Positions 1 through 49,207 of a stretch of DNA of 49,207 nucleotides are shown here, one piece after another. The stretch is taken from positions 1 to 49,207 of the forward strand of contig JAYVTZ010000002.1 of the NCBI GenBank assembly GCA_043788365.1, written 5' to 3'. The stretch comes from Burkholderiaceae bacterium (lineage in GTDB: Bacteria; Patescibacteriota; Saccharimonadia; Saccharimonadales; AQU-01). Both the position numbers and the translations under genes were made by a program. Under the pieces are notes generated by a model. The model did not search any database, had not been told where the DNA came from, and saw nothing but the letters and a program-made list of their open reading frames with translations. Positions within the stretch are counted from its first letter, which is position 1, and every line of letters begins with the position of its first letter.

Positions 1-104
1 AGGTAGGCTCCTTCTTGTAATTATTTGATAGTAACTACAGTTTAGGACGCCTACCTTTTTTAATGCAATTTATGTTGCAAAGGTGGTGAATGAGTACGAG
101 TTAG

Positions 105-133
105 TTGACTTTTAGGTGTTTTTTTGATATAAT
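105..133 (+). promoter_or_regulatory. sigma70-type promoter candidate for 164..1138
   Basis: TTGACT (105-110), a 17-nt spacer, then a TG-extended TATAAT (125-133). It lies about 30 nt before the ATG at 164. Confidence 0.5.
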
Positions 134-163
134 ATACTCTGTTATTAATGGATTGCTTAGGTT

Positions 164-1138
164 ATGAATTTAATAAAAGCCGAAACACTAACCATCGATG
201 ATCTCGAACGTATCTACCAGATGCCGAGCGCACCTGAGCCTAACTATGGTTTTATTCAAAAAAGAGTTGCTAGGCGTAATTACTCTGAGCCGATACGACA
301 GGTCTATTTATTACCCGATGAAGTCAAAGAAGACATTGGTAATCTTAAGCAACAAGTCTATAAGAATGGCGCTACCCATGCCTATCTTGTCGATGACAAT
401 CAAAAAAAGAAACATATATCTCATAGTAAAGTCCACGACTTGGTACTCGAAGAATATGGCTACAAATCGGTAGAAGAAGAACTGAGGATTATCAACAACG
501 AGCCAGCTATCGATCCTGTGGTAAACGTAGTTCCAGATGCTACAACACCAGAAACTGTCGCAAATCAACCAGAACAGTCTAAGTTTCGACATAAGGCCGG
601 TGCTTGGGCACTCACGAAACTAGGAGTTAAAACGGAAGCCGCCCCAGAGAAACCAAAACGAAAAGCAACTGCAAAGCAAAAACTAGCCCTGACAACTGGT
701 CTTGGTATGATTGCATTTGGAATTGTTGGCGTACCAGACCCCGAGAGGGCCTATTTTGCGCCAGATACAAGTGTTGTGACACTAGAGACCTCAAATAATA
801 CGACCATTCAACCTTCACCCCCTCTAAATTTAGTCGAGCCACAAATAACTGTAGGTACAGAAATTGGTGATGCTGTATCTGGTACACAGCCAAATAATTT
901 AAATAACCGAGCAATTGACACTGTTGATGATACTGCATCGGCAATAATAAATGCTAAGATTCTTGAGCCAGAGACCCCAAACAAATTAATTTATCAAGCT
1001 ATTGCCTACTATAATGCCCAGAACAATCGACATTTCGTTTATGTAAATGGCGTACTGCAAGAAGGTGCACAGAGTATGACAGTAGAAGAACTAATTGCCT
1101 TCAATGAAGATATGAAGATTGTTGACGCTCGTGGCTAA
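164..1138 (+). CDS. hypothetical protein with one central predicted TM helix
   Basis: Long ORF with a good upstream promoter and a downstream terminator. Hydrophobic segment LALTTGLGMIAFGIVGV. I recognised no family motif. Confidence 0.6.
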   Translation: MNLIKAETLTIDDLERIYQMPSAPEPNYGFIQKRVARRNYSEPIRQVYLLPDEVKEDIGNLKQQVYKNGATHAYLVDDNQKKKHISHSKVHDLVLEEYGYKSVEEELRIINNEPAIDPVVNVVPDATTPETVANQPEQSKFRHKAGAWALTKLGVKTEAAPEKPKRKATAKQKLALTTGLGMIAFGIVGVPDPERAYFAPDTSVVTLETSNNTTIQPSPPLNLVEPQITVGTEIGDAVSGTQPNNLNNRAIDTVDDTASAIINAKILEPETPNKLIYQAIAYYNAQNNRHFVYVNGVLQEGAQSMTVEELIAFNEDMKIVDARG

Positions 1139-1166
1139 AATCGTACCCTGACTGTATGTCTAAATT

Positions 1167-1195
1167 AAAAGACCCTTCATACGGAAGGGTCTTTT
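1167..1195. terminator. bidirectional rho-independent terminator between convergent genes
   Basis: AAAAGACCCTTC-ATAC-GGAAGGGTCTTTT: a GC-rich stem flanked by A-run and T-run, lying between the stop codons at 1138 and 1215. Confidence 0.6.
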
Positions 1196-1214
1196 AATTA
1201 TTTTTGTGTTTTGT

Positions 1215-1904
1215 TTATAGTGTTTCTTCAGTTGGAGCTGGAGCAACTTCTGGTCTGTTCATTGCAAGACCAGCCAACACAACAACACCTGTGCCCAAAA
1301 CAATTGCTGCTGGTTTGAACCTGCTCAGAGTATCGTCACCTGTGTGTGGCAGGTTTCCGTTTGGCAAGCTCGAAGAAGTAGTCACTACTGGTGGCTGGGT
1401 TGTTGAGGTAGCCCCTGTAGGGGTGCTCGTTGACGTAGTCGAACCAGCAACTGTGCTAGTGGTCGTTGAAGAGGCTGGGACACTTGTTGACGAACTAGTA
1501 GTTGAAGATGCGTATGTATTTGGTGTGGTATCTTCGACTTCAGTGTCGTGTGTGTAAGTATCTGGAGTCGTGTTGCCTTCAGTGTCATCAGGATGAGTAT
1601 CTTCGACTTCAGTGTCGTGTGTGTAAGTATCCGGAGTCGTGTTGCCTTCAGTGTCATCAGGATGCGGGTAAGTGTTAGGCGTTGAGTCTGGAGCTGAAGA
1701 TCCGGTTTCGTGACCGTGACCATCTTTACCGTCGTGCTTACCAGATTTGTCCTGGTCATTGTCGCCGTTATAGCTATTGCCACCAGCTAAAACCTTACCA
1801 CCACCTAAAATACCAACACCAACTAGAGCTACGCCAGTTGCCTTGATAAAGCCTCTTCGGCTCATGCGGGCTTCAGAACCGTTTGATAATCCTTCTTTTG
1901 ACAT
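1215..1904 (-). CDS. Tat-signal, Ser/Thr-rich, LPXTG cell-wall-anchored surface protein
   Basis: N-terminal SRRGFIKATGVALVG (twin-arginine type signal). C-terminal LPHTG, then a hydrophobic helix and a charged tail (sortase sorting signal). GGAGA RBS before the ATG. Internal 23-aa tandem repeat. Confidence 0.8.
   Translation of the reverse strand: MSKEGLSNGSEARMSRRGFIKATGVALVGVGILGGGKVLAGGNSYNGDNDQDKSGKHDGKDGHGHETGSSAPDSTPNTYPHPDDTEGNTTPDTYTHDTEVEDTHPDDTEGNTTPDTYTHDTEVEDTTPNTYASSTTSSSTSVPASSTTTSTVAGSTTSTSTPTGATSTTQPPVVTTSSSLPNGNLPHTGDDTLSRFKPAAIVLGTGVVVLAGLAMNRPEVAPAPTEETL
1531..1664 (-). repeat. near-perfect 69-bp tandem repeat (2 copies) inside the LPXTG gene
   Basis: TCTTCGACTTCAGTGTCGTGTGTGTAAGTATC[T/C]GGAGTCGTGTTGCCTTCAGTGTCATCAGGATG starts at 1531 and again at 1600. 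I saw one mismatch. It encodes HPDDTEGNTTPDTYTHDTEVEDT twice. Confidence 0.9.
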
Positions 1905-2014
1905 AATTTTCTCCTTATTAATAATCGATTCTAATCCGTTTGTGATACGCCCTATTTAGACTTATTTACAATCCCAAACTTTTTTATAACAGATTAATAT
2001 TAGCATAACATATA

Positions 2015-3304
2015 TCAATTGTCAATAAGATGATGTTTATCCTTATTTTGTCTGAGTTGGCTAAGCAAATAGAATGAGCCAGTTACTAGCAACAGATTGT
2101 TATAGCCACTAACTAGTGCATTATACGCATCGTTTTGACTGGAAATTATTTCGTAGCTATCAAATCCTTTTATCCTGCAGAATTCTGCAATTATATCTGG
2201 GTCCGTTGCAGTTGCTGGCAAGTCCTGTGTTGTCTCGAAGGTGGTTAGAATCAATTTTTGACAGATTGGAAGTAACTCCTCAAGCACTCCTGGGTACTCT
2301 TTGCCTTGCTTGAGGCTAAGCAACACATCTGCTTTTTGGCCCGGATACTTTACCTTAAAACTCTCAACCAAAGCATGCATTTTTTGTTGATTATGGGCAC
2401 CATCCATTATCAAAGTTTTATTACTGATTTTTGTTGTGTCCATCCGACCTGGGACCAAAGTGTGCGAACTATGAATAATTTCTGACAAATTAACTACATG
2501 TAAACTGTCTCGCTTACAAACGAATTCAAATACATTTAACGCCAGGATAAAATTATGCTGTTGAAACAAAGGTAAATCATCAATTTCATGGCTAAATTCT
2601 GTCGCGCGGCTAACCTCATCTAATAGGTGTAGATCGGCGTCAAATTGATGACACCTTACTTCGATTGCACTCATGATTTCTGGAGATTGTTGATACATAA
2701 TGACTTGATTTGCCTTATGAATAATTCCCGCCTTTTGGGCGGCGATTTCAGTTAGCGAGTTACCTAAAATATTCATGTGGTCAAAACCGATGTCAGTGAT
2801 TACACAGACTTTGTCTTCACGGTTAGCTACATTAGTGCTGTCGTGCAGGCCACCTAGACCTGTCTCTATTACTGCATAGTCAACACCAACTTTGACAAAA
2901 ACCCAGTAGGCAAAAGCAATAATTAGCTCAAAATAAGTTGGTGTAATTTCACCAATCAGGTCAATAAACTCTCCTAGGTAAGCACATAAGTCATCATCAC
3001 TAATTGGTTGATCGTTAATTTGAATACGCTCAGTTACACTATCGACATGTGGTGAGACAGTTAGGCCCACTTTCGTGCCACTGGCATGTAAAAGCGAAGC
3101 GATGTAATAGGCTGTTGATGTCTTGCCACTTGTTCCGGCCAAATGGACTATTTTTAACTTTTGATGGGGATTACCAACTTTTTCTAGCAGCGGCATCATC
3201 CGAGCTAGAGTCATATTTTTGCCGGTAATCTCCTTTGACAATGGCACATAGCCCATCAGGATTTGGTTGGCTTCAGTAATATTAGAAATCGTCGGCATTG
3301 ACAA
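2015..3304 (-). CDS. folC: folylpolyglutamate synthase/dihydrofolate synthase-like Mur ligase family protein
   Basis: P-loop HLAGTSGKTST and C-terminal MDGAHN motif, both typical of the FolC/Mur ligase family. The track start at 3304 is TTG; an ATG two codons later (3298) is an alternative start. Confidence 0.7.
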   Translation of the reverse strand: MSMPTISNITEANQILMGYVPLSKEITGKNMTLARMMPLLEKVGNPHQKLKIVHLAGTSGKTSTAYYIASLLHASGTKVGLTVSPHVDSVTERIQINDQPISDDDLCAYLGEFIDLIGEITPTYFELIIAFAYWVFVKVGVDYAVIETGLGGLHDSTNVANREDKVCVITDIGFDHMNILGNSLTEIAAQKAGIIHKANQVIMYQQSPEIMSAIEVRCHQFDADLHLLDEVSRATEFSHEIDDLPLFQQHNFILALNVFEFVCKRDSLHVVNLSEIIHSSHTLVPGRMDTTKISNKTLIMDGAHNQQKMHALVESFKVKYPGQKADVLLSLKQGKEYPGVLEELLPICQKLILTTFETTQDLPATATDPDIIAEFCRIKGFDSYEIISSQNDAYNALVSGYNNLLLVTGSFYLLSQLRQNKDKHHLIDN

Positions 3305-3345
3305 TAATTGTATATCAAACTAAGTACTTATGTGACGGAATAACA

Positions 3346-5709
3346 CTATTTTTTAGATTTGCTGACGAAGCCTGCTGCATAGGCGGTAATGACATAACCG
3401 AGTATGCCAAGATAGAAGGAGTAGTTAATCCCGCCAAGTAATGAAACGAGCACTGCCAATACTGAGCCAGCCACTGAGGCTGCACCGTTTAAGCCCCAAA
3501 GCCATGGTTTAAGATCGTTAGATTTTTTAGATGCCCACCTCATTCCCATCGCAAACGGCATACCCATTAATAAACCTATAGGCAAAATGAAAATCATAGC
3601 TGAAATAACATGAGCGACAGTCCCCCACCGTGTGCCAAGAATGATAAATTTAGGTAAAATATAAACAAAAATTAATAAGATTAAACACAGCAAATAAACT
3701 CTTCTTCTTAGTGTTAGTCTGTTAAATATCGGCTTCTCACTCAACATGCTACCAATTCCACTTGCAGCTAGTATGCTAGGCAGAACTACGATTATAGAGA
3801 ACGCTGGATGACCAAAAAATATCGATAATCGTTGTAGTAGCCCTAGCTCAATACCCATAAACCCCAATCCAATACCTAGAAAATACACAGCCAAAGCTTT
3901 GTTCTCTTTATTAAGCAATTTTTTGCCGAATATATAAGGCACAACAAATACCAAGCCAACAACTGTTACTACAAACAAACTCATAGCGGCCAATAAACCT
4001 AAAGAACTTAGATTGTGGTATTTCCAGTTAAATGGTGTAGCCAAATCTTTGAAACGTATAAAGTTAAAGAAAAATGGTTGATTATCGGTCGGGGGTGAAA
4101 TATTACCTGGTACTAGACTGGCTGCCTTGCTTAAATTACCCTTGGCTAAATTTGAAATAACCGGATCGGCGGAACTAATATTTGGACTGGCCAATATTTT
4201 AAAACCGTACTTGTCAGATATAGTCTGAACTTTGTTTAGTACTGTTTGGTCAAATGGATTACGGCTTACGAGTATATTTGTTATGCCCCAGTACTGTGTG
4301 TTAGTGGGTTGAAATAATACCAGTGCGATATGCTTTTCAGGGTCCTTAATACCGATTTTCTTTAGTGCATCCTGAGCCAATGACACAGTACGATAGGTTT
4401 CAAACGGAACACCGGCTTTGCGCCATCTAGACACTGATAAAATGCCTTTGTCAGATAAACGATTAATAAATAACTGCCATGCTTCAGTCGTATACAGTGA
4501 GTTCTCTGAAATCGTATACCCACCGGCAGCAGTTGCTGCCCATGTGTCTATAAGAGAAATTTTGATAATATCGTATTTATTGGTGTGCCGAGTCAGGTAA
4601 CTTCGTGCTTCGTCATTAACAAATGTAACTCCTTTAACTCTATCTAAATGTCCGGTGTAGTCACTAAATCGTTTATTTACAGCCGAAATTATTTCATCAT
4701 TTAATTCAATTGCTTTTACCGAATTCGCTCCAGACGCTAAGGACGACAATACGTCTCTTCCCCCGCCTGCACCTACCACAGAAACATTTGCACCCGAAAT
4801 CAATTGGTCGGCCAAATTAGTCACATCACACTCGAGGAATTTATAGTGACTTGGAACTCCATCATATTTAGTTAAAATCGTACCGGCATCGCCATCAATT
4901 TGTAGCAATAACTGATCAACATCTCGCAATTGATCACAATTATCACTCAACCCCCACCCAAATGGGTCTTTTGAAAGATTGTCGTAAACAGCTACTCGTG
5001 AAAAGGTATTCCATTCTTCATAAATTGCAGACGCCTCTTTTCCGTGCTTACCATAGATCATTTTTAGCAGATGTTTATTGCTAGATGTGATTGAAAGCAA
5101 AGAAGCAAAAATAATCACGAGCACTAATGACATAGATAATAAAATTGGTTCTATCAACCTTCTAGTTGAATAGGCAAACATAAATGCACCTAATAAAGCT
5201 ATAAAGCAAGATACGAAAATAGCCGTTGGTCCGTCACTAAATTTTAGTGCGAATATTACCCCAAAACAACCGGTCGCGGCGCCTATTAAATCGGCACCAT
5301 AAATTGGTCCAATTGATTCTGTAAAAAATGTTAACGCAAGCGCTAGCACTACACCACTTGCAACAAAGGGTAAACTTACAAATAATATCGATGCTGCGCC
5401 AAACGGTATAAACATCAGAACCAACAATGCCGGAATGATTAATATGCCAAAATACATCGACCATCTAGCTAGAACTACCCTTTCACCAACTTTTGAAATA
5501 TAGGTTCGAAATCGATAGACCCCTATAGCACCAACCGTCATACCAAATAATGCTGCCGAAATTGCTACAAACGCAAAATGATACCAAACTATTACACTAA
5601 ATAATCGCGTCAACAAAAGTTCATACATCAAGGTTGCAAAAGATACGAAATAAACTCCTAAGTAATCAAATCTACCGGCAACCAATGACGTTATTTTATT
5701 TTTTACCAT
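3346..5709 (-). CDS. polytopic membrane protein with a central spermidine-synthase-like (class I SAM-fold) domain
   Basis: Multiple TM helices at both ends. The central soluble domain has VVGAGGGRDV, a glycine-rich nucleotide-binding motif. The architecture resembles fused membrane/aminopropyltransferase-like proteins. Confidence 0.55.
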   Translation of the reverse strand: MVKNKITSLVAGRFDYLGVYFVSFATLMYELLLTRLFSVIVWYHFAFVAISAALFGMTVGAIGVYRFRTYISKVGERVVLARWSMYFGILIIPALLVLMFIPFGAASILFVSLPFVASGVVLALALTFFTESIGPIYGADLIGAATGCFGVIFALKFSDGPTAIFVSCFIALLGAFMFAYSTRRLIEPILLSMSLVLVIIFASLLSITSSNKHLLKMIYGKHGKEASAIYEEWNTFSRVAVYDNLSKDPFGWGLSDNCDQLRDVDQLLLQIDGDAGTILTKYDGVPSHYKFLECDVTNLADQLISGANVSVVGAGGGRDVLSSLASGANSVKAIELNDEIISAVNKRFSDYTGHLDRVKGVTFVNDEARSYLTRHTNKYDIIKISLIDTWAATAAGGYTISENSLYTTEAWQLFINRLSDKGILSVSRWRKAGVPFETYRTVSLAQDALKKIGIKDPEKHIALVLFQPTNTQYWGITNILVSRNPFDQTVLNKVQTISDKYGFKILASPNISSADPVISNLAKGNLSKAASLVPGNISPPTDNQPFFFNFIRFKDLATPFNWKYHNLSSLGLLAAMSLFVVTVVGLVFVVPYIFGKKLLNKENKALAVYFLGIGLGFMGIELGLLQRLSIFFGHPAFSIIVVLPSILAASGIGSMLSEKPIFNRLTLRRRVYLLCLILLIFVYILPKFIILGTRWGTVAHVISAMIFILPIGLLMGMPFAMGMRWASKKSNDLKPWLWGLNGAASVAGSVLAVLVSLLGGINYSFYLGILGYVITAYAAGFVSKSKK

Positions 5710-5950
5710 AAATTCTTAACAATAAGCTTAACATTATTACGACTCAAAATTATATTTAATATTTTTTACTGGTCAGAGCGTCATATTCGTGCCGGTATTT
5801 CTTTTGACAGCGGGACTTAGTTCATCATGTTTTGGTTGGCTTTTTATATGTCTTTTATTACTGGCATGGCATGATTGTAACTGTTAATTTATAATAATCC
5901 GTGAATAATTTTTGCTATTTTTAATTAAAAGCTCTTGCTCGCTACTTGCA

Positions 5951-5986
5951 AATAAAAAAGATTCAGTTAGCCTGAATCTCTTTTAT
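5951..5986 (-). terminator. rho-independent terminator after tRNA-Arg(TCG)
   Basis: Minus strand reads AAAGAGATTCAG-GCTAA-CTGAATCTTTTTT immediately 3' of the tRNA. Confidence 0.55.
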
Positions 5987-6063
5987 TGGTGCGCCCGGAC
6001 GGATTCGAACCGCCGACTTTCTGTTCCGAAGACAGACGCTCTAATCCACTGAGCTACGGGCGC
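5987..6063 (-). tRNA. tRNA-Arg (anticodon TCG), CCA encoded
   Basis: Hand-folded cloverleaf: acceptor GCGCCCG/CGGGCGC, D arm GCTC..GAGC, anticodon stem TCTGT/ACAGA with loop CTTCGGA, T arm GGCGG-TTCGAAT-CCGTC, then ACCA. Confidence 0.9.
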
Positions 6064-6107
6064 AAACGCATTAACAGATTACCATACTTTAAGGTTGCTC
6101 GCGAAAC

Positions 6108-6833
6108 CTAATCGATTCGATAGTAGTGGCTAGAGAGTAGCTTTTTATATGGCTGCCAGACTTGTTTGGCTTTTTTATGTGTCAGTGTTGATAGCTTTAC
6201 TAGGATTAGGAGTAGCATGCTAAGTCCAGTACAAAGTAGGGCGGACAACAGCTTGTAGGTAACTCCATTTCCGGTGTCTATCAAGAGTACGAAAGACTCA
6301 GTTATGCTAAATAATACCAGCATGATAAACCACTCATTGCTAAAAACACGGTTATTCATTTGCAATGCAAAGTTAGTGCGGTTCATCTGATTAGCTACTA
6401 ACCTATCAAGCAGCTTGTCGATATCGTCTTGGTTCTCACCCTTATACTGGAGACAAAACGATATCAGCTCTTCATACATTACCTCTCCTTGTCCGGGTTT
6501 CTGCTCGCGAACAACTGATTGCATATAAGCTGTAAACTTATCTTGAATTTCATTTCTTAATGCTTTTGGTAATTTCTTGAGACCAATGACCATCGCAAAA
6601 ATAGCATTAGCTTCAGATCTAACGATTCGATGCAGCTCTTCTATTCTTGCCTTTTGACTACTTAATATTGGCGCGATATAAAAACCATACAAAAATGAGT
6701 TGACCGAAAATAGCGTCAATGCGCCGCTCGTAAACTTTACACTTGGCAATATTAAAAGCGCTAACCCGTAAATAATAAACAAAACTACAAAATATTGGGT
6801 TAACCTGATCTTTTCGAGCAAAAAGTGTTTCAT
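6108..6833 (-). CDS. hypothetical integral membrane protein
   Basis: ORF with N- and C-terminal TM helices flanking a charged helical middle. No motif recognised. Confidence 0.55.
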   Translation of the reverse strand: MKHFLLEKIRLTQYFVVLFIIYGLALLILPSVKFTSGALTLFSVNSFLYGFYIAPILSSQKARIEELHRIVRSEANAIFAMVIGLKKLPKALRNEIQDKFTAYMQSVVREQKPGQGEVMYEELISFCLQYKGENQDDIDKLLDRLVANQMNRTNFALQMNNRVFSNEWFIMLVLFSITESFVLLIDTGNGVTYKLLSALLCTGLSMLLLILVKLSTLTHKKAKQVWQPYKKLLSSHYYRID

Positions 6834-6859
6834 AGATTTATATTAACAGCTTGGCGTAC

Positions 6860-7438
6860 TTACTGCTTATCTTTATTTTTGACTACACTAGTATCAGCAG
6901 ACGGCAATGACTTGTTGGCGGCCTGACCGTCGGCTTGGGCGAGGGTTTGCTGCAGAATATTAATTACACTCTTAGCGTGTTCACGACTCATACCAACTCT
7001 TGCAACGGCTAGCGGCTGGTTGTTTGGACCAGAATTTTGGATGAAATTCATAACAACACCGTAGTTATTAACCATGACATGAACCATGTCGGTATAAACC
7101 ACTCTTATGTCCATTGGCATCACAAAAGCTGTTTGACGCATGTTGTCATTGACTTCAAAAACCGTGCCGCTGACACTATCGTTATCTTCAGTCGAAAAAC
7201 CGGCAAGTTCCCAAAGGTCAGCAGAATCGTCTTCACTTATATCAAAATGACTAATGAGAAGGAGAAGAATTTCTTCACTAGGGCGTTGCTCGCCATTCTC
7301 GATACGAGCCAAAATCTCGGAGTCAATCTCGACTGCACCAGAAACTTCGTCCAGGCTTTCGTGACGCTGAACACGACTTCGCTTCAGCTTTCCCCCCAAA
7401 ACCTTAAAAGGCTGTTTTTGACTAAAATCATTCCTCAT
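6860..7438 (-). CDS. XRE-family helix-turn-helix protein
   Basis: HTH_3-like segment LGGKLKRSRVQRHESLDEVSGAVEIDSEILARIENGEQRPS. I chose the start at the internal ATG 7438 (MRNDFSQ) because the track ORF's first 86 codons run across the divergent murB start region. Confidence 0.65.
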   Translation of the reverse strand: MRNDFSQKQPFKVLGGKLKRSRVQRHESLDEVSGAVEIDSEILARIENGEQRPSEEILLLLISHFDISEDDSADLWELAGFSTEDNDSVSGTVFEVNDNMRQTAFVMPMDIRVVYTDMVHVMVNNYGVVMNFIQNSGPNNQPLAVARVGMSREHAKSVINILQQTLAQADGQAANKSLPSADTSVVKNKDKQ

Positions 7439-7505
7439 TGATTTAATGTTACATGCAGACTTAGTTCGATTGCAAGCAAAAGCAGGTATAATACGTCCAA
7501 GATAT

Positions 7506-8570
7506 ATGAAGCTAAGCCGTAATGTTCCCTTGAGTAAATATTCGACCATGCGCCTAGGTGGTCCAGCTGCGTATTTGACAGAAGTTACTGACAGAACAGA
7601 GGTCGCAGAAGCCGTAGTTTGGGCCGAACAAAATAAGCTACTGGTGGTTATGATTGGTGACGGCAGCAATATAATTTGGAGCGACAAGGGCTTCAAAGGT
7701 GTTGTTATAGTTAATAGAATTAAAGGATATGATGATTTTGAAGAGAGTCAAGGCGACCATTACTTGACTATTGGGTCTGGCGAAAATTGGGATAATGTTG
7801 TCGAGCGCGCAGTAAAATCAGGTCTAAGTGGTATAGAGGCATTATCGCTCATACCCGGCACTGCTGGTGCAACCCCAATACAAAATGTTGGTGCCTATGG
7901 GCAAGAGATTGCTAATTGCCTAGTTATGGTTGAGGCCTATGACAGACAATCGAATAGCTTCGTAAAAATACCAACCCTAGATTGCCATTTTGGTTATCGC
8001 ACTAGTCGTTTCAATACTATCGATAAAAATCGCTTTTATATAACCGGCATAATTCTTCGTCTAAAAAAGACTACTTTGCAACCACCGTTTTATCAGACTC
8101 TTAATGATTACTTGGTCGAGCACGCAATAGTCGACTATAGCCCAGAAAATATTAGAAAAGCTGTGATTGATATTAGGTCAAGTAAATTGCCTGACCCTAA
8201 AAAAGTCGCAAATAATGGCTCTTTCTTTGTTAATCCAATAGTTAGCGCTGAAAAATTTAACGAACTACACACCAAATTCCCTGGCATAATGGCGTGGGAC
8301 CTAAAGAACGGTCAGTATAAATTATCGGCCGGATGGTTAATTGACCGAGCTGGGTTTAAGGGCATAAGCGACCCAGAGACCGGCATGGGTGTTTGGGATA
8401 AGCAGGCAGTAGTGCTTGTAAACATAAAAGCCAAAACAACCGCTGATCTATATCGATTTAAGCAGAAGATTAATAATCGATTAAAGGAAATGTTCGGAAT
8501 CACCCTAGAACAAGAGCCCGAATTCATTGGCGAGTTACCGACACCCCCACCTGCCCCCAAGCTTATTTAA
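7506..8570 (+). CDS. murB: UDP-N-acetylenolpyruvoylglucosamine reductase
   Basis: YSTMRLGGPA N-terminal motif, FAD-binding domain, and the C-terminal GSFFVNP and SAGWLID motifs characteristic of MurB. Start set at MKLSRNVPL (7506); the track ORF opens at 7446. Confidence 0.85.
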   Translation: MKLSRNVPLSKYSTMRLGGPAAYLTEVTDRTEVAEAVVWAEQNKLLVVMIGDGSNIIWSDKGFKGVVIVNRIKGYDDFEESQGDHYLTIGSGENWDNVVERAVKSGLSGIEALSLIPGTAGATPIQNVGAYGQEIANCLVMVEAYDRQSNSFVKIPTLDCHFGYRTSRFNTIDKNRFYITGIILRLKKTTLQPPFYQTLNDYLVEHAIVDYSPENIRKAVIDIRSSKLPDPKKVANNGSFFVNPIVSAEKFNELHTKFPGIMAWDLKNGQYKLSAGWLIDRAGFKGISDPETGMGVWDKQAVVLVNIKAKTTADLYRFKQKINNRLKEMFGITLEQEPEFIGELPTPPPAPKLI

Positions 8571-8572
8571 GA

Positions 8573-9019
8573 TTAGAGATTAACGTCGGAATAGTACTTT
8601 TTAACTTTGATGTTGTCTAATGCAATTCTGACACAAACGATTAGATTTGATGGCAATTCGTCAACATTAAACCATCTTAAATCATCGCACTTATTTGGTT
8701 CTTTATTTACAATCTCCCCTTGCCAATTCGTAGTTTTAAAATAAAGATCAATTCTCTCGTGGTCAGCTTCTTCAGCGAGACGGTGTTGGGTGTGAACTAG
8801 CTCGAGATTTGCGGGGTCTAGACTGACACCGATTTCCTCGTCTGCTTCTCTAACCATGGCATCTTGGGCTGACTCACCACCATTCAAGTGGCCCGCTGGT
8901 AAACTATAGTTGCCGTCCTGATAGCCAGTATTTGCCCGTCTAAGTAAGAGTATTTGACCATTCTTGATTAAGATAAGATATACTGCTGGAACTACTGTCC
9001 ATCTCTGTTTATCATTCAT
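8573..9019 (-). CDS. NUDIX hydrolase
   Basis: Nudix box GHLNGGESAQDAMVREADEEIGV (GX5EX7REUXEEXGU). There is a 4-nt overlap with the upstream glyA stop. Confidence 0.8.
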   Translation of the reverse strand: MNDKQRWTVVPAVYLILIKNGQILLLRRANTGYQDGNYSLPAGHLNGGESAQDAMVREADEEIGVSLDPANLELVHTQHRLAEEADHERIDLYFKTTNWQGEIVNKEPNKCDDLRWFNVDELPSNLIVCVRIALDNIKVKKYYSDVNL

Positions 9020-10299
9020 TTTGTATCACTCGGTAGAGGAAATTGCTTTGCGAAAACCGCAACCTCAGCTTTAATTTTATCTAGTGCCTTCTCGTCATTA
9101 CGAGAATTAATTGCACTCAGCATATGTTCTGCGACAAAGGCCATGTCTTTTTCCAATAATCCTCTAGTGGTTATGGCTGGCGTACCGAGCCTGAAGCCGC
9201 TTGGACGGAATGGTGGCAAAGTATCATCTGGGATTGCATTGCAATTACCGGTTAGTCCAACCCGGTCGAGTACGTCCTGGGTCACTCGCCCGTCGATATC
9301 AAAACTACGGTGCATATCAATCATTATTAAGTGATTGTCAGTGCCATTACTTACTAGTTTAAAACCACGACTCATTAGTTCGTCGGCTAGTTGCTTGGCA
9401 TTTTTTAGGACCTGCTGAGCGTAAACCTGGAAGCTTGGTTCGAGCGCTTCACCAAAAGCGACTGCCTTAGCAAGGGTATTATTCATGTGTGGCCCACCTT
9501 GGGTACCTGGGAATACTTCTCGGTCAATTAATGTCGGCAAGTTACCGATTGTATGTTCTGGCGCTTTCAAAGGGTTACCAACCGTGCCTTTACTCAATAT
9601 CAAGCCACCACGCGGGCCTCGCAGAGTCTTGTGAGTCGTGCTGGTAATGACATGAAAACCAAAGTCGAACGGATTGGGCAATGCCTTGCCGGCGATAAGT
9701 CCGGCTATATGGGCCATATCAGCCATTAACATCGCGCCAACTTCATTACCAATCGCAGCAAACTTAGCATAATCAAGCGAACGAGGATAACCGCTAAAAC
9801 CAGCAAGTAGTATTTTCGGTTTTTCCTTTAGAGCAACTTGACGCATTTCATCATAGTCAATCTCACCGGTCTCAACGTCTTTAACACCGTACCGTACAAA
9901 ATTATAGAGTTTTGCACTGGCGGTAACTGGTGCCCCGTGCGTTAGGTGACCGCCATGGTCAAGCCGCATAGCCATAACTGTGTCGCCTGGATTCAACCAA
10001 GCTTGATAAACGGCAATATTAGCTGGTGCACCGCTGTGTGCTTGCACGTTTGCGTGGTCAGAGCCAAACAACTTTTTAGCCCGATCGATAGCGATTGTCT
10101 CGACTTTGTCGGTGTTCTCTTGGCCGCCGTAGTAACGCCGGCCCGGATAACCCTCAGAGTACTTATTAGTGAATACGCTCCCTAATGCCTCTAAAACATC
10201 TCTGCTAACGTAATTCTCTGACGGTACAAGCTCTAGTCCCTGGCGTTGACGAGTTTCTTCAGCTTTTAGTAAATTATTCAAAACTTTATCATGCAACAT
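9016..10299 (-). CDS. glyA: serine hydroxymethyltransferase
   Basis: Full-length SHMT with the PLP-lysine motif TTHKTLRGPRGG and a conserved N-terminal VPSENY. Confidence 0.95.
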   Translation of the reverse strand: MLHDKVLNNLLKAEETRQRQGLELVPSENYVSRDVLEALGSVFTNKYSEGYPGRRYYGGQENTDKVETIAIDRAKKLFGSDHANVQAHSGAPANIAVYQAWLNPGDTVMAMRLDHGGHLTHGAPVTASAKLYNFVRYGVKDVETGEIDYDEMRQVALKEKPKILLAGFSGYPRSLDYAKFAAIGNEVGAMLMADMAHIAGLIAGKALPNPFDFGFHVITSTTHKTLRGPRGGLILSKGTVGNPLKAPEHTIGNLPTLIDREVFPGTQGGPHMNNTLAKAVAFGEALEPSFQVYAQQVLKNAKQLADELMSRGFKLVSNGTDNHLIMIDMHRSFDIDGRVTQDVLDRVGLTGNCNAIPDDTLPPFRPSGFRLGTPAITTRGLLEKDMAFVAEHMLSAINSRNDEKALDKIKAEVAVFAKQFPLPSDTK

Positions 10300-10448
10300 A
10301 TTTAAATCCTGTTCTTAGTTAGTGTTTATAAATAGTAGTTGCAGTTAATCAAATCATGCTTATATTGTATGCGCTATATGGTAAAAATAAAACCATTCTG
10401 GGCGTAGTAAAATTATACAAATAATTATCGACATGAATATACCCCGTG

Positions 10449-10457
10449 TGGTAAGAT
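10449..10457 (+). promoter_or_regulatory. extended -10 promoter candidate (TGgTAAGAT) giving a near-leaderless HTH-murA mRNA
   Basis: TGGTAAGAT ends 9 nt before the ATG at 10467, and there is no Shine-Dalgarno sequence in between. Confidence 0.35.
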
Positions 10458-10466
10458 TGCTTCACT

Positions 10467-11990
10467 ATGGATACAACAAACGAGAAAATTGGCCAACTTA
10501 TTTACCAAATTAGACAGGAAAAGGGCTTAACCCAAGCTGAATTCGCCCGCAAGCTTAAGACCAGCCAATCGGCTGTCAACCGTATTGAGCACGGCAAACA
10601 GAACCTTAGCCTAGAAACTCTAGGACGCATCAGTGACGTTTTAAACAAACAAATTATTAGTATTTCTGGCCAGACTGTAAATCTTAAAATCGAAGGTGGA
10701 CACGAACTAAAGGGTGAAATAACTCTTAAGACCAGCAAGAACGCCGCCGTTGGACTGTTATGTGCATCACTGCTAAACAAAGGCACGACTCGCCTAAAGA
10801 GCGTTGCCAGAATCGAAGAAGTTAATCGCATGATCGAAGTGCTGCGAAGCATTGGTGTTCAAATTAAGTGGCTACCTGGTAATGACCTCGAAATCAAACC
10901 ACCGGCAAAACTTGACCTCGACAAGATGGATAAGACTGCGGCACGCAAAACTCGTAGCGTTATTATGTTGATCGGGCCACTAATGCACCTATATAAAGAA
11001 TTTAAAATTCCTTATGCTGGCGGCTGTGAATTAGGCAAACGGACGGTCTTACCCCATTTATATGCTCTTGAGGAGCTTGGTGTCGATGTTCTAACTAAAA
11101 GTGGACATTACAATGTGACCGTTAAACGCCACCCAGCAAATCGCTCGATTGTACTTTACGAATCAGGCGACACGACAACTGAAAACGTGCTCATGGCAGC
11201 TTCACTGATCGAAGAAGAAACAGTTATTAAGATGGCGAGTGCTAACTACGCAATTCAAGACTTGTGTTTTTTCCTACAAAAACTTGGGGTCAAAATTGAA
11301 GGCATTGGAACCACAACATTGAGAGTTCAGGGCCTAAAGGAAATAAAAAAGAATGTTTCATTTGCACCGAGTGAAGACCCGGTCGAAGCCATGACATTTG
11401 TGGCAGCGGCCGTGACGACAAATTCTAAAATCACAATCCGCCGCGTACCGATTGAGTTTATGGAGCTCGAACTGTTAAAGTTAGAAAAAATGGGTTTAAA
11501 GTCTACGAGGACTGAAGTCTATAAGTCAGAAAATGGCAAAACTGACCTTATCGACCTTACTATTCACAAGCACAATCATCAGTTATCAGCACCAGAAGAC
11601 AAGCTCTACGGACGACCATTCCCAGGAATGAACATCGATAACCTGCCCTACTTCGTACCCATAGCAGCCGTTTCAAAGGGTCGCACCTTGATTCATGACT
11701 GGGTGTATGAAGACCGAGCGCTTATGTACACAGAGATCAAAAAAATTGGTGTTGATCTAGAGCTTGCCGACCCACACCGTGTCTTCATAAATGGACCAAC
11801 TCGTTGGCGATCGGCTGATATCGTAGCGCCTAGCGGGATTCGACCCGCCGTCATTCTGCTAATAGGCATGTTGGCCGGTAACGGAACCTCGATACTCCGC
11901 AACGTCTACACCATCAATCGCGGCTACGAAGACCTCGCCGAACGCCTAAACTCACTCGGCGCTCGTATTACTGTTATCCACGAAATATAA
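10467..11990 (+). CDS. murA: XRE HTH domain fused to UDP-N-acetylglucosamine 1-carboxyvinyltransferase
   Basis: Residues ~1-65 form an HTH_3 (LTQAEFARKLKTSQSAVNRIEHGKQ). The rest is a MurA/EPSP-synthase fold with the active-site loop YAGGCELGKR (catalytic Cys retained). Confidence 0.85.
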   Translation: MDTTNEKIGQLIYQIRQEKGLTQAEFARKLKTSQSAVNRIEHGKQNLSLETLGRISDVLNKQIISISGQTVNLKIEGGHELKGEITLKTSKNAAVGLLCASLLNKGTTRLKSVARIEEVNRMIEVLRSIGVQIKWLPGNDLEIKPPAKLDLDKMDKTAARKTRSVIMLIGPLMHLYKEFKIPYAGGCELGKRTVLPHLYALEELGVDVLTKSGHYNVTVKRHPANRSIVLYESGDTTTENVLMAASLIEEETVIKMASANYAIQDLCFFLQKLGVKIEGIGTTTLRVQGLKEIKKNVSFAPSEDPVEAMTFVAAAVTTNSKITIRRVPIEFMELELLKLEKMGLKSTRTEVYKSENGKTDLIDLTIHKHNHQLSAPEDKLYGRPFPGMNIDNLPYFVPIAAVSKGRTLIHDWVYEDRALMYTEIKKIGVDLELADPHRVFINGPTRWRSADIVAPSGIRPAVILLIGMLAGNGTSILRNVYTINRGYEDLAERLNSLGARITVIHEI

Positions 11991-12040
11991 TTTCATCACA
12001 TAGACTTGCAAAATACTATATTTTGTGGTAATATAAGCTC

Positions 12041-13318
12041 ATGTCATATGAGTCCCGTAACATCGCTAGGGTTAAATCCCGAGGCACAACTGATTACACC
12101 AAAAACCGTTATGTGCGGCCATTGCCAAAACACGTATCTTATTCGGTATTGCGCTCTATATCAAAACAAAAACCGGAATCCAACTTCTATAGCGAAGAAA
12201 CCATAGTTAGTGGCCAAATTAAAACTGTCAGAAGAAAGAAGCTAGCTCTGCTTTTACCCGCCTATAACGAAGAACTGATTATTGCTACAACAATCAAGTC
12301 GGCTATTAAAGCCGGCCAGTTTAAAAAAGACATCTACGTCGTTGATGACCACTCTAGTGACAACACCCGTAAGGTTGCGGTGGGATTACTGGGTGAAGAC
12401 CAGGTGTTAACTGTCCAAAGAAGCGGCAAGGCCATAGCAGTCCAAAAAGCTATCAAGAAGTTCAAGATTAAAAAGAACTATGTTTGGTTACATATTGCCG
12501 ACGCTGATAGCATTTTTTCGCCCGATTATTTCAAAATTTATAAGAAAAAGTTAGACCCTAGGAAATATGCTGTAGCCGTTGGTTTTGTCCAGAGCATGCG
12601 TGGCAACTGGATAAGCACTTACCGAGCGCTATCATATACCTATAGCCAGCATGTTAATCGCCGAATTCAACACTACACCCAGACTATTTCTGTCTTCCCC
12701 GGTCCGATTACTTGCTTTAGAACTGATATCTTAAACAAATTGGACTTCGATACTAATAGTTTGACTGAAGATTTTGATATCACACTGCAAATACATCGTA
12801 AAAAACTCGGCCGAATCGTCTTCATTCCAAAAGCCATCAACTATACTCAAGACCCGCAAACTTTGAAAGACTTCATCAAGCAAAACCGTCGCTGGCAACG
12901 TGGCCTCTTCCAAGGCTTAAAGAAATACAAGATTGGTCGCCAGGCCCACTTGATTGACTTAAGTATCGGCTATCAACTGCTGTTAGTTCTGGTATATATG
13001 ATTCAACTGCTAGTGTTATTGCCAATGATTATTGGTATGACAGGTAATTGGATGCTAATTCCGGTTATCATTGCTGCCGATTTCGTTGTTAATAGTTTGA
13101 TTGCCTTATTCTCATCAATTGCTATCAGGCGCTGGAACTTAATCGGTGCAATGCCCTACTTCTACTTCTTAAGGTGGGTCGAGCTAATTATTTTTATCCA
13201 GTCATTTGGTGAAGTCATAATTCTCAAGAAATTTCAAACCGAAGAAACCAAAGGCTGGGATACTAGCGGTCGCCGCTACGCACTTAGCACTGAAGCTTTG
13301 CGCGACGTTACTGCCTAA
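12041..13318 (+). CDS. processive family-2 glycosyltransferase (membrane-embedded polysaccharide synthase, PgaC/IcaA/cellulose-synthase-like)
   Basis: GT2 core LLPAYNEE, DDHSSDNT and HIADADS, plus the QNRRWQRG (QxxRW) motif, followed by 3-4 C-terminal TM helices. Confidence 0.8.
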   Translation: MSYESRNIARVKSRGTTDYTKNRYVRPLPKHVSYSVLRSISKQKPESNFYSEETIVSGQIKTVRRKKLALLLPAYNEELIIATTIKSAIKAGQFKKDIYVVDDHSSDNTRKVAVGLLGEDQVLTVQRSGKAIAVQKAIKKFKIKKNYVWLHIADADSIFSPDYFKIYKKKLDPRKYAVAVGFVQSMRGNWISTYRALSYTYSQHVNRRIQHYTQTISVFPGPITCFRTDILNKLDFDTNSLTEDFDITLQIHRKKLGRIVFIPKAINYTQDPQTLKDFIKQNRRWQRGLFQGLKKYKIGRQAHLIDLSIGYQLLLVLVYMIQLLVLLPMIIGMTGNWMLIPVIIAADFVVNSLIALFSSIAIRRWNLIGAMPYFYFLRWVELIIFIQSFGEVIILKKFQTEETKGWDTSGRRYALSTEALRDVTA

Positions 13319-13322
13319 TAAA

Positions 13323-13904
13323 TTATAGTTTTTCGACTCTAACAAAATCGAAGCTATACATTTGGCGATTTTGCATAAATGATCCCGAACAAGTCTGAAT
13401 TGTTAGCTTTGGCGGACCTTGGTAAGTAAAAATCGACGTATCGGTCGGTTCAACTGCTATTGATGACTTGTAAATATAAGTAAAACGTAACCCGTTATCG
13501 GTTTCAATCATAGCTTCAGCTCCTGGTTTGATGTGGTGTAAGTAAGCAAAGACCTCTGGTCGATAGTGTCCATAGATAAGTGTATTGCCTGCTTGGTCAT
13601 TTGGCGGCGTGGTTATAAGGGCGAAATGCGCCTTATTAAGTGATAGATTCCACTCGCCGCTGGTTGAATTATAGACACCATCAATAACTGGAAGATTAAT
13701 TTTGAGGCTTGGTATTGATAGTGTTTGTGGCTTACCGGTGATTGCCGTGACAAGCTTAATAACAGAACTGACTGGTATGAACGTCTTTGGGCTGGCTGCA
13801 TTCACACGATTTTTGTGCATAAAATAGACTGTTGGCATAAAAACTGCCAATCCAATTATTAAGAATGTCACGCCGATAATATTTAGCTTAGTCTGTAGTT
13901 TCAT
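13323..13904 (-). CDS. sortase (transpeptidase)
   Basis: N-terminal TM anchor, catalytic His in LIYGHY, TLxTC-type LTIQTCSG, and a downstream Arg. Start taken at the second Met (13904); the track ORF extends to 13943. Confidence 0.8.
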   Translation of the reverse strand: MKLQTKLNIIGVTFLIIGLAVFMPTVYFMHKNRVNAASPKTFIPVSSVIKLVTAITGKPQTLSIPSLKINLPVIDGVYNSTSGEWNLSLNKAHFALITTPPNDQAGNTLIYGHYRPEVFAYLHHIKPGAEAMIETDNGLRFTYIYKSSIAVEPTDTSIFTYQGPPKLTIQTCSGSFMQNRQMYSFDFVRVEKL

Positions 13905-13975
13905 GATTTCGCTCTTAAATAAATACAGTAGCGACGAGTTCACGCCACTACTGTAAATTTACTGCTAATTGGTAC

Positions 13976-14143
13976 TTAGGCCTTAGCTTGGTTTCTGCGA
14001 GCAATAAAGCTAGCAGTAAAAGCTACGACACTGCCAATAAGCATAACTGCGGCTGCATAGAACAGCGGGCGTGTGCTACCGGTGTGAGGAAGCAAAGCGA
14101 TTCCCAAAACACCAGTTGAAGCTGAGAGTACTTGTCCACTCAT
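13976..14143 (-). CDS. 55-aa LPXTG sorting-signal mini-protein (not in the ORF track)
   Basis: My translation: MSGQVLSASTGVLGIALLPHTGSTRPLFYAAAVMLIGSVVAFTASFIARRNQAKA. It has LPHTG, then a TM helix and an RR tail. AAGGAG RBS lies 6 nt before the ATG. An in-frame stop sits 6 codons upstream, so it is not the tail of a larger ORF. Confidence 0.55.
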   Translation of the reverse strand: MSGQVLSASTGVLGIALLPHTGSTRPLFYAAAVMLIGSVVAFTASFIARRNQAKA

Positions 14144-14424
14144 ATACGTCTCCTTAGTCTACTTATGGCCTCACCCACTGTGATACCGTTGTTTTAACAA
14201 TCATATTATACATCTTTGTGACATTTTGTAAAGTACATTTTATGGTTGCTTATGCTTTACAACTTTTTCGCCACTGCTTACTACCACCGACATCTGTTAT
14301 TACTGGATATAGGAGCTAATGAATAAATCAGCCGACATAACATAATAAACATACTCACAATGAGCAAATTTCCAACAATTATCAGGATTATTATCGCAGG
14401 AAAGGAAATTTGAATATTATGCCC

Positions 14425-14453
14425 TTGACAGAAAGTGTATTATAAAGTATTAT
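14425..14453 (+). promoter_or_regulatory. sigma70 promoter candidate for the CBM/CE4 gene
   Basis: TTGACA (14425-14430), a 17-nt spacer, then TATTAT (14448-14453); an overlapping TATAAT lies 3 nt later. Confidence 0.45.
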
Positions 14454-14501
14454 AATATATATAATCTAGTGTTTTGGTGGCCGAAAACGGAGATCAGTTT
14501 T

Positions 14502-17237
14502 ATGATTAAATTGTTGCGTAAAATTAGTCTTGTAATGGCTTCTTTATTAGTATTACTATTGCCATTGACTCCACTTCAGATAGTGCATGCTGATGGGCCC
14601 AATTTAGTCTTAAATCCATCAGTCGAAACAACAAACATTCAGGGTTTACCGAATAATTGGTCGGCCCTTAAAAGTGGGACTAATGTCTCTACATTTACAT
14701 ACGTAACTACTGTCGGCAACATTGGCACTCACAGTTTATTAATCAATATGTCTAATCGCACAAACGGTGACGCTAAATGGCGTTCTGATCCAATTTTAAT
14801 TAAATCAAATCAGAAATACAGTCTTAGTGATTTTTATAAAGCTACTTCTAGGAACGAATTTGATCTCGAGTACAGTGATATAAATGGCGTCAAGACAGTA
14901 GTAAATTTACCTCAAATTAACACCTCTAACAACTGGGCAAAAGCTACCCAAACATTCACATCTCCCGCTAATGCTGTTTCTGTCATTGTAATGCACACTT
15001 TGCTACGCGTTGGTTCACTTCAAACTGACGATTATAGTCTAAATGAAGTAACTGCTCCGCCTACGGTAACTGTTACAAGTCCAGCGTTAAGTTCATTGTT
15101 AAGCGGAATTGTTCCTATTAATGCTAACGCAACCAATGCCGCTGGCGTGCAGTTTAAAGTGGATGACATAAGCGTTGGTGCGGAAGTTTTGATAGCGCCC
15201 TTTACTACTAGCTGGAATACAACAGTTCTAGCCAATGGCATACATACTGTTTCAGCTGTGGCACGTAACAGCACCGGCACAACTGCAACTTCAAGTGTTT
15301 CCGTTAATGTATTTAACAACACCGTTCTACCTACCGCTCCTACTGTGACGATTACTGCTCCATATAGTAATGCCACAGTAAGTGGTACTGGCCAGGCTTT
15401 GAGTGCAAATGTAACTAGTGCACAGACGGTTAGTGGTGTTCAGTTTAAAATAGATGGTATAAATATTGGCACAGAAGATATGGCGGCGCCCTACTTTGTT
15501 AATTGGGATACGACTTCGGTAGCTAATGGCATACACATTGTTACAGCAACTGGCAGAACTACAAATAATCTTTCAACTACATCGACCACACTTATTAATG
15601 TACAAAATCTTGCAGCACCAGCTCCACCAACAAACTTGATCTCAAATCCATCGGTCGAATCAGCAACCAGTACAATCCCTACTGACTGGACAAGTAGTAG
15701 CTGGGGAGCAAATACGCCTGTATTTACCTATGAATCAACTGGTCACACCGGTACACATAGCGTTAAAACAACTATGACTGGTTTCGTCAACGGTGACGGC
15801 AAATGGTTCTTTGCGCCAGTTACTGTTACAGCCGGTCAATCATATGATTACAGCCACTTCTACCAGTCGAGCGTTACTACAGATGTCGTCGCCCAATTCA
15901 CCAACGCTAGCGGTGTTGATAGCTACAAATGGCTTAACACACTAGCATCGAGTGCAACCTGGCAGCAATTTAGCTCTAGCTTCGTGATTCCTGCCGGAAC
16001 AGTCAAACTTACAGTACTTCACGTTATATATAGCGTTGGCTTCATCCAAATTGACGATGCCTCACTAACCACTTCGGCACCTGCTGTTGTATTACAAACA
16101 GGTGAAGTTTTAAATAGCTCTATGGAAACATCGAGCGGTAACCCAGCCATACCAAATAACTGGCAAAAAAGTAGTTGGGGCACCAACACCTCAACTTTTG
16201 AGTACTTAAATGAAGGTCACACTGGCACTCACAGTACAAAAGTTACTGTAAGTAATTACGTTGATGGTGACGGTAAGTGGTTCTTTAACCCGTTGACTAA
16301 CCTAACTCGTGGTGGCCAATACCGCTTTAGTGCTTGGTATAAAACCAACACTACACCTCATGCCGTAGCTGTTTATACACTAGATGACGGTACAAATAAG
16401 TTCTTTGGTATGCCAAACCCTCAATCAGACGCTAGTAGCGCTACAACTTGGCAATTCTATACTGACACTTTCCAAGTACCAACCAACGCCAAAGATCTAA
16501 CTGTTTACTTCTTTATGCCCGGTAATGGTTGGGTTCAGATTGATGATCAGGCAATTACTCCATATCAACCTGTTGCCTTTAACCGACCTTTGGTAACGCT
16601 AACTTTTGATGATGGCGCAGAAGAGAATATTACTACAGCCCTACCCTTACTAAATCAATTCGGTTTTAAATCTACACAGTGTTTTGCAACAAGCTTCGTT
16701 GAAGGTGTTGCCGGTGGTCCACAAAATGTCGCTGCCTTTAAGAACACTGGCCACGAGATTTGCTCTCATACTGTAACTCACCCATTCATGACTCAAATTC
16801 CTATATCTCAACTAACTACCGAACTTGTACATTCTCAACAATACCTTCAGTCACTTACAGGCTCAAGCGTATTAGATTTTGCCTCGCCTTACGGTGACTA
16901 TAATTCAACAGTAAATAATGAAATAAAAAAGTATTATAGGTCTCATCGCACTGTCGACGAAGGTTACAATACTAAGGATAACTTTGGTATCTACCGGCTA
17001 CGCGTTCAAAACATGACGCCTACAACCAGCCTTGCTCAGTATCAGGCATGGATAAATGAGGCAAAAGCCGAGAATTCATGGTTAATATTGGTCTATCACA
17101 AGGTTACAACTGGCGTTCCAGATCCTTACGATACTTTACTGCCAGATTTCCAAACACAACTACAAGCTATCAAAAATAGCGGTATTACAGTCAAGACCTA
17201 CTCGGCTGCACTAGACGAACTAACTTCACAGCTTTAG
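14502..17237 (+). CDS. secreted multidomain polysaccharide deacetylase (3 CBM4/9-like modules, 2 Ig-like domains, C-terminal CE4 NodB domain)
   Basis: Signal peptide MIKLLRKISLVMASLLVLLLPL...VHA. Three internal repeats of the NPSVE...W...GTHS...GDxKW...QxDD type. Two Ig-like repeats (GVQFK(V/I)D...ANGIH). NodB motifs LTFDDG and SHTVTHP. Start at ATG 14502 with a GGAG RBS. Confidence 0.8.
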   Translation: MIKLLRKISLVMASLLVLLLPLTPLQIVHADGPNLVLNPSVETTNIQGLPNNWSALKSGTNVSTFTYVTTVGNIGTHSLLINMSNRTNGDAKWRSDPILIKSNQKYSLSDFYKATSRNEFDLEYSDINGVKTVVNLPQINTSNNWAKATQTFTSPANAVSVIVMHTLLRVGSLQTDDYSLNEVTAPPTVTVTSPALSSLLSGIVPINANATNAAGVQFKVDDISVGAEVLIAPFTTSWNTTVLANGIHTVSAVARNSTGTTATSSVSVNVFNNTVLPTAPTVTITAPYSNATVSGTGQALSANVTSAQTVSGVQFKIDGINIGTEDMAAPYFVNWDTTSVANGIHIVTATGRTTNNLSTTSTTLINVQNLAAPAPPTNLISNPSVESATSTIPTDWTSSSWGANTPVFTYESTGHTGTHSVKTTMTGFVNGDGKWFFAPVTVTAGQSYDYSHFYQSSVTTDVVAQFTNASGVDSYKWLNTLASSATWQQFSSSFVIPAGTVKLTVLHVIYSVGFIQIDDASLTTSAPAVVLQTGEVLNSSMETSSGNPAIPNNWQKSSWGTNTSTFEYLNEGHTGTHSTKVTVSNYVDGDGKWFFNPLTNLTRGGQYRFSAWYKTNTTPHAVAVYTLDDGTNKFFGMPNPQSDASSATTWQFYTDTFQVPTNAKDLTVYFFMPGNGWVQIDDQAITPYQPVAFNRPLVTLTFDDGAEENITTALPLLNQFGFKSTQCFATSFVEGVAGGPQNVAAFKNTGHEICSHTVTHPFMTQIPISQLTTELVHSQQYLQSLTGSSVLDFASPYGDYNSTVNNEIKKYYRSHRTVDEGYNTKDNFGIYRLRVQNMTPTTSLAQYQAWINEAKAENSWLILVYHKVTTGVPDPYDTLLPDFQTQLQAIKNSGITVKTYSAALDELTSQL

Positions 17238-18505
17238 TTGTCAAATAACCAGAAATTTATTTTAGCCTGATTTAGATCAGCTATAAAACTAGCCATCACC
17301 GCCCAGTCACCAGTTTTTGGTTGACCAGCTTGCCAATACGACCAGTCAATGCCTTCACTATCAGCATACTTATTTTCAGCAAAGATATTAACACTCAGAT
17401 CGAATCCTTTAGACTGTAGTGACTTTGCTTGAACTGCGATATCGTCAAGAATCGTTTGCCTTTGACTGCCCGTCAAGCTAAATCCTGCCTGATTCGAATT
17501 CTTGGCTCTTGCAAAAGTACCGGTATTAAACCAAATATTTTTAGCTCCAAGGGCTGTTGCTGCCTCACTTGCTAGACTTGGATTTAAAAAATGCCCAGCA
17601 TTATAATCTGGTGTATTGTCTGGCCAGGCAAAACCCTGATAACCCAAACTATCAATTAAGTTTTTAGGAATGTTCTTAACATAGTCTACTAAGCTCGAGT
17701 AAGCTCCATGGTCCCATGACGAGTCTGGGTAAGTTTTACTATCAAACATCACACTTGTAAGACTTCCAGGGAAAAATTTCTTTTGGATTTGTGCAGTTCG
17801 ACTTACGCAAGCAGCAAAAGTATCTGGCGATATATAACTTCCCCACGACGGCGTGTTCGCCTCCGGCAATATTACCCATTCGCCCAACATTTTGTCACTA
17901 ATTGATTTTGCCTTGATACTAGAAAATAATTTTTCTAAAACTGGGTCATATTTACCATTTTGATAATCAATAAAACTTAAATTTGCGGAACTAGTAACAG
18001 GCTCAAATATAACTAGTGGCTTAATACCAAACTGGTCGTACTCCTTAAGTTGAGTCACCACATCATCAGCTGTGCTCGTAGCATCATTTACGTCTTTGGG
18101 CATCCCGACAAATATCATTGATCTGTCAACGACCGCACTATTGCATAACAATTCATAATCACTAATTTTACGAATTTCTGGGTAATTACTCTTGTTTAAA
18201 TTTGTATGTGGTGGCGTAAGCGTTTGGCAGTTACCTTGCCTAAGTATGTGATTACTAACAGGGCTAGTACTAGCTAAAACTGCGCTTGAACTATTTTGAT
18301 TAATCGCAAGGTGATTGCTAGGGCGAGGAAAGACGGTACGTATAATACCAGCTACATCGACAGTTGACTTAAATACAGAAATTTCTGCCTTTTTACCACG
18401 AGTAAAAGCTGCAAGTAACCCTATAGTTAATACGAGAAAGCCAATTCCGGCAGACTTTAATAATCGGTGACGACGGTATAGATTAACATCATATTGATAG
18501 GTCAT
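17234..18505 (-). CDS. membrane-anchored extracytoplasmic protein, possible glycoside hydrolase
   Basis: N-terminal TM anchor. The alternating beta/alpha-like pattern with IFEP and LPEANTP segments suggests a TIM-barrel hydrolase. The assignment is weak and rests mainly on context next to the GT2/CE4 genes. Confidence 0.45.
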   Translation of the reverse strand: MTYQYDVNLYRRHRLLKSAGIGFLVLTIGLLAAFTRGKKAEISVFKSTVDVAGIIRTVFPRPSNHLAINQNSSSAVLASTSPVSNHILRQGNCQTLTPPHTNLNKSNYPEIRKISDYELLCNSAVVDRSMIFVGMPKDVNDATSTADDVVTQLKEYDQFGIKPLVIFEPVTSSANLSFIDYQNGKYDPVLEKLFSSIKAKSISDKMLGEWVILPEANTPSWGSYISPDTFAACVSRTAQIQKKFFPGSLTSVMFDSKTYPDSSWDHGAYSSLVDYVKNIPKNLIDSLGYQGFAWPDNTPDYNAGHFLNPSLASEAATALGAKNIWFNTGTFARAKNSNQAGFSLTGSQRQTILDDIAVQAKSLQSKGFDLSVNIFAENKYADSEGIDWSYWQAGQPKTGDWAVMASFIADLNQAKINFWLFDN

Positions 18506-18622
18506 ACAAATATAATACTATAGATTTTGGAAAATTTTGCATTATTGTGATGTAGTAAAAGTTTAAAATCTATTCGCCAGATAGCAGAATAGATAGTTTA
18601 GCTGTTTTTAGTTTATGTATTT

Positions 18623-18631
18623 TGATATAAT
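18623..18631 (+). promoter_or_regulatory. extended -10 promoter candidate for the tRNA-Gly/tRNA-Arg operon
   Basis: TGATATAAT lies 14 nt upstream of the tRNA-Gly 5' end. The -35 is weak. Confidence 0.4.
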
Positions 18632-18644
18632 CAATCCGTTCAAT

Positions 18645-18719
18645 GCGGGTGTCGTACAACGGCCAGTATATGAGTTTTCCAAACTCAGGACGAGGGTTCG
18701 ATTCCCTCCACCCGCACCA
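18645..18719 (+). tRNA. tRNA-Gly (anticodon TCC), CCA encoded
   Basis: Acceptor GCGGGTG/CACCCGC, anticodon stem TGAGT/ACTCA with loop TTTCCAA, T arm GAGGG-TTCGATT-CCCTC. Confidence 0.9.
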
Positions 18720-18730
18720 ACAATAGGTAT

Positions 18731-18807
18731 GCCCCGGTAGCTCAGCGGATTAGAGCAATGGGCTTCTATCCCACAGGTCGGGGGTTCGATTCCCTCCCGG
18801 GGTACCA
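18731..18807 (+). tRNA. tRNA-Arg (anticodon TCT), CCA encoded
   Basis: Acceptor GCCCCGG/CCGGGGT, D arm GCTC..GAGC, anticodon loop CTTCTAT (one A-C mismatch at the top of the stem), T arm GGGGG-TTCGATT-CCCTC. Confidence 0.85.
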
Positions 18808-18988
18808 ATATGAAAACGCTCAGCTTCAGCTGGGCTTTTTATATTGGTCATCTCTGGGCGGGAGGGAATCGAACGGGAATGTCCTAGCGGACATTCCCCG
18901 CCCTTGGTCCGGCAACTAGTTGCCGGATGGCTATGGCCAGAAGTAATTTTCTTTTGGCCAGCTAGGTCGATTCCCTCCCGGGGTACCA
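18808..18988 (+). repeat. structured module U1 ending in an exact 22-nt copy of the tRNA-Arg(TCT) 3' end
   Basis: Terminator hairpin, GGTCATCTCTGGGCGGGAGGGAATCGAAC, then hairpins at 18875-18898, 18908-18927 and 18934-18960, then TCGATTCCCTCCCGGGGTACCA (18967-18988). Homologous to 20041-20216. Confidence 0.8.
18813..18841 (+). terminator. rho-independent terminator after tRNA-Arg(TCT)
   Basis: GCTCAGC-TTCA-GCTGGGC followed by TTTTT. The outer stem extends to pair ACCAATATGAAAA (including the tRNA CCA end) with TTTTTATATTGGT. Confidence 0.65.
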
Positions 18989-19223
18989 AATTAAAAGACT
19001 CGCCGTAAGGTGGGTCTTTTGATTTGGTTACTTGAGTGTATTGATCCCCCGACCGCGACAGCTTGCTGGCGCAAGGTCGGGAGTTCGCTATTCAGTCTAA
19101 TGCCCGAGATTTATCTCGGCGCATAGATTGAATATACCCTAGTATTCCCTCCCGTCAGGCGATGACCATGCCCAAAAGTAATTTTCTTCTGGCCAGCCAG
19201 GTCGATTCCCGCTTGGTGTTCCA
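18989..19223 (+). repeat. module U3: second terminator hairpin, pseudo tRNA-Arg 3' half with an insertion in the T-loop, and a diverged tRNA 3'-end copy
   Basis: AAAAGACTCGCC-GTAA-GGTGGGTCTTTT hairpin. AAGGTCGGGAGTTCG (19073-19087) and ATTCCCTCCCG (19144-19154) are separated by a 56-nt palindromic insert. A TAATTTT-loop hairpin (19170-19194) is followed by GGTCGATTCCCGCTTGGTGTTCCA (19200-19223). Confidence 0.7.
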
Positions 19224-19310
19224 ATTCAACACATCAGATTGTTCTAGTTCGAGCATTTCAAGCTTTTGACTACTTGTATCTGTTATTTAGTTCGAATCTT
19301 AATTGCTCCG

Positions 19311-19319
19311 TGCTAAGAT
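19311..19319 (+). promoter_or_regulatory. extended -10 promoter candidate (TGcTAAGAT) giving a leaderless methyltransferase mRNA
   Basis: TGCTAAGAT ends 6 nt before the ATG at 19326. There is no SD. The element is the same type as the one upstream of HTH-murA. Confidence 0.35.
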
Positions 19320-19325
19320 GGGTGC

Positions 19326-20018
19326 ATGCGAAAACAAAAGCAAATTTGGCTTTCAGAACATACCAATCAGACGACCTTACCAACGATGGCAAATGTAGAG
19401 CCCGCTAGTGGGGTAGTGTTATTCACAGATTGGCTAAACGATAACGGGATTAATTTTGTGGGCAACGCTGTAGATATTGGCTCTGGTAAAGGTCGTAATA
19501 GCGTCCATCTGGCTAAGCTTGGTTACGAAGTGTGGGGTTTGGAATATATAGAGCTAGCAGTTGATTCAGCGAAACAGTTAGCAGACAAAAATGATGTTGG
19601 TAGCAAAGTTCACTTTGAAATTTGTGAAGTTGATTCTGGCTGGAAAATTGAAAATAATTTCTTCGACATCGCTATAGATTCGTTCTCCAGTATCGATATC
19701 GAAACAAAAGAAGGTCGTGAAAAATGTAGAGACGAGATGTACCGTACGCTCAAATCCGGTGGATATGCACTCGTAACTGTCTGCTCATCGGATGATGAGT
19801 GGGAAAAGGAACTCATTTCAAAACATCCAGGTCCAGAGCCTAATAGTACGATTTGGCCACAGAATGGTAAGTTTCAAAAAGACTACGACGAATTAGAACT
19901 TAGAGAATTTTATAAAAAGTTCGAAGCTGTTGATTTAAAGAAAATTAGCAAACCAGCCTTCAAGTTAGAACGCGAAGGTACGGCTACCAACTTGTGGCTT
20001 GTGCTACGCAAAAAATAG
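19326..20018 (+). CDS. class I SAM-dependent methyltransferase
   Basis: Motif I VDIGSGKGRNSVHLA, an acidic residue at the end of beta-2 (GLE), and the post-I/II pattern typical of small-molecule methyltransferases (TehB/UbiE-like). Confidence 0.75.
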   Translation: MRKQKQIWLSEHTNQTTLPTMANVEPASGVVLFTDWLNDNGINFVGNAVDIGSGKGRNSVHLAKLGYEVWGLEYIELAVDSAKQLADKNDVGSKVHFEICEVDSGWKIENNFFDIAIDSFSSIDIETKEGREKCRDEMYRTLKSGGYALVTVCSSDDEWEKELISKHPGPEPNSTIWPQNGKFQKDYDELELREFYKKFEAVDLKKISKPAFKLEREGTATNLWLVLRKK

Positions 20019-20040
20019 TTCTAACCTCTGCAAGAATACT

Positions 20041-20216
20041 GTACCAATATGAAAACTCTCAGCTTTAGCTGGGCTTTTTATATTGGTCATCTCTTGGCGG
20101 GAGGGAATCGAACGGGAATGCATCAGCATGCATTCCCCGCCCTTGGCTTTTCAGCTGTGCCGAAAAGTTGTCATGGACGAATATAATTTTTATTCGTTCG
20201 ACAAGGTCGATTCCCT
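20041..20216 (+). repeat. structured module U2 (paralog of U1), starting with GTACCA and ending with a truncated tRNA-Arg T-arm copy
   Basis: The first ~80 nt are nearly identical to 18802-18881 (3 differences seen). The hairpins at 20114-20137, 20147-20167 and 20175-20199 have different sequences but the same positions. Ends with GGTCGATTCCCT (20205-20216). Confidence 0.8.
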
Positions 20217-20271
20217 TATTCTATAAAAATCCGACACGGATTGAGACAATATTCACTCTCAAAATAAAAAG

Positions 20272-20300
20272 TTGTTAAACTGCCCGTTTTAAGTTATAAT
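20272..20300 (+). promoter_or_regulatory. sigma70 promoter for the tRNA-His cassette
   Basis: TTGTTA (20272-20277), a 17-nt spacer, then TATAAT (20295-20300). Confidence 0.6.
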
Positions 20301-20447
20301 CACCCCTGTTCTTATTGTCTATTGTCTTATCCGAAATCACGAGAGGATTCGTGATTTCGAGAGGAGGAAGCTTTGTGGGGTTACTAATTTTGCGGAGCAA
20401 ATTTATTTTGTCGGCGAAATAGTAACTGCACAATTACATTCCGACGA
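20301..20447 (+). promoter_or_regulatory. conserved structured 5' leader of tRNA-His
   Basis: Hairpin GAAATCACG-AGAGGATT-CGTGATTTC (20333-20358), GAGAGGAGGAAGCTTTGT, the long-range stem GTTACTA/TAGTAAC, and the 17-mer ACAATTACATTCCGACG (20430-20446). Homologous to 28581-28778. Confidence 0.7.
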
Positions 20448-20525
20448 GGCGAGCTTAGCTCAGTTGGTTAGAGCGCCGGGTTGTGGTTCCGGAGGTCGTG
20501 GGTTCAATTCCCATAGTTCGCCCCA
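20448..20525 (+). tRNA. tRNA-His (anticodon GTG) with encoded G-1 and CCA
   Basis: G-1 then acceptor GCGAGCT/AGTTCGC, discriminator C, anticodon stem CCGGG/TCCGG with loop TTGTGGT, T arm GTGGG-TTCAATT-CCCAT. Confidence 0.9.
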
Positions 20526-20528
20526 TAT

Positions 20529-20555
20529 TAAAAAGTCTCACACAGTGAGGCTTTT
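20529..20555 (+). terminator. rho-independent terminator after tRNA-His
   Basis: AAAAAGTCTCAC-ACA-GTGAGGCTTTTT. The outer stem pairs GCCCCATATT (the tRNA 3' end) with AATATGGGC. Confidence 0.65.
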
Positions 20556-20705
20556 TAATATGGGCAAGCTCGTGGCATGGACTTCCACGACACGAGAGCT
20601 TTAGCTCACGTTAGTCGTGGCAATCAATAATTAGTCTTAGCCCCATAGCTCCAACGGAGCGGGCGGCTGGATTAATTTCACGCCGGTATTCCATAGTTCG
20701 CCCCA
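20556..20705 (+). other. tRNA-His trailer module ending in a duplicated tRNA-His 3' end
   Basis: Structured stretch, conserved AGCGGGCGGCTGGATTAAT (20658-20676), then ATTCCATAGTTCGCCCCA (20688-20705), compared with the tRNA's ATTCCCATAGTTCGCCCCA. Confidence 0.7.
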
Positions 20706-20708
20706 TTT

Positions 20709-20735
20709 AAAAAGTCTCAGAAAGTGAGGCTTTTT
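20709..20735. terminator. second terminator hairpin (near-copy of 20529-20555), also placed to terminate the convergent oxidoreductase gene
   Basis: AAAAAGTCTCAG-AAA-GTGAGGCTTTTT, lying 19 nt from the stop of 20754..21692. Confidence 0.6.
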
Positions 20736-20753
20736 AAATTTTAGACAACGTGA

Positions 20754-21692
20754 TTAACCATTTATTGAAATAGCCACCTTGCCTTTTATAGAGCCACTTT
20801 CACGTGCCTCAAATGCTTCTTTAATCTGATCAAGTGTAAAGATTTTATCAACATGGACAGTCACGACCCCATCATTAATTAATTTGGCCAGCTCACCTAA
20901 CTGCTCTGTTGAAGTGTGGGTCGATTGGTAGATTGCAGTCACACCAAACTTTTCGGATAACTCAGTGTTGGGCTGAGCCGCCATAGATACGATTACGCCA
21001 CCCTTTTTCAAAACAACAAATGACTTGTCGTAAGTTTCACCGCCAACGGTGTCAAAAACGGCGTCATAGTCTTTAACTATGTCTTCAAACTTTTGAGATT
21101 TATAATCAATGACTTCGTCGGCGCCCTGGCCTTTGGCAAACTCAACACCGTCACCTGTCGCGGTTGTCGTGACGTATACGCCTAGATGTTTGGCTAGTTG
21201 GATTGCAACAGACCCAATACCACCAGCGCCGCCATGGACTAATATCTTCTGACCTGACTGTAGTTTCATGTGTTCGTAAATGACTTGGTAAGCACTAAGT
21301 CCTGTCAATACAATAGCTGCCGCATCGGTATAGTTTAGCTCGGTCGGCATTTTACCAACTTGACTAGCATTAGTTAAAGCAAATTCCGCAAATGCGCCAC
21401 TACTGCCACCAACCACGTTAGCCTGTCCGTATACTTTATCTCCAACTGTAAAATCAGAAACACCCGAACCAACTTCAGTAATTACACCAGCGATATCGCC
21501 ACCAAGTGTAACCGGCAAAGTTAGGGGAATCATATCTTTTAGATAGCCTTCACGCACCATAGTATCAAAAGGATTAATGCTACTTGCATGAACTTCTACT
21601 AAAATCTGACCTTCTCCTGCAACTGGTTTAGTAGTTTCTTGAACCTTAACGGTATCGGCATGTCCGTACTGATTAATTTGTGCTGCTTTCAT
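20754..21692 (-). CDS. NADPH:quinone oxidoreductase / zinc-type medium-chain dehydrogenase family
   Basis: MDR fold with the nucleotide-binding motif VHGGAGGIGSVAIQLAK and an N-terminal GroES-like domain. Confidence 0.8.
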   Translation of the reverse strand: MKAAQINQYGHADTVKVQETTKPVAGEGQILVEVHASSINPFDTMVREGYLKDMIPLTLPVTLGGDIAGVITEVGSGVSDFTVGDKVYGQANVVGGSSGAFAEFALTNASQVGKMPTELNYTDAAAIVLTGLSAYQVIYEHMKLQSGQKILVHGGAGGIGSVAIQLAKHLGVYVTTTATGDGVEFAKGQGADEVIDYKSQKFEDIVKDYDAVFDTVGGETYDKSFVVLKKGGVIVSMAAQPNTELSEKFGVTAIYQSTHTSTEQLGELAKLINDGVVTVHVDKIFTLDQIKEAFEARESGSIKGKVAISING

Positions 21693-21768
21693 ATTCTACC
21701 CTCACTTCAATTTATTTAGTATTGTTACTATCAATTGTATAGTATTAAAAACTTCTGGTCAATTTTAA

Positions 21769-22347
21769 TTACCTAGCAACAATGCGCCGCACTACTAATA
21801 GTAAATGTTGGTAGTGGCTTGTGCAGTACCAAATATCAATTGAGAGAATTATGAGAAAGATGACCTTTTCCATTATTTTACCAGTCGTAATTCGTAAACT
21901 TTTTAGGGGTGGAAAACCAAATTTGACTGGGATTGGCAATAACCAGGGCACGCCCTCTTTGGTAAGCGTATCCATAATTAGGTGCGACAACATACCAACA
22001 ATGAACGCCCACCAAACTAAAACAATATTTACATGATACATTATAGGATGAATAAAATTAAGAAGTAATCGGCTTAGTAATCCAAATAGCGAGACGCCTA
22101 ATAATGAGTGAGTCAAGAAACGGTGACCACCAAATGATTTACCAACAATTCTGCCAAAAAAATGTCCCTCAGGTAGATTATGCCAAAGTGGTGCAGTTGG
22201 CTGGTCAATATCTGGTGCAATGCCACCAACCTGATTGGCGATAAGGGCAATTAAAACTGTTGCGAGGCTAGCGTCTCCAATTGGATAGATAACCAAAAGC
22301 GCACCAAGAGCGGAAATTGCGGCTAGGTCATGCGTGCGAGCAGTCAT
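21769..22347 (-). CDS. membrane-bound metal-dependent hydrolase (YdjM/DUF457-like)
   Basis: Polytopic small protein with the THD start motif (MTARTHD), conserved His/Asp residues (PDIDQ, HRFLTHS) and an HLxMD motif. Confidence 0.55.
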   Translation of the reverse strand: MTARTHDLAAISALGALLVIYPIGDASLATVLIALIANQVGGIAPDIDQPTAPLWHNLPEGHFFGRIVGKSFGGHRFLTHSLLGVSLFGLLSRLLLNFIHPIMYHVNIVLVWWAFIVGMLSHLIMDTLTKEGVPWLLPIPVKFGFPPLKSLRITTGKIMEKVIFLIILSIDIWYCTSHYQHLLLVVRRIVAR

Positions 22348-22445
22348 GACTTTATTGTATCAAGTCATGCTCTATAAGGAGATTATTTGCTATAATAACC
22401 TGAGGAAATATGTTTTTGACTAATTGATGCCTGGGGAGTTCCGAT

Positions 22446-24311
22446 ATGCGAAAAAGACTAAAAAGTCTGATCAAATTCTTTAATACCTACAAACAGTTGG
22501 GATTTGTAACCTTCTCGATTCTAATTGCTCTGCCACTAGATATTCTGGGACAACACACCGCTGCTCATATTATTCTAATTGCCAGTGCTACGCTTAACGT
22601 TGCGCCCCTTTTATGGAGCATGGTTCGCGACATGCGAGAAGGCACCTACGGCGTTGATATTTTAGCCGCCACAGCTATTATCACATCCGTATTATTAAAA
22701 GAATACTGGGCCGGCATGATAATTATCTTAATGCTAACGAGTGGCGTATCGCTCGAAGATTATGCCGGTCGCCGCGCCAAAACTGAACTGACAGCATTAC
22801 TTAGGCGTGCCCCTGTCATCGCACACCTGATTCGTGGCCGAAAGATCATTGACGTCAAAGTTAGTGTTATCAAAACAGGCGACAAGCTAGTGATCAAACC
22901 CGGGGAAGTTGTGCCGGTTGACGCTATTATTATTGAGGGTCTGTCTAGTTTTGATGAGTCCAGTCTTACCGGCGAAAGCCTACCGGTCAGTAAAAAGGTC
23001 GGCGATCAGCTTCTCAGCGGTTCGATCAATATAGAGGGGGCGCTAACTGTTAGGGCGATTCATTCAGCCAATGACAGTCAGTACCAGCAAATTATTAAAC
23101 TCGTAAAATCGGCTTCAGCTAGCAAAGCACCATTTGTACGATTGACTGATAAATACAGTATCCCTTTCACGATTATATCTTTTGTAATAGCCGGCGTAGC
23201 GTGGTCAATTAGTGGTGAGCCAATCAGGTTCTTAGAAGTTATAGTTGTAGCCACTCCCTGTCCATTGATATTAAGCGCTCCGATTGCCTTAATCAGCGGC
23301 ATGAGCCGTGCAGCCAAGCACGGCATCATTGTTAAGACTGGATCAGCTATGGAGCGCCTGGCAGCCATTAAGACCTTAGCCCTTGATAAAACAGGTACGC
23401 TTACAAAAGGCCAGCCTGAAGTCGATCAAATTATCGTATTTAATGGCTTTGAATCTGATGAGGTTTTGAGTTTAGTCTCCGCATTAGAAAAGAACTCAAA
23501 CCATGTTCTCGCAAAAGCTGTAACGACTAGAGCTGCCAACGATAAGGTTAAAGTCATCAAAGCCAAGAAGGTCAAAGAAATTACTGGCAAAGGCCTAGAA
23601 GCAAACATTGGCGGCAAAGACATTCTGGTTGGACGATTTAGCTTGATGGAAGAGTATGATATCGATTTACCTGTAGACTTTAAGTTCAAGTCAGTCGAGG
23701 CTACAGCCGCCTACCTTGCAGTTAACGGTAAACTTGCTGGTCTGATTACATTTAAAGACGAAATCAGACATGACACTAAACAAACACTAAATGACTTGAG
23801 CGATCTTGGAATCAAAAATTTCTTGATGGTAACTGGCGATAACCGCGCAACTGCTCTTGCCGTTGCAGAACAATTTAGCATTACTCAGGTGGTCTATGAA
23901 GCGCTGCCAGCAGATAAGATTTCGGCCATCGAAGCGGTCACGATTAGACCAGTCGGGTTTGTAGGTGACGGCGTCAATGACGCGCCTGTTTTGGCAGCAT
24001 CTGACTTAGGTATTGCTCTAGGCGCCAGGGGATCAACTGCTGCCAGTGAGTCAGCCGATGTCGTCATAATGACCGACAGCATTTCTCAGGTTGCAAATGC
24101 TGTCAAAATTGCTAAACGCACTTTCTTCATAGCTCGGCAAAGCATCTTAATTGGTATTGGTATGAGTATCGTGCTGATGCTTATTTTCTCAACTGGTCAG
24201 TTCAAACCTGTATATGGTGCAATGATCCAAGAGCTCGTAGACGTAGTGGTTATTTTCAACTCGTTGCGGGCCCATGGAAGTTGGCGTAAAAAACAAACTA
24301 CCGCTAGCTAA
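22446..24311 (+). CDS. P1B-type heavy-metal-translocating ATPase without an N-terminal metal-binding domain
   Basis: TGES (SLTGES), DKTGTLT, GDGVNDAP. The TM6 metal motif reads ATPCPL rather than CPC. There is no CxxC ferredoxin-like N-domain. Confidence 0.85.
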   Translation: MRKRLKSLIKFFNTYKQLGFVTFSILIALPLDILGQHTAAHIILIASATLNVAPLLWSMVRDMREGTYGVDILAATAIITSVLLKEYWAGMIIILMLTSGVSLEDYAGRRAKTELTALLRRAPVIAHLIRGRKIIDVKVSVIKTGDKLVIKPGEVVPVDAIIIEGLSSFDESSLTGESLPVSKKVGDQLLSGSINIEGALTVRAIHSANDSQYQQIIKLVKSASASKAPFVRLTDKYSIPFTIISFVIAGVAWSISGEPIRFLEVIVVATPCPLILSAPIALISGMSRAAKHGIIVKTGSAMERLAAIKTLALDKTGTLTKGQPEVDQIIVFNGFESDEVLSLVSALEKNSNHVLAKAVTTRAANDKVKVIKAKKVKEITGKGLEANIGGKDILVGRFSLMEEYDIDLPVDFKFKSVEATAAYLAVNGKLAGLITFKDEIRHDTKQTLNDLSDLGIKNFLMVTGDNRATALAVAEQFSITQVVYEALPADKISAIEAVTIRPVGFVGDGVNDAPVLAASDLGIALGARGSTAASESADVVIMTDSISQVANAVKIAKRTFFIARQSILIGIGMSIVLMLIFSTGQFKPVYGAMIQELVDVVVIFNSLRAHGSWRKKQTTAS

Positions 24312-24951
24312 AAACTTTAAGCATATTGAATATCAATACGTCCGCTGCAAGTATTAGCGTGTTGTCAATGCCAAAGACTGCTATATTCTCTAGGAGAGTG
24401 GAGGCTAGCGGAAGTACTAAAAACACCAGCCAGCTAATCGACACACTACTGCCACCCAAAATCAATAATCCTGCCAGTAACAAGACCGATGAAACATAGA
24501 ATGCCGCCGTGCCCACTACTGACTTTTTATATCCGAGTACTTTATACTGGTTTGATTTTCCATACTTCATGCCAAAGATAGCTGCTAAACCGTCCGAAAA
24601 AGCAACGTGAAAACACACAAACACAAAGAATAATTTGGTAGGTTCAAAAAATGTGAAGACTAAAAATGACGCTGGGCCTAAAACATCTCCCCAGCTTTTG
24701 CGATCTATGTCGTACCAACTTTTAATTAATCCTGTTTTCCTAACTATGACTATAGTTATCAAACTTATAGTGCCGACTGCTTGAACTAGATGCCAAGACA
24801 TAAAATACGGCAGAAAGGCTATGACAACCCCGGCAAAAATGTGAACCATCTTGCGCGAGTATTCGCCCTGCACAATTTTATTGCGCCAAAGTGCTTCGAT
24901 GGCAAAAACACCTACACCGAGAGCCAAAATCGCAATTACTATTTTAATCAT
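24304..24951 (-). CDS. polytopic membrane protein, CTP-dependent polyprenol/phytol kinase or cytidylyltransferase family
   Basis: 6-7 TM helices and an FSDGLAAIFG motif resembling the CTP_transf_1/dolichol kinase family. There is an 8-nt convergent overlap with the ATPase gene. Confidence 0.45.
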   Translation of the reverse strand: MIKIVIAILALGVGVFAIEALWRNKIVQGEYSRKMVHIFAGVVIAFLPYFMSWHLVQAVGTISLITIVIVRKTGLIKSWYDIDRKSWGDVLGPASFLVFTFFEPTKLFFVFVCFHVAFSDGLAAIFGMKYGKSNQYKVLGYKKSVVGTAAFYVSSVLLLAGLLILGGSSVSISWLVFLVLPLASTLLENIAVFGIDNTLILAADVLIFNMLKVFS

Positions 24952-24991
24952 TACTGTATTGTAACCTAAGTAAATGATACTTTTAGAAAAA

Positions 24992-26665
24992 TTAATTTCT
25001 TTTTAAATTTTTTGGCTTAGTAGTTTCGAGCATGTCTTTTTTGTCTGGAACATAAACCGTGAAGGTCGTACCCTTACCTACCTCACTAGTTAAAGCTAGC
25101 TCTGCGTCAAGTAGTTTTGCCAGTTTCCTAGTTATGTAAAGACCCAACCCGGTGCCACTTGAAGAACGTGTCCTATAATCCTCAGCTCTAAAGAATTTGT
25201 CATAAACTTTCTTTTGGTCACTGACAGAAATACCAATACCTTGATCAGACACGCTAAATAACACCCCGCCCTTATTTGGTTCAACTTTAATGGTAACAGT
25301 ACCTTTATCACTATACTTAATGGCGTTAGTAATAAAGTTTTGCAAAATTTCGCGCACATACAGACGACTTGATACTATAGTTTTTGGCGTTGATTCATCG
25401 TAGGTAGTTTCAAGCGCGAGACCCTTTTCTTTAGCACCAGTTTGGTATGAGGCTTTTAGTTCTTCAATGATTTCTTTGGGCTCAATTTGCTCATGTTTCA
25501 TTTCAAGCGCATCCTTCTCGGCTCGTGCAAAAGTACTTAAGTCATTAAGCATAGTTGCTAAAAACAGTGCTTGATCGTGCGCTAACTTCAGCGACTCAGT
25601 AACCTTTTCACCATCTTTCAATTTACCAGCATATAAAATTGAATTAGAGACGCTGGCTTCAACAACAGTAACTGGCGTTCTGAGCTCATGCGAAATTACC
25701 GATATAAACTCGTCCCTTTCGTCTTCGAGAGACTTCTCTCTTGTAATATCGCGCATCGTCACGACATAGCCAGCCCCAACATTATCGTAGCCAAAGTTTG
25801 GATGAATCGGTGTAACGACTATGTTTAACGAAGCCGTGTCATCTTCACTGTACCGAAGTTTTATATCTTTCCGACTCACAAGTTTGTTGCCGTCTGGCAA
25901 CAAGTCAGCCATTTTTACGATAGTTTCTTTTTCGTCCTCAAGTTTTGCAAAGTCATCAATCGTTTTGCCGATTAAACTAACATTTGTATCAAATAGCGAC
26001 AAAGCCGCTGCATTGTATAGCCGAATTGTCTGGTCTTTATCGAGCACAAGCACTGTCTCAGACATATTATTGATCAGGGCAATTAGTCGTTTTTGTTCGA
26101 CAACCTCTTTTTGAACCGAGTCTTTGAGACGAGTTCTATCCCAGTCAAAAACTTGTTGATAAGTAACGTATAGGCTACAGACAGCGGCAAAGACAATAAA
26201 TGAAACAGCTATATTCAACTTTTGATCGATAGGTAATGGTGCAGAGCTAGTTAGATATAAATATTTGGTGATTGAAGCCATGCCAAAAATTGCCACCGTC
26301 CACCAAACACCAAGTCGGCCATAATACAAATTAGTTATGAAGACTATTAAAAACATGCCTAGTATGTAGGGCGTAGTGGCGGCTGAGATAAAGCTAATAC
26401 CCAAGAAACCGATTAGTTGATAGAAAATGATGTAGGTTAGTGGGCGCTTATTTACTCTGGCCATATCGAAAACGCGCAGCAGGATTAAGCCAACCAATAC
26501 GCTACTAAGACCAAATGCTAGTAATATTTCTCCGTTTGAGGAGGTTGGATCAAGAAAAGTGTGGGCCGCAATCGTTACAGCTAACACCAGGTTCGAAAAT
26601 ATTACCGCCTTGTGGTCTACAGCTTTTCGAATTGATTCAGATAACTCTTCCGGTCTTCGGATCAT
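24992..26665 (-). CDS. sensor histidine kinase (multi-TM, PAS, HisKA, HATPase_c)
   Basis: H-box SHELRTP, N-box NAIKYS, G-boxes DQGIGI and GTGLGL, with an N-terminal 5-6 TM region. Confidence 0.85.
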   Translation of the reverse strand: MIRRPEELSESIRKAVDHKAVIFSNLVLAVTIAAHTFLDPTSSNGEILLAFGLSSVLVGLILLRVFDMARVNKRPLTYIIFYQLIGFLGISFISAATTPYILGMFLIVFITNLYYGRLGVWWTVAIFGMASITKYLYLTSSAPLPIDQKLNIAVSFIVFAAVCSLYVTYQQVFDWDRTRLKDSVQKEVVEQKRLIALINNMSETVLVLDKDQTIRLYNAAALSLFDTNVSLIGKTIDDFAKLEDEKETIVKMADLLPDGNKLVSRKDIKLRYSEDDTASLNIVVTPIHPNFGYDNVGAGYVVTMRDITREKSLEDERDEFISVISHELRTPVTVVEASVSNSILYAGKLKDGEKVTESLKLAHDQALFLATMLNDLSTFARAEKDALEMKHEQIEPKEIIEELKASYQTGAKEKGLALETTYDESTPKTIVSSRLYVREILQNFITNAIKYSDKGTVTIKVEPNKGGVLFSVSDQGIGISVSDQKKVYDKFFRAEDYRTRSSSGTGLGLYITRKLAKLLDAELALTSEVGKGTTFTVYVPDKKDMLETTKPKNLKRN

Positions 26666-26735
26666 ATAATATTAACGCTTATGCTTGATATTGTACTCGG
26701 TTGCCAAGGAGTGGTCCACACAAAATCTTGCCGTA

Positions 26736-27878
26736 CTACTTTGACGAGTCAATCAACACATAGCCGTCTTTTTTGACAGATTTAATCAAATAACGATTAG
26801 AGTCAAAAGCTGGGTGGCGCCTTAATCGATATACTAGTGAGTTTAACGCCCAGTCACTTGCCACCTGTTCACCCCAAATAGAGTCAAAAATTTCTTGTTT
26901 GGTAATTACTCGGCCGGAGTTCCTAAGAAGTAGCTTTAATAACTTCTTTTCTTTGTGTGGCAGCTTATCGCCACCGACATGGACCAAATAACGGCTAAGT
27001 ATATCTGAGAAGAAGCGATATCCATTACTCGTCTGATTGATTAGGCCGATATTGATGAGGTACTCAGGGTCGACGACTCTTTTGCCTAGGGCGATTGCCT
27101 GTAGTTGCTCGCGCCGCTTAATATTCTGACTCATAAAAATGTCAGATACGACCAACTCTACCATTGGATCGGAAAGTGGGCTATCCAGACTTTGGCACCT
27201 CAGTAAAGTCTGGAAAAGTGAATGGTGACCACCGCTTAATTCTAGAGCTTTTTGTTTTACTTTTGCCGTGCCATCGATTTTTGAAATTGCCAACAAATCT
27301 TCAGCCGCATATGGTTTAAAATATAGTTGTTTGGTGTGTATGCTAAAACTGTCTGCATTTGCTCCTAATCTCATTTCAATAATTGGTGTTGATGATATCA
27401 ATATTAGGACTATATGCTCACGACTAGCATCTCTTAAGTAGCGCAAGTTATCAAAAAAATGCTGGTCAAGCATTTTACCAAGTCGATCGACACGATTAAT
27501 AACAATAACTACTCGTTCATTAGTTTTAGCTAAGTCTTCAAGTCCCTTACGCGCCGCTTTCAAATAATTATCGCCAGTGAGCGCGCCGTTCGTTTTCTCG
27601 GCAAATTGCTTGAAAAACATTTCCTTAGTGAAGTCTGATAATTCGTAGGTATTTATGTGAATAAACCTATGCTCAGACTTGGCTGCTAGGAATCTGATGA
27701 AAAACGACATGCCAACGCTTGGTAGGCCGATAAAATTAAATGATGTCGACGAATTAATCGAATCATTACACTCTTTAAATATCGCCTGGCAAAAATTGGC
27801 TGGTAATTTAGCTTCTAGGTATTTCATGTCTCTAATTAACGTCATTATTATGACTATTTTACTAAATTTCAATAGCAA
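26736..27878 (-). CDS. AAA/STAND-like domain fused to an OmpR/PhoB-type winged-helix DNA-binding domain (no receiver domain)
   Basis: C-terminal LPHKEKKLLKLLLRN...ALNSLVYRLRRH...GYVLID (Trans_reg_C pattern). The N-terminal P-loop-like GLPSVGMS lacks the Walker lysine. Walker-B-like VVIVINRVD. The start is uncertain (TTG at 27878, ATGs at 27845 and 27827). Confidence 0.6.
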   Translation of the reverse strand: MLLKFSKIVIIMTLIRDMKYLEAKLPANFCQAIFKECNDSINSSTSFNFIGLPSVGMSFFIRFLAAKSEHRFIHINTYELSDFTKEMFFKQFAEKTNGALTGDNYLKAARKGLEDLAKTNERVVIVINRVDRLGKMLDQHFFDNLRYLRDASREHIVLILISSTPIIEMRLGANADSFSIHTKQLYFKPYAAEDLLAISKIDGTAKVKQKALELSGGHHSLFQTLLRCQSLDSPLSDPMVELVVSDIFMSQNIKRREQLQAIALGKRVVDPEYLINIGLINQTSNGYRFFSDILSRYLVHVGGDKLPHKEKKLLKLLLRNSGRVITKQEIFDSIWGEQVASDWALNSLVYRLRRHPAFDSNRYLIKSVKKDGYVLIDSSK

Positions 27879-28002
27879 TTTGTTGTAAAAATATAGAAAC
27901 TGAATTTGTTAAGTGTTAAATGTCATTATTTTACTACTTTTAAATCAAGCTGTCTTTCAGACTTTTCATTACACTAATGATTACAAACATAAAAGGAGTG
28001 TT

Positions 28003-28512
28003 ATGGGTCAAGCTCAGTTACTAACAAGTCCAGGAGATGAACTATCAAAGAATCTTACCGATGTTAAAGAAGGTGAGTTTTTTATGCTAAGTTCGGGCGA
28101 CACATGGGTTGCGGGAAGACTTGCTGAAAGACCTGAAGGTGATTTGAATTTGAGCGTTGCTAGATTTGCCGGTGGTGTCGTTGTTGATGGTGAGACACAA
28201 GAGCTACACTCTTCTGAGCCAGCGGGACTACTGGTTGGTAATATTTTTGCTAAAGATTTAGTGCCTGGCGAATCTGATACTTCGGTTGAAGCATTCGTAC
28301 CACCAAAAGGCGTCACACTAACCAGTGGTGCTGTTGCGGTAAACGCAGTCAGAGAAATGTGGCAAGAAAAGGGCGATCACGCAGCTAGAAAGCTTAGGAG
28401 AGATGAGATTATTGGTAGTGACAGGGGTAATTTTCTAGATAATGGGATTACTAAAGACGATAATAGACTCTACGGCACAGGCACGACCATGGGTTACCAC
28501 GGAAAAATGTAA
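28003..28512 (+). CDS. hypothetical cytoplasmic protein (169 aa)
   Basis: AAGGAG RBS (27993-27998) lies 4 nt before ATG 28003. The track ORF's first 30 codons are unsupported. No family recognised. Confidence 0.6.
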   Translation: MGQAQLLTSPGDELSKNLTDVKEGEFFMLSSGDTWVAGRLAERPEGDLNLSVARFAGGVVVDGETQELHSSEPAGLLVGNIFAKDLVPGESDTSVEAFVPPKGVTLTSGAVAVNAVREMWQEKGDHAARKLRRDEIIGSDRGNFLDNGITKDDNRLYGTGTTMGYHGKM

Positions 28513-28551
28513 TCAGCATAGGTCTCCAAACAAGAAGCACTAACTTGGTAG

Positions 28552-28580
28552 TATACAACAGAGGTATAAGTTGCTATAAT
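28552..28580 (+). promoter_or_regulatory. sigma70 promoter for the tRNA-Pro cassette
   Basis: TATAAT (28575-28580) with a weak -35 TATACA 17 nt upstream. The sequence downstream of the -10 aligns with the tRNA-His cassette (CCCTGTTC...). Confidence 0.5.
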
Positions 28581-28778
28581 AGCCCTGTTCAAATATCTTT
28601 TGTCCTATCCAATTTTGCGAGAGGATTCGCAAAATCATCAGGAAAAAGCTTTCTTGTTTTTCCGAAATTGAGAGAGGATTCTCAATTTCGAGAGGAGGAA
28701 TCTTTGTATGGTTTATAGTATTGTTGGTCAAACTTGTTTTGCCAACAATACAGAAACCATACAATTACATTCCGACGC
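28581..28778 (+). promoter_or_regulatory. conserved structured 5' leader of tRNA-Pro (two hairpin modules)
   Basis: Hairpins ATTTTGCG-AGAGGATT-CGCAAAAT (28612-28635) and GAAATTGAG-AGAGGATT-CTCAATTTC (28664-28689). GAGAGGAGGAATCTTTGT. Nested perfect stems at 28706-28714/28754-28762 and 28718-28727/28742-28751. The 17-mer ACAATTACATTCCGACG (28761-28777). Confidence 0.7.
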
Positions 28779-28854
28779 CGGGGTGTGGCGCAGTTGGTAG
28801 CGCGCGCGGTTTGGGACCGCGAGGTCGAAGGTTCGAGCCCTTTCACCCCGACCA
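28779..28854 (+). tRNA. tRNA-Pro (anticodon TGG), CCA encoded
   Basis: Acceptor CGGGGTG/CACCCCG, D arm GCGC..GCGC, anticodon stem CGCGG/CCGCG with loop TTTGGGA, T arm GAAGG-TTCGAGC-CCTTT. Confidence 0.9.
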
Positions 28855-28862
28855 TATAAAAA

Positions 28863-28885
28863 GGCCCACGAAAGTGGGCTTTTTT
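28863..28885 (+). terminator. rho-independent terminator after tRNA-Pro
   Basis: GCCCAC-GAAA-GTGGGC followed by TTTTTT. The extended stem pairs CCGACCATATAAAAAG (the tRNA 3' end) with TTTTTTATATGGTCGG. Confidence 0.65.
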
Positions 28886-29025
28886 ATATGGTCGGTGACG
28901 AGCTCCTACTTTCGACCCAAGATTTTTTGCCCTGCAAAAAAGACGGAAGGTCGAAGGTTCGGTCATCAGTCACAGGCCCCAGCGTAGCGGGCGCCTGGAT
29001 TGATGTGCGCATGCCCTTTCTCCCC
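28886..29025 (+). other. tRNA-Pro trailer module: pseudo tRNA-Pro 3' half split in the T-loop
   Basis: AGGTCGAAGGTTCG (28948-28961, identical to 28822-28835), a 51-nt insert containing AGCGGGCGCCTGGATTGAT (28986-29004), then GCCCTTTCTCCCC (29013-29025), compared with the tRNA's GCCCTTTCACCCC. Confidence 0.7.
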
Positions 29026-29030
29026 AAAAC

Positions 29031-29204
29031 TTACCAAGCGTAAATGCGACTCTCGGCCTCCGGGACTTGAATCACCTTTATGCCAATCGACTCCAAACTA
29101 AATCTGGGCAGAGAAGCCACGGTCATTGGTCGCCCGTCTTGAGCCTCAACTGTCGGTGTTGCCTTGGTAGTTTCGATATGTTGTAGTTCAGAATTTTGAA
29201 TCAT
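29031..29204 (-). CDS. possible 57-aa small protein (not in the ORF track)
   Basis: My translation: MIQNSELQHIETTKATPTVEAQDGRPMTVASLPRFSLESIGIKVIQVPEAESRIYAW. GAGAGG lies 5 nt upstream of the ATG. No family recognised. Confidence 0.3.
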   Translation of the reverse strand: MIQNSELQHIETTKATPTVEAQDGRPMTVASLPRFSLESIGIKVIQVPEAESRIYAW

Positions 29205-29278
29205 TTAGGCCTCTCATTTAAGAAGTTAATATGTTTATCAGGACGGAACTTTCACGAAATTTATGCTAAGATTAGCTT

Positions 29279-29803
29279 ATGAAAATCATCTTGCTTGACC
29301 GTGACGGAACCGTTGTTGTCGACCCACCTGACGAGCGAGTCGATAGTTTAGACAAAGTCACCTTCTTCCCAGACGTCCCACAGGCACTTAAGCTACTATC
29401 AGATAACGATTACGGGGTCATATTCGTTACAAATCAAGCAGGCATTGCAGAAGGCAGAATGACAGAAGAAGAAGCCTGGAAGATAAACCGTAAAGTTATA
29501 AGACTATTAAAACCTTCGGGCGTACAAATACTGAAAACATATATGTGCCCTCACATACCTAAAGACCGTTGTATTTGCCGTAAACCCCACCCAACAATGA
29601 TCCAATGGGCAACAGAAGATTTTGACTTCGAACCAAGTGATGTCTACTTTATTGGTGACCGTACAACTGATGTTATGGCCGGCAAAAGCGCTGGCACGAA
29701 AACTATCCAAGTTGAAACCGGTAATGGCAACCTACGCGCCGAAAACGCTGACCATATTGCCCCTACCCTGCTCGATGCAGTCAAGTATGTAATTAGTCAC
29801 TGA
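29279..29803 (+). CDS. gmhB: HAD-IIIA phosphatase (D,D-heptose 1,7-bisphosphate phosphatase/histidinol-phosphatase family)
   Basis: LLDRDGT (DxDGT), TNQAGI, the zinc-site-like CxC in CICRKPHP, and IGDRTTD. Confidence 0.6.
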   Translation: MKIILLDRDGTVVVDPPDERVDSLDKVTFFPDVPQALKLLSDNDYGVIFVTNQAGIAEGRMTEEEAWKINRKVIRLLKPSGVQILKTYMCPHIPKDRCICRKPHPTMIQWATEDFDFEPSDVYFIGDRTTDVMAGKSAGTKTIQVETGNGNLRAENADHIAPTLLDAVKYVISH

Positions 29804-30275
29804 ACTTGTGGCCAGCATTTTTTCTGTTGGTAAGCTTTATCTGCACTGCATAGGCTAGACCGCAAGCCGCAACTAGAGCCGCGTTTTCACTCAAGCCACT
29901 TATATCAACATATTCGCCATCATTATTCATAAAAGATATATGAGTCTCATTTCTGGTCGTCAAAAGATCTATGCGTGCAATTGGTGAACTAGCTTCTAGG
30001 ACTCTATTTGAATCACCAACAAGAACGTGCGTAGCCGGTATTTCGACCAAACTAGTGGCTTGTAATAACTCGTCTGGCACTAGATTAACTGTGGTTATTG
30101 CGGGCAACCTCTTAGACACCCCAGGATGGTGATTTAAAAATATAGTTGGATCACTTCTTAGTGGATCGTAGGGCGCGCTTGTCAAATAGTCGTAATCCGT
30201 CAGCTCTGGAATCTTGGCATCACGAAGTGCTCTTAATACTCCGTGTTGGCCGTGATCCATCTCAAATTGTGGCAT
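29793..30275 (-). CDS. hypothetical protein
   Basis: 160-aa ORF in a compact gene array. No motif recognised. Confidence 0.5.
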   Translation of the reverse strand: MPQFEMDHGQHGVLRALRDAKIPELTDYDYLTSAPYDPLRSDPTIFLNHHPGVSKRLPAITTVNLVPDELLQATSLVEIPATHVLVGDSNRVLEASSPIARIDLLTTRNETHISFMNNDGEYVDISGLSENAALVAACGLAYAVQIKLTNRKNAGHKFSD

Positions 30276-30313
30276 TTTATTATTATAACATTTTTAGATG
30301 ATATCTGCAATTA

Positions 30314-31108
30314 TTATTGTGTTTGATGCTGAATTTGTTCAATCGAACGAGCCAAGCCCGTCTGCGTGTTTACGTCAATTAGAACACTATTAAATTGTAG
30401 ATCGCCGCCTGTCTCAAGTTCGTTTTTGTTCTTAATGCCATCACGCCAGCGTGGGATTATTGAATCTAGTTTTACGCCAAGGCTGGAGTGTAACGATCCT
30501 ACCATGCCAACATCTGTAATATGGGCCGTACCTTTGGGTAAAATCATAGCGTCGGCTGTTGGCACATGCCAATGATCACCAATTACTGCCGACACTCTAC
30601 CGTCTAAGTAATAACCAATCACCCGCTTCTCGCTACTATAATCACCATGAAAGTTAACAATTGTAGCGATGCGATTAACGCCAACATTTTCTTGTAAAAT
30701 TTTATCTATCGTTTGGAGCGGATTATCAATTTCGGGAATATGATTACCGAATGTCGCACCAAGGAGTGAAATTATTAGCACCGGCCCGGCACTGGTACTA
30801 AAGTATTTCCAACCGCGACCAGGACAACCTAACAAATTAGCCGGACCAATAACTGGCTGGTTATTATCTTCTAGTAGAGGGTTTAACTTTGGGTTGCGTG
30901 GCGTATGGTTACCACCAGTAAAAAAATCTACACCGTAGCTCTGGAGCAATTTCATATCATCGGGCGTCATGCCCTTGCCGTCGGACACATTCTCGCTCTG
31001 GGCAATAACTAAATCAATCTGTTTATCACGTCTTAAATCCGGCAAGACGTTAGCTACAACGTCAATGCCCATTTGGCCCATGATGTCACCAATGTAAAGG
31101 ACTTTCAT
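30314..31108 (-). CDS. ymdB: YmdB-family metallophosphoesterase (2',3'-cyclic-nucleotide 2'-phosphodiesterase)
   Basis: MKVLYIGDIMG N-terminus, GGNH, GDHWH and HFHGD-like metal ligands. It sits downstream of rny, as in Firmicutes. Confidence 0.8.
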   Translation of the reverse strand: MKVLYIGDIMGQMGIDVVANVLPDLRRDKQIDLVIAQSENVSDGKGMTPDDMKLLQSYGVDFFTGGNHTPRNPKLNPLLEDNNQPVIGPANLLGCPGRGWKYFSTSAGPVLIISLLGATFGNHIPEIDNPLQTIDKILQENVGVNRIATIVNFHGDYSSEKRVIGYYLDGRVSAVIGDHWHVPTADAMILPKGTAHITDVGMVGSLHSSLGVKLDSIIPRWRDGIKNKNELETGGDLQFNSVLIDVNTQTGLARSIEQIQHQTQ

Positions 31109-31713
31109 TTAGTCATCCGTTGTTTTAAATAATCTGGGATTGGCATATCAAATTTAACTTCCGGCAAATCAGCAATCGACTCATTTCGTGTCATCCCTAG
31201 ATACTGATCACAGTATGCGGTGTCTACACTACCTCTTTTTGCTTCTTGCCAGTCAAAGCTCAAATCTTTAGCAATCTCTTGTATGGTTGCTTCGTCAGGT
31301 CCTTCAATTTCAATAAAAGAATTTAACCAAGGCCATTCATCGAGCACAACTTCACTGTTTTTGTAAACCCAAGTTTCACGCTTCGATTCTTGGAAAGAAT
31401 ATACATGAAGTCCTGCCAATTTAAATATTTCAATCATCTTATTAAAATCTTGAACTATAGTTTCTGCTTCGCCAGAATAATTTTGCCCACCATCACTACC
31501 CGATTTAAATGTAACAGTTACTTTATCGCCTTCGTCACGAACCCTTAGATTCTTCGCTGGTTTGTCTTTATGCAATCTATTATCTAGGTGATCTAGCATC
31601 GCTCGGCGCATCAGTCGCATTGGTTTTTCGCAAATAGCACCCAGCGCCCCCAGCTTTAACCGAATTTCATCGTGATTAAGATTTAAGAATTTAACTTCGA
31701 TCTCGGGCTGCAT
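31105..31713 (-). CDS. CYTH-domain protein (triphosphate tunnel metalloenzyme)
   Basis: N-terminal EIEVKF (ExExK) signature and a later EIEG motif. There is a 4-nt overlap with ymdB. Confidence 0.6.
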   Translation of the reverse strand: MQPEIEVKFLNLNHDEIRLKLGALGAICEKPMRLMRRAMLDHLDNRLHKDKPAKNLRVRDEGDKVTVTFKSGSDGGQNYSGEAETIVQDFNKMIEIFKLAGLHVYSFQESKRETWVYKNSEVVLDEWPWLNSFIEIEGPDEATIQEIAKDLSFDWQEAKRGSVDTAYCDQYLGMTRNESIADLPEVKFDMPIPDYLKQRMTK

Positions 31714-31745
31714 AAGCTAATTGTATTCTTCTAGGATGATTTTTA

Positions 31746-33260
31746 CTATTTGGCGAATTCGATGGCGCGAGTTTCGCGGATGACGTTTACCTTGATTGTA
31801 CCTGGGTACTGCATGGTGCTTTCAATCTTGGTGGCGATGTCACGGGCTAGTTTGATAGCCGACAAATCATCAATGTTTTCTGGTTTTACAAAAACACGAA
31901 TTTCACGACCAGCGCTGATGGCGTAGGCCTTGTCGATGCCTTCAAAGCCGAGCGCAACATTTTCGAGGTCACGCATGCGCTCGACAAAGTTCTCGGCGCT
32001 GATGTTACGTGCACCTGGGCGTGAGGCGCTGATGGCATCACAAACTCGGACAATAATGGCTTCAACTGATGTCGCTTCCATGTCGTCGTGGTGTTGTTCG
32101 GCAGCTAGAGCTACTTCTTCTGGAGCGCCATATTTGCGTAGCATCTCACCAGAGATATGGTGGTGCTTGCCTTCCATTTTGTGTGTCATGGCCTTACCAA
32201 GGTCATGAACAAGTGTGGCGTATTTCGCTGTCTTAACGTTAGCGCCAACTTCTTCGGCAATCAAACCAGCCATGTGGGCCATTTCGGTACTGTGTTTAAG
32301 AACGTTCTGGCCATAACTGGTGCGGTACTTGAGCTCACCTAGGAGTTGCAAAATTTCTTTTGGAATCCCGACGATACCGACTTCACGAGCGGCGTCTTCG
32401 GCGGCGCGCATGACGTCTTTTTGAACTTCTTTTTGAGCTTTTTCAACAACTTCTTCGATGCGACCAGGATGAACGCGGCCGTCTTTGAGCAGCATCTCTA
32501 GGGCCTGGCGAGCAATCTCACGCCTAACCGGGTCAAATGAACTAAGAATAATCATACCAGGGGTATCGTCAACCATGATGTCAACACCAGTGGCGCGCTG
32601 CAACGATTGAATATTGCGGCCTTCCTTGCCAATGATGCGACCCTTCATTTCCTCGTCCTCTAGTTTGACTGCCGTGACAGTGCGTTCAGCCGTAACTTCA
32701 CTGGCCATACGCTCCATGGCGCTGGTGATGATGACGGCGGCTTTTTCTTCGGCATTTTCTTGAGCTTCAGTCTGTAATTTATTAACGAGTCCAAGCAAAT
32801 CCTCTTTGATGTCGCGCTCAGTCATCTGCATCAACTTCTCGGCGGCTTCGACCTTAGTCAATTTAGCAACTTTCTCGAGTTTATCTTGTTGCTTGGTGCG
32901 GATATCACGAATCTCGTTCTTGAGCGACTCAACTTCGTCCTCACCCTTGCGCAATGATTCGGAACGCTTGTCGAGTTCATCTAGCTTCTTGTCGAGTGAC
33001 TCTTGACGAGCCAGTAGGCGTTCTTCAATGTCTTTGACTTCTTTACGCCTGGCCGTGTCTTCGCGGCGTGCTTCATCGCTAATTTTGCCGGCCTCTTCGC
33101 GAGCCTCACTCAACTGCTTTTCAGCCTCTTTTTTAGCTTTTTTTAGTTCTCTGTCGGCCGCCTCTTCGGCTGAGCCGAGTTTACGTTTAGTAGTTACAGT
33201 GCTAGCACCAAAGCCAACACCAATACCTGCCAATGCCAATATAATGGTAATTGGACCCAT
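31746..33260 (-). CDS. rny: ribonuclease Y
   Basis: N-terminal TM helix, long charged coiled coil, KH motif GRIIGKEGRNIQ, and an HD domain (LVHDLGK). Confidence 0.95.
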   Translation of the reverse strand: MGPITIILALAGIGVGFGASTVTTKRKLGSAEEAADRELKKAKKEAEKQLSEAREEAGKISDEARREDTARRKEVKDIEERLLARQESLDKKLDELDKRSESLRKGEDEVESLKNEIRDIRTKQQDKLEKVAKLTKVEAAEKLMQMTERDIKEDLLGLVNKLQTEAQENAEEKAAVIITSAMERMASEVTAERTVTAVKLEDEEMKGRIIGKEGRNIQSLQRATGVDIMVDDTPGMIILSSFDPVRREIARQALEMLLKDGRVHPGRIEEVVEKAQKEVQKDVMRAAEDAAREVGIVGIPKEILQLLGELKYRTSYGQNVLKHSTEMAHMAGLIAEEVGANVKTAKYATLVHDLGKAMTHKMEGKHHHISGEMLRKYGAPEEVALAAEQHHDDMEATSVEAIIVRVCDAISASRPGARNISAENFVERMRDLENVALGFEGIDKAYAISAGREIRVFVKPENIDDLSAIKLARDIATKIESTMQYPGTIKVNVIRETRAIEFAK

Positions 33261-33466
33261 AGGGATATCCTTTCTATGCGTACAGACCTATCTTTCTAGC
33301 ATCACTATCACTTCATTAGCTCTTTAGATAAGGTCTGAAAATCAAATTGAATTTAGTAAAAATGTAATCTAGCGTGGATTTGCTCTCAAAACTTGCAAAA
33401 TCCTACTTATAAATATACGCTTTCGGACCTTGCTTGGTCAAATAAGTTTACTGGGGATTTTATAAT

Positions 33467-33856
33467 TTATTTCTTTGCTGTCGTGGTATGGGCCGGACCA
33501 CCATAATCAGGTAGGGCAACTTTTTCATTTTCACCCGCCGCAATTCTTGCCACACCCCTCTGTGCCCAATCATCGCCTTGGTTACTAACAATTGGAATAT
33601 CGAGGCCATAGGCGAGACTATTAGCAACGCTAAAACCGATTCTAAGCCCAGTAAAACTGCCAGGGCCTTTAAAAATTACCAGACCCCCTAAATTGGCTAA
33701 CTTTTGACCATGGCGACTTAGTAGTTCATCAATTTGTTTATGAATGGCCGTTGAAAGTGCCCGGCCAGCATCCCAACTAAAACTTTCGAGATAGGATGAG
33801 CCGTCATAAAGTGCCAGTTCGGATTCGGATTTATCGGTTCTGATTACTAATATCAT
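33467..33856 (-). CDS. tsaB: short TsaB-like protein (t6A biosynthesis, N-terminal domain only)
   Basis: GPGSFTGLRIG motif. Only 129 aa, which is about half the usual TsaB length. Confidence 0.7.
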   Translation of the reverse strand: MILVIRTDKSESELALYDGSSYLESFSWDAGRALSTAIHKQIDELLSRHGQKLANLGGLVIFKGPGSFTGLRIGFSVANSLAYGLDIPIVSNQGDDWAQRGVARIAAGENEKVALPDYGGPAHTTTAKK

Positions 33857-34305
33857 TTTGAATTCTCGAGGCCTGATATTAAATAACCTAGTTCTTCAGG
33901 GTAATTGATAATCAGTTCGCGACCATCGTCTGAAGTTGTGTTTATTGTTACCGACAGTCTAATTTCTGGCAAAACATCTTCTACCAACCCAGCCCATTCG
34001 ATGGCCACAACATTCGACTTGTCCGACAAGATGTCAATGAGCTCTTCTGTAATATGGCCGGCTTCTTGCAAGCGATAAAAATCAAAATGATGAAGGGTCA
34101 GCCTATCAGCATGATATACGCGACAAATCGTGAAGGTTGGACTGGTGACGTGGTCACTACTACCCATACCTTTTACTAGCCCACGTACAAAAGTTGTCTT
34201 ACCGCCACCCAAATCGCTAATCAGCTCGATCACTTCTCCGCCCTTAAGGCACTGACCGATTTTCACGGCGAAGAGCTCGGTCTCGCTTGAAGCGGTAGAT
34301 CGCAT
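33853..34305 (-). CDS. tsaE: tRNA t6A ATPase TsaE
   Basis: Walker A SDLGGGKTTFVRG, SPTFT motif, and FDFYRL. Start chosen at Met22 of the track ORF (34305); alternatives are 34329 and 34368. All of them overlap the upstream gene's 3' end. Confidence 0.8.
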   Translation of the reverse strand: MRSTASSETELFAVKIGQCLKGGEVIELISDLGGGKTTFVRGLVKGMGSSDHVTSPTFTICRVYHADRLTLHHFDFYRLQEAGHITEELIDILSDKSNVVAIEWAGLVEDVLPEIRLSVTINTTSDDGRELIINYPEELGYLISGLENSK

Positions 34306-35548
34306 TTTTAAGATCTGTCCTGTACTCATATACACTGTATAGTACCGCGAGACTACCGACTCCGGCAAGGATGACTGGGTGTAACCTACCAGCCGTCTGG
34401 CTAGTAGCCGATTGACTATTGCTTGGCTTAGAAGTTTTTGGAGCGGTGGTCTTAGCGGTCTTAGTAGTAGCTACCGCCTTCACATCCGAAGTGGCTTTGG
34501 GTTTGGTGCTAATAATTTTGGTAGCCAGGGTCTTGTTAGTAGCCTCAGCCTTCTCGCCAGTTAAAATATTTGGAGCCAGCGGGGTTGCCGTGGTCGTCCA
34601 TTGCCAACTACCATCAATTAATGCCCATGCTTCACCCTCCGGAGCAAGCGAGTAGGCACCAGTCTGACTGACCACATTACCGACTGGGTCTAATAGTCTG
34701 GCGACTCCTTCGCTGTTTGACAGAGCAAGAGGCGTATTGCCACTTTTAAAAATCGAATACGACAGCGGCGATAAAATCTGATCGGTGAAAGTCAGATTGT
34801 AGGCAAATTTACTGCCGGTCTGAAGTTTATAGCCACTAAGAATAAATGGTACTGTGTTTGGATTATAGAGCTCCACGAATTCGTCTTTATCATCAGTCAA
34901 TGGTGAAGCTGGATTTGGCAAAAGTTCAGTAATCATTGGCGCTTCGAGACCAGGGTTATTGTTTTGTGGAGGTACTGGAGATGGACTTGGTGTCGGCATA
35001 GTAACCAGGCCCGTCACCGTAAAGTCGTTTAGATTATTATCTGTGTCGATAAAATTACCAGTGGAGTCTGTTTTACGACCAAGTACTTGTCCAGAGTCAG
35101 GTGCTGGCGCTGGTAGTCCCTCGGCATGGGTCGCGTTACCCCAACCAACTAAGTCAATCACGCCATTATTGCCATCAGTTAATTCAACTTGCCCGCCCGC
35201 TTGCGCCAGGCCGTCCACCATATTCTGGCTAGCAAGATCGATACTGGCATACGCCGTGGTTGCGAATAAAATCGTTTGTAAGCTCAAAATATTGCCAACG
35301 AGTGTAGCCTTAGTCACAAACGTCGTACCCGTGCCCGATGCATACTTAAGCTTCCAGCCGTCTATTGCTATTGTCATAGCCGATACATTGGTTATTTTTA
35401 CAAACTCTGCGCTGGCATTTGTGGCACTCCCAGTCTGTAGGCTAGAAATAACTAAGCCGCTACTAGCGCTAACTTTATTGAACCAAAATTGAGTCAGTAG
35501 CATAGCAATAATTTCTATGACAGCAATAACTATTTTAAGTCTGTTCAT
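34244..35548 (-). CDS. secreted lamin-tail-domain (LTD) protein with a C-terminal TM anchor
   Basis: Signal peptide, two LTD-like modules (AEFVKITNVS and DEFVELYNPN signatures), a Thr/Lys-rich linker, and a C-terminal hydrophobic helix with a basic tail. Confidence 0.6.
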   Translation of the reverse strand: MNRLKIVIAVIEIIAMLLTQFWFNKVSASSGLVISSLQTGSATNASAEFVKITNVSAMTIAIDGWKLKYASGTGTTFVTKATLVGNILSLQTILFATTAYASIDLASQNMVDGLAQAGGQVELTDGNNGVIDLVGWGNATHAEGLPAPAPDSGQVLGRKTDSTGNFIDTDNNLNDFTVTGLVTMPTPSPSPVPPQNNNPGLEAPMITELLPNPASPLTDDKDEFVELYNPNTVPFILSGYKLQTGSKFAYNLTFTDQILSPLSYSIFKSGNTPLALSNSEGVARLLDPVGNVVSQTGAYSLAPEGEAWALIDGSWQWTTTATPLAPNILTGEKAEATNKTLATKIISTKPKATSDVKAVATTKTAKTTAPKTSKPSNSQSATSQTAGRLHPVILAGVGSLAVLYSVYEYRTDLKNAIYRFKRDRALRRENRSVP

Positions 35549-35686
35549 CTTCTATTAAATTGTGTTAGGCAGGCTCAACATAAGCAAGCATGAGCATCTT
35601 ATAATTCAGAATAAATTCATATTTTTAACGGTGTTGACTATTAATACGGGTTATTGCTATACCGCTAGTGGATACGACTTGTTATA

Positions 35687-36235
35687 ATGAAAACAACTAT
35701 GTTGCAGCTAAGTAAGTCATTGATTGATCGCCCGGTTATGAGTCTACGTACTGGCACGCAGGTAGGGACAACTGTGTCGGCAATCATAAATCCTGACAAC
35801 CTCAAGATAGAGGGTTTATACGTATTAGATGGACTGAGCAAAAATCGGCAATTGATTCTCCTCAACCAAGACATAAGAGATACAATTGCTCAGGGCATAG
35901 TCATTAACGACCATGATGTCCTAGTCGACGCATCTGATCTGGTGAGACTTAAAGAAATACTCGAAATTGGTTTTGAGCTAATCGGCAAACAAGTGGTGAC
36001 AGAGAATAAAGTAAAGCTTGGCAAAGTTAACGACTTCGCTACCGATACATCATCGATGTTTATCCAAAAACTCTATGTTACGCAGTCGATGCTTAAAAGT
36101 TTCAGTAATGGGGCGCTTAGCGTCGACCGCTCACAAATTATTGAAATAACAAATAGTAAAATAGTTATTAAAGAACCACTGCAGCCCGAACGAGCCAGCC
36201 TACGAGCTACCGTAACTTCAGCCTTAACAAGTTAA
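35687..36235 (+). CDS. PRC-barrel domain protein (two repeats)
   Basis: LIDRPVMSLRTGTQVG...IEGLYV and GKQVVTENKVKLGKVNDF... resemble YlmC/PRC-barrel repeats. An alternative start is ATG 35699. Confidence 0.45.
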   Translation: MKTTMLQLSKSLIDRPVMSLRTGTQVGTTVSAIINPDNLKIEGLYVLDGLSKNRQLILLNQDIRDTIAQGIVINDHDVLVDASDLVRLKEILEIGFELIGKQVVTENKVKLGKVNDFATDTSSMFIQKLYVTQSMLKSFSNGALSVDRSQIIEITNSKIVIKEPLQPERASLRATVTSALTS

Positions 36236-36238
36236 GTA

Positions 36239-36886
36239 ATGCGGTTATACCTTTCTTCTTACAATTGGGGTAACTGCCCTGAAAAGATTGTAGAGTTACT
36301 GGGTAGCGGTTCAAAACATGCAGCAATAATCACTAATTCAGCCGACCAATTTCCTGAAGCAGGAATCCTTGAACGTTTGAAGCAAGATCAAGAATTTTTA
36401 TCGTCAATTGGAATTACTTCTGAGCGGCTTGATCTTAGAGACTATTTTAATGATAAGCAGAACGGGTTAGCTGCAAAACTAAAACAATTTGGTTTCATAT
36501 GGGTACGAGGTGCGAATGTCTTTGTACTGAGACGCGCCATGAGACAGAGTGGCTTCGACAAACTCATAACTAAGATGCTTTCCAATGATGAGGTTTTGTA
36601 CGGTGGTTTTAGTGCCGGTGCCTGTGTCATGGGCACGACGTTACAAGGGCTAGAACTAGTCGATGATGCGTTCTTTACGCTACCTGGCTATGACTCAGAG
36701 GTTATATGGGACGGGCTAAATTTGCTGCCGTTCGCAGTCGCACCTCACTATAAATCTGACCACCCAGAAAGCCCTTTGATTGATAAAACCATAGACTATT
36801 ACGATCAAAATAATATTAATTACAAAACTCTTCGAGACGGTGAAGTATTAATTGTGGACGGAGACAAAAAGATCATCGTTGGCTAG
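36239..36886 (+). CDS. peptidase E-like (S51) / type 1 glutamine amidotransferase-like protein
   Basis: Nucleophile-elbow-like GGFSAGACV and the length and layout typical of the dipeptidase E family. Confidence 0.55.
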   Translation: MRLYLSSYNWGNCPEKIVELLGSGSKHAAIITNSADQFPEAGILERLKQDQEFLSSIGITSERLDLRDYFNDKQNGLAAKLKQFGFIWVRGANVFVLRRAMRQSGFDKLITKMLSNDEVLYGGFSAGACVMGTTLQGLELVDDAFFTLPGYDSEVIWDGLNLLPFAVAPHYKSDHPESPLIDKTIDYYDQNNINYKTLRDGEVLIVDGDKKIIVG

Positions 36887-37491
36887 TCTTCGGCTTGGTG
36901 CTTTAGGGCAATTTTGATGTCTTCGTAGTTATAGCCCTGTCGGGCGAGGTATTGCATCAATTTTAGATCATCTTGATAACGACTGATTTTACGTTTTTTG
37001 GCTACGAGCTCTTCCAAAACCTCATTCTCGTCAGTTTCGTCTTCGGACAGTGCTAGCCTGATATTATCGTCAGAAATGCGCTTGGCTCGAAGCTCTAAGC
37101 TTAATTTACGCTGAGATATGGCTTTGAGCAGGCGACGACTAGAAACCCAAGCCCGAGCAAAAGCCAAATCATCTATGTAGTTTTTATTACTTAACTTGTT
37201 AAGTATAGAATGAATGAGGGCAGGGGGGTAATCTTTGTGTTTTAGATATTGTTCAATTTCCCAACGACTGCGGCGACGGATACTAATTAAGTTTATGACT
37301 CGGTCATAAGCCTTATCCATTACAGAAGTATCTTTTAGTCCCTGTAACTGCTCTGCTGATAATTCTAGATTTAGCCTAAGACCACTGTTAAGTAATTCAC
37401 TTTCACCGAAGGAAAAGCTATAAACACCATCAACAAATATGGAATAGCGGTCTGGGCGCTTTTCTTGTTGTTTTATTTTAGTTATTTTCAC
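36883..37491 (-). CDS. recX: RecA regulator RecX
   Basis: Lies immediately downstream of recA. Helical repeats (YLKHKDYPPALIHSILNKL, YIDDLAFARAW, YLARQGYNYEDI). Start assigned to GTG 37491, 8 nt after the recA stop; the track ORF's N-terminal extension overlaps recA. Confidence 0.75.
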   Translation of the reverse strand: MKITKIKQQEKRPDRYSIFVDGVYSFSFGESELLNSGLRLNLELSAEQLQGLKDTSVMDKAYDRVINLISIRRRSRWEIEQYLKHKDYPPALIHSILNKLSNKNYIDDLAFARAWVSSRRLLKAISQRKLSLELRAKRISDDNIRLALSEDETDENEVLEELVAKKRKISRYQDDLKLMQYLARQGYNYEDIKIALKHQAED

Positions 37492-37501
37492 AATTACAAC
37501 G

Positions 37502-38545
37502 CTACTCCTCGGTAGAGGCAGCGGCGGCTTCAATAACTTGCTTGGCGATTTCGTCCATGACTTTTGGATTTTCTTCAAGGTAAGTTTTAGCGGCTTCGCG
37601 GCCTTGTGAGATTTTCTCACCCTTGTAGGAGAACCAGGCGCCAGCTTTCTCAACTATGCCCTTCTCGGTTGCAAGGTCTAGGACATCACCAGACTTTGAA
37701 ATACCCTGATTGTACATAATATCGAATTCAGCTTGCCGAAATGGTGGTGCAATCTTATTCTTTACTACTTTAACGCGGGTACGGTTGCCGATAATCTCCT
37801 CACCTGCCTTAATCTGAGCAATACGACGAATATCCATACGCACACTGGCATAGAACTTTAGGGCATTACCGCCAGTGGTAGTTTCGGGGTTGCCGAACAT
37901 AACGCCGATCTTCATACGAATTTGGTTAATGAAGATGACTGAGGCGTGTGAACGGCTAATGATACCTGTTAGTTTGCGCAGTGCCTGGCTCATAAGTCGT
38001 GCCTGTAAGCCCATATGACTATCGCCCATTTCGCCCTCAATCTCGGCGCGTGGTACTAGAGCCGCGACTGAATCGACAACAATTAGATCAACGGCGTTAC
38101 TGCGTACTAGTGTTTCGACAATTTCAAGAGCTTGCTCACCGTTATCTGGCTGTGATAATAGTAGATTCTCAACGTCAACACCAATCCGCTTGGCGTAGGC
38201 CGGGTCAAGGGCATGCTCAGCATCGATAAATGCTGCCGTGCCACCATTACGCTGAACTTCGGCAATTGCATGCAGAGTTAGAGTGGTCTTACCTGAGCTT
38301 TCAGGACCGTAAATTTCGATTACGCGGCCTTTGGGAATACCACCACCAAGCGCCAAATCAAGCGACAAACTGCCGGTAGAAATACATTCAACTTGCTGCT
38401 TATGGGCGTCGCCCATTTTCATAATTGAACCTTTGCCAAACTGCTTCTCAATCGCTTCCAAGGCTAGGCTTAAGGCCTTGCTCTTGCCGTCGCCTGACGC
38501 GCCAACATCTTCCATCTTCTTTTCTGCTTTTTTCTCTTTTGCCAT
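37502..38545 (-). CDS. recA: recombinase RecA
   Basis: Walker [11 protein letters not shown]1/L2 regions, FINQIR. Confidence 0.97.
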
Positions 38546-38738
38546 TGGTTTACCCTCCAGGTTTAAAGTGTTTTATAAATCAAGTTAAAGTATCTTTAAC
38601 AGAACGTCCACCAGTCGTTACTTTAATTATAACCCGCATTTAAATAAATGTTTGAACTCTTCATAATTTAGTCATAGTTCATCAGAGAATTATCTTTTTA
38701 TAAAGCTAGTGCTTTTCATATATAATAAAGGTTAAATT

Positions 38739-40553
38739 ATGCGTATATCTGATGCTCTGGTGGAAAAACTGTTAAAAACGGCTGGTAAAGTTACCGACGA
38801 ACAGTTTGCGACCCTCCAAGAACAAGAGAAATCTGAGAAAAAACCACTTCAAGACCTAGCTATTAAGAACAACATTATACCTGAGAAAGACCTAACTAAA
38901 CTCTACGCTGCTGAAGCTGATGTGCCGTTTATCGAACTTAATACTAAGGAAATTAAACGTGAAGTCCTGAAGCTTATCCCTGAACGTATTGCTCGTCAGT
39001 ATAAAGTAGTCCTATTCGGCGTCGAAGACGATGGCAGCAAACAGTTGGCCATGGAAGACCCAGATGATATTCAGGCGATTAACTTCTTACAGAAACAACT
39101 TGGTACTGACCTAAAAGTACACATTGCTACCGAATCGAACATTCAGGCTGCGCTCGACCAGTACCGTGGCAATATTAGTAACGAGCTAACTAAGGTCATC
39201 TCACCAGATAGCGAACTAGCCGAAGAAGAAGAGGAAATCAGCGAAGAAGACCTGGCCGAGGATTCGCCAATCGCCCAAACCGTTAATTTGATCATTGAAT
39301 ATGGTGTGAAATCAGGTGCCAGCGATATCCATATCGAACCGAGAGAAAATTATGTACTAATCCGTTACCGTGTGGACGGGGTGCTTAGAGAGGCGAACAA
39401 ATTACCTAAGAAGGTCTTAGGAGCTCTAGTGTCGCGTATTAAGATTTTGTCTAATCTAAAGATTGATGAACGTAGATCACCTCAAGACGGACGTTTTAAG
39501 GTTGAAGTTAGTGGTGCAGTCTTTGCCCTGCGTGTTTCAACCCTGCCAATCGTCGATGGCGAAAAGGTTGTTATGCGTATTTTGAATGAATCAGCCAAGG
39601 CGGCTACGTTAGAGGAGTTGGGCTACTGGGGCATCGCACTCAAGAATGTCAACAAAGCTATAGTCCAACCTCACGGCATGATACTTGTTACCGGTCCAAC
39701 TGGTTCAGGTAAATCAACTAGTCTTTTCAGCGTACTGAGCATGCTCAACAAGCCAATGGTCAATATATCCACAGTTGAGGACCCCGTCGAATATAGAATC
39801 CCGGGTACTAATCAGACTCAAGTTAACCCAACCGCTGGCATGACCTTTGTTAATGGCTTAAGAGCTCTCCTGCGCCAAGACCCAAACATCATCATGGTTG
39901 GTGAGATTCGTGACTCAGAAACCGCTAACTTAGGTGTCCAAGCCGCCCTTACCGGTCACCTTGTCTTCTCTACTCTCCACACTAATAACGCTGCAACCTG
40001 TTTACCGCGTTTGCTCGATATGGGCATTGAACCGTTTTTGATTGCCAGCACCGTTCGAGCTATTGTTGGTCAAAGATTAGTTCGACGTCTTTGTGTCGAT
40101 TGCCGAGAAGTCTATACACCTGATGCACCAGTCCTAAAGCAAATTGCCGAAATATTCAAGACAGACGAGGCAGCCGTGATGAAACAGATCCATGCCCTTG
40201 AAGAGGAAGCCTTGGAAGGTGGTATCGGTAAAGCCAACACTTCCAAAATTAATAAAGAATCACCTGAGGAACTTAGCACTACAGAAACTAGAATCACCAA
40301 ACTGTGGCGGGTTCATGAAGGTGGTTGTGATACTTGTGGACACATGGGCTATAAGGGGCGTATGGGAATTTATGAAGTACTTGGTAGTTCGGCCAAAATA
40401 CAAGAATTAATTGTCAGCAATGCGACAAGCGAAGTCATCCAAGATCAGGCAATTAAAGACGGCATGGTAATTATGCAGATTGATGGGTTTATTAAGGCAC
40501 TGCGCGGCCAAACCACGATAGAAGAAATTCTGCGCGTAACGGCGGAGAAATAG
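38739..40553 (+). CDS. pilB: type IV pilus assembly ATPase PilB (GspE family)
   Basis: N-terminal T2SSE_N domain, Walker A GPTGSGKST, Asp/His boxes, and C-terminal tetracysteine CVDC...CDTC. Confidence 0.9.
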   Translation: MRISDALVEKLLKTAGKVTDEQFATLQEQEKSEKKPLQDLAIKNNIIPEKDLTKLYAAEADVPFIELNTKEIKREVLKLIPERIARQYKVVLFGVEDDGSKQLAMEDPDDIQAINFLQKQLGTDLKVHIATESNIQAALDQYRGNISNELTKVISPDSELAEEEEEISEEDLAEDSPIAQTVNLIIEYGVKSGASDIHIEPRENYVLIRYRVDGVLREANKLPKKVLGALVSRIKILSNLKIDERRSPQDGRFKVEVSGAVFALRVSTLPIVDGEKVVMRILNESAKAATLEELGYWGIALKNVNKAIVQPHGMILVTGPTGSGKSTSLFSVLSMLNKPMVNISTVEDPVEYRIPGTNQTQVNPTAGMTFVNGLRALLRQDPNIIMVGEIRDSETANLGVQAALTGHLVFSTLHTNNAATCLPRLLDMGIEPFLIASTVRAIVGQRLVRRLCVDCREVYTPDAPVLKQIAEIFKTDEAAVMKQIHALEEEALEGGIGKANTSKINKESPEELSTTETRITKLWRVHEGGCDTCGHMGYKGRMGIYEVLGSSAKIQELIVSNATSEVIQDQAIKDGMVIMQIDGFIKALRGQTTIEEILRVTAEK

Positions 40554-40567
40554 TATATGAGTCTAAT

Positions 40568-40646
40568 GTCGAAAGTCGAAAGTCGAAAGCTTAACACAAT
40601 TATTGTTCGAGACCAGCTTTTAGAGTTAGACTTTCAGACTTTTGAC
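40568..40646 (+). repeat. heptamer tandem repeat and its imperfect inverted copy in the pilB-pilC spacer
   Basis: GTCGAAA x3 (40568-40588). GACTTTCAGACTTTTGAC (40629-40646) is its imperfect reverse complement, so the two can form a long stem-loop. Confidence 0.7.
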
Positions 40647-40668
40647 CTAAAATCCGAAGGATTTGCAG

Positions 40669-41889
40669 ATGAAGTTTGAATATACTGCTGTTAATAAGGA
40701 TGGCAAAACTATCAATGGTACCAGCGAGAATCCGACTAAGGAGGCCTTGATTGAAACCCTAAAACACCAAGGCTACCGACCGCTAGTCGTAAAACCTGTC
40801 TCTGGTACGGCGGCATTCCGAGGTAAGTTTAACAAGAATAAGAAGGTTAGCCTGAAGGAACTAGTTGTCTTTACTAGGCAGCTTTCGACGATGGTTGGCG
40901 CCGGCGTGCCACTGATTCGAGCGCTCGCGATGTTGCAAGGACAAACCGAGAGCAAATACTTTAAGACTGTTGTTGCCGGAATCACTAAAGATGTAGAGAG
41001 TGGAATACCACTTGCCGAAGCCCTTGGTAAATATCCTAACGTCTTTTCTGAAGTATTTATTAACATGGTAGCAGCCGGTGAGGCGGGCGGTATTTTGGAC
41101 GAGATCTTGAAACGTCTTGCGACTCAAGTCGAACAAGATTCTAGTATGCGCAAGAAAATTAAAAGCGCTATGACCTACCCTGTTGCCATCCTCAGCATCA
41201 CTGTTGTAGCCTTCTTTGGCGTAATGATTTTTGTGATTCCTAAGATTGGCAAAATCTTAAGCGATCTAAGCGACGGCAAGAGTGAATTGCCAGTTTATAC
41301 TCGGGTGATGCTATCGATTAGCGCCTTCACTCAGCACAATGCTGTCGTGATGCTAGTTGTCCTATTTGGTTCTATTTATCTGATCAGACGTTACATCAGA
41401 ACTCCGGCAGGAAAATATCAATTCCATGCCTTACTACTCAAAACTCCTGTGGTTAAAACGATTATCACTAAAGTTGCGATTGCCCGCTTTTCACGCACTT
41501 TTGCGTCACTTATGACGGCGGGTGTTGGAGTGCTTGAAGCGTTGGAAGTCACCGGTGGCGCCATCGGTAATAAGGTGATTGAAGCTGAGCTTCGCGAAGC
41601 CGCCAAAGCCGTCAAGAACGGTAAGCAATTATCCGAACCGTTGGGCGAGAGTAAGCACTTCCCACCAATTGTCAGCCAGATGTTAGCCGTCGGCGAGGAA
41701 ACCGGGCAAATCGACACAATTCTAATTAAAGTTGCGGACTTCTACGAAGAAGAAGTAGCGGCAGTTATTGATAGTCTCAGCTCGATTATTGAACCTTTAA
41801 TGATTATTGTGCTCGGTGCGGTTGTAGGTCTGATTGCGGCCAGCGTCATGGGCCCAATTGCCAACCTTAGCAAAAACATTGGTACGTAA
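40669..41889 (+). CDS. pilC: type IV pilus platform protein PilC (GspF family)
   Basis: Two T2SS-F repeats with 3 TM helices. MKFEYTAVNKDGK is a typical PilC N-terminus. Start placed at ATG 40669 rather than the track's TTG 40663. Confidence 0.9.
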   Translation: MKFEYTAVNKDGKTINGTSENPTKEALIETLKHQGYRPLVVKPVSGTAAFRGKFNKNKKVSLKELVVFTRQLSTMVGAGVPLIRALAMLQGQTESKYFKTVVAGITKDVESGIPLAEALGKYPNVFSEVFINMVAAGEAGGILDEILKRLATQVEQDSSMRKKIKSAMTYPVAILSITVVAFFGVMIFVIPKIGKILSDLSDGKSELPVYTRVMLSISAFTQHNAVVMLVVLFGSIYLIRRYIRTPAGKYQFHALLLKTPVVKTIITKVAIARFSRTFASLMTAGVGVLEALEVTGGAIGNKVIEAELREAAKAVKNGKQLSEPLGESKHFPPIVSQMLAVGEETGQIDTILIKVADFYEEEVAAVIDSLSSIIEPLMIIVLGAVVGLIAASVMGPIANLSKNIGT

Positions 41890-41905
41890 AATAGGGGCGC
41901 TACAA

Positions 41906-42364
41906 ATGCCAAAATTCTTAAAACTCGGCGAATTGAACTCAAATGGTTTTACAATTGTTGAGATCGCTATAGCCTGTGTTATCTTCCCTATTATTGTTAT
42001 CGGCATCTCTAATGCCTTTATGTCGATTCGCAAAGATTACACAACCGCCAAGGAGCTCAACGAGATGTATGCCGTGCTTAGTGCTTGTCCGGAAATTGAT
42101 CGGGCACTAGAATACAACTCTCTCACTAGCGGTACAAACTGTTACCCTAATAACTCATTTAAGGCTGAGGGGGCAAGTGGCGCAACCATTACCTACACAC
42201 CAACATTAGCCGTAACAGATACGTCGTCACTAGCTAACAGTGATCCTCTAAAAACCATACCAGACTCCAAGATAATTGACATCAGTGTGCCTTATCTACA
42301 TAGTCCAGCTGCACCGCTAAAACTAAGAATCTTAATCACACGTAACGGGATTGGGCAATTATGA
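41906..42364 (+). CDS. type IV pilin-like protein (prepilin N-terminus)
   Basis: MPKFLKLGELNSNG|FTIVEIAIACVIF has the prepilin cleavage/methylation motif G-F-T-x-x-E plus a hydrophobic helix. Start at ATG 41906. Confidence 0.7.
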   Translation: MPKFLKLGELNSNGFTIVEIAIACVIFPIIVIGISNAFMSIRKDYTTAKELNEMYAVLSACPEIDRALEYNSLTSGTNCYPNNSFKAEGASGATITYTPTLAVTDTSSLANSDPLKTIPDSKIIDISVPYLHSPAAPLKLRILITRNGIGQL

Positions 42365-43137
42365 CAACTAAAAGTGAACAAGGCTTTACTCTACCGGAAC
42401 TTGTCGTCGTTATTGTATTATCTAGTTTATTTATAAGTCTAATTCTGGTTTTTAGTATCAACTACTGGCGTTACTCAGTGGCTCTGGATTCCGATATGGA
42501 AACGCTCGTGACAAGACTAAATGCCGGTGATTATATTCGTGAAAAAATCGGTGAGTCATCTGGTTTGATCGTTCAAAATAGCTTAGCCGATAATAATGTT
42601 TTAAATAAAGATCCCTTGATAGCTAGCGGACTGTACTGGAAACCAATCCATGCTATCCCGGGCAATACACCGGTTGGCAGTACGGGCACAACTACGCCTC
42701 TACTTTATTTTAGAGGCCTCAGTACCAACACATCGAGGGCCCTTATTATGAACGGTGTCCAACCTTATGAAGATGAATACGTACTCTACTTAAATGGCAC
42801 TACTAAACAACTTTTAGCTCGTTCTCTTTCCAATCCAAATACCGCTAATAATCGTCTACTCACTAGTTGCCCACCTACAATTGCTACCACCAACTGCCCA
42901 GCCGACAAAGTGATAGCAGATAATATAGCCTCAATCGATATGCGTTACTTCTCTAGAACCGGCTCACTACTAGATTGGACATCGGCTACTGATCCCATAA
43001 CCGGTGCCTATGTCGGGCCAGACTTTAGTGTCGTAGAAGTCGTCGAGTTAACCCTGAACCTAACCAAGAAAGCTACTTTCTATACGAATGATACGAAAAA
43101 TAGCACAATAATTAGAATAGCTCTAAGGAATACGTAA
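42361..43137 (+). CDS. minor pilin-like protein (PilW-like)
   Basis: MTTKSEQG|FTLPELVVVIVL prepilin motif. There is a 4-nt overlap with the upstream pilin gene. Confidence 0.7.
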   Translation: MTTKSEQGFTLPELVVVIVLSSLFISLILVFSINYWRYSVALDSDMETLVTRLNAGDYIREKIGESSGLIVQNSLADNNVLNKDPLIASGLYWKPIHAIPGNTPVGSTGTTTPLLYFRGLSTNTSRALIMNGVQPYEDEYVLYLNGTTKQLLARSLSNPNTANNRLLTSCPPTIATTNCPADKVIADNIASIDMRYFSRTGSLLDWTSATDPITGAYVGPDFSVVEVVELTLNLTKKATFYTNDTKNSTIIRIALRNT

Positions 43138-43139
43138 AC

Positions 43140-44564
43140 ATGACTCAAGAAATAGTACTAGACAATCAGCAAGACGGATCGGTGATTGTATCTATCCTGG
43201 TTATTATGATTTTCTTAACCTCACTTATTTTTAGTTCGATTATTTTGGCCAATGCTAATCTGAGGCGTGCTAAAAGTAGGATTTTATTACTTGAAACGCA
43301 GTACGCCGCAGAATCTGGTGCCGATTCTGTTATCGCCACCTTAAATAATAGTGCAAATCCTACTACCGGGGTCGAAACCACCGTTCTGAGTCAAACAAAT
43401 TACAAAGCTACATTTACTGTTATTAGCGTTAGCGCTGGTGCTACGGCCAAGGAGAAAGTAATCAAAGTAACCGGCAAGGTTTATGCGCCGGCGAGTCTAG
43501 CAAGCGCAAATTATACAAGGACCATAGAGGTTACTGCTCAGCAGAGCAGTCAAACCACGTCTACTTCAATACTTAGCCGAAACATAATAAGTATTACAAG
43601 TGGAGTAAAAAACGTTAATGCCGTCGACATTTATGCTAATGGCTATATCGATATCAATAAGGACACTACTAACTTAATCGCCGAAAATATAACTGTAGCC
43701 GACAGAAACGTCACTGCTGCCAACTGTTCGATTGGCGGTGCTGGTGGAACACTCCTGAAACCAGCCTCATTTACACACGTCGGACAAACCAAAACAAATA
43801 TTACCATCGCTTATAATAACTGTTTTTCGCCCCCAGGTAACACCTCAAACGCTAACTTCAACGTCCTCGCAAACCAAAACTCAATCTCTAAAATTCAATC
43901 TAGTTATATACCTTGGTCCTATATAATGGACGGTTCATACCAAAATGCGCCATCTGGCTGTACCGATTGGACGACTGGTGCCTCACCACGTAGTATACCT
44001 TCTACCGGTAACACCAAAAAAACCCACTACCCGGACAGTGCAAGTGGCGTATCGGCAAGCTGTGGTACCAACGGCGGCATTGCACTAGGCAGCAGCACCT
44101 ACACAATCAAGGACAATGCTCATATCCGTGCTAGTTTATGTGCTGCCGCAGCCTGTACGCCTACATTCAACAATACAAGTGGCTCAACTGCCTTTATTTT
44201 CGTTGAGGGTACTATCAATTTTGACAGCTTAACTACAACGGCCGGGAGTAGCCCAATCATATTCGTTGCCTATGGTGCCGATACCGGCCTAAGAACCGGG
44301 GCATGTCCATATGGCGACGCTGTATACCTTGGCAAAAATGGCAATACCATCGCACCTAAAATCTATTTAATCGCTATGAACGGATTGTGTCTTGAAAAAA
44401 CAAAATTTGGAGCTGCTAATTCACTGGGTGGCGTATCGGGTAAAAATATATTTGTTGATACTAATCCTGGTACGCCTTTTGATCTTGCACTAGACCCAAC
44501 CTTCCCTACTAATCAAATCCCTGTTGACCTGTCTTGGCGAGCGATTCGCTATAGACGTGTTTAA
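43140..44564 (+). CDS. large pilus-associated protein with a PilX-like N-terminal anchor
   Basis: N-terminal GSVIVSILVIMIFLTSLIFSSIILANANLRRAKS (PilX_N-like), followed by a Thr/Asn/Gly-rich extracellular region with several Cys pairs. Confidence 0.55.
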   Translation: MTQEIVLDNQQDGSVIVSILVIMIFLTSLIFSSIILANANLRRAKSRILLLETQYAAESGADSVIATLNNSANPTTGVETTVLSQTNYKATFTVISVSAGATAKEKVIKVTGKVYAPASLASANYTRTIEVTAQQSSQTTSTSILSRNIISITSGVKNVNAVDIYANGYIDINKDTTNLIAENITVADRNVTAANCSIGGAGGTLLKPASFTHVGQTKTNITIAYNNCFSPPGNTSNANFNVLANQNSISKIQSSYIPWSYIMDGSYQNAPSGCTDWTTGASPRSIPSTGNTKKTHYPDSASGVSASCGTNGGIALGSSTYTIKDNAHIRASLCAAAACTPTFNNTSGSTAFIFVEGTINFDSLTTTAGSSPIIFVAYGADTGLRTGACPYGDAVYLGKNGNTIAPKIYLIAMNGLCLEKTKFGAANSLGGVSGKNIFVDTNPGTPFDLALDPTFPTNQIPVDLSWRAIRYRRV

Positions 44565-44642
44565 GATGAACATTGGTATCTGTTCCAGACTAGATTTGTG
44601 CTATAGTTATCATATAAAGTTCTTTTGCTTTGATGGGCAAGC

Positions 44643-45704
44643 ATGAATAACACATATTTTTACCAAGACAAACCAATTTTTGGACTCGACATAGGCTTTA
44701 GCTCACTTAAAGTCATGCAGACCGAAACTAGCACCAAGCATTCGGTCGTTATGGGTTATGGGGTTAACAGCTTTGACCCCTCAATCATCAAGGACGGTGT
44801 GATTGTCGACATACCAGCTATGGCCAAGGCAGCATTTGAATTAATTGATAAAAAAGTCATTGGCGAAATAACCACAAAACGTGTAGTTATGAGTATCCCA
44901 GCACTCAGAACCTTCAACCGTATCATCAAACTTCCTAGACTTTCGAACAAGGAGCTGAACGAAGCCATACGTATGGAAGCCGATCAATACATCCCCGTGC
45001 CAGTAGATGATTTATATATGGACTACACGGTCATGACTCGGACCGACAAAGAGATTGAACTATTGGCCGTTGCAGTGCCTAAGAAGGTAGTTGACTCTTA
45101 TATGGCCTTGGCCGAGGTACTCGGGCTAGAGGTTGTGGCCACAGAAGCTACGATTGCCTCAACTGCCAGGCTATTCGTCCACACCGATATAAGCGACGTA
45201 CCAACTGTGCTTATCGACTTCGGTTCGATCTCTAGTGATATTACTATATTCGACAAAGGCATAATTGTTACTGGTACTGTTAGTGGCGGTGGCGACAACT
45301 TTACCGATTTAATTGCTGACAAGCTGAAGATGTCGCGTCAAGAAGCCCAAGTCATAAAAGCCAAGTATGGCCTGAGCTACAGTAAGAAACAAAAAGACAT
45401 TACAGAGGCCTTGAAGCCAACTCTTGAGCAAATCCTTAAAGAAATCCGCCGCATGATTCGCTACTACGAAGAACGCTATGGTGACGATCGTAAGATTAAG
45501 CAGATTGTAACGCTTGGTGGTGGTGCTAATATGCCTGGACTTAGTGACTATATGACTAGTTCTCTACGTCTACCAGTACGTATGTCTAACCCGTGGCAAC
45601 AACGTGTAAAATTTGACCATCTCCAGCCACCTAGTAGCGTCGAGAGCTCAATGTACGTAACCGTTGCAGGCTTGTCGCTGATGAAACCAAAGGAGATATT
45701 CTAA
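44643..45704 (+). CDS. pilM: type IV pilus assembly protein PilM (actin-like ATPase)
   Basis: GLDIGFSSLKV phosphate-1 motif, DFGSISSDI, and LGGGANMPGL. Confidence 0.85.
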   Translation: MNNTYFYQDKPIFGLDIGFSSLKVMQTETSTKHSVVMGYGVNSFDPSIIKDGVIVDIPAMAKAAFELIDKKVIGEITTKRVVMSIPALRTFNRIIKLPRLSNKELNEAIRMEADQYIPVPVDDLYMDYTVMTRTDKEIELLAVAVPKKVVDSYMALAEVLGLEVVATEATIASTARLFVHTDISDVPTVLIDFGSISSDITIFDKGIIVTGTVSGGGDNFTDLIADKLKMSRQEAQVIKAKYGLSYSKKQKDITEALKPTLEQILKEIRRMIRYYEERYGDDRKIKQIVTLGGGANMPGLSDYMTSSLRLPVRMSNPWQQRVKFDHLQPPSSVESSMYVTVAGLSLMKPKEIF

Positions 45705-46306
45705 TGATTAGTTTATTACCTCCTGATGTTAAGCGAAATATTTCCTATGCTCGTCGCAACGCAAAGTTAGTCCGTTGGCTTAGTGCTCTTGGACTAGGCA
45801 TCGCCGGCACAATAATCGTTGTTTTAGTCGGACTATTCTATATGCAGCAGCAAACTACCAGCCTCCAAAAACAAGTTAGTCAAACGACTGATGAGTTAAA
45901 CGCGCAGAAACTCCCCGAGACCCAAAAACAAGTCGAAGACATCTCAAGTAGTCTTAAACTAGTAGTACAAGTATTGTCTAGAGAAATATTATTCTCGAAG
46001 CTACTCAAACAAATTGGCTCATCTATCCCTGCTAAAGCCAGCCTGACAGGGATTAGTCTGAGTAAGATAACCGGAGGTATTGATTTAACTGCCATTGCGG
46101 CCGACTATAATACCGCCACTCAGGTTCAAGTTAACCTAAAAGATCCTGCCAATAAAATTTTTGACAAAGCCGATATCGTTAATATCACCTGTTCATCTGC
46201 TTCTGGTGCTGATCCAAGATACCCTTGTACGGTTACAATTCGAGCCCAGTTCTCTACTAATAATCCGTTCCTGCTTATAAATACCACCACAAAGGCGACG
46301 AAATAA
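45704..46306 (+). CDS. pilN: PilN-like bitopic protein
   Basis: Short cytoplasmic N-terminus (LLPPDVK), a single TM helix, a coiled coil, and a position after pilM with a 1-nt overlap. Confidence 0.65.
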   Translation: MISLLPPDVKRNISYARRNAKLVRWLSALGLGIAGTIIVVLVGLFYMQQQTTSLQKQVSQTTDELNAQKLPETQKQVEDISSSLKLVVQVLSREILFSKLLKQIGSSIPAKASLTGISLSKITGGIDLTAIAADYNTATQVQVNLKDPANKIFDKADIVNITCSSASGADPRYPCTVTIRAQFSTNNPFLLINTTTKATK

Positions 46307-46938
46307 TGAATAGTAAACGTGTTTATTATGGAATGCTCGGTCTAGTAATAATTCTAGTAATAGCTAATTTTGGCGCAGTCTATCTTGGTAACAGTCTACT
46401 ACAGAAAAAATCTAAAGATTTAGTTGAGGTAAAGCTAAATAGCCAAGTCTTAGAAGGTCAACAAGATTCTATCAAGCAGGCCAAACAAGACATCGATAAA
46501 TATTCAGACCTCTATAAGATTGCTAATTCCATCGTTCCTCAAGACAAGGACCAAGCTAAAGCCGTTCGTGAACTTGTTAATATCGCCAATTCCAACGGCA
46601 TAGTACTTAGTACTATCAGTTTCCCGGCATCAACTCTTGGTCAGTCAGCAGTCAAACCAAAGCCAACCGACGGCGGTAACGCTCAACCAATCGCAGCTGC
46701 CCCAGCTATAACCCAAGTTACGCCAGTTGAAGGTATAAAGGGAGTATCAAGTCTGCAGATTAATATTGCGCTCGACAGCTCAAAGCCAATTACTTACACC
46801 CAACTAATTAGCTTCCTTGAAGCGCTTGAACAAAATCGTCACACAGCTCAAGTTACCAACGTAGCCGTCACACCTGATGCTAAGGATCGAAGCAAACTAA
46901 TTTTTAGTTTAACATTATTAACCTATATCAAGCCGTGA
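46306..46938 (+). CDS. pilO: PilO-like bitopic protein
   Basis: Single TM helix, a coiled coil, and a ferredoxin-like C-terminal region. Start and stop are overlapped with pilN. Confidence 0.6.
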   Translation: MNSKRVYYGMLGLVIILVIANFGAVYLGNSLLQKKSKDLVEVKLNSQVLEGQQDSIKQAKQDIDKYSDLYKIANSIVPQDKDQAKAVRELVNIANSNGIVLSTISFPASTLGQSAVKPKPTDGGNAQPIAAAPAITQVTPVEGIKGVSSLQINIALDSSKPITYTQLISFLEALEQNRHTAQVTNVAVTPDAKDRSKLIFSLTLLTYIKP

Positions 46939-46951
46939 AAGACTGATTATT

Positions 46952-47260
46952 ATGGCATCAAGTAAAATTAATCTAAATAAAATAACCGGTAAACTCTCAG
47001 GTATTAAAAATATATTCATAAAATACCTATCGGTAATTTTTATTGTTATGTTGGTGGGCATGTACAGTTTCTTGGTATTTAGAATTAATAGTCTCGTCTC
47101 AGTTGAACCTTCAGAAGAAGCAGTCAACGAAAAGCTACAAACCGTACAGCGGCCAAAAATTGATCAGTCAGCGGTTACTAAAATTAAGCAGTTACAAGAC
47201 AATAGCGTAAATGTGCAGACACTTTTCAAAGAAGCCCGCGACAATCCTTTCCAAGAGTAG
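46952..47260 (+). CDS. small bitopic membrane protein, last gene of the pilus operon
   Basis: One TM helix (YLSVIFIVMLVGMYSFLVF). It is co-oriented with and 14 nt from pilO. No motif recognised. Confidence 0.5.
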   Translation: MASSKINLNKITGKLSGIKNIFIKYLSVIFIVMLVGMYSFLVFRINSLVSVEPSEEAVNEKLQTVQRPKIDQSAVTKIKQLQDNSVNVQTLFKEARDNPFQE

Positions 47261-47261
47261 G

Positions 47262-47308
47262 CTCGTATCTAGTTTCTAGTATAGTAAGCTTTTTATACTA
47301 ACTACGAG
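47262..47308. terminator. hairpin between convergent genes
   Basis: CTCGTA...TAGTATA-(loop)-TATACTA...TACGAG nested inverted repeat with an internal T-run. Confidence 0.4.
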
Positions 47309-47332
47309 AAACAAGCAACTATATACTGATTG

Positions 47333-47953
47333 TCAGTTGCCAAATTTTTCGACGTAAGCCTCGTGGGCTTTAATGATAATCTGTGACGTTACATTTGGGT
47401 TAGGAATTGTCGTAAAATCGGGTGACGGTTTTTCGCCAGCAGTCTCGACTTCAAGATTACCGTAATGAAAAATTCTTGGCAAAATTCCCTTCTGAATAAC
47501 AGTCACATCTTCAACATTACCGATACCTAATTGACGAACTTGGCGATTAAAGATGCTCTTGTAGACAACTTCAGCCATCTTATCACTAGTCACGAATATG
47601 GTACTGCTCTTATAGATGAATGCTGATAAGGCCGTAGCTGCGAATACTAATCCTCCAGCGATTAAGCCTATAAAAAGAATCATAGCGTTGAATGAATCAC
47701 TACTATTGATGCCCAACGTGTGGGCTAAAGAGGTACTGGTAAGGAGAAAGGCTGCAAGTAACACAGCACCAGTTATGAAGCCGCCCGTCAGCCAAATAAA
47801 CACCAGCCCGATTGGGTGCTTATGGACTTCAGCGAGCACCGTCTCATCATCGTCAAACTCAACATACTTAAATAATCTTTGACCGAGTGGTGTCAGCTGG
47901 TCACACGCCTCTTTACGATGAGGCGACATTTCGGAATTTTCTTCGTTGCTCAT
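47333..47953 (-). CDS. membrane protein with a bacterial PH (YdbS/YdbT-like) domain
   Basis: Two adjacent TM helices followed by a roughly 80-aa beta-rich domain. The HKHPIGLV start matches the bPH_2 pattern. Confidence 0.5.
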   Translation of the reverse strand: MSNEENSEMSPHRKEACDQLTPLGQRLFKYVEFDDDETVLAEVHKHPIGLVFIWLTGGFITGAVLLAAFLLTSTSLAHTLGINSSDSFNAMILFIGLIAGGLVFAATALSAFIYKSSTIFVTSDKMAEVVYKSIFNRQVRQLGIGNVEDVTVIQKGILPRIFHYGNLEVETAGEKPSPDFTTIPNPNVTSQIIIKAHEAYVEKFGN

Positions 47954-47961
47954 GAACTAGA

Positions 47962-49002
47962 TTATAGCAGTTCTGCCTGATTTGGCTTATGGCTATTTTT
48001 TTTACCCAAGTGTTTATAGGCCTTGCTGGTTACTTTGCGACCGCGGGGCGTACGTTCTAGCAAACCTATCTGGAGTAAATATGGCTCAATAAAGTCTTCA
48101 ATCGTTGTCGCCTCGTCTCCCAAAATAGCCGCTAAAGTATTTAGACCAACCGGGCCACCGTCATGTAAATCGATAATAGTTGACAGTAGTAGTCGGTCGG
48201 CTGGGTCAAGACCAATGGAGTCAATTTCTAATAATTTCAGAGCTTTTTCGGTCTGGTTGATGTCGATTATGCCATCACCGTTAATATCGGCATAGTCGCG
48301 GACTCTTTTAAGCAAACGATTAGCAATTCTTGGCGTTAATCTGGCTCTGGTTGACAGCGCATCGGCGGCCGGCTTATCAATTTTTGAACCGAGAATTGAT
48401 GCCGAACGAGTAACAATTTGAGCAATTTCGCTCGGGTCATAAAACTCTAGTCGGTGAATCATACCAAAGCGATCACGTAATGGCGCTGCTAGTGCACCAG
48501 TTCGAGTTGTGGCACCAATCAAAGTAAATTTCGGTAAATCTAGACGGAGACTTTTAGCACTTGGGCCTTTGCCAAGCATAATATCAATCGCGTAATCTTC
48601 CATCGCGCTATAAAGCACTTCTTCGACACTACGATTAAGTCGATGGATCTCATCGATAAATAATATGTCACCATCTTGAAGGTTGGTAAGTAGACTAGCG
48701 AGGTCAGCCGCCCTATCAATTGCTGGGCCACTAGTAATCCTAATTTGGGCGCCCATTTCGTTTGCGATGACACTAGCAAGCGTAGTTTTACCAAGTCCGG
48801 GCGGCCCATATAACAACACATGGTCAATCGGCTCTTCGCGTTTTTTTGCAGCATCAATTGCTAATTTTAGATTGGTCTTTATGCGTTCCTGGCCAATCAT
48901 ATCTGCAAAAGTTCGGGGCCGTAGCGTCACCTCAATCAGTGCATCATCGTCGTTATCATCTGTAGTTGAACTTTGAGTATTAACTATTCTTTCAATTGCC
49001 AT
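47962..49002 (-). CDS. ruvB: Holliday junction branch migration ATPase RuvB
   Basis: Walker [10 protein letters not shown], Walker B LFIDEIH, sensor and winged-helix regions. Confidence 0.97.
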
Positions 49003-49003
49003 G

Positions 49004-49207
49004 TTATCTCCTAAGTGCCTGTTTTACGCGCTCCTCGGTTGATAGGTCTGTATCTATCTTGCTCAGTGCCATGGCGGCGTCTTCACGGCTATAGCCAAGG
49101 CCAACAAGTGCCTGTAACGCCTCATCACGTTCATTAACTGCCATTCCATGCAAGAAGGCCGTCGCATCTTCAGAAGCCTCTAGGCCTACCTTGTTCTTAA
49201 GGTCAAC
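49004..49207 (-). CDS. ruvA: RuvA, C-terminal part (5' end outside the window)
   Basis: My translation of the minus strand: [67 protein letters not shown]. The stop lies 1 nt before the ruvB ATG. The layout is that of RuvA domain III. Confidence 0.8.

Follow-up and report, generated by a model that had tools for sequence, protein, structure and literature searches.

Folded modules bordered by tRNA 3' ends are stacked behind a tRNA-Arg gene of Saccharibacteria and may be small non-autonomous insertions

Mobile DNA is thought to be scarce in the tiny genomes of Saccharibacteria and other Patescibacteria. We asked what could account for the repeated end of a tRNA gene in one such genome. The stretch that we analyzed (the window) comprises 49,207 nucleotides of contig JAYVTZ010000002.1 (positions 1 to 49,207, forward strand). 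Within it, the last 22 nt of tRNA-Arg(TCT), TCGATTCCCTCCCGGGGTACCA (18786-18807), are repeated exactly at 18967-18988. A sequence-only reading had reported one exact, one diverged, and one truncated copy besides the tRNA itself, three hairpins with a TAATTTT loop, and the absence of an integrase; it had proposed serial decayed integrations, trans-mobilized miniature elements that target the T arm/acceptor, or a functional array of tRNA-3'-end mimics. We recovered all four copies and all three hairpins at their places, and no window ORF contains an integrase or transposase domain (Pfam). The repeats are far in excess of chance: TCGATTCCCNNNNGG with at most one mismatch is found six times (0.39 expected), and TAATTTT-N13-AGGTCGATTCCC three times (0.01 expected). 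Logan contigs of two other sequencing runs are 100% identical to the window over 18874-20096, so the array is not an assembly artefact. These contigs stop at 18780, 18874, and 20096, places at which the modules described below disrupt short-read assembly; the tRNA 3' fragments that they contribute may also mislead scans for tRNA genes and genomic islands. The features of the region are as follows, with X denoting a sense (forward) and X' an antisense copy of the tRNA 3' end.

18645-18719, + strand: tRNA-Gly(TCC) (ARAGORN; Rfam, 64.3 bits), co-oriented with tRNA-Arg and 11 nt 5' of it
18731-18807, + strand: tRNA-Arg(TCT), the anchor of the array (ARAGORN and Rfam); tRNA positions 55-76 are copy X0 (18786-18807)
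18804-18848, + strand: terminator hairpin T1, whose 5' foot is the ACCA of the tRNA, pairing with TGGT
18845-18874, + strand: module A antisense copy X', in which 18859-18874 are exactly reverse-complementary to tRNA GTTCGATTCCCTCCCG
18875-18959, + strand: module A core, with hairpins H1 (18875-18898), H2 (18908-18927), and H3 (18935-18959, loop TAATTTT)
18967-18988, + strand: forward copy X1, matching the tRNA end at 22/22 positions; 3' strand of the module A closing helix P1
18985-19028, + strand: terminator-type hairpin T2, with its ACCA foot provided by X1
19025-19168, + strand: module B1, comprising a diverged antisense copy of the entire tRNA 3' third (19025-19054), then a hairpin, sense AAGGTCGGGAGTTCG at 19073-19087, a 56-nt insert that contains a long hairpin and is positioned after T-loop G57, and sense ATTCCCTCCCG...ACCA (19144-19168)
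19170-19223, + strand: 3' fragment of a type A module, with H3 (19170-19194, loop TAATTTT) and the diverged forward copy X3 (19200-19223, core 19202-19223); 81-89% to module A, covariance model (CM) score 19.2 bits
19224-20018, + strand: cargo, consisting of a region that resembles a promoter and the CDS of a class I SAM methyltransferase
about 20017-20046, + strand: degenerate forward copy X_old, TTCTAACCTCTGCAAGAATACTGTACCA; the same 45-nt flank follows an unrelated ORF in locus L040
20043-20087, + strand: terminator hairpin T1', a copy of T1 (91%)
20084-20216, + strand: module A', with an antisense copy (20084-20113), H1 (20114-20137), H2 (20147-20167), H3 (20175-20199, loop TAATTTT), and the truncated forward copy X4 (20207-20216, within the repeat at 20205-20216)
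20449-20739, + strand: tRNA-His locus, with the tRNA (20449-20525), a terminator, a module of about 145 nt (20562-20706) that ends with a second tRNA-His 3'-end copy (20688-20705), and a second terminator
28779-29030, + strand: tRNA-Pro locus, with the tRNA, a terminator, an antisense copy (28889-28917), sense AAGGTCGAAGGTTCG (28947-28961), an insert, and a decayed 3'-end copy (29013-29030)

Several of these features had escaped the earlier reading, namely three antisense copies (18859-18874, 20098-20113, and the diverged one at 19025-19054), the forward copies at 19144-19168 and about 20017-20046, the repetition of A as A', and the analogous modules at tRNA-His and tRNA-Pro. The antisense copies of A and A' share an exact 16-mer, CGGGAGGGAATCGAAC. 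Module A (18802-18988) and A' (20041-20216) are 91% identical (D and D', 87-89%), and the differences between their hairpins are paired changes. Together, these features establish the anatomy of a module: a terminator hairpin with the preceding NCCA as its foot, then X' (antisense T loop and T stem), two to three hairpins, and X (the sense tRNA 3' end). Since X' pairs with X on the tRNA-sense strand, the module folds as a closed multi-way junction, and in the predicted fold the closing stem X':X is the T-arm sequence of the tRNA gene. The minimum free energy of module A is -82 kcal/mol (z = -7.4), and its X is predicted to be wholly paired with X', ACCA:UGGU included; module A' has a fold z of -5.3 and a CM score of 121.6 bits. 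Module lengths cluster at 120-180 nt, without an ORF, and the border repeats are 16-25 nt long. The mobility footprint recognized from the repeats has held up, whereas the closing helix X':X, and with it the fact that the intervals are conserved folded units and not decayed spacers, had been missed.

We compared the window with about 40 fetched loci (L-numbers). A covariance model identified eight copies of the type A family, to which module A belongs, in six sequence sources and five lineages, behind tRNA-Arg or tRNA-His; all eight lie directly 3' of a tRNA terminator, and none was found elsewhere in the approximately 260 kb searched. MAFFT alone aligned the His-linked copies badly, and a covariance-model alignment was used instead. 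In type A, pairing holds in 96.7% of cells, and both sides have changed in 22 of 36 base pairs; none of 500 shuffles matched the observed covariation, and controls with slid partners were 28-53% paired. Type B shows 17 compensatory pairs among 41, together with conserved G-U pairs. Conservation of the fold is thereby established, and it is specific to one strand, with type A scoring 113-135 bits on the sense strand versus 17-31 bits on the reverse strand. Module orientation equals tRNA orientation in all cases. The H2 loops GTAA and GCAA are of the GNRA type. Although their hosts have diverged, the window, L023, and L040 share one and the same sequence in H1 and the next junction. In L040 and L041, local rearrangements have not separated type A from tRNA-Arg(TCT).

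The module ends track the neighboring tRNA. The T loop of the tRNA, the reverse complement of X', and X carry matching sequence throughout, and five such variants occur: for Arg, GATT, GACT, and GAAT, and for His, AACT and AAGT. Type B has a core common to tRNA-Arg(TCT) and tRNA-Lys(CTT), with its flanks switched to fit each tRNA. Judging from sequence comparison, the modules appear to be specific for tRNA 3' ends, with families that recur behind different tRNAs in Saccharibacteria and with X'/X matching the local tRNA in every case. The acceptor/CCA part of the repeat is cleanly gone in three of the six Arg-linked copies (A', L023, and L026), in all of which the hairpins are still paired. The acceptor-complement part of X' is conserved, yet it is not complementary to the tRNA (TGGTCATCNCTNGGCGG; window and L041). 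The left border of the repeat lies at T54/T55 in types A and B, at G52 in L019 (Arg-TCG), at A58 in B1 of the window and at tRNA-Pro, and at C61 in L037.

Presence or absence of a module at the level of strains is established by L037, which has one 163-nt module more than L036 and L039. The extra module is a complete unit without a coding remnant, has at its borders a 17-nt repeat, CCCACTGGGCCCTCCAA, of the tRNA-Lys end, and sits in flanks that are 98.2-99.5% identical; the original terminator comes after the distal repeat copy, and the new terminator is unrelated to the resident one. These near-identical strains thus provide a filled and an empty site with direct repeats of the tRNA 3' end flanking the insert, the footprint that the sequence-only reading had suspected. 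Among 18 loci with an identical tRNA-Arg 3' half, 7 have no module and the others carry type A, type B, or others, such that this one site holds at least four module types or none. In a case of cargo, L015 differs from L027 by a 1,677-bp insertion at the CCA end. The terminator palindrome of L027 is extended 4 nt into the acceptor stem.

The array also contains a gene. The methyltransferase CDS occupies 19386-20018 (Pfam; the start chosen is that of the database entries) and has 343 homologues, which lie in unrelated contexts. GTACCA junctions are seen around cargo, and 19217-19304 is 78% identical to L033 positions 706-793. We regard it as established that the methyltransferase is cargo of the array; by these comparisons the segment is a stranded deletion remnant of a larger accessory cluster. 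L029 and L022 have the same layout as the window, with ORF146 between two module copies, and L040 has a different cargo in front of the conserved degenerate copy X_old. Free-standing GIY-YIG genes are also found at Saccharibacteria tRNA 3' ends.

No recombinase is linked to the modules: we found none beside the module-bearing tRNAs examined, the neighborhoods of L013-L030 included, and none of more than 15 modules keeps a recombinase fragment. A frameshifted large serine recombinase island, with a homologue of the window methyltransferase, does abut a tRNA-Arg gene in L034. Its site is tRNA-Arg(CCG), not tRNA-Arg(TCT), and no module core in common was seen; we treat large serine recombinases as a candidate enzyme class. 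The divergently oriented 423-aa ORF that adjoins tRNA-Gly (17234-18505) was considered as an integrase analogue and rejected, as it has no Pfam domain, has a predicted membrane anchor, and is unlinked to the tRNA in L041.

Database searches returned no relatives of the modules. Rfam 15 at the gathering threshold reported only tRNAs in the window and 14 loci; lenient scans added chance hits on terminator hairpins and a weak tmRNA_permuted hit confined to tRNAs. TAATTTT-N12-14-AGGTCGATTCCC gave 10 matches in a collection of genome contigs, none near a tRNA and approximately the number expected by chance (hand estimate). Viral contigs contained neither the 3' motif of type A nor the core motif of type B, and neither core matched any of 50,697 phage records by blastn. 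Literature searches found no description of such modules, which are hence without precedent in Rfam or in the literature searched. Several known identities were considered and set aside: a permuted tmRNA or Y-RNA-like tRNA mimic (no model match, no cloverleaf), a type V-K CAST homing spacer (cas and tns genes are lacking), a retron or primer-binding-site analogy (no reverse transcriptase), a group I or II intron (the units are too small and match no model), an integron (core sites absent), and tRNA 3' fragments serving as spare parts for repair (modules can do without the CCA part).

We see about an even chance that small non-autonomous insertion modules, moved in trans, are stacked behind the tRNA and that the repeated tRNA-Arg ends mark their right-hand borders. 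Trans-mobilized miniature elements are also the best fit among the three options offered earlier. Insertion would proceed by site-specific recombination: types A and B would enter the T loop between T54 and T55, or the CCA end would be the site, as at the GTACCA junctions around cargo. The mobilizing enzyme would be encoded elsewhere in the genome, and the form that it recognizes would be the single strand, folded such that X':X mimics the double-stranded target. The newest unit would lie next to the tRNA, hence the intact X1, the diverged X3, the degenerate X_old, and the truncated X4. Several points weigh against this reading. The left border varies (T55, G52, A58, C61), which is not what one recombinase with a fixed crossover would yield. 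The reading also gives no account of how X' and X come to fit a new tRNA when a family switches hosts. Type A lies behind tRNA-Arg(TCT) in lineages with MurA only 86-87% identical, with H1 identical in three of them, and such persistence looks like long-term vertical retention under selection, as for a functional RNA, and not like selfish turnover. Lastly, the L037 polymorphism could be a deletion between direct repeats instead of an insertion.

One alternative, which we consider unlikely, is that the modules are resident functional RNAs of the tRNA trailer, made by terminator read-through. The stem X':X would then be a processing or closing stem comparable to those that bracket rRNAs, the loops (UAAUUUU, AGUG) would carry the function, and presence or absence would be the gain or loss of a dispensable gene. 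Strong covariation with conserved G-U pairs, sense-strand specificity, the GNRA loops, the invariant H1 and junction, the constant orientation, and the retention of type A in rearranged L040 and L041 all fit this explanation. However, each module begins right after a canonical intrinsic terminator; none has a promoter of the TATAAT-CACCCCTGTT type seen 5' of the tRNAs in these genomes, no promoter-like site lies between terminator and X', and no Rfam family matches. It also leaves unexplained why X and X' copy the neighboring tRNA, why structurally unrelated types share a site in relatives, and why units stack and trap cargo. A functional array of tRNA-3'-end mimics was the weakest of the earlier options, given that half of the Arg-linked copies have lost the acceptor/CCA part with their hairpins intact.

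We think it quite improbable that integrase-bearing islands or prophages entered the tRNA 3' end repeatedly and that deletions left only their att-proximal ends. Direct repeats of a tRNA 3' end are the footprint of an integrative element (review, PMC9897764), and such a history would suit the methyltransferase segment, the GTACCA junctions around cargo, and the L034 island; to this extent the proposal of serial decayed integrations stands. For the modules it does poorly: more than 15 of them hold no recombinase fragment and have clustered lengths, compensatory change has upheld their hairpins across lineages, which is unexpected of remnants, the L037 insert is a complete unit, and known attP/attR arms have no antisense copy. 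Very unlikely, in our view, is a mutational by-product, in which fold-back or template-switch errors at the terminator palindrome copied the tRNA end in alternating orientation and quasi-palindrome correction kept the arms matched, with neither function nor mobility. The forward, reverse, forward order centered on hairpins suits such errors, as does the palindrome growth in L027, and templated correction would give the three-way matching of tRNA, X', and X. The same correction would, however, erase the conserved G-U pairs, and the conserved part of X' that is not complementary to the tRNA, the recurrence of the same multi-hairpin cores at different loci behind different tRNAs, and the unrelated new terminator in L037 also speak against it.

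Within the reading as mobile modules, we also entertain, as a long shot, that X' is a built-in guide: the folded strand (DNA or RNA) would base-pair with the sense strand of the tRNA T arm on both sides of the insertion point, and the element would choose its own target. In type B, the partners of X' would be the variable loop and the 5' strand of the T stem on one side, and on the other the T loop with the 3' strand of that stem. With an altered X', a family that uses tRNA-Arg would be redirected to tRNA-His or tRNA-Lys, and a matching X would follow by construction, so that the tRNA, X', and X would covary three ways. IS110 bridge RNAs and the exon-binding sites of group II introns find targets by base pairing, as would be the case here for a 160-nt element without a protein gene.

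The tRNA 3' ends of Saccharibacteria appear to be busy landing pads, with several families of folded mini-modules, stranded cargo, and GIY-YIG genes. If the modules move, they constitute a compact tRNA-end-specific system with its own ends written in the target sequence, and the question becomes how a 160-nt element without a protein gene finds the T loop and copies it in both orientations. If they are RNAs instead, there are at least two new classes of structured RNA tied to tRNA operons.

Among known systems, the modules resemble tRNA-targeting integrative elements (att sites of tyrosine or large serine integrases) and the CIMEs derived from them by loss of the integrase in their apparent insertion at the 3' part of a tRNA that stays intact, with tRNA 3'-end repeats at both borders, and in apparent tandem accretion, with the presumably newest unit beside the tRNA and cargo trapped. 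They differ in being geneless and 120-180 nt long, with no integrase in or near any copy (window ORFs; L013-L030 neighborhoods), in holding an antisense target copy and a covarying fold, and in a repeat border that varies by module type. MITEs and REP/BIME/REPIN sequences are likewise small, non-coding, hairpin-rich, and intergenic, with palindromic units that alternate in orientation, would require mobilization in trans, and lie after genes as possible terminators or stabilizers. In place of fixed terminal inverted repeats, a short target-site duplication, and dispersed copies, the modules have inverted repeats that change with the neighboring tRNA, border repeats of 16-25 nt, and copies only behind tRNAs in the approximately 260 kb searched, and no RAYT or transposase was seen. 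Plant mitochondrial t-elements, mascRNA, and viral tRNA-like structures (TLS) share a 3' end of acceptor strand plus CCA, followed by a tRNA-type terminator. A t-element or TLS would be expected to have an acceptor/T-arm mimic whose free NCCA end is needed for function. In the predicted fold of the modules, the tRNA-like strand is fully paired to the antisense copy, and neither a cloverleaf nor an acceptor/T minihelix forms; half of the Arg-linked copies dispense with the CCA part, and the Rfam tRNA model gives no score.

Integron cassettes and their attC sites, ORF-less cassettes and chromosomal arrays of near-identical attC among them, resemble the modules in that structure is conserved over sequence in a fold of one strand, as the compensatory changes of types A and B indicate for the modules. 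Both kinds of array have a fixed platform, some empty units and others with one gene, and similar repeats within an array. Here there is no IntI, the platform is a tRNA gene, and the site arms copy the target tRNA; the attC core motifs R''/R' (RYYYAAC / GTTRRRY) are absent, X' ending in TCGAAC or TTGAAC and X beginning with TCGAT or CAAGT. The folded attP of CTX-phi-type elements, which exploit Xer, likewise has two inverted target copies about 100 nt apart, a stem that imitates the double-stranded site, and no recombinase of its own. In the modules, the target would be the tRNA T arm and not dif, the whole element is about 160 nt, and the module body emerges in the middle of the mimic as a multi-way junction.

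The fourfold reiteration of the tRNA-Arg(TCT) 3' end that a sequence-only reading had proposed was confirmed. The last 22 nt of the gene recur exactly at 18967-18988 (X1), with a diverged copy at 19200-19223 (X3), a truncated copy at 20205-20216 (X4), and three hairpins with a TAATTTT loop at 18935-18959, 19170-19194 and 20175-20199. The repeat motif has 6 matches against 0.39 expected and a second motif, the TAATTTT hairpin loop plus repeat, has 3 against 0.01, both far in excess of chance. Logan contigs from two further sequencing runs are 100% identical over 18874-20096. That reading had also seen no integrase in the 49-kb window, and indeed recombinase and transposase domains are absent from every ORF; the window genes are housekeeping (MurA, MurB, Mur ligase, SHMT, RNase Y, RecA, RuvB and type IV pilus genes). 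Its close homologues carry database names that put the window in Saccharibacteria / Saccharimonadales.

Overlooked, however, was an antisense partner (X', a copy of the T loop and T stem) upstream of every forward copy (X). The tRNA's GTTCGATTCCCTCCCG appears in exact reverse complement, as CGGGAGGGAATCGAAC, at 18859-18874 and again at 20098-20113, and 19025-19054 is a diverged complement of the entire tRNA 3' third. A terminator-type hairpin follows each ACCA, its stem beginning with that ACCA (18804-18848, 18985-19028 and 20043-20087). The resulting array is as follows.

Features of the array and tRNA terminators (forward-strand positions; (-), reverse strand)
18645-18719: tRNA-Gly(TCC) (ARAGORN and Rfam)
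18731-18807: tRNA-Arg(TCT) (ARAGORN and Rfam)
18845-18988: module A; X':X closes three hairpins (MFE -82 kcal/mol, z = -7.4)
19025-19168: B1; antisense copy, hairpin and sense copy of the tRNA 3' third
19144-19168: additional forward copy, previously overlooked
19170-19223: 3' fragment of a type A module, directly after B1
about 20017-20046: degenerate forward copy (X_old), previously overlooked
20084-20216: module A', a repeat of module A
18804-18848: tRNA terminator, NCCA in stem
20521-20564: tRNA terminator, NCCA in stem
28850-28893: tRNA terminator, NCCA in stem
5950-6003(-): tRNA terminator, NCCA in stem

A and A' are 91% identical over their first 106 nt; beyond, their three hairpins differ by paired changes, and the stretch between the two modules is composite. 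In B1 a 56-nt hairpin insert splits the sense copy after T-loop position G57. Analogous modules lie behind tRNA-His (20449-20525) and tRNA-Pro (28779-28854) in the same window, and none lies behind tRNA-Arg(TCG) on the opposite strand. A 25-nt inverted repeat (19144-19168 and 20084-20108, 88% complementary) encloses hairpin H3, X3, a methyltransferase gene and a terminator; this cargo segment could be inverted or spanned by a long-range helix. We note that, in the same strain, short-read Logan contigs stop at 18780, 18874, 20096 and 20397, at or near copies of X and X'; the array breaks up assemblies.

The terminators of all tRNA genes in the window are symmetric (A-tract, GC hairpin, T-tract), with the tRNA's own NCCA drawn into the stem. 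Across relatives these stems differ entirely in sequence and keep their pairing. Several tRNAs are also preceded by a structured leader that is conserved and about 150 nt long (20300-20448 and 28590-28778; also upstream of tRNA-Arg and tRNA-His in the related loci L021 and L024). It consists of a TATAAT-CACCCCTGTT promoter, one or two hairpins with a GAGGAU loop whose stems differ by paired changes, AGAGGAGGAAnCTTTGT, another hairpin and, just ahead of the tRNA 5' end, ACAATTACAYYCCGACG. The placing of GGA within a loop is reminiscent of CsrA-binding RNAs, and the leader has no Rfam match.

Scanning metagenomes with the 3' half of tRNA-Arg(TCT) gave 18 loci. Behind an identical tRNA, seven carry nothing, two carry type A (L023, L026), four carry a second family, type B (L019, L030, L021 and L024, the last two being a single locus), and the remainder carry other module types. 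By MurA identity the two nearest relatives are L040 (87%) and L041 (86%), and both have type A behind tRNA-Arg(TCT). Type A also occurs behind tRNA-His (L023, L028) and type B behind tRNA-Lys(CTT) (L020). A type A covariance model detects eight copies, each directly behind a tRNA terminator; it found none elsewhere in the roughly 260 kb searched. In its alignment 96.7% of cells are paired, with both-sided changes in 22 of 36 pairs; 0 of 500 shuffles reach this, and slid-partner controls are 28-53% paired. Type B has compensatory changes in 17 of 41 pairs, and G-U pairs are kept in all or most sequences. The type A model scores 17-31 bits on the reverse strand against 113-135. On these grounds the fold is real and belongs to the tRNA-sense strand, in either RNA or single-stranded DNA.

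Each module matches its host tRNA. The tRNA agrees with both X and the reverse complement of X' in five T-loop variants: GTTCGATTCCC (window), GTTCGACTCCC (L040), GTTCGAATCCC (L041), GTTCAACTCCC (L028, His) and GTTCAAGTCCC (L023, His). The variant position shows four pair types in P1, the X':X closing helix. In type B, the sense part comprises the tRNA variable loop and T-stem 5' strand to T54, then a conserved core of about 100 nt, then tRNA sequence again from T55 to CCA; the antisense strand is continuous across the insertion point. The acceptor/CCA part of X is intact in window module A, L040 and L041 and cleanly lost in A', L023 and L026, with the hairpins still paired; what is kept up is thus the helix of the T arm rather than a tRNA-like 3' end. 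A second unit behind tRNA-Arg in L026 (about 850-880) is a type B frame without core, in which CCCGAACCAAAAAGGTCGGG abuts TCGATTCCCG. Relative to the tRNA it lacks only GGT, at the core site of other loci, which may be the footprint of an excision, or else a deletion.

The repeats are the borders of stacked insertion units. L037 differs from L036 and L039 (flanks 98.2-99.5% identical) by exactly one 163-nt unit behind tRNA-Lys(TTT). The unit comprises a new terminator and an antisense T arm, together with hairpins and another copy of the tRNA end. A 17-nt repeat, CCCACTGGGCCCTCCAA, borders it, and past the distal copy comes the original terminator. Over a short stretch, the sequence past the distal copy is similar, in L041 and L022, to that right after the tRNA in empty L042, which is no more than suggestive. 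Copy intactness drops with distance from the tRNA (X1 exact, X3 diverged, X_old and X4 degenerate or truncated), which fits insertion at the functional tRNA end that would push older units outward.

The methyltransferase (19386-20018) is cargo, with 343 homologues (66-83% identity) in unrelated contexts. The region ahead of it shares 78% identity with an L033 promoter region, which there lies before three genes (HD, APH and a 96-aa ORF) that the window lacks, and then the methyltransferase. The 45-nt flank behind the window gene is the degenerate forward copy, found in L040 behind an unrelated 193-aa ORF. L029 and L022 show the same order of tRNA, module, gene, GTACCA, terminator and module. 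L015 and L027 are 99.4% identical and are set apart by a 1,677-bp gene insertion at the tRNA-Arg CCA end, flanked by TACCAA; the inserted 460-aa ORF has an HExxH motif and no Pfam match. In L034 (4055-5718) and L035, a frameshift-split large serine recombinase adjoins the 3' end of tRNA-Arg(CCG). In L034 it heads an island with Replic_Relax, a TraG/TrwB-like ATPase, a YobI ATPase and a homologue of the window methyltransferase. The island appears to be a saccharibacterial integrative element that may also be conjugative. The phylum thus has elements that carry a recombinase and use tRNA ends, and these are candidates for acting on the modules in trans. We also note a small GIY-YIG nuclease ORF (PF01541) directly after the tRNA-Gly ACCA in L015, L022/L029 and L026, between tRNA-Gly and tRNA-Arg(TCT) and preceded by a conserved TTCGACTCRCTTCGYTYGCTCATGG; in the window this gap is only 11 nt. 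It looks like a free-standing homing-endonuclease gene targeting the tRNA cluster.

We give about an even chance to non-autonomous, tRNA-end-specific modules mobilised in trans. The data show their anatomy, fold and polymorphism and that no enzyme is linked to them; their recombination mechanism, enzyme and active form we infer. The main rival, a resident structured RNA, fits both how long type A has been retained and the fact that hairpin H1 is identical in sequence, but is unlikely: it leaves unexplained the terminator ahead of every module, the missing promoter, the stacking and why the adjacent tRNA must be copied. Classical decayed islands account for the cargo but not for conserved mini-modules, and seem quite unlikely. 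A purely mutational fold-back origin, at odds with both the conserved G-U pairs and the cores common to different tRNAs, is very improbable.

Rfam 15 holds no family matching the modules, and a full-text literature search found no description of them. That they form a self-guided element is doubtful; if true, it would be categorically new. Nearest among known systems are integrative elements that target tRNA genes, with their integrase-less derivatives, along with integron attC sites, the folded attP of CTX-phi type and REP/BIME or MITE elements. The modules have some features in common with each of these, but each fails one or more defining tests.

Follow-up and report, generated by a model that had tools for sequence, protein, structure and literature searches.

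What are the two similar non-coding modules, U1 and U2, that lie on the plus strand of the window (the whole stretch of 49,207 nucleotides that we analyzed), and what maintains their fold? The initial annotation described them as paralogous RNA modules at 18808–18964 and 20047–20204. We find both in these places but slightly larger, each a ∼176-nt non-coding unit extending from 18802 to 18977 (U1) and from 20041 to 20216 (U2). They are indeed paralogous copies with a conserved fold; they are not free-standing RNA genes, however, but repeat units in the trailer of a tRNA-Arg gene. Positions 18802–18907 and 20041–20146 share 91% identity over 106 nt (direct family D1), beyond which identity falls to about 50%, so that U1 and U2 form a mosaic pair. 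The first ∼80 nt are nearly identical, and the three substitutions previously noticed there map to positions 18818, 18827 and 18856. A change is clustered at the apex of hairpin 1, inside the otherwise identical 106-nt tract. Three hairpins with unlike stem sequences occupy the same positions in both units exactly as had been quoted, with the loop TAATTTT of hairpin 3 and the string CATTCCCCGCCCTTGG conserved between U1 and U2. Of the two strings that had been proposed as conserved single-stranded joiners, AGGTCGATTCCC is not a joiner and instead belongs to a strand of the closing helix P1, with TCGATTCCC forming the 3' strand and GGGAATCGA its partner (18864–18872 with 18967–18975, pair I13). 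The pattern GGGAGGGAATCGAACGGGAATG has two matches in the window, with none expected by chance.

The anatomy of U1 ties the unit to its tRNA. The tRNA-Arg(TCT) gene occupies 18731–18807 on the plus strand (ARAGORN; Rfam tRNA model, 64.6 bits), and the segment from its T-loop to its 3' end (18786–18808) is the stretch that is repeated downstream in the array. U1 starts within the ACCA end of the tRNA, where the base of its long terminator hairpin lies (18804–18848, plus strand; inverted pair I18, direct family D1, terminator-like site), with homology to U2 setting in at 18802, 2 nt ahead of the hairpin base. The terminator consists of a core stem (18818–18835) followed by a T run, and its outer arms ACCAATATGAAAA and TTTTTATATTGGT begin in the ACCA end. 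It is followed by the R copy CGGGAGGGAATCGAAC (18859–18874, plus strand), a perfect 16-nt inverted copy of tRNA-Arg 18784–18799 (I8, 100% complementary), a source segment that comprises the T-loop, the 3' strand of the T-stem and the start of the acceptor strand. Then come, all on the plus strand, hairpin 1 (18875–18898; GGGAATGTCC-TAGC-GGACATTCCC), the conserved joiner CGCCCTTGG (18899–18907), hairpin 2 (18908–18927; TCCGGCAAC-TA-GTTGCCGGA) and hairpin 3 (18934–18960), which has a 10-bp stem and the conserved 7-nt loop. The right end that is conserved among units 1, 2 and 4 consists of hairpin 3 and the following NNNAGGTCG (D3 copies at 18933, 19168 and 20173). The F copy, or direct repeat 1, TCGATTCCCTCCCGGGGTACCAA (18967–18989, plus strand) is an exact 23-nt repeat of tRNA positions 18786–18808 with 0 mismatches (D2). 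The R copy provides the 5' strand and the F copy the 3' strand of P1, which in U1 measures 14 bp (18859–18872 with 18967–18980; I13, 100%), and their pairing closes a four-way junction. Because the F copy lacks the 5' strand of the T-stem and one T of the T-loop, it is unable to form a T-arm. A terminator-like hairpin is also present 3' of U1.

U1 heads an array that reads, on one strand, tRNA-Arg – U1 – U3 – methyltransferase – U2. The second unit, U3 (18990–19204, plus strand; I7, I3/I4, D3, D4 and D6), is matched by model R1 at 19119–19210 with 25.5 bits. Its 5' part contains a terminator-like hairpin, a decayed inverted tRNA 3' half (about 19034–19054) and a small hairpin; its middle holds a forward copy AAGGTCGGGAGTTCG (19073–19087), with an inserted hairpin of 56 nt occupying the T-loop (19088–19143); and its 3' part comprises ATTCCCTCCCGTCAGGCGATGACCA (19144–19168), a degraded hairpin 3 and AGGTCG at the unit end. 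A by-eye comparison of the type-A interior (defined below) with the type-B inserted hairpin was not convincing as homology. Direct repeat 2, the decayed tRNA 3' end ATTCCCGCTTGGTGTTCCAA (19205–19224, plus strand; D4), is separated from U2 by a gene for a SAM-dependent, TehB-like methyltransferase (19326–20018, plus strand; Pfam). The array probably carries this gene as cargo, for it is missing at the related loci L152 and L162, where the gap between tRNA-Arg and tRNA-His amounts to 45–49 nt. U2, defined by D1, its fold and a covariance-model match at 20103–20215, is a complete second unit that is not attached to any tRNA. On the plus strand it contains the long terminator hairpin (20043–20087), the R copy (20098–20113), hairpins 1 (20114–20137), 2 (20147–20167) and 3 (20174–20200), and the P1 3' strand (20207–20215), whereas downstream of ATTCCCT its resemblance to the tRNA end is lost. 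Direct repeat 1 agrees with the tRNA end at 20/20 positions, and direct repeats 2 and 3 (at 19205 and 20210) are progressively decayed.

Selection on RNA or single-stranded DNA structure had been postulated from U1 and U2, and the larger family supports a secondary structure that is conserved beyond chance. Both units fold far better than shuffled sequences (z = −7.7 and −6.1, respectively), and across 10 modules the z-scores against shuffles lie between −4.3 and −8.5. With U1 and U2 as its only input, a covariance model detects four further modules of the same sequence family (E = 6e-19 to 4e-6), which reside in other contigs behind tRNA-Arg, tRNA-His and tRNA-Glu genes. We term a module type A when its P1 derives from inverted and direct T-loop/T-stem copies, when it has three hairpins and the joiner C(C/G)GCCC, and when a tRNA gene with its terminator precedes it; the type is defined by models R1 and R2. 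U1 and U2 have this design (106.8 and 101.5 bits with R2), and the relatives score 100.8 (L133 tRNA-Arg), 93.5 (L138), 86.9 (L129) and 51.5 bits (L133 tRNA-His). In the six type-A modules 97.5% of the pair cells are paired, compared with 26–52% in slid controls, and 23 of the 38 pairs have changed on both sides, including 8/10 pairs in helix 2 (hairpin 1). When counted in an alignment that was itself fitted to the covariance model, covariation in these modules is 0.52 versus 0.17 in shuffles, and 0/500 shuffles reach 0.52. Since the pair is mosaic, most of the compensatory changes that had been reported between U1 and U2 are whole-hairpin swaps between old variants rather than stepwise covariation of two recent paralogs.

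Between the window, L133 and L138, turnover is complete in the terminators and in the stems of hairpins 2 and 3, while P1, the joiner CCGCCC, the loop TAATTTT and a CAAGG segment are constant. Hairpin 2 carries GNRA loops in the relatives (GTAA, GCAA and GTAA). On the tRNA-sense strand the pair cells contain eight G–T versus two A–C combinations, and this strand is the more stable one in 10/13 modules. We infer that selection acts on the tRNA-sense strand to preserve the fold and that the unit works as a folded single strand; the data agree equally well with folded single-stranded DNA and with folded RNA.

The tRNA linkage is not confined to the window. The L133 tRNA-His module, a locus that was not chosen by a P1-arm pattern, has its P1 re-tuned to the T-loop of tRNA-His (GGGACTTG / CAAGTCCC). 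A metagenome scan for P1 arms yielded 24 matching stretches, 11 of which (nine distinct modules) immediately follow a gene on its 3' side and terminate in a repeat of the 3' end of that gene; as the pattern fixed both P1 arms, P1 in these modules is not independent evidence. The genes ahead of the nine modules encode tRNA-Glu, Ala, Leu, Thr, Arg and Pro and one tmRNA. Three genomes carry a type-A module behind tRNA-Arg (window, L133 and L138), and in all of them this tRNA gene is identical. The tRNA-His genes of the window and of L133 are followed by unlike module types, and the orthologous trailers are empty in L152, L154, L160, L161, L162 and L164. Every Saccharibacteria module has a strong terminator ahead of it, and in these genomes the stem of a terminator commonly extends into the ACCA end of the tRNA. 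From host to host the modules keep the same size and boundaries. R1 and R2 returned no more copies at 14 further Saccharibacteria loci, and none elsewhere in the 49-kb window besides U1, U2 and the U3 remnant.

Searches for an associated enzyme, for carriers and for known RNA families gave the following picture. Pfam finds no integrase, recombinase or transposase among the 40 ORFs of the window, which also contains no reverse transcriptase, and no integrase is apparent beside the metagenomic modules in a rough ORF listing (first residues, no family search). Blastn with U1 has no match in phage and plasmid collections, and three patterns run on viral contigs hit only chance matches or tRNA genes on the opposite strand. 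A scan of the genome contigs with the loose pattern TAATTTTN{11,15}AGGTCGATTC produced 119 matches, all by chance; many of them fall inside a conserved protein-coding stretch that looks secA-like by eye. We could not find a promoter-like site upstream of U1 or U2. In the window and 10 loci, Rfam reports only tRNA, tmRNA and RNase P at gathering and permissive E-values. ARAGORN and Rfam call five true tRNAs in the window and nothing tRNA- or tmRNA-like on the modules; the tmRNA_permuted model reaches 18.1 bits over 18689–18872, below its gathering score of 47. We rejected a tRNA-like, minihelix or tmRNA-piece identity, as nothing pairs with the acceptor 3' strand and none of the models fits. 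We also weighed and dropped retron msr-msd, T-box, IS200/IS605-type end, IS110 bridge RNA and group I/II intron guide identities, because there is no reverse transcriptase or transposase nearby and the motifs or internal loops that define them are absent.

Our preferred explanation, to which we assign a probability of roughly 0.5, is that the modules are RtT-like, T-loop-anchored tRNA-trailer units that are added stepwise at the tRNA gene and have a fold under selection on the tRNA-sense strand. Each unit comprises, in this order, a replacement tRNA 3' end with the long terminator hairpin, the R copy, the three hairpins and the F copy. Units may be added singly at the tRNA T-loop by integrase-type site-specific recombination or by an equivalent templated event, with each newcomer restoring the tRNA 3' end and displacing older units downstream; the order of the array and the distance-dependent decay of its repeats would follow from such additions. 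The units would be non-autonomous, with no enzyme encoded nearby. Their acting form may be RNA, namely a read-through trailer with a tRNA-like 3' end as in the E. coli RtT RNA, which would end at ...GGGGUACCA and have its 5' end just past the tRNA or the terminator. Alternatively, it may be single-stranded DNA serving as a recombination substrate, with P1 mimicking the T-arm of the target. Several observations count against mobility: no integrase, transposase or reverse transcriptase gene was seen in the window or, by the rough ORF listing, around the metagenomic modules, searches of the phage, plasmid and viral collections turned up no copy, and 176 bp is, to our knowledge, far below the size of any integrative element. 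The T that is missing from the T-loop of the F copy is odd for a crossover region, in which the two partners should not differ. To be expressed as RNA, the modules would need read-through, given the terminator ahead of them and the absence of a promoter-like site in our search.

Since tRNA-Arg is identical in the window, L133 and L138, vertical inheritance could explain the distribution of its modules without mobility. The modules would then be a non-mobile, cis-acting trailer RNA, included in the tRNA transcript by read-through and contributing to tRNA 3' processing, backing up termination or mimicking a tRNA 3' end. The tRNA-end repeat would stem from local duplication or from template switching around the terminator palindrome; given that terminator stems commonly enter the ACCA end, palindrome extension could have made the R copy. 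We regard this account as possible, though on balance improbable. It is favored by the modules found at the same place behind the identical tRNA-Arg, by stem turnover around constant P1, joiner, loop and CAAGG segments, which is the purifying-selection pattern of a structured RNA, by the GNRA loops and the excess of G–T over A–C pairs on the sense strand, and by the RtT RNA of E. coli, which is reportedly a processed, stable product of the tyrT transcript. It has to contend, however, with the strong terminator between tRNA and module, with the recurrence of the design in unrelated contigs, behind one tmRNA and at least nine different tRNA species, with a U2 that is distant from any tRNA, with the differing module types of the two tRNA-His genes and with the many relatives that have no module at all. 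The isolated position of U2 and the terminator-like hairpin after U1 would, together with the conserved fold and the missing Rfam match, suit a family of free-standing, trans-acting sRNAs with their own promoter and terminator and no relation to tRNA. We consider such a family unlikely, as neither copy has a promoter-like site upstream, both P1 strands are copied from the adjacent tRNA 3' end, P1 (helix 1) varies with tRNA identity, and all relatives sit in tRNA or tmRNA trailers.

We are equally doubtful that the modules are inert integration scars, that is attL/attR remnants of deleted islands whose hairpins persist by mutational palindrome correction alone. Fragments of tDNA 3' ends are a pervasive by-product of integration (PMC9897764, PMC4383910), U3 and direct repeats 2 and 3 are visibly decaying, and the clustered change at the hairpin-1 apex could be one templated event. 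Scars would not be expected, however, to keep four helices 97.5% paired over six modules that have little stem sequence in common, to preserve specific loop and joiner nucleotides invariantly, to hold size and boundaries constant across hosts, or to share an internal architecture if they were remnants of different islands. A small protein, comparable to tpr in the E. coli RtT repeat, is very improbable: an ATG at 18810 and 20049 opens MKTLSFSWAFYIGHL... in both copies and two of the three substitutions of the shared part are synonymous in that frame, but the frame runs for 25 codons in U1, where it stops in the hairpin-1 loop, versus 45 in U2, L133, L138 and L129 have no ATG there, and the substitutions do not affect the hairpin, since they fall in the loop of the terminator and at the edge of its stem. 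As the frame is not conserved, we take the coding interpretation to be effectively refuted.

The T-loop-anchored trailer architecture recurs behind many tRNA species and a tmRNA, in candidate-phyla and other lineages, which shows it to be general to tRNA genes rather than an enterobacterial curiosity. Structured non-coding units of ∼180 nt that persist in the very small genomes of Saccharibacteria argue for function or for spread. In addition, partial tRNA copies and very stable hairpins of this kind can mislead tRNA annotation, island finders and ncRNA searches. In a more speculative vein, the Saccharibacteria modules, the GC-rich tRNA/tmRNA modules and E. coli RtT might all belong to one phylum-spanning class of miniature, non-autonomous elements that insert into T-loops as folded single strands, their inverted/direct helix rebuilding a T-arm mimic in the manner of an attC or CTX hairpin and their insertion restoring the tRNA 3' end. 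We hold this only tentatively and think it rather unlikely; if true, it would provide an origin for the 45-year-old tyrT repeats.

We compared the array with known systems. Genomic islands and prophages at tDNAs (Islander; phage Ms6 with its T-loop attB) likewise combine an intact tRNA with a same-orientation repeat of its 3' end, here 18786–18808 and 18967–18989 with the junction in the T-loop. The insertion signature of tyrosine integrases includes a T-loop/T-stem crossover, 3' tDNA fragments and tmRNA genes as targets (PMC4383910; PMC1762012), and islands share with our array this junction, the tmRNA target, tandem occupancy of one tDNA and the supply of a replacement 3' end. Unlike islands, the units measure 176–235 bp, there is no integrase gene between tDNA and fragment, and the array has no genes save one methyltransferase; moreover, each unit holds an inverted target copy and a conserved internal fold, and the displaced T-loop lacks one T. 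Integron attC sites and the attP(+) hairpin of CTX phage may be likened to the modules in that structure rather than sequence is conserved and paired inverted, core-like arms rebuild a target-like duplex. One base of the module helix is likewise unpaired, the A of GAAC opposite the missing T, and the succession of an ORF and a module is cassette-like. In contrast to attC, the cores RYYYAAC and GTTRRRY are absent (the module ends are AATCGAAC and GGTCGATT), neither IntI nor Xer is encoded nearby, and the interior is a three-hairpin junction rather than a simple bulged hairpin. MITEs, REP/BIME and CIME-type remnants are, like the modules, short, non-coding, structured, repeated and polymorphic in presence and absence. 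The modules differ in having no target-site duplication (I13 is flanked by CTGGG and GGGTA), only two or three copies in 49 kb and a strict linkage to tRNA and tmRNA 3' ends.

The closest resemblance is to RtT (RF00391; rttR), the 178-bp tyrT–tyrV repeats. In E. coli, the tyrT repeats and RtT RNA came to light as early as the late 1970s and have remained unexplained; a signal of exonuclease-resistant DNA has also been reported at the rtT repeats (bioRxiv 10.1101/2024.07.17.603846). The view that U1 and U2 belong to no known RNA family holds insofar as Rfam has no match, but their design is not without precedent. RtT units are arranged in tandem on the same strand in a tRNA 3' trailer, as in the window, where U1 abuts tRNA-Arg(TCT) and U3 and U2 follow downstream. 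As in U1, their end is the tRNA 3' end from the T-loop onward (AATCCTTCCCCCACCACCA in E. coli), and an inverted T-stem 3' strand/acceptor segment pairs with the unit end to close a multi-branched fold. The E. coli tyrT/tyrV repeat consists of an inverted tRNA 3' half, a forward copy with a T-loop insertion and then AATCCTTCCCCCACCACCA, and in the Rfam consensus of RtT the closing helix pairs the inverted with the direct copy. The finer design, with inverted 3' half, loop, forward 3' half and a hairpin inserted in the T-loop, is found in U3 and in the tRNA-His and tRNA-Pro trailers of the window. By comparison, the forward T-stem 5' strand is absent from U1 and U2, which have three hairpins in place of one inserted block, a terminator stands ahead of the Saccharibacteria modules, there is no tpr-like ORF, and RtT itself is confined to enterobacterial tRNA-Tyr. 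RF00391, which scores 133–137 bits on the E. coli tyrT repeats, matches neither the window at its gathering score (45 bits), nor 18600–20800 at E ≤ 10, nor the metagenomic modules at E ≤ 5, and R1 and R2 have no match in the E. coli RtT repeats. Taken together, the modules share the architecture of RtT without detectable sequence homology, and they provide comparative material for testing RtT function.

U1 (18802-18977) and U2 (20041-20216), two non-coding units of ~176 nt, share a 106-nt direct repeat with 91% identity (18802-18907 versus 20041-20146; repeat search and alignment within the window), and the window holds two occurrences of a 22-nt core where chance predicts 0. Only three positions (18818, 18827 and 18856) distinguish their first ~80 nt, and three hairpins with differing stems occupy equal positions, as described in the initial annotation; both units retain CATTCCCCGCCCTTGG, AGGTCGATTCCC and the hairpin-3 loop TAATTTT. 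However, AGGTCGATTCCC, previously considered a single-stranded joiner, is one strand of a closing helix, P1, because an inverted (R) and a direct (F) copy of the tRNA 3' end pair with each other. P1 is 14 bp long in U1 and 10-11 bp long in U2, and closes a four-way junction containing the three hairpins. The predicted folds reach -82.8 kcal/mol for U1 (z = -7.7 against dinucleotide shuffles) and -56.1 kcal/mol for U2 (z = -6.1). The two units form a mosaic, being near-identical over 106 nt, except for a clustered change at the hairpin-1 apex that preserves pairing, and then carrying unrelated stem sequences. This pattern does not fit a diverged recent duplicate, and is consistent with gene conversion or recombination between old variants.

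ARAGORN and Rfam place a tRNA-Gly at 18645-18719 and a tRNA-Arg(TCT) at 18731-18807, and U1 thus starts at the extreme end of tRNA-Arg: homology with U2 begins at GTACCA (18802), and 2 nt further on is the base of a long terminator hairpin; its outer arms, ACCAATATGAAAA and TTTTTATATTGGT, take in the tRNA ACCA. The R copy CGGGAGGGAATCGAAC (18859-18874) matches tRNA-Arg 18784-18799 (T-loop, 3' strand of the T-stem and first acceptor bases) in inverted orientation over all 16 nt, and the F copy TCGATTCCCTCCCGGGGTACCAA (18967-18989), which closes U1, is identical to tRNA-Arg 18786-18808, from inside the T-loop through CCA. Terminator stems extending into the tRNA's own ACCA or CCCCA end are found at 18804-18848, 20522-20564 and 28851-28893 in the window and in two other contigs (L148 and L151), behind Saccharibacteria tRNA genes and with an A-tract and a T-tract flanking the stem, so that the primary transcript would hold the mature 3' end in base-paired form.

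U1 is the first unit of an array. In the second, U3 (18990-19204), a terminator-like hairpin is followed by the tRNA 3' half in inverted, decayed form, by a small hairpin and by a forward copy AAGGTCGGGAGTTCG that bears a 56-nt hairpin inserted in the T-loop; beyond it lie ATTCCCTCCCG...ACCA and, at the unit end, a degraded hairpin 3 and AGGTCG. Next come a decayed tRNA-end repeat (19205-19224), a TehB-like SAM methyltransferase gene (19326-20018) and U2, beyond whose ATTCCCT the resemblance to tRNA is lost. Units 1, 2 and 4 have a common right end consisting of hairpin 3 (TAATTTT), three variable nucleotides and AGGTCG (repeat family D3), and the tRNA-end repeats are more decayed the farther they lie from the tRNA. 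The inverted 6-mers AGAATA (20033-20038) and TATTCT (20217-20222) border U2, as if the unit had been inserted into the center of a small palindrome lying 3' of the methyltransferase gene, which may be chance.

R1, a covariance model built from U1 and U2 alone, locates further modules, in line with the conserved secondary structure initially proposed: behind tRNA-Arg in L133, a Saccharibacteria contig with the window's tRNA order Arg-His-Pro (74.8 bits, E = 6e-19), in L138 (58.9 bits, E = 2.9e-14), in L129 (55.3 bits, E = 3.4e-13) and behind tRNA-His in L133 (31.1 bits, E = 4e-6). It also detects the U3 remnant (19119-19210; 25.5 bits, E = 1.8e-4) and, weakly, GC-rich modules (13-20 bits). The L133 tRNA-His locus was not selected by pattern, and its P1 is adjusted to the T-loop of tRNA-His (GGGACTTG / CAAGTCCC).

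A metagenome scan for the two P1 arms 75-105 nt apart matched 24 stretches, 11 of which represent nine distinct modules that lie directly 3' of a gene and finish with a repeat of its 3' end. Two of these modules follow tRNA-Glu(CTC), two follow tRNA-Arg(TCT), and one each follows tRNA-Ala(CGC), Leu(TAA), Thr(CGT), Pro(CGG) and a tmRNA gene; the remaining stretches are chance matches or opposite-strand tRNA genes. P1 is not independent evidence in these matches, because the scan pattern fixes it; location, the repeat of the remaining tRNA end and the internal hairpins are. One module (528-651 in L141, a 530-kb metagenome contig) sits between the tmRNA gene (124-477) and an RNase P RNA gene on the opposite strand (772-1112).

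In a six-module alignment fitted to the model, which inflates the pair figures somewhat, 97.5% of pair cells hold standard pairs (76% in shuffles, 26-52% with slid partners), both sides have changed in 23 of 38 pairs, and the covariation score is 0.52 (0.17 in shuffles, with 0 of 500 reaching 0.52). The conclusion of conserved pairing is robust because of the slid controls. Eight further modules have fold z-scores of -4.3 to -8.5, and hairpin 2 carries a GNRA loop in three modules. G-T cells outnumber A-C cells (8 versus 2) in the alignment, and in 10 of 13 modules the tRNA-sense strand folds more stably than its complement, pointing to this strand as the one that folds, which suits an RNA transcribed with the tRNA and single-stranded DNA alike.

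The tRNA-His (20526-20708) and tRNA-Pro (28855 to about 29030) trailers follow the U3 design (type B). Their layout runs from a decayed inverted tRNA 3' half through a small hairpin to a forward copy whose T-loop is interrupted by a hairpin of ~50-60 nt, and closes with a tRNA 3'-end repeat; behind tRNA-His this repeat takes in the terminator (about 50 nt, 91-94% identical). In His, Pro and U3 the inserted hairpins are related to one another (..AGTC..GCCC...GGGCG.CT.GATT.AT). Both genes also share a conserved ~120-nt leader from promoter to tRNA (20329-20448 and 28657-28778), which looks like an attenuator or leader RNA: it contains a hairpin with compensatory changes (GAAAT[CACGA]GAGGATTC[TCGTG]ATTTC versus GAAAT[TGAGA]GAGGATTC[TCTCA]ATTTC), the motif GAGAGGAGGAA, a terminator-like hairpin with a T run (20370-20398) and an invariant ACAATTACATTCCGACG immediately 5' of the tRNA. 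The tRNA-His of L148 has a ~165-nt leader too. Another repeated hairpin trailer (CGTC...GGCCTC...GAGGCC...CTCCTTT) lies behind both tRNA-Gly and tRNA-His in a relative (L162 4300-4770, and likewise in L163), and tRNA trailers of this group seem generally prone to acquire structured repeats. One or two units with different interiors, ending in a tRNA 3'-end repeat, follow tRNA-Sec (two in tandem), tRNA-Asn and tRNA-Pro (L140 1783-2112, L135 7199-7420 and L152 12500-12770).

We favor, at a probability of about 0.5, the reading of U1 and U2 as two copies of an RtT-type tRNA-trailer unit (RtT being the E. coli tyrT repeats) that is anchored at the T-loop and was added stepwise. Such a unit would act as a folded single strand, and selection would maintain its fold for that reason. 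Units would have joined one by one at the tRNA gene by recombination, each supplying a replacement 3' end and terminator and displacing the older unit downstream. The active form would be either single-stranded DNA or a trailer RNA made by read-through and bearing a tRNA-like 3' end, and a helper enzyme would be provided in trans. None of the 40 window ORFs scanned is an integrase, transposase, reverse transcriptase or homing enzyme, and the region is core chromosome (MurB, SHMT, RNase Y, RecA, RecX, type IV pilus proteins and RuvB). Nothing integrase-like by appearance adjoins the metagenomic modules in a rough ORF listing, and phage, plasmid and viral collections gave zero matches. Small GIY-YIG-domain ORFs adjoin the tRNA-Gly/tRNA-Arg pair in two Saccharibacteria contigs, one with a module and one without (L138 300-567, L152 9337-9753).

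The main rival, a cis-acting trailer RNA inherited vertically without mobility, appears less likely to us. All three genomes with a U1/U2-like module behind tRNA-Arg (the window, L133 and L138) have an identical tRNA-Arg, making either vertical inheritance in a clade or T-arm-specific insertion possible. Homologues of the window's P-type ATPase carry names that place the organism in Candidatus Saccharibacteria. Presence is polymorphic between relatives: orthologous trailers in L152, L154, L160, L161, L162 and L164 contain no module, the tRNA-Arg to tRNA-His gap is 45-49 nt in L152 and L162, and in the closest relative, L154 (ATPase 81% identical), the tRNA-His terminator is directly followed by a dehydrogenase gene. 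Inert scars, a lesser rival, would suit the decayed array repeats; between window, L133 and L138, terminators and hairpin-2 and hairpin-3 stems have wholly turned over while P1, the joiner CCGCCC, the loop TAATTTT and CAAGG are constant, which looks like purifying selection on structure. A stand-alone sRNA, equally a lesser candidate, would suit the conserved fold; we found no promoter-like site ahead of the modules, each of which lies behind a strong terminator. The third lesser candidate, a small protein, could start at the ATG directly after the tRNA, which opens MKTLSFSWAFYIGHL... in both units (18810-18887 and 20049-20186). This ORF is probably not a gene, since its frame stops after 25 codons in U1 and 45 in U2 and is absent from relatives; the modules lack coding capacity.

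The closest known object to the modules is the E. coli tyrT-tyrV locus (RtT, Rfam RF00391). In the E. coli sequence, the tRNA-Tyr 3' half is present in inverted orientation, as GGGGAAGGAT-GA-GAACCTTCG, in each of the 178-bp repeats, where it is followed by a short loop, the forward copy AAGGTTCGA, a ~65-nt T-loop insertion and the end AATCCTTCCCCCACCACCA. RF00391 scores 133-137 bits on the four E. coli copies and its consensus closes on an inverted-with-direct helix like P1. Repeat anatomy and consensus helix thus reveal an architecture common to RtT and the modules, nearest to the window's U3, His and Pro trailers. The likeness is one of architecture and the modules are not RtT members by sequence: RF00391 has no match in the window or the metagenomic modules, nor do R1 and R2, the two covariance models built here, match the E. 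coli repeats. RtT is reportedly a processed product of the tyrT transcript, as described in 1991 by Bosl and Kersten, whose paper PMC3318445 cites.

A mobilome-sequencing preprint finds coverage of exonuclease-resistant DNA raised at the tyrT-tyrV locus under stress (bioRxiv 10.1101/2024.07.17.603846). Integrase-mediated insertion into tRNA genes leaves an intact gene and a displaced 3' fragment with a T-loop/T-stem crossover, favors tmRNA genes and forms tandem arrays (PMC4383910, PMC1762012, PMC9897764); the window displays this whole signature bar the integrase gene and the size. Taken together, the U1/U2 finding is real and of more interest than a two-copy paralogy, but it does not represent an RNA class without precedent: the modules are a new sequence family within a kind of tRNA-linked repeat that is known but unexplained, and evidence that this kind is much more widely distributed than known.

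Follow-up and report, generated by a model that had tools for sequence, protein, structure and literature searches.

The long 5' leaders of tRNA-His and tRNA-Pro in the window (the whole stretch of 49,207 nucleotides that we analysed) belong, as sequence comparison indicates with high confidence, to a family of structured RNA elements of modular build, restricted in lineage and located in the tRNA and tmRNA 5' leaders of Saccharibacteria. The module recurs before at least ten tRNA species and tmRNA in at least 14 Saccharibacteria-type genomes, all represented by fragments only and carrying their depositors' own taxon labels. This bears out the proposal of a first-pass annotation that the two genes share a conserved structured leader, and it speaks against a simple segmental duplication, since the module is found well beyond these two loci. 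To our knowledge, bacterial tRNA leaders are normally short and unconserved, and almost no regulatory RNAs are known from Patescibacteria, for which the module would be a new structured RNA class. Here, a lineage of episymbionts with reduced genomes invests 120-400 nt per gene in a leader that is modular and covaries.

The window is, by its sequence, Saccharibacteria DNA. The closest named relatives of its serine hydroxymethyltransferase are labelled Saccharibacteria (87-91% identity), and it also encodes type IV pilus genes and RNase Y. ARAGORN and Rfam find five tRNA genes in the 49 kb. For three of them (Arg-TCG and the Gly-TCC/Arg-TCT pair) the leader measures about 5-15 nt, and a covariance-model search of the window finds no module motif there. 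About 5.8 kb added by extending the contig contain no tRNA. For tRNA-His and tRNA-Pro, in contrast, the promoter-like sites end at positions 20300 and 28580, respectively, which gives leaders of about 140 nt (His) and 190 nt (Pro). The features of the two loci are as follows.

20272..20300, + strand: promoter-like site of tRNA-His from a sequence scan, with -35 TTGTTA, 17-nt spacer and -10 TATAAT
20301-20311, + strand: G+C-rich CACCCCTGTTC, directly after the tRNA-His promoter
20332..20359, + strand: His P1, a 10-bp stem CGAAATCACG/CGTGATTTCG with the 8-nt loop AGAGGATT at 20342-20349 (70.9 bits)
20360..20365, + strand: His J, the second AGAGGA, between P1 and P2
20366..20442, + strand: His P2/P3, a long irregular hairpin in which GGAA (20366-20369) pairs with TTCC (20439-20442)
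20443..20447, + strand: His tail GACGA, positions -6 to -2 relative to tRNA-His +1, presumed from its sequence to be RNase P leader context
20448..20525, + strand: tRNA-His (GTG), found by ARAGORN and Rfam, mature gene 20449-20525, with encoded G-1 at 20448 and encoded CCA
20523..20566, + strand: terminator-like hairpin after tRNA-His, its stem starting within the CCA end, CCATATTAAAAAG...CTTTTTAATATGG
28552..28580, + strand: promoter-like site of tRNA-Pro, with TG-extended -10 TATAAT, then AGCCCTGTTC
28612..28663, + strand: Pro unit 1, with P1 at 28612-28635 and loop AGAGGATT (54.4 bits)
28663..28696, + strand: Pro unit 2, with P1 at 28663-28690, stem CGAAATTGAG/CTCAATTTCG and loop AGAGGATT (68.6 bits)
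28691-28696, + strand: J of Pro unit 2, AGAGGA in the linker after P1
28697..28773, + strand: Pro P2/P3, a long hairpin in which GGAA (28697-28700) pairs with TTCC (28770-28773)
28774..28778, + strand: Pro tail GACGC, immediately 5' of tRNA-Pro +1
28779..28854, + strand: tRNA-Pro (TGG), found by ARAGORN and Rfam, with encoded CCA
about 28852-28895, + strand: terminator-like hairpin 3' of tRNA-Pro

The promoter context as such is not particular to the long leaders. CACCCCTGTTC is also common to promoters of tRNA genes that have no long leader, and TATAAT plus CCCCTGTTC directly abuts tRNAs without the long leader, e.g. tRNA-Gly in L004 and tRNA-Thr in L008. Genes that lack the module have the same TATAAT plus CCCCTGTTC context, with the tRNA following immediately. 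A terminator scan detects no terminator between leader and tRNA at either locus. The same scan scored the terminator-like hairpin at 20523..20566 on the - strand.

All the sequence features that the first-pass annotation described in the two leaders are present. Its three hairpins with a common 8-nt loop lie at 20332-20359, 28612-28635 and 28663-28690, the His hairpin and the second Pro hairpin being 10 bp long, with one extra closing C-G pair each. Both of these are followed by the SD-like motif GAGAGGAGGAAKCTTTGT (20359-20376 and 28690-28707; two matches, compared to 0.11 expected), and the first Pro hairpin is followed by the degenerate linker CATCAGGAAAAAGC, after which a short hairpin forms between GGAAAAA (28641-28647) and TTTTTCC (28657-28663). 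The 17-mer ACAATTACATTCCGACG is identical in both leaders (20430-20446 and 28761-28777; 0.18 matches expected), and between its end and the tRNA, which starts with G-1 at 20448 (His) or +1 at 28779 (Pro), lies one nucleotide. Interpretation of the 17-mer as a separate box, however, does not hold: most of it belongs to the long hairpin, as that helix's 3' strand, and to the GACGA tail, and other genomes keep only its last 9-10 nt, (A)UUCC-GACG. The leaders fold far better than shuffled controls, with z-scores of -4.6 (His) and -7.8 (Pro). In single-sequence folds the P1 loop is unpaired and the linker mostly so, and in some of them the linker partly pairs with the pyrimidine-rich 5' flank.

Comparison of all copies reveals a common plan. 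Each unit starts with P1, a 10-bp stem whose first pair is C-G, and continues directly with J, a second, single-stranded AGAGGA, so that the two hexamers are exactly 18 nt apart. The loop of P1, AGAGGAUU, is invariant in all copies compared, although the copies were found by an exact 21-base pattern, so that divergent members are under-sampled and the invariance of loop and linker is in part an effect of ascertainment and overstated. J is followed by P2, a hairpin with a GGAA/UUCC closure, which in internal units is a mini-P2, GGAAGCUUUUCC, and in the last unit is replaced by a long irregular hairpin. After the last unit come a GACGN/GACGA tail and the mature tRNA 5' end. Sixteen of 18 modules have GACG in front of the gene, at a variable spacing of 1-4 nt from the mature end. 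GACGA also stands before two tRNAs without a module (Arg-CCT in L008 and Ser in L029), and it probably marks a leader context favoured by RNase P or a favoured start-site context. In Bacillus, the protein subunit of RNase P has a preference for A at position -4.

Units occur in tandem, and their number ranges from one to five or more per leader. The His leader of the window has one, the Pro leader of the window (the first unit being degenerate), L008 and L013 have two, and L011 and L020 have at least four or five. L011, L017 and L020 are loci on one contig. Within a genome the units are near-identical, while their number and order differ between loci of one contig.

The family was delineated by two exact-pattern scans, one of 185,579 species-representative genomes, which yielded eight loci, and one of metagenome contigs. 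The Sutterella and Lachnospiraceae loci of the genome scan and two metagenome loci are chance matches, in coding-like DNA without a hairpin. A scan of viral contigs for phage copies likewise gave three chance matches, all in coding DNA. The remaining loci derive from Saccharibacteria assemblies, one assembly labelled Paceibacterota and similar unlabelled metagenome contigs. In these true matches the pattern always lies in the same type of leader, directly upstream of a tRNA. The genes that follow are those for tRNA-His, Pro, Gln(CTG), Arg(TCT), Arg(CCT), Asp, Lys and Ile, elongator and initiator tRNA-Met, and intron-bearing tRNAs. In L013 the leader abuts the 5' end of tmRNA, and in L015 the module is found between tRNA-Ala and tRNA-Ile.

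A covariance-model search, which the first-pass annotation had suggested, agrees with this picture. We scanned about 346 kb with a model of the unit: the window (filters off), 17 loci found through the motif and 11 loci found through proteins. All matches on the gene strand with E below 1e-4, on a scale of rough E-values, lie in 5' leaders of tRNA or tmRNA genes. Presence of the module is not tied to the identity of the tRNA, and orthologous genes are patchy in this respect. The tRNA-His gene carries it in the window and in L006 and not in L004 and L041; tRNA-Pro carries it in the window and not in L006 and L041. Many tRNAs of module-bearing genomes have leaders of 3-15 nt. The 16S leader of a module-bearing genome contains no copy.

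Several lines of evidence indicate that the conserved stems form in RNA. Among 23 distinct units, 98.3% of the P1 positions pair, and nine of the ten base pairs show changes on both sides, values that were reached by none of 500 shuffles; when the partner strand is shifted, pairing drops to 54% or less. Because the search pattern fixed only loop and linker and left the stems free, the pairing of P1 is not an ascertainment artefact. The long hairpin, which had been described as differing in sequence while keeping its position, also covaries: RNAalifold predicts 42 pairs from eight terminal modules of the window's subtype, 28 of which show compensatory changes. Its apex is conserved across these eight modules as CAAA-YUURU-UUUG (CAAA-UUUAU-UUUG in the His P2/P3). 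At the GGAA/UUCC closure, 71 of 72 cells are paired, and GGAU/AUCC and GAUG/CAUC occur as compensatory variants. When terminal modules were folded independently, 18 of 19 showed the full architecture; in L016 a GGAA/UUAC closure is absent from the predicted fold. Moreover, G-U pairs are present in both helices, P1 and the long hairpin, and in the window the unit model scores 54-71 bits on the tRNA strand, compared to 7-12 bits on the other strand. G-U pairs and strand-biased scores together argue for an RNA element rather than for double-stranded DNA. The covarying stems of the earlier description are therefore well founded, in P1 as well as in the long hairpin.

The comparison with Rfam that had been proposed gives only tRNA, at the gathering thresholds as well as with the cutoff relaxed to E of 10. 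Full-text literature searches yielded nothing relevant on the motif or on tRNA leaders, sRNA, CsrA or Hfq in Saccharibacteria. A T-box or riboswitch leader does not fit, as Rfam has no match at E up to 10 and the genes downstream are tRNAs and not mRNA. The PyrR binding loop, the preQ1-I riboswitch and the sarcin-ricin loop each contain a GAGAGG-type string. None of the three matches in Rfam, and the flanking bases they need are not conserved in the module. In the compared sequences the P1 stem shows no specifier-like relation to the anticodon of the tRNA that follows, and inspection by eye finds no consistent complementarity of loop or linker to the downstream tRNA, the trailer or the 17-mer. 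TIGR (Tas-associated) guide arrays are defined by box C/D-like repeats with two non-covarying spacers per unit (PMC12045711); the module has no box C/D, and its variable segments are perfectly self-complementary. With the nut-like leaders of rRNA operons (boxB plus boxA) it shares the order of a hairpin and then a conserved single-stranded box in a stable-RNA operon. However, it has no resemblance to boxA, and tRNA units of about 80 nt need no processive antitermination. A leader peptide was also rejected: the ORF in the His leader has no relation to that in the Pro leader, neither contains a run of His or Pro codons, relatives have no start codon at the matching spacing and some have a stop codon there. 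An attenuator built on such a peptide does not fit either, given the lack of a conserved ORF or frame and of a terminator between leader and tRNA.

The purine motifs resemble ribosome-binding sites. The AGAGGA of His J, together with its flanking G and GG, reads GAGAGGAGG, the complement of the 16S 3' tail. In a module-bearing genome (L015) the 16S rRNA ends in GGAUUACCUCCUUUCUA, and GAGAGGAGG can pair with the tail CCUCCUUUC over 9 bp including one G-U, of which, however, about 6 nt are freely exposed, since P2 takes up the GG of GGAGG and P1 the first G. Of all 12-mers in the window, taken from either strand, none complements the 16S tail as strongly as the two linker sites (-15.9 kcal/mol, compared to -12.9 for the next). 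Coding genes have comparatively little of this kind. An SD-like 4-mer precedes eight of the 44 ORFs of the window (background 3.8%), and a TANNNT box lies 5-12 nt upstream of the start codon in 18 of 44 (background 16%); both counts are rough, because the ORF starts were assigned mechanically. The boxes near starts suggest frequent leaderless mRNAs, and the genome looks largely leaderless and poor in SD sites.

The functions that had been proposed for the leader (binding of a protein or of the ribosome, processing, or a small RNA transcribed along with the tRNA) are all still live, and can be narrowed. Our tentative first choice is that the leader, once cut off by RNase P, is a stable, multivalent RNA that mimics SD sites and titrates free 30S subunits or a GGA-binding protein. 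The leader would be transcribed from the tRNA gene's own promoter with its G+C-rich discriminator, and RNase P cleavage at the tRNA 5' end would then free it as a separate small RNA. After cleavage, the leader is predicted to end 5 nt past the long hairpin. Having hairpins near both of its ends, the released RNA should be stable. Its exposed purine motifs would titrate their reader, for which the first choice is the 16S tail CCUCCUUUC on free 30S, and the output of decoy would follow tRNA promoter activity and unit copy number. The patchy presence of the module and its one to five or more near-identical units fit such a dosage-type function in trans better than a tRNA-specific function in cis.

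There are partial precedents for the release of such a decoy RNA. Like the module, for which this is proposed and transcription is deduced from sequence, 3'ETS-leuZ is a transcribed tRNA spacer that is released by processing and acts as a sponge in trans. Unlike the module, it is a 3' trailer released by RNase E, sponges Hfq-dependent sRNAs and is not modular, whereas the module is a structured, repeated 5' leader conserved over many tRNA genes. In MALAT1/mascRNA, too, RNase P would set the 3' end of the upstream non-coding RNA, but that system is eukaryotic, involves a tRNA-like element and has no relation to the module in sequence or structure. If the proposal is correct, the module would be a bacterial case of RNase P forming the 3' end of an upstream RNA, and if the purine motifs engage the 16S tail, this would be one use for the conserved anti-SD where most mRNAs seem to be leaderless. 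Saccharibacteria have by now become open to genetic manipulation. Pairing with the 16S tail leaves the invariant UU of the loop unaccounted for, and, judging from the arrangement of the motifs, a dimeric protein would fit two identical sites 18 nt apart at least as well as the 30S subunit does.

It is possible, though we consider it the less probable reading, that the module is a sponge of the CsrB/RsmZ type, in which the loop GGA and the linker GGA of each unit bind dimeric CsrA or another reader of GGA or purine motifs. An array would hold many such dimers, and the sponge would owe its 3' end to RNase P. CsrB and RsmX-Y-Z likewise consist of repeated hairpins in variable number with GGA purine motifs in loops and linkers, a multivalent, dosage-like design. 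The sponge would agree with the constant 18-nt distance between the motifs and with tandem arrays of differing length, and it accommodates the entire invariant loop including UU. A CsrA dimer can connect two GGA sites, best when these lie about 18 nt apart. Moreover, csrA transcripts were reported among those of highly expressed genes in ultra-small groundwater prokaryotes (PMC9938205). However, tblastn searches of the window and loci L001-L022, which are small pieces of each genome, found neither a CsrA nor an Hfq gene. CsrB and RsmX-Y-Z are, in addition, free-standing genes with their own terminators, whereas the module runs directly into the tRNA or tmRNA and ends at the RNase P site. The CsrA consensus is A(N)GGA or CAGGA(U/A/C)G, whereas the module has an invariant GAGAGGA, with G and not A at -2; in a test against CsrA-type consensus sequences only the degenerate Pro unit 1 reads AUCAGGAA. 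The Csr/Rsm models of Rfam give no credible match either, the sole one being rsmX with E=6.8, on the opposite strand and within the terminator. Finally, an SD-poor genome would offer few classical CsrA targets. An RRM protein was considered as the partner of the sponge and rejected. It is highly conserved across Saccharibacteria and its gene abuts the L020 array in this genome and its close strains, but the gene and arrays are not consistently linked, as other genomes show, and the conserved 5' UTR of the RRM gene contains no AGAGGA.

Rather more doubtful is a function in cis, on the pre-tRNA itself. A 30S subunit or protein bound to the leader would either block decay that depends on the 5' end, in the manner of STAB-SD, or gate RNase P, so that the state of the bound factor would determine the yield of tRNA and tmRNA. 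The strict position just 5' of RNase P substrates, with GACGA 1-4 nt from the cleavage site, is what such an element would require, and an SD-like sequence without a start codon is the defining trait of STAB-SD. As in the Bacillus thuringiensis cryIIIA type, the site is strongly SD-like, complementary to 16S rRNA and unused for initiation, and the organism has RNA decay of the Gram-positive type, with RNase Y encoded in the window. STAB-SD, unlike the module, consists of one site and lies close to an mRNA 5' end; the module has two sites per unit, in tandem and framed by hairpins, and lies upstream of tRNA or tmRNA, from which RNase P would cleave it off. That relatives have a different long leader at the orthologous genes (see below) suggests that leader position itself may matter. 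RNase P RNAs of CPR bacteria are divergent, and many have no CCA-binding motif (PMC8172020), which also counts for a function in cis. Against it, many tRNAs of the same genomes manage on leaders of 3-15 nt, tandem units would bring no obvious benefit, GACG lies at no fixed distance from the mature end (1-4 nt), and the presence of the module is independent of tRNA identity.

A variant that combines the two ideas is unlikely on present evidence. The anti-SD of a free 30S subunit would dock on the AGAGGA of the still attached leader and thereby decide between maturation by RNase P and decay. Such a switch would balance the supply of tRNA and tmRNA against idle ribosomes in a mostly SD-independent minimal genome. 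It would be a physical version of 'ribosome feedback', which is an old idea.

It is very unlikely that the module is a selfish or neutral, minisatellite-like hairpin repeat without function that spread by recombination between tRNA promoter regions. Its patchy occurrence among orthologous tRNA genes, and the near-identical units of each genome with number and order that vary within a contig, would be expected of such a repeat. A functionless repeat is, however, hard to reconcile with an invariant loop and linker next to stems that change by compensatory substitutions, or with the strict orientation and exclusive position of the module. No target-site duplications or terminal repeats are visible around the modules, and very small genomes tend not to retain dead weight. 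Scarcely credible, and largely refuted, is a DNA operator for a dimeric transcription factor or an SD-driven leader-peptide attenuator: P1 is an inverted repeat near the promoter, and in the window a GTG (His) or an ATG (Pro) follows the SD-like motif by 7-9 nt, but the stems covary, their G-U pairs would be A-C mismatches on the other strand, the conserved loop is asymmetric, and relatives have no start codon, or even a stop codon, at that spacing.

A last set of observations concerns relatives that are syntenic with the window, which we found through its P-type ATPase (69-73% identity). In L037 the orthologous genes for tRNA-His and tRNA-Pro(TGG) have a long conserved leader of another kind, termed type B, which is also found before tRNA-Pro(TGG) in L040. 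Type B comprises three hairpins and conserves the strings AAGAGCAG and GGCACGACGAGAA; Rfam gives no match to it, and it contains no SD-like motif. In L041 the orthologous His and Pro genes have short leaders. Since type B does without the SD-like motif, purine motifs cannot fully explain why long leaders exist. The alternation of the module with type B or short leaders at orthologous genes indicates that long structured leaders are a feature of the lineage whose content is interchangeable, and the type B findings are consistent with a use of tRNA leaders as sites of small-RNA expression in Saccharibacteria.

The module occurs with more than one class of RNA. At L013, one of the loci from other genomes and metagenome contigs, tmRNA (ssrA) rather than a tRNA lies directly 3' of a two-unit leader copy (L013:1772-2331, minus strand). 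At another such locus (L007:1979-2160, plus strand) the AGAGGAUU loop, which is the same as that of the module, is found in a tandem pair of units, each about 75 nt long, whose 10-bp stems are G+C-rich (CCCCACGAAG/CTTCGTGGGG and CCCCGCGGCA/TGCCGTGGGG). Downstream of them come a distinct conserved tail and a hairpin that resembles a terminator, and the units are oriented convergently with tRNA-Leu. Thus, there is at least one further RNA context for this loop. At a third locus, a SAM-I riboswitch (L003:674-777, plus strand) is arranged back-to-back with a tRNA-Gln leader on the opposite strand.

Relatives that are syntenic with the window carry, 5' of the orthologous tRNA genes, a second conserved long leader unlike the module, termed type B:

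L037:1500-1688 and L037:12560-12751, type B leaders, downstream genes tRNA-His and tRNA-Pro(TGG)
L040:12700-12895, type B leader, downstream gene tRNA-Pro(TGG)

Type B consists of three hairpins plus the conserved AAGAGCAGYYCGA and GGCACGACGAGAARCC, and a comparison with Rfam gave no match. Its CAUCAGGAAGAGC resembles the degenerate linker in unit 1 of the window tRNA-Pro leader.

GACGA, the tail between module and tRNA, is also found at positions -5 to -1 of tRNAs with only a short leader and no module (L008:1060-1086, L029:10380-10404), which suggests that this lineage prefers it as a context for RNase P or for transcription start. Moreover, some leaders are followed by tRNA genes that are interrupted by a common insertion, starting with ...GTGCCAGYGGCAC...GCAAGG:

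L007:3955-4135, interrupted tRNA gene
L008:4160-4370, interrupted tRNA gene
L018, minus strand, with coordinates descending from about 2070, interrupted tRNA gene

The insertion probably represents a group I-type intron, such as those reported in CPR tRNAs (PMC8172020).

The terminator hairpins after the window tRNAs begin within the encoded CCA end (CCATAT...ATATGG):

window 20523-20566, 28852-28895 and 18803-18850, CCA-overlapping terminator hairpins

Since A- and T-tracts flank them on both sides, these hairpins could stop transcription in both directions.

A direct repeat of about 105 bp, comprising a tRNA-Arg ACCA end, a terminator and the hairpin GGGCGGGAGGGAATCGAAC...CCCGCCC, lies on either side of a 1.2-kb segment containing a methyltransferase gene and more tRNA 3'-end fragments:

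window 18808-18906 and 20040-20146, direct repeat
window 18966-18990 and 19195-19225, additional sites
window 19326-20018, methyltransferase gene

This arrangement resembles scars left by elements that had integrated at tRNA-Arg. Read on the minus strand, the GGGCGGGAGGGAATCGAAC...CCCGCCC hairpin resembles a tRNA-like minihelix.

Leaderless genes seem to be numerous in the window (example starts: 47953, 30275, 12041, 18505 and 19326). A TANNNT box is present 5-12 nt 5' of the start codon in 18 of the 44 window ORFs, compared to a background of 16%, and an SD-like 4-mer in only eight of the 44. Despite this scarcity, CCUCCUUUCU is kept in the 16S tail of a relative.

Finally, a 100-aa RRM-type RNA-binding protein, encoded beside a module array at L020, is 80-100% identical across many Saccharibacteria:

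L020:8588-8890, RRM protein gene region
L023, L027 and L029, about 9800-10310, RRM protein gene region

The 5' UTR of its gene (about 150-180 nt) is likewise conserved and includes a boxA-like GCGUUUAACAA.

Follow-up and report, generated by a model that had tools for sequence, protein, structure and literature searches.

A conserved hairpin in Saccharibacteria tRNA trailers most likely marks the joints of small gene cassettes

tRNA trailers in the window

The window analyzed here, that is, the whole 49,207-nt stretch of contig JAYVTZ010000002.1, harbors a tRNA-His(GTG) gene and a tRNA-Pro(TGG) gene that share an upstream leader of ~115 nt and are each followed by a trailer containing rearranged copies of parts of the tRNA itself. 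The tRNA-His cassette is organized as follows.

20449..20525, + strand: tRNA-His(GTG), the functional gene preceding the trailer (ARAGORN; Rfam tRNA, 64.9 bits)
20530..20563, + strand: terminator 1 (inverted repeat I5, 20 nt, 95% complementary; sequence)
20561..20589, + strand: A', an imperfect inverted copy of the CCA and acceptor 3' strand (TGGGCAAGCT) (inverted repeat I1, pairing 20528-20570 with 20695-20737; fold)
20592..20611, + strand: hairpin hp, ACGAGAGC-TTTA-GCTCACGT (fold; comparison with other units)
20612..20628, + strand: degenerate tRNA-His copy of the variable loop, T-stem 5' strand and T-loop start, TAGTCGTGGCAATCAAT (sequence; aligned row)
20629..20687, + strand: insert hairpin, a type B variant, holding the 19-mer 20658-20676 (covariance model R1 match 20627-20683, 49.4 bits, E 6e-10; pair counts)
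20688..20705, + strand: direct copy of the tRNA-His 3' end (3' part of the T-loop, T-stem 3' strand, acceptor 3' strand and CCA), one C missing (direct repeat D9)
20709..20742, + strand: terminator 2, near-identical to terminator 1 (direct repeat D7, 94%)

The palindrome of the first terminator reaches into the CCCA of the tRNA (arms 20522-20541 and 20545-20564), and the terminator duplication aligns 20528-20558 with 20707-20737 at 94% identity. Within A', TGGGCAAGCT is followed by a mirrored T-arm-like hairpin (CGTGG..CCACG), and the position of hp is taken in other units by hairpins of differing sequence. The direct copy of the tRNA end is identical to it over its last 15 nt (20691-20705) and over the whole 18 nt from 20688 save for the deleted C. 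The 5' side of the T-stem, which the original prediction did not describe for this trailer, is also present, in the degenerate form TAGTCGTGGCAATCAAT. The tRNA-Pro trailer follows the same plan.

28779..28854, + strand: tRNA-Pro(TGG) (ARAGORN; Rfam)
28858..28917, + strand: terminator (28858-28891) and A' (28889-28917) (inverted repeat I1, 22 nt, 95%)
28920..28943, + strand: hairpin hp, TTTTTTGC-CCT-GCAAAAAA (fold; comparison of the window with L045 and L040)
28948..28961, + strand: exact copy of tRNA-Pro AGGTCGAAGGTTCG, comprising variable loop, T-stem 5' strand and TTCG (direct repeat D1, 100%)
28962..29012, + strand: insert hairpin, type B, with the 19-mer 28986-29004 and the tail GTGCGC (R1 match 28962-29010, 75.4 bits)
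29013..29025, + strand: decayed copy of the T-stem 3' strand and acceptor start of tRNA-Pro, GCCCTTTCtCCCC (direct repeat D2, 92%)

Here the palindrome (28848-28869 and 28874-28895) takes in CCGACCA and TGGTCGG, and the end of A', CTTTCGACC, is complementary to GGTCGAAG. The sequence of hp is unlike that of the hairpin found at the same spot in the orthologous units of the related loci L045 and L040. The duplication of the T-arm 5' side previously proposed for this trailer is an exact copy, while the copy at 29013-29025 carries one mismatch to GCCCTTTCACCCC of tRNA-Pro and is followed by neither a CCA nor a second terminator.

A third locus, absent from the original list, is the tRNA-Arg(TCT) gene (18731-18807), which is followed by three such trailers and one gene cassette.

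18808..18988, + strand: unit 1, consisting of terminator, A', three hairpins and the copy TCGATTCCCTCCCGGGGTACCA (18967-18988) (fold, -82 kcal/mol; repeats I8, I11, D4)
18989..19223, + strand: unit 2, consisting of terminator, A', hp, T-stem 5' copy, insert hairpin, T-stem 3' copy, hairpin and divergent 3'-end copy (R1 match 19087-19139, 41 bits, E 1e-7)
19224..20046, + strand: methyltransferase cassette, ORF 19326-20018 (Pfam methyltransferase matches; sequence)
20047..20221, + strand: unit 3, a 91% copy of unit 1 across 106 nt (direct repeat D1)

The A' of unit 1 (18845-18874) includes 16 nt that repeat the T-arm perfectly in inverted orientation, and the insert hairpin of unit 2 (19088-19146) is of a mixed A/C type. 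Unit 3 differs from unit 1 by compensatory changes in its hairpin stems and has a truncated 3'-end copy. The methyltransferase cassette begins with a T-loop-like box and an extended -10-like box (19289-19319) and ends with AGTTCTA..CTG/TACCA (20017-20046; the slash marks the junction here and below). Taken in full, a unit reads terminator, inverted tRNA 3'-end copy (A'), hairpin hp, T-arm 5' strand, insert hairpin, and T-arm 3' strand with acceptor strand, with or without CCA.

A covarying hairpin within displaced T-loops

The 19-mer pattern AGCGGGCGSCTGGATTRAT occurs twice in the window (20658-20676 and 28986-29004), with no third copy there even when 3 mismatches are allowed; 0.02 copies are expected by chance in the shuffled window, and none of 100 shuffles yielded two. 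The positions originally given for the shared motif and the tRNA-end copies were all correct. The fold proposed with them, a stem presenting CTGGATTRAT as its loop and merely preceded by GCCCCA, was not: CTGGATTRAT forms the 3' strand of two stems, P2 and P1, and GCCCCA supplies the 5' side of P2. Both belong to a conserved hairpin of ~50 nt whose 3' half is the 19-mer. Stem P1 comprises 8 bp, among them an invariant G.T, and in stem P2 a C is bulged out; in the His unit, P1 pairs AATTAGTC with GGATTAATT, and P2 pairs AGCCCC with GGGCGGCT. In an alignment of 22 copies, 98.2% of the cells are paired, both sides have changed in compensation at 5 pairs, and the pairing score was matched by none of 500 shuffles. 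The invariant G.T (G.U) is pair 22-62, and the other wobbles likewise lie on the tRNA-sense strand. The description of the trailer as the 3' part of a tRNA carrying a T-loop insertion is borne out, with the Pro T-arm copies standing 51 nt apart: the hairpin interrupts the T-loop of the downstream partial copy of the cognate tRNA, at the same point after GGTTCG in copies of different tRNAs, and the tail between it and the T-stem 3' strand is of fixed length. Hairpins of types A, A2, B, C and E are all found at this one position.

Members of the hairpin family lie behind six tRNAs (Pro, fMet, Gln, Asn, His and Arg-TCT), confirming that a conserved element adjoins the cores of different tRNAs. 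Since most loci were found by means of the motif itself, the following frequencies of context are biased: 10 of the 24 motif matches in species-representative genomes are true, every one of them in a Saccharibacteria tRNA trailer; 9 of the 11 matches in metagenomes are Saccharibacteria tRNA trailers; and all 33 matches of covariance model R1 in 395 kb fall within displaced tRNA 3' fragments, with no copy outside that context. With the motif present in at least 19 independent Saccharibacteria contigs, a 19-mer confined to the two trailers and spread by a single recent duplication is at odds with the data. Three scans of IMG/VR for a phage attP (18-mer, type-A motif and T-loop/hairpin junction) gave nothing or chance matches in high-GC coding DNA. 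We found no description of such units in the literature on Saccharibacteria/Patescibacteria tRNA genes, islands, integrases and serine recombinases.

Because the same element adjoins six isoacceptors, a system reading generic tRNA features is preferred over one tRNA-specific integrase. This part of the original suggestion, a general reader of T-arms, stands; its other part, the general insertion of an element into T-loops, lacks support, all R1 copies in the 395 kb lying within displaced tRNA 3' fragments. The latter corresponds to a miniature non-autonomous mobile element that enters T-loops and survives only in displaced, non-essential tRNA fragments, which we regard as very unlikely. The single insertion point in the copies of different tRNAs, the resemblance of P1 to short terminal inverted repeats and the interchange of hairpin types at one position are congruent with such an element. 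It should have left a target-site duplication, of which there is none, as T-loop positions 58-60 are replaced rather than retained; an interrupted displaced T-arm never stands beside an uninterrupted one of the same unit type, no dispersed copies exist among the 33 R1 matches, some cassettes close in a hairpin without any T-stem 5' copy, and no transposase is associated with the hairpin.

The pairing pattern is also what a structured RNA mimicking tRNA would display. Such an RNA might possibly originate from transcription running on past the tRNA terminator, or from the 3' ends of cassette mRNAs, with trimming to a CCA end by tRNA-processing enzymes, and could act as a decoy, a stabilizer or a sensor. 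Besides the covariation and the sense-strand wobbles, this reading is consistent with the cloverleaf-like folds of the His and Arg units, in which the closing helix ends in CCA (-55 and -82 kcal/mol), with the terminators that follow His, Arg unit 1 and many fMet units, and with orthologous units of two species in which the insert is nearly identical though terminator, A' and hp have all diverged. We nevertheless consider it unlikely. In searches against Rfam 15 (tRNA clan, tmRNA, YrlA and ribozymes), the five tRNAs alone passed the gathering threshold, and the trailers remained at noise, matching none even at E up to 10. A' begins right at the terminator T-tract, leaving no room for a promoter; the Pro acceptor copy is decayed, and many units lack the CCA; mismatches are frequent in the unit T-stem (GATGG or CATGG forms); copies are tandem or truncated; the apical hairpin is swapped wholesale between types A and B; and some relatives have a unit that others lack. 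The stand-alone functional tRNA-mimic RNA of the original prediction is not favored, given this lack of promoter room, the strong upstream terminator, the decayed Pro copy, the variable number and type of units in close relatives and the location of units at the cassette junctions of arrays.

Cassette arrays and junctions at tRNA ends

Related loci (L041, L007, L019, L042 and L043) carry runs of one- or two-gene cassettes, all co-oriented, whose cargo includes a short-chain dehydrogenase, an aldo-keto reductase, kinases and a phosphatase (Pfam); Pfam analysis of the cargo of related arrays revealed metabolic or accessory genes only. Each array cassette closes with a conserved element of ~80 nt, ...GGTTCCAATTCGAATGTACTTGG/GCTACCA, followed by a terminator, and hairpin units are scattered between the cassettes. 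The His and Pro units of the window are devoid of cargo, which is represented there by the methyltransferase cassette of the Arg array. Cassette junctions coincide precisely with the final 5-7 nt of the tRNA: in L041 and L043, different neighbors lie to the left of the aldo-keto reductase cassette, and identity between the two loci sets in exactly at GGGCTACCA. The DUF805 cassette of L039 and L045 ends in ...GTATTAGTC-hairpin-GATTRATGTGCGC-CCCTTTCA without a T-stem 5' copy, and a cargo cassette can hence terminate in the hairpin.

The composition of the trailers varies between relatives. Behind tRNA-Pro, syntenic loci carry one B unit (the window), B and a partial B (L040), A and B (L021), or B, C and A (L036); the window and L045 share an orthologous A' and hold inserts of types B and A, respectively; and units are present in L048 and L052 and absent from L047 and L050. 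Within single fMet arrays, whole units with an identical terminator are repeated 2-3 times. No integrase, recombinase, reverse transcriptase or transposase is encoded in the 49-kb window, so that any enzyme involved must work in trans. Clustering of 122 ORFs from 21 loci identified no shared recombinase beside the arrays, no protein recurs across arrays of different tRNAs, and no tyrosine recombinase was detected among the proteins scanned (nearly all ORFs of the window and the cargo of L039, L041 and L007).

At six loci (five tRNA-Pro and one tRNA-Gln), the gene for a large serine recombinase (LSR), from a family of 784 homologues, abuts the tRNA 3' end, at the same junction as the cassettes. 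The far junction of these islands, GGTTCRA + 17 nt /CGACCA, places the box 24 nt from the junction, versus 19 nt on the tRNA side. In LSR attachment sites, the zinc-ribbon-domain (ZD) motif occupies positions 16-24 of the attP half-site and positions 11-19 of the attB half-site, a shift of 5 bp (PMC3783163), to which the difference between 24 and 19 nt at the six loci corresponds. The same +5 shift is observed in the fMet cassettes (23 versus 18 nt), in the Gln cassettes of L014 (25 versus 20) and, judging from sequence, in the methyltransferase cassette of the window (25 versus 20). In the hairpin units, the GGATTRA box lies 27 nt from the junction in Pro and fMet alike; this spacing, against 24 or 23 nt for the LSR attP position, does not suit the hairpin box as a distal motif of a serine recombinase and renders the link between LSRs and hairpin units indirect.

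In Saccharibacteria, the displaced tRNA-end copies that hold the shared motif mark where small gene cassettes join one another in stacks downstream of tRNA genes, and are most likely recombination sites rather than a working tRNA mimic. For the hairpin units as such, we deem it modestly probable that they are cargo-less recombination units, or remnants thereof, of a cassette system acting at tRNA 3' ends, and we infer that they themselves move, or arose, by site-specific recombination. The His and Pro trailers and the three Arg-TCT units would then belong to an insertion class found across the Saccharibacteria, in which insertions would stack directly behind tRNA genes via recombination at the last 5-7 nt (NNNCCA). 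A unit would start just after a CCA, bringing along a replacement terminator, and its end, the copy of the T-arm and acceptor 3' strand, would represent the attR-like displaced tRNA end. The hairpin would belong to the recombination arm of the unit, at a set distance from the T-stem 3' strand, and would act in one of two forms, either folded up in single-stranded DNA or as a duplex site with palindromic sequence. That one hairpin is common to different tRNAs would follow from a system reading generic features of tRNA genes (the T-loop box and its distance to the CCA) instead of tRNA-specific sequence. Against this reading, no excised hairpin unit, nor any with an enzyme of its own, was seen among these loci, and A' and the adjacent variable hairpin are foreseen by no standard att site; the covariation, the invariant sense-strand G.T and the near-identity of the hairpin between species with diverged flanks would suit a structured RNA too, and direct repeats of 20-55 nt could sustain RecA-dependent gain and loss without a site-specific enzyme.

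The inverted copies lend themselves to a further explanation, namely that the units are neutral by-products of replication, generated by snap-back template switching at the terminator hairpin and then at a second hairpin, which would have triplicated the tRNA 3' part in direct-inverted-direct order before decay set in. In line with this scenario, the tRNA 3' end, terminator and A' constitute one long palindrome centered on the terminator loop (I5, I16 and Pro I1), A', hp and the T-stem 5' copy constitute a second, and the apical hairpins are perfect yet vary in sequence from unit to unit, as if each had been born palindromic. It leaves unexplained why a covarying 50-nt hairpin is conserved at the same T-loop position in six tRNAs and many species, why its tail to the T-stem 3' strand is of fixed length and why cassette junctions lie exactly at the tRNA-end core, and it seems to us quite improbable.

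Saccharibacteria are tiny parasitic bacteria with genomes of ~1 Mb and a gene content that varies between strains, and to our knowledge few mobile elements have been recognized in them. Should the units serve recombination, accessory and defense genes would enter genomes of the phylum mainly in the regions downstream of a handful of tRNA genes, through a system that reads the universal shape of tRNA-gene ends rather than one sequence. Such a scheme, if true, would provide a concrete and testable model of gene flow in the Saccharibacteria, which can now be transformed in the laboratory; the target geometry of the tRNA-end LSRs, being readable from sequence, is directly testable. Were the units RNAs instead, they would form a new class of tRNA-derived structured RNA.

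Comparison with known systems

Several candidate identities were considered and rejected. P1 is reminiscent of the terminal inverted repeats of a MITE or insertion-sequence derivative, but target-site duplications and dispersed copies are lacking. An IS110-type bridge RNA is discarded on account of the absence of an IS110-family recombinase gene from the window and from the proteins scanned in related loci. A hammerhead ribozyme, suggested by the minus-strand CTGATGA box, is incompatible with the replacement of its G in CATTA variants, a position that covaries as a stem. A diversity-generating retroelement was rejected for want of both adenine-specific differences between the copies and a reverse transcriptase, and a retron or other reverse-transcriptase non-coding RNA for want of a reverse transcriptase gene nearby. 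Homogenization with the tRNA was dismissed for L042, where the unit T-stem is CTAGG/CCTGG and the tRNA has GCAGG/CCTGT, and hp is no remnant of an anticodon arm, since it matches no cognate anticodon stem.

With tRNA-like RNAs (tmRNA, YrlA and mascRNA-type), the units share a T-arm- and acceptor-like 3' part with a CCA end and a possible cloverleaf-like fold, and they differ in a T-loop destroyed by insertion and in the lack of a promoter of their own; none of the corresponding Rfam models scored above noise. With the att sites of the LI/A118, Bxb1 and phiC31 integrases (PMC3783163), the tRNA-end LSR loci and the methyltransferase cassette have the ZD geometry in common; the hairpin units depart from it in their box at 27 nt, the window encodes no LSR, and the known sites are duplexes of 40-50 bp without long hairpins or inverted target copies.

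In the tycheposons of Prochlorococcus and similar tRNA island arrays (bioRxiv 10.1101/2020.12.28.424599), as here, a full tRNA is followed by direct partial 3' copies, earlier insertions appear to have been displaced from the tRNA by later ones, remnants are degenerate and several tRNAs serve as anchors; cargo lies between copies in the Arg array and in related arrays. The intact His, Pro and Arg genes are each followed by a direct repeat of part of their own 3' end, a feature of island remnants; an integrase inside the flanked segment is not found in the window, occurring only in the separate LSR islands of related loci. The arrays described here are set apart by most units lacking an integrase and many lacking cargo (130-190 bp), by a conserved covarying hairpin that breaks up the T-loop of the partial tRNA copy, by the presence of an inverted copy of that tRNA end ahead of the direct one, and by one arm sequence that serves different tRNAs.

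It is tempting, if doubtful, to postulate a tRNA-anchored, integron-like cassette platform in the Saccharibacteria, whereby a trans-acting recombinase would capture small cassettes and empty units at tRNA CCA ends, each cassette closing in a folded hairpin that mimics T-arm and acceptor and would constitute the recognition structure, with generic tRNA geometry allowing one type of site to serve any tRNA. In a bolder variant, the cognate sense and antisense segments flanking the conserved hairpins may provide an RNA guide for recombination. Compared with integrons, the units end without a GTTRRRY/RYYYAAC core, the arrays are anchored at a tRNA gene, with neither an IntI-type tyrosine recombinase nor an attI-Pc platform present, it is the sense strand of the cassettes that folds, and the cassettes appear to have their own promoters and terminators. 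What they have in common with integron attC arrays are co-oriented, mostly single-gene accessory cassettes, a cassette 3' end formed by an imperfect palindrome of variable length with conserved outer parts and a variable apical part, and inverted ends that would pair into the recombination point, the wobbles indicating that one particular strand folds.

The insert hairpin and its distribution

The window is an ordinary low-GC chromosome segment carrying murB, glyA, RNase Y, recA, ruvB and type IV pilus genes (38739-45704), and its proteins include no recombinase, reverse transcriptase or transposase. Five tRNA genes are present.

tRNA genes of the window (tRNA gene search, Rfam concordant)
5987-6063, minus strand, tRNA-Arg-TCG
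18645-18719, tRNA-Gly
18731-18807, tRNA-Arg-TCT
20449-20525, tRNA-His
28779-28854, tRNA-Pro

The original prediction described a 19-mer common to the tRNA-His and tRNA-Pro trailers, and the pattern AGCGGGCGSCTGGATTRAT is indeed found at 20658-20676 and 28986-29004, against a shuffle expectation of 0.02 copies for the whole window, with no third copy in the window even when three mismatches are permitted. The tRNA-His 3'-end copy proposed at 20688-20705 is likewise present, as are the two Pro pieces, separated by 51 nt, of which 28948-28961 is exact and 29013-29025 has one mismatch. The terminator is also duplicated in the His trailer (20528-20558 versus 20707-20737, 94% identity). The loop predicted for the 19-mer, however, is wrong, as the 19-mer comprises the 3' strand of one stem (P2) and most of the 3' strand of another (P1). 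This structure was read from an alignment of 22 distinct copies, in which pairs were then counted. P1 (CATYAGTC/GGATTRATG) has 8 bp and P2 (AGSC-CCC/GGG-C-GSCT) one bulged C; 98.2% of the cells are paired, five pairs have changes on both sides, the observed score was equalled in none of 500 shuffles and every slid control collapsed. All 22 copies have G.U at pair 22-62, and the remaining wobbles also lie on the tRNA-sense strand, which is therefore the folding strand, if either folds. Insert types A, A2 and B have a common frame (GTCATYAGT...GATTRATGTGCRC) and a GGCGC bulge motif but differ in their apical part, and types C and E are built on other stems.

A covariance model built on the insert by itself gave 33 matches in 395 kb of sequence, every one of them within a displaced tRNA 3' fragment; its only matches in the window are in the Pro, His and Arg trailers (28962-29010, 20627-20683 and 19087-19139). 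A miniature element seeking T-loops would account for the common insertion point, but the lack of a duplication, of dispersed copies and of a transposase makes such an element improbable. Searched beyond the window, as had been suggested, one genome per species yielded 24 loci, of which 10 are true homologues, all in Saccharibacteria MAGs (one mislabelled Myxococcaceae); the other 14, near the estimated chance number, are chance matches within coding regions, mainly of high-GC bacteria. Nine of 11 metagenome loci are true, all of them low-GC. The contig filed under a Myxococcaceae MAG (JBAXMC010000191.1) is nearly identical to the Saccharibacteria tRNA-fMet loci L019 and L041 and is probably a binning contaminant. 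As to which tRNA genes have such trailers, six different tRNAs are accompanied by the hairpin (Pro, fMet, Gln, Asn, His and Arg-TCT). No true copy was found in IMG/VR viral contigs, no Rfam family matches the trailers or the insert hairpin, and literature searches returned no description of these units.

Anatomy, constraint and turnover of the units

Each unit starts directly after the CCA of the tRNA with an intrinsic terminator, whose palindrome has one arm reaching into the tRNA end and the other into a complement of it.

Arms of the terminator palindromes
18804-18816 and 18836-18848, Arg
20522-20541 and 20545-20564, His
28848-28869 and 28874-28895, Pro

The terminator is followed by A', in which the acceptor 3' strand and T-arm are repeated imperfectly in inverted orientation (the Arg version contains a perfect 16-nt inverted copy), and by hp, a clean hairpin in every unit with a sequence that varies from unit to unit. 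Next come a copied stretch of the tRNA from variable loop through T-stem 5' strand to TTCG, the insert hairpin, a short tail of GTGCGC and 1-3 further nt, and the T-stem and acceptor 3' strands, with CCA and a second terminator in some units. Snap-back replication errors could produce the two nested palindromes, yet they offer no account of a conserved hairpin at six tRNAs and seem very doubtful as an explanation.

Three analogous units, missed in the original prediction, lie behind tRNA-Arg-TCT.

The Arg-TCT array
18808-18988, Arg unit 1
18989-19223, Arg unit 2
19224-20046, methyltransferase cassette (ORF 19326-20018, class I SAM methyltransferase) between units 2 and 3
20047-20221, Arg unit 3

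Units 1 and 3 have a different scaffold, consisting of A', three hairpins and AGGTCG adjoining ATTCCCTCCC; they are 91% alike across 106 nt, with compensatory changes in their stems (GTCC/GGAC versus GCAT/ATGC), and the fold of unit 1, at -82 kcal/mol, is a four-way junction. Their A' (18845-18869 and 20084-20108) is not complementary to the end of tRNA-Arg itself but to a variant end, ATTCCCTCCCG-TCAGGCGATG-ACCA, which lies in sense orientation in unit 2 (19144-19168), and the inverted copies therefore derive from units and not from the gene.

The His and Pro cassettes also have in common, upstream of the tRNA, a leader of about 115 nt not mentioned previously and without Rfam match. These leaders (20301-20448 and 28581-28778) are long and 70-80% alike, with sigma-70-like boxes at 20272-20300 and 28552-28580. 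Both contain a hairpin in which the GAGGAT loop is conserved and the stem differs in a compensatory manner (CACGA/TCGTG versus TTGAGA/TCTCAA); the first hairpin is followed by GAGAGGAGGAA, a second hairpin and, immediately 5' of the tRNA, ACAATTACATTCCGACG. A comparable hairpin with CAGAGGAGGGA occupies an inter-tRNA spacer in the related contig L056.

Comparison of orthologous loci, also proposed in the original prediction, located both units in contig L040, which is syntenic with 20.6-33 kb of the window and has the His and Pro units in orthologous positions. Between the two species the insert is nearly identical, whereas divergence or replacement has affected the terminator, A' and hp. A minus-strand 57-codon ORF and a HAD-phosphatase gene (29279-29803), situated in the window at 29032-29803 between the Pro unit and a conserved 160-aa gene (29793-30275, minus strand), are both missing from the corresponding place in L040; they may be further array content, and no tRNA-type end was seen in that interval. 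The Pro trailers of relatives contain one to three units, with types A, B and C in varying order, plus partial units. The window and L045 have an orthologous A' in common, yet their inserts are of type B and type A, respectively; the Pro unit of the window has a decayed acceptor copy, and in L042 the T-stem of a unit is unlike that of its tRNA. This combination of constraint and turnover fits sites that are repeatedly used, exchanged and lost, and a single conserved RNA gene is a poorer fit. A tRNA-mimic RNA made by read-through would be in keeping with the hairpin covariation, the sense-strand wobbles, the cloverleaf-like folds and the terminators flanking units, but we consider it unlikely given units without promoter, the decay of copies and the turnover of units.

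Cassette arrays and serine recombinases at tRNA ends

Behind tRNA-fMet in five related contigs (L007, L019, L041, L042 and L043) lie series of co-oriented one- or two-gene cassettes, with cargo such as a short-chain dehydrogenase, an aldo-keto reductase, P-loop kinases, a histidine phosphatase and membrane proteins. A conserved non-coding element of some 80 nt, in which GGTTCCAATTCGAATGTACTTGG meets GCTACCA at the junction, closes almost every cassette and is followed by a terminator; many cassettes, like the methyltransferase cassette of the window, start with a T-loop-like box and an extended -10-like box, shortly 5' of the start codon. In L007, L019, L041 and L043 (for instance L041, oriented 3060-3100) these starts read GGTTCGAGTCYTNNYTGG, then TTGTTTGGTATGAT, with ATG within about 15 nt, so that the displaced T-loop box may also serve cassettes as the -35 region of their promoter. 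Hairpin units are scattered between the cassettes, and whole units, identical terminator included, occur two or three times in a single array. The point of exchange is exact: to the left of the aldo-keto reductase cassette, L041 and L043 have different neighbours, and from GGGCTACCA on the two are identical. The DUF805 cassette common to L039 and L045 has the insert hairpin as its very end and lacks a T-stem 5' copy; the two contigs diverge inside that hairpin. Behind tRNA-Gln in L014, two small-ORF cassettes, each ending in GG at the junction with TAGCCA plus a terminator, precede a hairpin unit. Given the ends seen in related contigs, array members are 'CCA-to-CCA' units, which start behind a tRNA-type 3' end and regenerate one.

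Contig L039 has, between tRNA-Pro and the first hairpin unit, an island of 3.9 kb that encodes a large serine recombinase (LSR) of about 600 aa with Resolvase and Recombinase domains, the gene of which extends into the tRNA 3' end. Its family comprises 784 homologues at E below 1e-20, assigned to Saccharibacteria wherever named. Five further loci with the same arrangement, at tRNA-Pro (L047, L048, L050, L052) and tRNA-Gln (L053), were obtained via recombinase homologues, independently of the motif.

LSR genes (3' end antisense into tRNA-Pro or tRNA-Gln)
L039, 4372-6264
L047-L057, near 10001-11890

The islands span 3-6.4 kb, with defence-type cargo including AAA_15/OLD-TOPRIM, ThsB-TIR and restriction-modification type genes. 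Units are found behind the native terminator in L048 and L052 and are absent in L047 and L050. Those of L048 and L052, behind the native tRNA-Pro terminator and right after the right junction of the island, are of type E, with a longer, unrelated insert in the same architecture; the unit architecture hence extends beyond the 19-mer family.

At all six loci the far junction of the island consists of GGTTCRA, 17 nt and, across the junction, CGACCA (or CAGCCA), so that the box lies 24 nt from the junction, compared with 19 nt in the tRNA. A 5-bp shift also separates the zinc-ribbon-domain motif of attP half-sites (positions 16-24) from that of attB (11-19) (Rutherford et al., PMC3783163). The same +5 spacing is seen in the fMet cassettes (23 versus 18 nt), the Gln cassettes of L014 (25 versus 20) and the methyltransferase cassette of the window (25 versus 20), the right end of which is of serine-recombinase type (AGTTCTA...CTG, then TACCA, at 20017-20046); on these grounds of spacing, we take all three to be products or remnants of integration by a serine recombinase at the tRNA end. 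The hairpin units are less firmly linked to such an enzyme, since in Pro and fMet units alike the distance from their GGATTRA box to the junction is 27 nt, and A' and hp are foreign to any standard att site.

A model of entry and its relation to known systems

Beyond the observed unit anatomy, hairpin covariation, context, exact junctions and LSR islands with attP/attB-like spacing, we infer that the hairpin units use site-specific recombination by some enzyme, with the hairpin active as a folded sense strand or as a duplex palindrome. Units and cassettes would recombine into the final nucleotides of the tRNA gene, or into the tRNA-type end of an earlier unit; the incoming DNA would bring a new NCCA and terminator and push the old tRNA end rightward, and the hairpin with its fixed tail would be part of the arm adjoining the crossover. 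That different tRNAs have the hairpin in common would then be due to recognition of generic tRNA-gene geometry. RecA-dependent exchange between direct repeats of 20-55 nt, aided by natural competence, to which the pilus genes of the window point, could contribute.

Among known systems, tycheposons are the nearest kind, as tandem island arrays at tRNA genes with partial tRNA copies, and the cassette ends of the Saccharibacteria arrays behave like LSR attR sites. Integron cassettes and their attC sites are alike in architecture, with arrays and palindromic ends, but every sequence-defined integron feature is missing here. We file the units with tRNA-end integration remnants, among which their distinctive and apparently undescribed feature is a conserved structured element embedded in a displaced T-arm.

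Follow-up and report, generated by a model that had tools for sequence, protein, structure and literature searches.

The 5' flank of two unrelated tRNA genes, tRNA-Pro and tRNA-His, in the 49,207-nucleotide stretch of Saccharibacteria DNA analyzed here (the window) is a genuine structured RNA motif of ≈130-190 nt. We document below the sequence motif, fold, distribution, position, and modularity of this leader, which recurs directly upstream of many different tRNA genes, and of tmRNA genes, in Saccharibacteria. The sequences 3' of the same tRNAs, which we call trailers, are a phenomenon separate from the leader and are treated separately.

Organization of the leader upstream of tRNA-Pro and tRNA-His

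The leader spans 28596-28778 at tRNA-Pro and 20318-20447 at tRNA-His, and its parts follow each other in the order hairpin with the invariant loop GAGAGGAUUC, single-stranded GAGAGGAGG box, long second hairpin, and CCGACG tail. All features described here lie on the + strand. At tRNA-Pro(UGG) (28779..28854), transcription would start from a consensus-matching promoter, TATACA-17-TATAAT with a TG upstream of the -10 element (28552..28580), which has a homologue in front of the orthologous tRNA-Pro of the related locus L102. The promoter is followed by the C-rich discriminator and start region AGCCCTGTTC (28581..28590), part of a CACCYCTGTT motif that directly adjoins the tRNA in genes without the leader. 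Module 1 of the Pro leader (28612..28648) contains hairpin P1a, with the decamer GAGAGGATTC at 28619-28628, and then the degenerate box CATCAGGAAAAAG. Module 2 (28663..28698) contains hairpin P1b (28663-28690; decamer at 28672-28681) and the box GAGAGGAGG (28690-28698). The long bipartite hairpin P2 (28694..28776), in whose outer helix the 3' end of the box pairs with the NNCC before GACG, leads into a single-stranded tail of CCGACG plus C(-1) (28772..28778) that extends up to the presumed RNase P cleavage site. tRNA-His(GUG) (20449..20525), with an encoded G-1 at 20448, is preceded by the promoter TTGTTA-17-TATAAT and the discriminator CACCCCTGTTC (20272..20311; promoter at 20272-20300), by hairpin P1 (20332-20359; decamer at 20341-20350) with the box GAGAGGAGG at 20359-20367 (together 20332..20367), and by P2 (20363-20445) with the tail CCGACGA at 20441-20447 (together 20363..20447).

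A first-pass annotation of this DNA had listed promoters, AGAGGATT hairpins, an SD-like box, a long hairpin, and a 17-mer at both tRNAs, and had proposed a tandem duplication of the hairpin in the Pro leader. Sequence inspection and counts bear this out. There is one AGAGGATT-loop hairpin in the His leader compared to two in the Pro leader, and in 49 kb there are exactly two occurrences of the box GAGAGGAGG and two of the 17-mer ACAATTACATTCCGACG, compared to 0.09 and 0.18 expected, respectively. The 120-nt leader cores of His and Pro are 75% identical, and their local alignment score is 60 compared to 10.1 ± 1.8 for shuffles, so the similarity of the leaders holds under formal alignment statistics, whereas that of the trailers is limited to 44 nt (see below). 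A covariance model scored the His and Pro leaders at 124 and 128 bits, respectively, and found no other copies in the window, where only these two of the five tRNA genes carry the leader. The Logan contig L001 is identical to the window.

A leader peptide encoded after the SD-like box was rejected. Downstream of the box, His and Pro have different reading frames, which lack conservation and continue into the tRNA; substitutions are compensatory and track helix pairing rather than codons, and the box is not used to initiate a conserved ORF.

Covariation supports the leader fold on the tRNA-sense strand

RNAalifold analysis of 17 leader copies gave 36 base pairs, 27 of which show compensatory (double) changes. 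Paired cells amounted to 96.4% compared to 75.3% in shuffles, and the covariation score was 0.627 compared to 0.209 in shuffles and at most 0.13 in slid controls; this score lay above all 500 shuffles, and none of the 500 attained the observed values. The large excess of G.U pairs (≈24 cells) over A.C pairs (≈6 cells) in the alignment assigns the structure to the tRNA-sense strand. Folding each of the two leaders as a single sequence gave the same helices (z = -6.1 and -8.6), and compensatory changes are present in the long hairpin P2 of the His and Pro leaders. The loop and box sequences are invariant in ≈45 leader copies, and the last two G of the box GAGAGGAGG sit paired in the outer helix of P2. 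The pairing statistics and the invariant loop and box support the strong functional constraint that had been proposed for the flanks, as far as the leader is concerned.

Two further pairings were considered and rejected. The P1 loop could base-pair with the T-loop of the tRNA behind it (GGAUUC/GAAUCC) where this is of the Gln type, but not at His or Pro, so that such a contact cannot be general. Between the boxes and the CACCYCUGUU start region, at most 5 bp can form, and these show no covariation.

The leader is a Saccharibacteria-specific structured RNA found before tRNA and tmRNA genes

We found ≈45 further leader copies in Saccharibacteria MAGs and metagenomes, nearly all of them directly 5' of a tRNA or tmRNA gene. 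In 324 kb, the covariance model returned 55 matches. Exact-pattern scans yielded 19 true copies from GTDB genomes, of which nearly all carry the label Saccharibacteria or Saccharimonadales, and ≈25 additional copies from metagenomes; frequencies are biased, because the loci were ascertained via the motif itself. The leader occurs 5' of at least 17 different tRNA species and of tmRNA, the latter in L072, where the tmRNA was confirmed by Rfam, and in L083. In >40 cases the leader tail stops 1 or 4 nt short of the mature 5' end. At one locus (L076) the leader separates tRNA-Ala from tRNA-Ile, and this interval contains no promoter.

The leader is placed almost solely in one orientation, between the promoter and the 5' end of the tRNA or tmRNA. 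The exceptions are two leader-like copies that lie inverted, directly against the CCA end (L079, 6353-6468; L044, 2051-2166). No copy was found in other intergenic DNA across the ≈390 kb scanned. Likewise, the leader pattern had no match in IMG/VR viral contigs, which gives no sign of a phage origin.

Exchange of the leader between tRNA genes and its gain and loss among related species

The leader module can be exchanged between RNase P substrates, and related species have acquired or lost it. In three syntenic relatives (L102, L104, and L106), the Pro, His, and Arg orthologues have no leader, which implies that no particular tRNA requires it. Synteny with these relatives was anchored on YmdB in place of the 199-aa protein encoded upstream of tRNA-Pro, for which a homologue search returned only the protein itself. 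Conversely, the leaders of a tRNA-Met (L066) and a tRNA-Lys (L085) on one contig are 98% identical, and this identity ends at tRNA position +1. Near-identical leaders before different tRNAs imply that the module can be exchanged. The Pro leader of the window is 82% identical to Arg, Lys, and Met leaders of other genomes, compared to 75% for the His leader of its own genome. Homogenization of leaders within a genome is not general (identities of 75%, 66%, and 68%, and one pair at 98%). Tandem leader arrays contain up to five modules. The modular carrier suggested in the first-pass annotation, into which different tRNAs are placed, is supported for the leader by its range of tRNA species, its absence from the relatives' orthologues, and the 98%-identical copy at Lys and Met.

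Trailers are partial tRNA copies and are separate from the leader

The window had been thought to contain two homologous cassettes of ≈470 nt. This holds for the 5' leader, whereas the trailers of Pro and His share a layout and a single 44-nt hairpin. At tRNA-Pro, the GACCA end is part of a palindromic terminator (GACCATATAAAAAGGCCCAC / GTGGGCTTTTTTATATGGTC; 28849..28893) that can also be read on the minus strand. The trailer behind it (28894..29012) contains a copy of the variable loop, the 5' strand of the T-stem, and TTCG (28945-28962), has a pseudo T-loop that a long hairpin (28962-29006) interrupts, and is followed by the pseudo 3' end GCCCTTTCTCCCC (29013..29025), a decayed copy of the 3' strands of the T-stem and acceptor stem. 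At tRNA-His, palindromic terminator 1, which includes the CCCA end (20520..20565), is followed by a trailer (20566..20687) with a degenerate copy of the tRNA-His 5' acceptor and D-arm (GAGAGCTTTAGCTCACGTTAGT) and the hairpin common to the Pro trailer (20634-20676), and then by the pseudo 3' end ATTCCATAGTTCGCCCCA and terminator 2 (together 20688..20741), which is 94% identical to terminator 1. Several earlier observations are thus confirmed: the CCA-pairing terminators are palindromes that include the ACCA end, pseudo 3' ends are present at both tRNAs (20688-20705 and 29013-25), and a second terminator occurs only at the His copy.

BLAST gave no match between the His and Pro trailers. Their sole significant similarity is the 44-nt stretch, which folds as a long hairpin in both (score of 20 compared to 8.8 ± 1.55, reached by none of 1000 shuffles). 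This lack of homology over the trailer length implies that the unit consists of a homologous 5' leader and 3' trailers of similar architecture. The view of leader and trailer as one cassette is also contradicted by other tRNAs, where trailers are present with or without the leader and the two occur separately. When the five trailers of the window were compared by BLAST to all loci, the His and Pro trailers matched nothing, and the module at tRNA-Arg(UCU) alone gave matches, to its own copies and to L043.

Nor are the trailers foreign to the tRNAs that they follow. They are largely partial copies of the tRNA itself, in which inverted and direct partial copies of the tRNA's own 3' end surround hairpin modules. 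A downstream copy of the tRNA's own 3' 16 nt was found for 22 of 61 tRNAs, mostly 139-188 nt away. The inserts of 125-180 nt contain no ORF, and conserved structured trailer cores recur 3' of different tRNAs in different genomes. In addition, interrupted tRNA copies with ≈90-nt inserts in the T- or D-loop adjoin an intact copy.

Repeats of the tRNA 3' end accumulate as an array at tRNA-Arg(UCU) (18808-20225). Its trailer module (18850..18988) folds as a four-way junction (-78.3 kcal/mol; z = -7.3), whose closing helix pairs an antisense piece of the T-loop with the pseudo 3' end. A second copy of the module (20089..20225) has kept the hairpin pairing through compensatory changes. This is the only array that holds a gene: a methyltransferase gene is flanked by two direct repeats of 106 nt with 91% identity (18802-18907 and 20041-20146). 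We read the trailers as footprints of recombination or insertion aimed at the T-loop or 3' end.

The leader boxes are complementary to the 16S rRNA tail

The purine boxes of the leader are complementary to the 3' tail of 16S rRNA (CCUCCUUUCU; tail sequence GGAUUACCUCCUUUCU, taken from L076), and GAGAGGAGG pairs with CCUCCUUUC over 9 bp with one G.U. The box:16S tail duplexes (-15.9 and -19.5 kcal/mol) are the strongest in the whole window, compared to -12.1 kcal/mol for the best SD of a gene and a gene median of -3.9 kcal/mol, which equals background. Most genes in the window have no SD. The invariant GAGAGG needs one G.U with the 16S tail, where GAAAGG would match perfectly, and the retention of GAGAGG over the perfect complement hints at a different, sequence-specific partner. 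RNase Y is encoded in the genome, implying RNA decay machinery of the Gram-positive type.

Comparison with known RNA families

At Rfam 15 gathering thresholds, only tRNA, tmRNA, and 16S rRNA passed in the window and 17 loci, and in the window itself only tRNA did. At E ≤ 10, the five leader and trailer regions gave only sub-threshold chance matches, the best of which were BjrC174 (27.2 bits; gathering threshold of 45) and TD-2 (26.3 bits; gathering threshold of 48.7). Literature searches found descriptions of neither the leader nor the trailers. These searches agree with the statement of the first-pass annotation that no described bacterial system has such a layout, and we know of no conserved, structured 5' leader that is shared by bacterial tRNA genes.

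The STAB-SD is a 5' mRNA stabilizer of cry3A of Bacillus thuringiensis and of other Gram-positive 5' UTRs. It is thought to bind the 30S subunit and to block 5'-3' decay by RNase J1 (PMC4113751). Like the STAB-SD, the leader has an SD-like purine box in an untranslated 5' region, where this complement of the 16S 3' end does not initiate a conserved ORF. Unlike the STAB-SD, the leader precedes tRNA and tmRNA genes rather than mRNAs, and its box lies inside a conserved multi-helix fold, is tandemly repeated, and is presumably removed by RNase P.

T-boxes precede aminoacyl-tRNA synthetase and amino-acid genes and bind a specific tRNA via a specifier codon and the T-box bulge. The leader resembles them as a long structured leader RNA tied to tRNA. 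However, it is found in front of tRNA genes rather than of synthetase or amino-acid genes, serves at least 17 tRNA species in the same form, and lacks a terminator/antiterminator switch; T-box gave no match in Rfam at E ≤ 10. T-box, antitermination, and riboswitch readings were rejected; no terminator follows the fold, and for rrn boxA/boxB-like antitermination, the boxA consensus is not visible by eye in the sequence.

Possible functions and origins of the leader and trailers

We favor, with about even confidence, the interpretation that the leader is an RNA released by RNase P that docks 30S subunits or a protein and is exchangeable among tRNA and tmRNA genes. The leader would be transcribed from the tRNA's own promoter, within the precursor, as one to five tandem modules (a GAGAGGAUUC hairpin and a single-stranded GAGAGGAGG), a variable-length stabilizing hairpin, and the tail. 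RNase P would cut it off at the mature 5' end of the tRNA or tmRNA. We infer this removal from position, because the motif always ends there in a short single-stranded CCGACG(N) tail. By analogy, the boxes may dock 30S subunits as the STAB-SD does, or may bind a protein that recognizes GGA or purine-rich sequence, and this putative docking could protect or regulate the precursor. Alternatively, the released leader may be an abundant decoy RNA whose production exploits the tRNA promoter and RNase P. Arguing against this interpretation are the dispensability of the leader in the relatives, the G.U that the invariant box needs with the 16S tail, the pairing of the last two G of the box within P2, and the lack of an SD at most genes of the window. 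[quoted passage not shown]

A possible but less probable explanation is that leader and trailer modules belong to the REPIN or MITE type of selfish, non-autonomous DNA repeat and are moved in trans as folded single strands by a RAYT, an IS200-like Y1 transposase, or a recombinase that targets tRNA ends or loops, with the hairpins kept for transposition. Like REP and REPIN sequences, the modules are short, hairpin-forming intergenic repeats with stems kept by compensatory change; unlike REPINs, which are scattered through intergenic DNA, they are tied to tRNA termini. The variable presence of the leader at orthologous tRNA genes, the 98%-identical copy with sharp boundaries at two different tRNAs, the inverted copies abutting the CCA end, and the interrupted tRNA copies beside intact ones are all consistent with mobility, and the precise junctions with tRNA ends fit equally well. 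Moreover, the Gly-Arg-His cluster acquires a GIY-YIG gene, a weak HNH-like ORF, or a methyltransferase gene, depending on the genome, and a Y1_Tnp/RAYT-like gene is present in the related locus L106 (13485-14099; Y1_Tnp, 36 bits). By contrast, the window contains neither that gene nor any other transposase, integrase, or recombinase gene or domain. The nearly constant orientation between promoter and tRNA or tmRNA 5' end, the absence of copies from the other intergenic DNA scanned, and the single-stranded linker of the length required by RNase P also argue against a purely selfish repeat, as does the invariance, across deeply diverged copies, of a loop and a box that is complementary to 16S rRNA. 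Mobility and an RNA function of the leader are not mutually exclusive.

For the trailers, we consider it unlikely that they are attL/attR scars of kilobase-sized elements that a tyrosine integrase inserted into the T-loop and that were later nearly all deleted. As at the tRNA-gene sites of islands and prophages, a direct repeat of the tRNA 3' part flanks the insert and starts inside the T-loop, and at tRNA-Arg(UCU) such 106-nt repeats bracket the methyltransferase gene. However, the integrase gene and element body expected between such repeats are absent from the window. Unlike island and prophage sites, the repeats are only ≈125-180 nt apart and enclose strongly folded sequence of recurring families, and each trailer also has an inverted copy of the tRNA 3' end. 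Random deletion would not yield the narrow spacing between tRNA end and copy that is seen in most of the 22 cases, nor does this explanation fit the recurrence of structured cores behind different tRNAs in different genomes or a pseudo T-arm that lacks the complete core site expected at attR.

It is quite doubtful that the leader arrays are a Csr/Rsm-like sponge, in which GGA motifs titrate a putative CsrA-like translational regulator and the tRNA is merely a 3'-end processing signal. In the leader, one to five tandem hairpins with A-GGA-U loops alternate with single-stranded AGGAGG, and the RNA is multicopy with strong promoters, much as CsrB, RsmY, and RsmZ have variable numbers of alternating hairpin-loop and single-stranded GGA motifs and strong expression. 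Unlike these RNAs, the leader does not form a separate gene ending in a terminator and is fused 5' of RNase P substrates. No CsrA was seen among the ORFs of the window that encode at least 100 aa, a cut-off above the ≈60-75 aa of CsrA. The invariant sequence GAGAGGAUUC exceeds the CsrA core in length, and the CsrB, CsrC, and RsmX/Y/Z models gave no match (the best, rsmX, reached 16.8 bits on the opposite strand compared to a gathering threshold of 56). Finally, local paralogous duplication of one tRNA flank, or chance, might be suggested by the presence of the leader at only two tRNA genes of the window and is refuted by the further copies before many different tRNAs and by the covariation, and the Pro leader is closer to leaders of other genomes than to the His leader of its own.

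Implications for Saccharibacteria

Saccharibacteria (TM7) are ultrasmall episymbionts whose RNA biology is almost unexplored. A covariation-supported leader before tRNA and tmRNA genes contrasts with T-boxes, which front protein genes. If the leader regulates or stabilizes RNase P substrates, it would add an extra layer of control to tRNA supply. If the function instead lies in the leader after its release, tRNA promoters and RNase P would be making an RNA that presents the strongest anti-SD complements in an SD-poor genome. Trailers, interrupted tRNA copies, and variation between orthologous loci mark the tRNA genes of this lineage as hot spots of small structured repeat modules, which bears on the annotation of tRNAs in MAGs and on the targeting of tRNA genes by mobile DNA.

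A structured leader precedes tRNA-His and tRNA-Pro

ARAGORN and Rfam called five tRNA genes in the window: tRNA-Arg(UCG) (5987-6063, minus strand), tRNA-Gly(UCC) (18645-18719), tRNA-Arg(UCU) (18731-18807), tRNA-His(GUG) (20449-20525), and tRNA-Pro(UGG) (28779-28854). Their neighbours are ordinary chromosomal genes, including those for a Mur ligase, MurB, SHMT, a MurA-like protein, a sortase, a P-type ATPase, a two-component system, YmdB, RNase Y, TsaE/TsaB, RecA/RecX, a type IV pilus, and RuvB; no integrase or transposase gene is among the window genes. Because the YmdB homologues and every sequence related to the leader derive from Saccharibacteria/Patescibacteria MAGs, we assign the window to a Saccharibacterium (TM7). 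Elsewhere in the window, an ORF (1215-1904, minus strand) without a Pfam match contains a near-perfect 69-nt tandem duplication (1528-1664, 99% identical).

The first-pass annotation had placed tRNA-His and tRNA-Pro in homologous cassettes, and the 5' parts that it listed were all recovered. Each cassette begins with a consensus promoter (20272-20300 for His; 28552-28580 for Pro), and a hairpin with loop AGAGGATT occurs once before tRNA-His and twice before tRNA-Pro, with the decamer GAGAGGATTC at 20341, 28619, and 28672 and nowhere else in the 49 kb. The SD-like box GAGAGGAGG (inside TTTCGAGAGGAGGAA) and the 17-mer ACAATTACATTCCGACG each occur exactly twice. The 120-nt leader cores (20327-20446 and 28658-28777) are 75% identical, with a local alignment score of 60 compared to 10.1 ± 1.8 in dinucleotide shuffles, and the two tRNAs have nothing in common beyond generic tRNA features. 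Behind each tRNA, a palindromic terminator follows directly, with a stem that reaches into the ACCA end, and is succeeded by 120-125 nt of folded sequence, the trailer (z = -3.5 for His and -3.9 for Pro). The pseudo 3' ends are copies of the T-stem 3' strand plus the acceptor 3' strand (20688-20705 for His; 29013-29025 for Pro), and a second terminator, 94% identical to the first, lies behind the His copy only. Thus, the claim of homologous flanks holds for the 5' flank; the 3' flanks are not homologous overall and have only their architecture in common. BLAST gave no match between the His and Pro trailers, and their sole significant similarity is a stretch of 44 nt (score 20 compared to 8.8 ± 1.55; reached in 0 of 1000 shuffles) that folds as a long hairpin in both, with one compensatory U-A to C-G change.

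Distribution, structure, and position of the leader

The pattern GAGAGGATTC-N5-14-GAGAGGAGG was searched for in 185,579 species-representative genomes. Among the 61 stretches found, 19 are real copies, with an 8-nt gap and a complementary stem, and almost all of these are labelled Saccharibacteria or Saccharimonadales; the remaining stretches are chance matches without a hairpin. The same pattern found ~25 additional true copies in JGI metagenomes and none in IMG/VR. A covariance model gave 55 matches in 324 kb of Saccharibacteria sequence, and the sampled loci were collected through the leader motif itself, so that this sample is biased. Within the window, the model matched nothing other than the leaders of His (124 bits) and Pro (128 bits).

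In 17 copies, the leader measures 119-122 nt from 14 nt upstream of the decamer through CGACG. RNAalifold folds it into an 11-bp P1 hairpin, a single-stranded AGAGGA, and a long P2 hairpin, in whose outer helix the last GG of the box and two variable nucleotides pair with NNCC ahead of GACG. Double compensatory changes occur in 27 of 36 pairs. In a MAFFT alignment, 96.4% of the cells at paired positions can pair, compared to 75.3% in shuffles, and the covariation score of 0.627 (0.209 in shuffles) was reached by none of 500 shuffles; when pairing partners were slid as a control, pairing fell to 30-47%. G.U pairs are far commoner than A.C, which implies that the structure forms on the tRNA-sense strand. 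Leaders contain one to five copies of the hairpin-plus-box module (two for Pro in the window, four in L066, and five in L091; L-numbers denote related loci from Saccharibacteria genomes or metagenome contigs), and P2 varies from ~10 nt (L075) to ~70 nt, usually with a CUUG tetraloop cap.

The distance from the end of the CCGACG tail to the mature 5' end is 1 nt, sometimes 4 nt, in more than 40 cases. The genes that follow encode tRNA-Gln (CUG, UUG), initiator and elongator Met, Lys, Glu, Ser (GCU, GGA), Arg (UCU, GCG, CCU, UCG), Asp, His, Pro, Ile, and Gly, and in L072 and L083 the leader directly precedes tmRNA (68.8 bits in Rfam for L072). These tRNAs and tmRNA are all RNase P substrates. 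In L076, where no promoter separates tRNA-Ala from tRNA-Ile, a leader lies 19 nt past the former and directly before the latter, which implies that the leader is part of the transcript and not of a promoter. In these genomes, tRNA genes without a leader read TATAAT-CACCYCTGTT-tRNA; where there is a leader, it separates this C-rich start region from position +1. The C(A)CCYCTGTT motif accompanies stable-RNA promoters (L076 3990-4060, minus strand, and tRNA promoters of many loci). At tRNA genes it stands past the -10 element, and at the 16S gene of L076 it stands between -35 and -10. It may serve this lineage specifically, as a discriminator or as a regulatory element.

Leader modularity across tRNA genes

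Syntenic loci were retrieved via YmdB homologues (72-78% identity). L102, L104, and L106 hold the orthologous Pro, His, Arg(UCU), and Gly genes, and the covariance model found no leader in them at E <= 1. In L104, the tRNA-Pro and tRNA-His genes are leaderless; in L106, an intact tRNA-Pro gene comes after an interrupted copy. L102, the nearest of the syntenic relatives, retains the Pro promoter and first ~25 transcribed nucleotides of the window, followed by a different leader of ~150 nt. This leader (12741-12910, minus strand) ends in CTCTGTTCT directly before tRNA-Pro, and a similar CACTTCGTTC occurs past the -10 element; the arrangement resembles that of an insertion with a duplicated start region at its two ends. 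Two leaders on the same metagenomic contig, those of tRNA-Met (L066) and tRNA-Lys (L085), are 98% identical from the module start to the last nucleotide before +1. The Pro leader of the window is 82% identical to Arg, Lys, and Met leaders elsewhere and 75% to the His leader of its own genome (mean between genomes, 71%), so that leader lineages are not tied to tRNA identity. Judged from these sequence comparisons, the leader is modular and dispensable. A selfish repeat is a live rival to an RNA function of the leader, and both may hold together.

Trailers and signs of mobility at tRNA ends

A downstream copy of the last 16 nt was found for 22 of 61 tRNAs with enough flank in this biased sample, mostly 139-188 nt away; operon-internal tRNAs have neither leader nor trailer. 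Trailer copies accompany 16 of 33 tRNAs with a leader and 6 of 28 without, which implies that the two elements are separable. In the common plan, the terminator palindrome runs on into the acceptor 3' strand and T-arm, copied in inverted orientation and true to the T-loop variant of the tRNA concerned; one to three hairpins follow, and then a direct copy that starts in mid T-loop. The inverted copies could have arisen without selection, through template switching that extended the palindrome. The Arg(UCU) trailer folds as a four-way junction closed by its inverted and its direct copy (-78.3 kcal/mol, z = -7.3), and a second copy of this trailer (20089-20225) keeps all three hairpins through compensatory changes, together with the loop TAATTTT, which recurs in L043.

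The Arg(UCU) array (18808-20230) consists of trailer 1 (18850-18988), trailer 2 (19010-19225), a gene for a 230-aa SAM-dependent methyltransferase (19326-20018), and a repeat of ACCAA, terminator, and trailer (20041-20225). Direct repeats of 106 nt (18802-18907 and 20041-20146, 91% identical) bracket the methyltransferase gene, which thus looks like cargo captured between two modules. In the family to which the Pro trailer belongs, an insert comes after an initial GGTTCGG, made up of the T-stem 5' strand and TTCG; relatives lie behind fMet (L091, L007), Gln (L030), and Ile (L076). A third family, with inserts of ~90 nt (GTGAGAAATGCC...GCAAGG...GGGGTCGC-loop-GTGAC), not seen in the window, interrupts partial tRNA copies in the T-loop or D-loop next door to an intact copy (L086 4760-5010, L051 4170-4445, L106 11074-11426, and also L023, L100, and L044). 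These interrupted copies comprise positions 1-53, or 1 to about 16, before the structured insert, and lie 20-70 nt upstream of the intact copy of the same tRNA; the leader is retained in several cases.

In L079 (6353-6468) and L044 (2051-2166), a plus-strand leader-like element, inverted relative to a minus-strand tRNA, abuts the CCA end of that tRNA precisely with its CGACG end. Both elements have a GC-rich P1 stem, the loop of the other leaders, and a degenerate box; tRNA-Ser of L079 is thus flanked by inverted leader copies. The Gly-Arg-His cluster of the window includes the methyltransferase gene, and the syntenic clusters of related genomes contain or lie near selfish-type genes, all on the minus strand, for a RAYT-like/IS200 Y1 transposase (L106 13485-14099, 36 bits; near the cluster), a GIY-YIG nuclease (L104 13896-14312, 47.5 bits), and an 84-aa ORF with a weak HNH-like motif below the Pfam cut-off (L106 16902-17156). 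Together, the trailers, interrupted copies, inverted leaders, and selfish-type genes point to tRNA loops and termini as targets of recombination or insertion. The trailers resemble REPIN-like hairpin repeats and tRNA att repeats, yet lack defining features of both, and a reading as classical att scars does not agree with the narrow sizes, the conserved cores, and the lack of an integrase.

Purine boxes and a proposed function

The 16S rRNA 3' end of L076 is GGAUUACCUCCUUUCU. The box GAGAGGAGG could form 9 bp with CCUCCUUUC, one of them G.U, and the loop GAGAGGA could form 7 bp with UCCUUUC. For the boxes, the calculated duplexes reach -15.9 (His) and -19.5 (Pro) kcal/mol, and for the loops about -10. 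Among 34 gene start regions, the best value is -12.1 and the median is -3.9, equal to the window background; no site in the window has a lower energy than the Pro box. The two tRNA leaders are the strongest anti-SD complements in the window, where most genes are without a Shine-Dalgarno sequence. Many genes have TATAAT directly ahead of the start codon, which suggests that mRNAs here are largely SD-less or leaderless.

The first-pass annotation knew of no bacterial system of this layout, and none emerged for the leader: Rfam 15 has no family for it at any threshold tried, and no description was found in the literature searched. It is not a T-box, a member of Csr/Rsm, or an Rfam family. Csr/Rsm sponges likewise alternate GGA-bearing loops with GGA-bearing single strands; the Csr/Rsm Rfam families gave no match to the leader. 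The nearest known analogue is STAB-SD, whose SD-like box is not translated, binds the 3' end of 16S rRNA, and blocks RNase J1 (PMC4113751); binding by the leader is predicted from sequence. The encoded RNase Y fits an RNA decay machinery of the Gram-positive type. In its working, the leader would most resemble a STAB-SD or decoy element, a likeness short of membership. The invariance of the box as GAGAGG, though GAAAGG pairs perfectly, counts against a purely anti-SD explanation. In our view, the leader is a new class of RNA motif with an inferred function: as we read it, it would be co-transcribed with the tRNA and cut off the precursor by RNase P, and its purine boxes would act as docking sites, most likely for the 30S anti-SD tail, to the benefit of either the precursor or the released leader.
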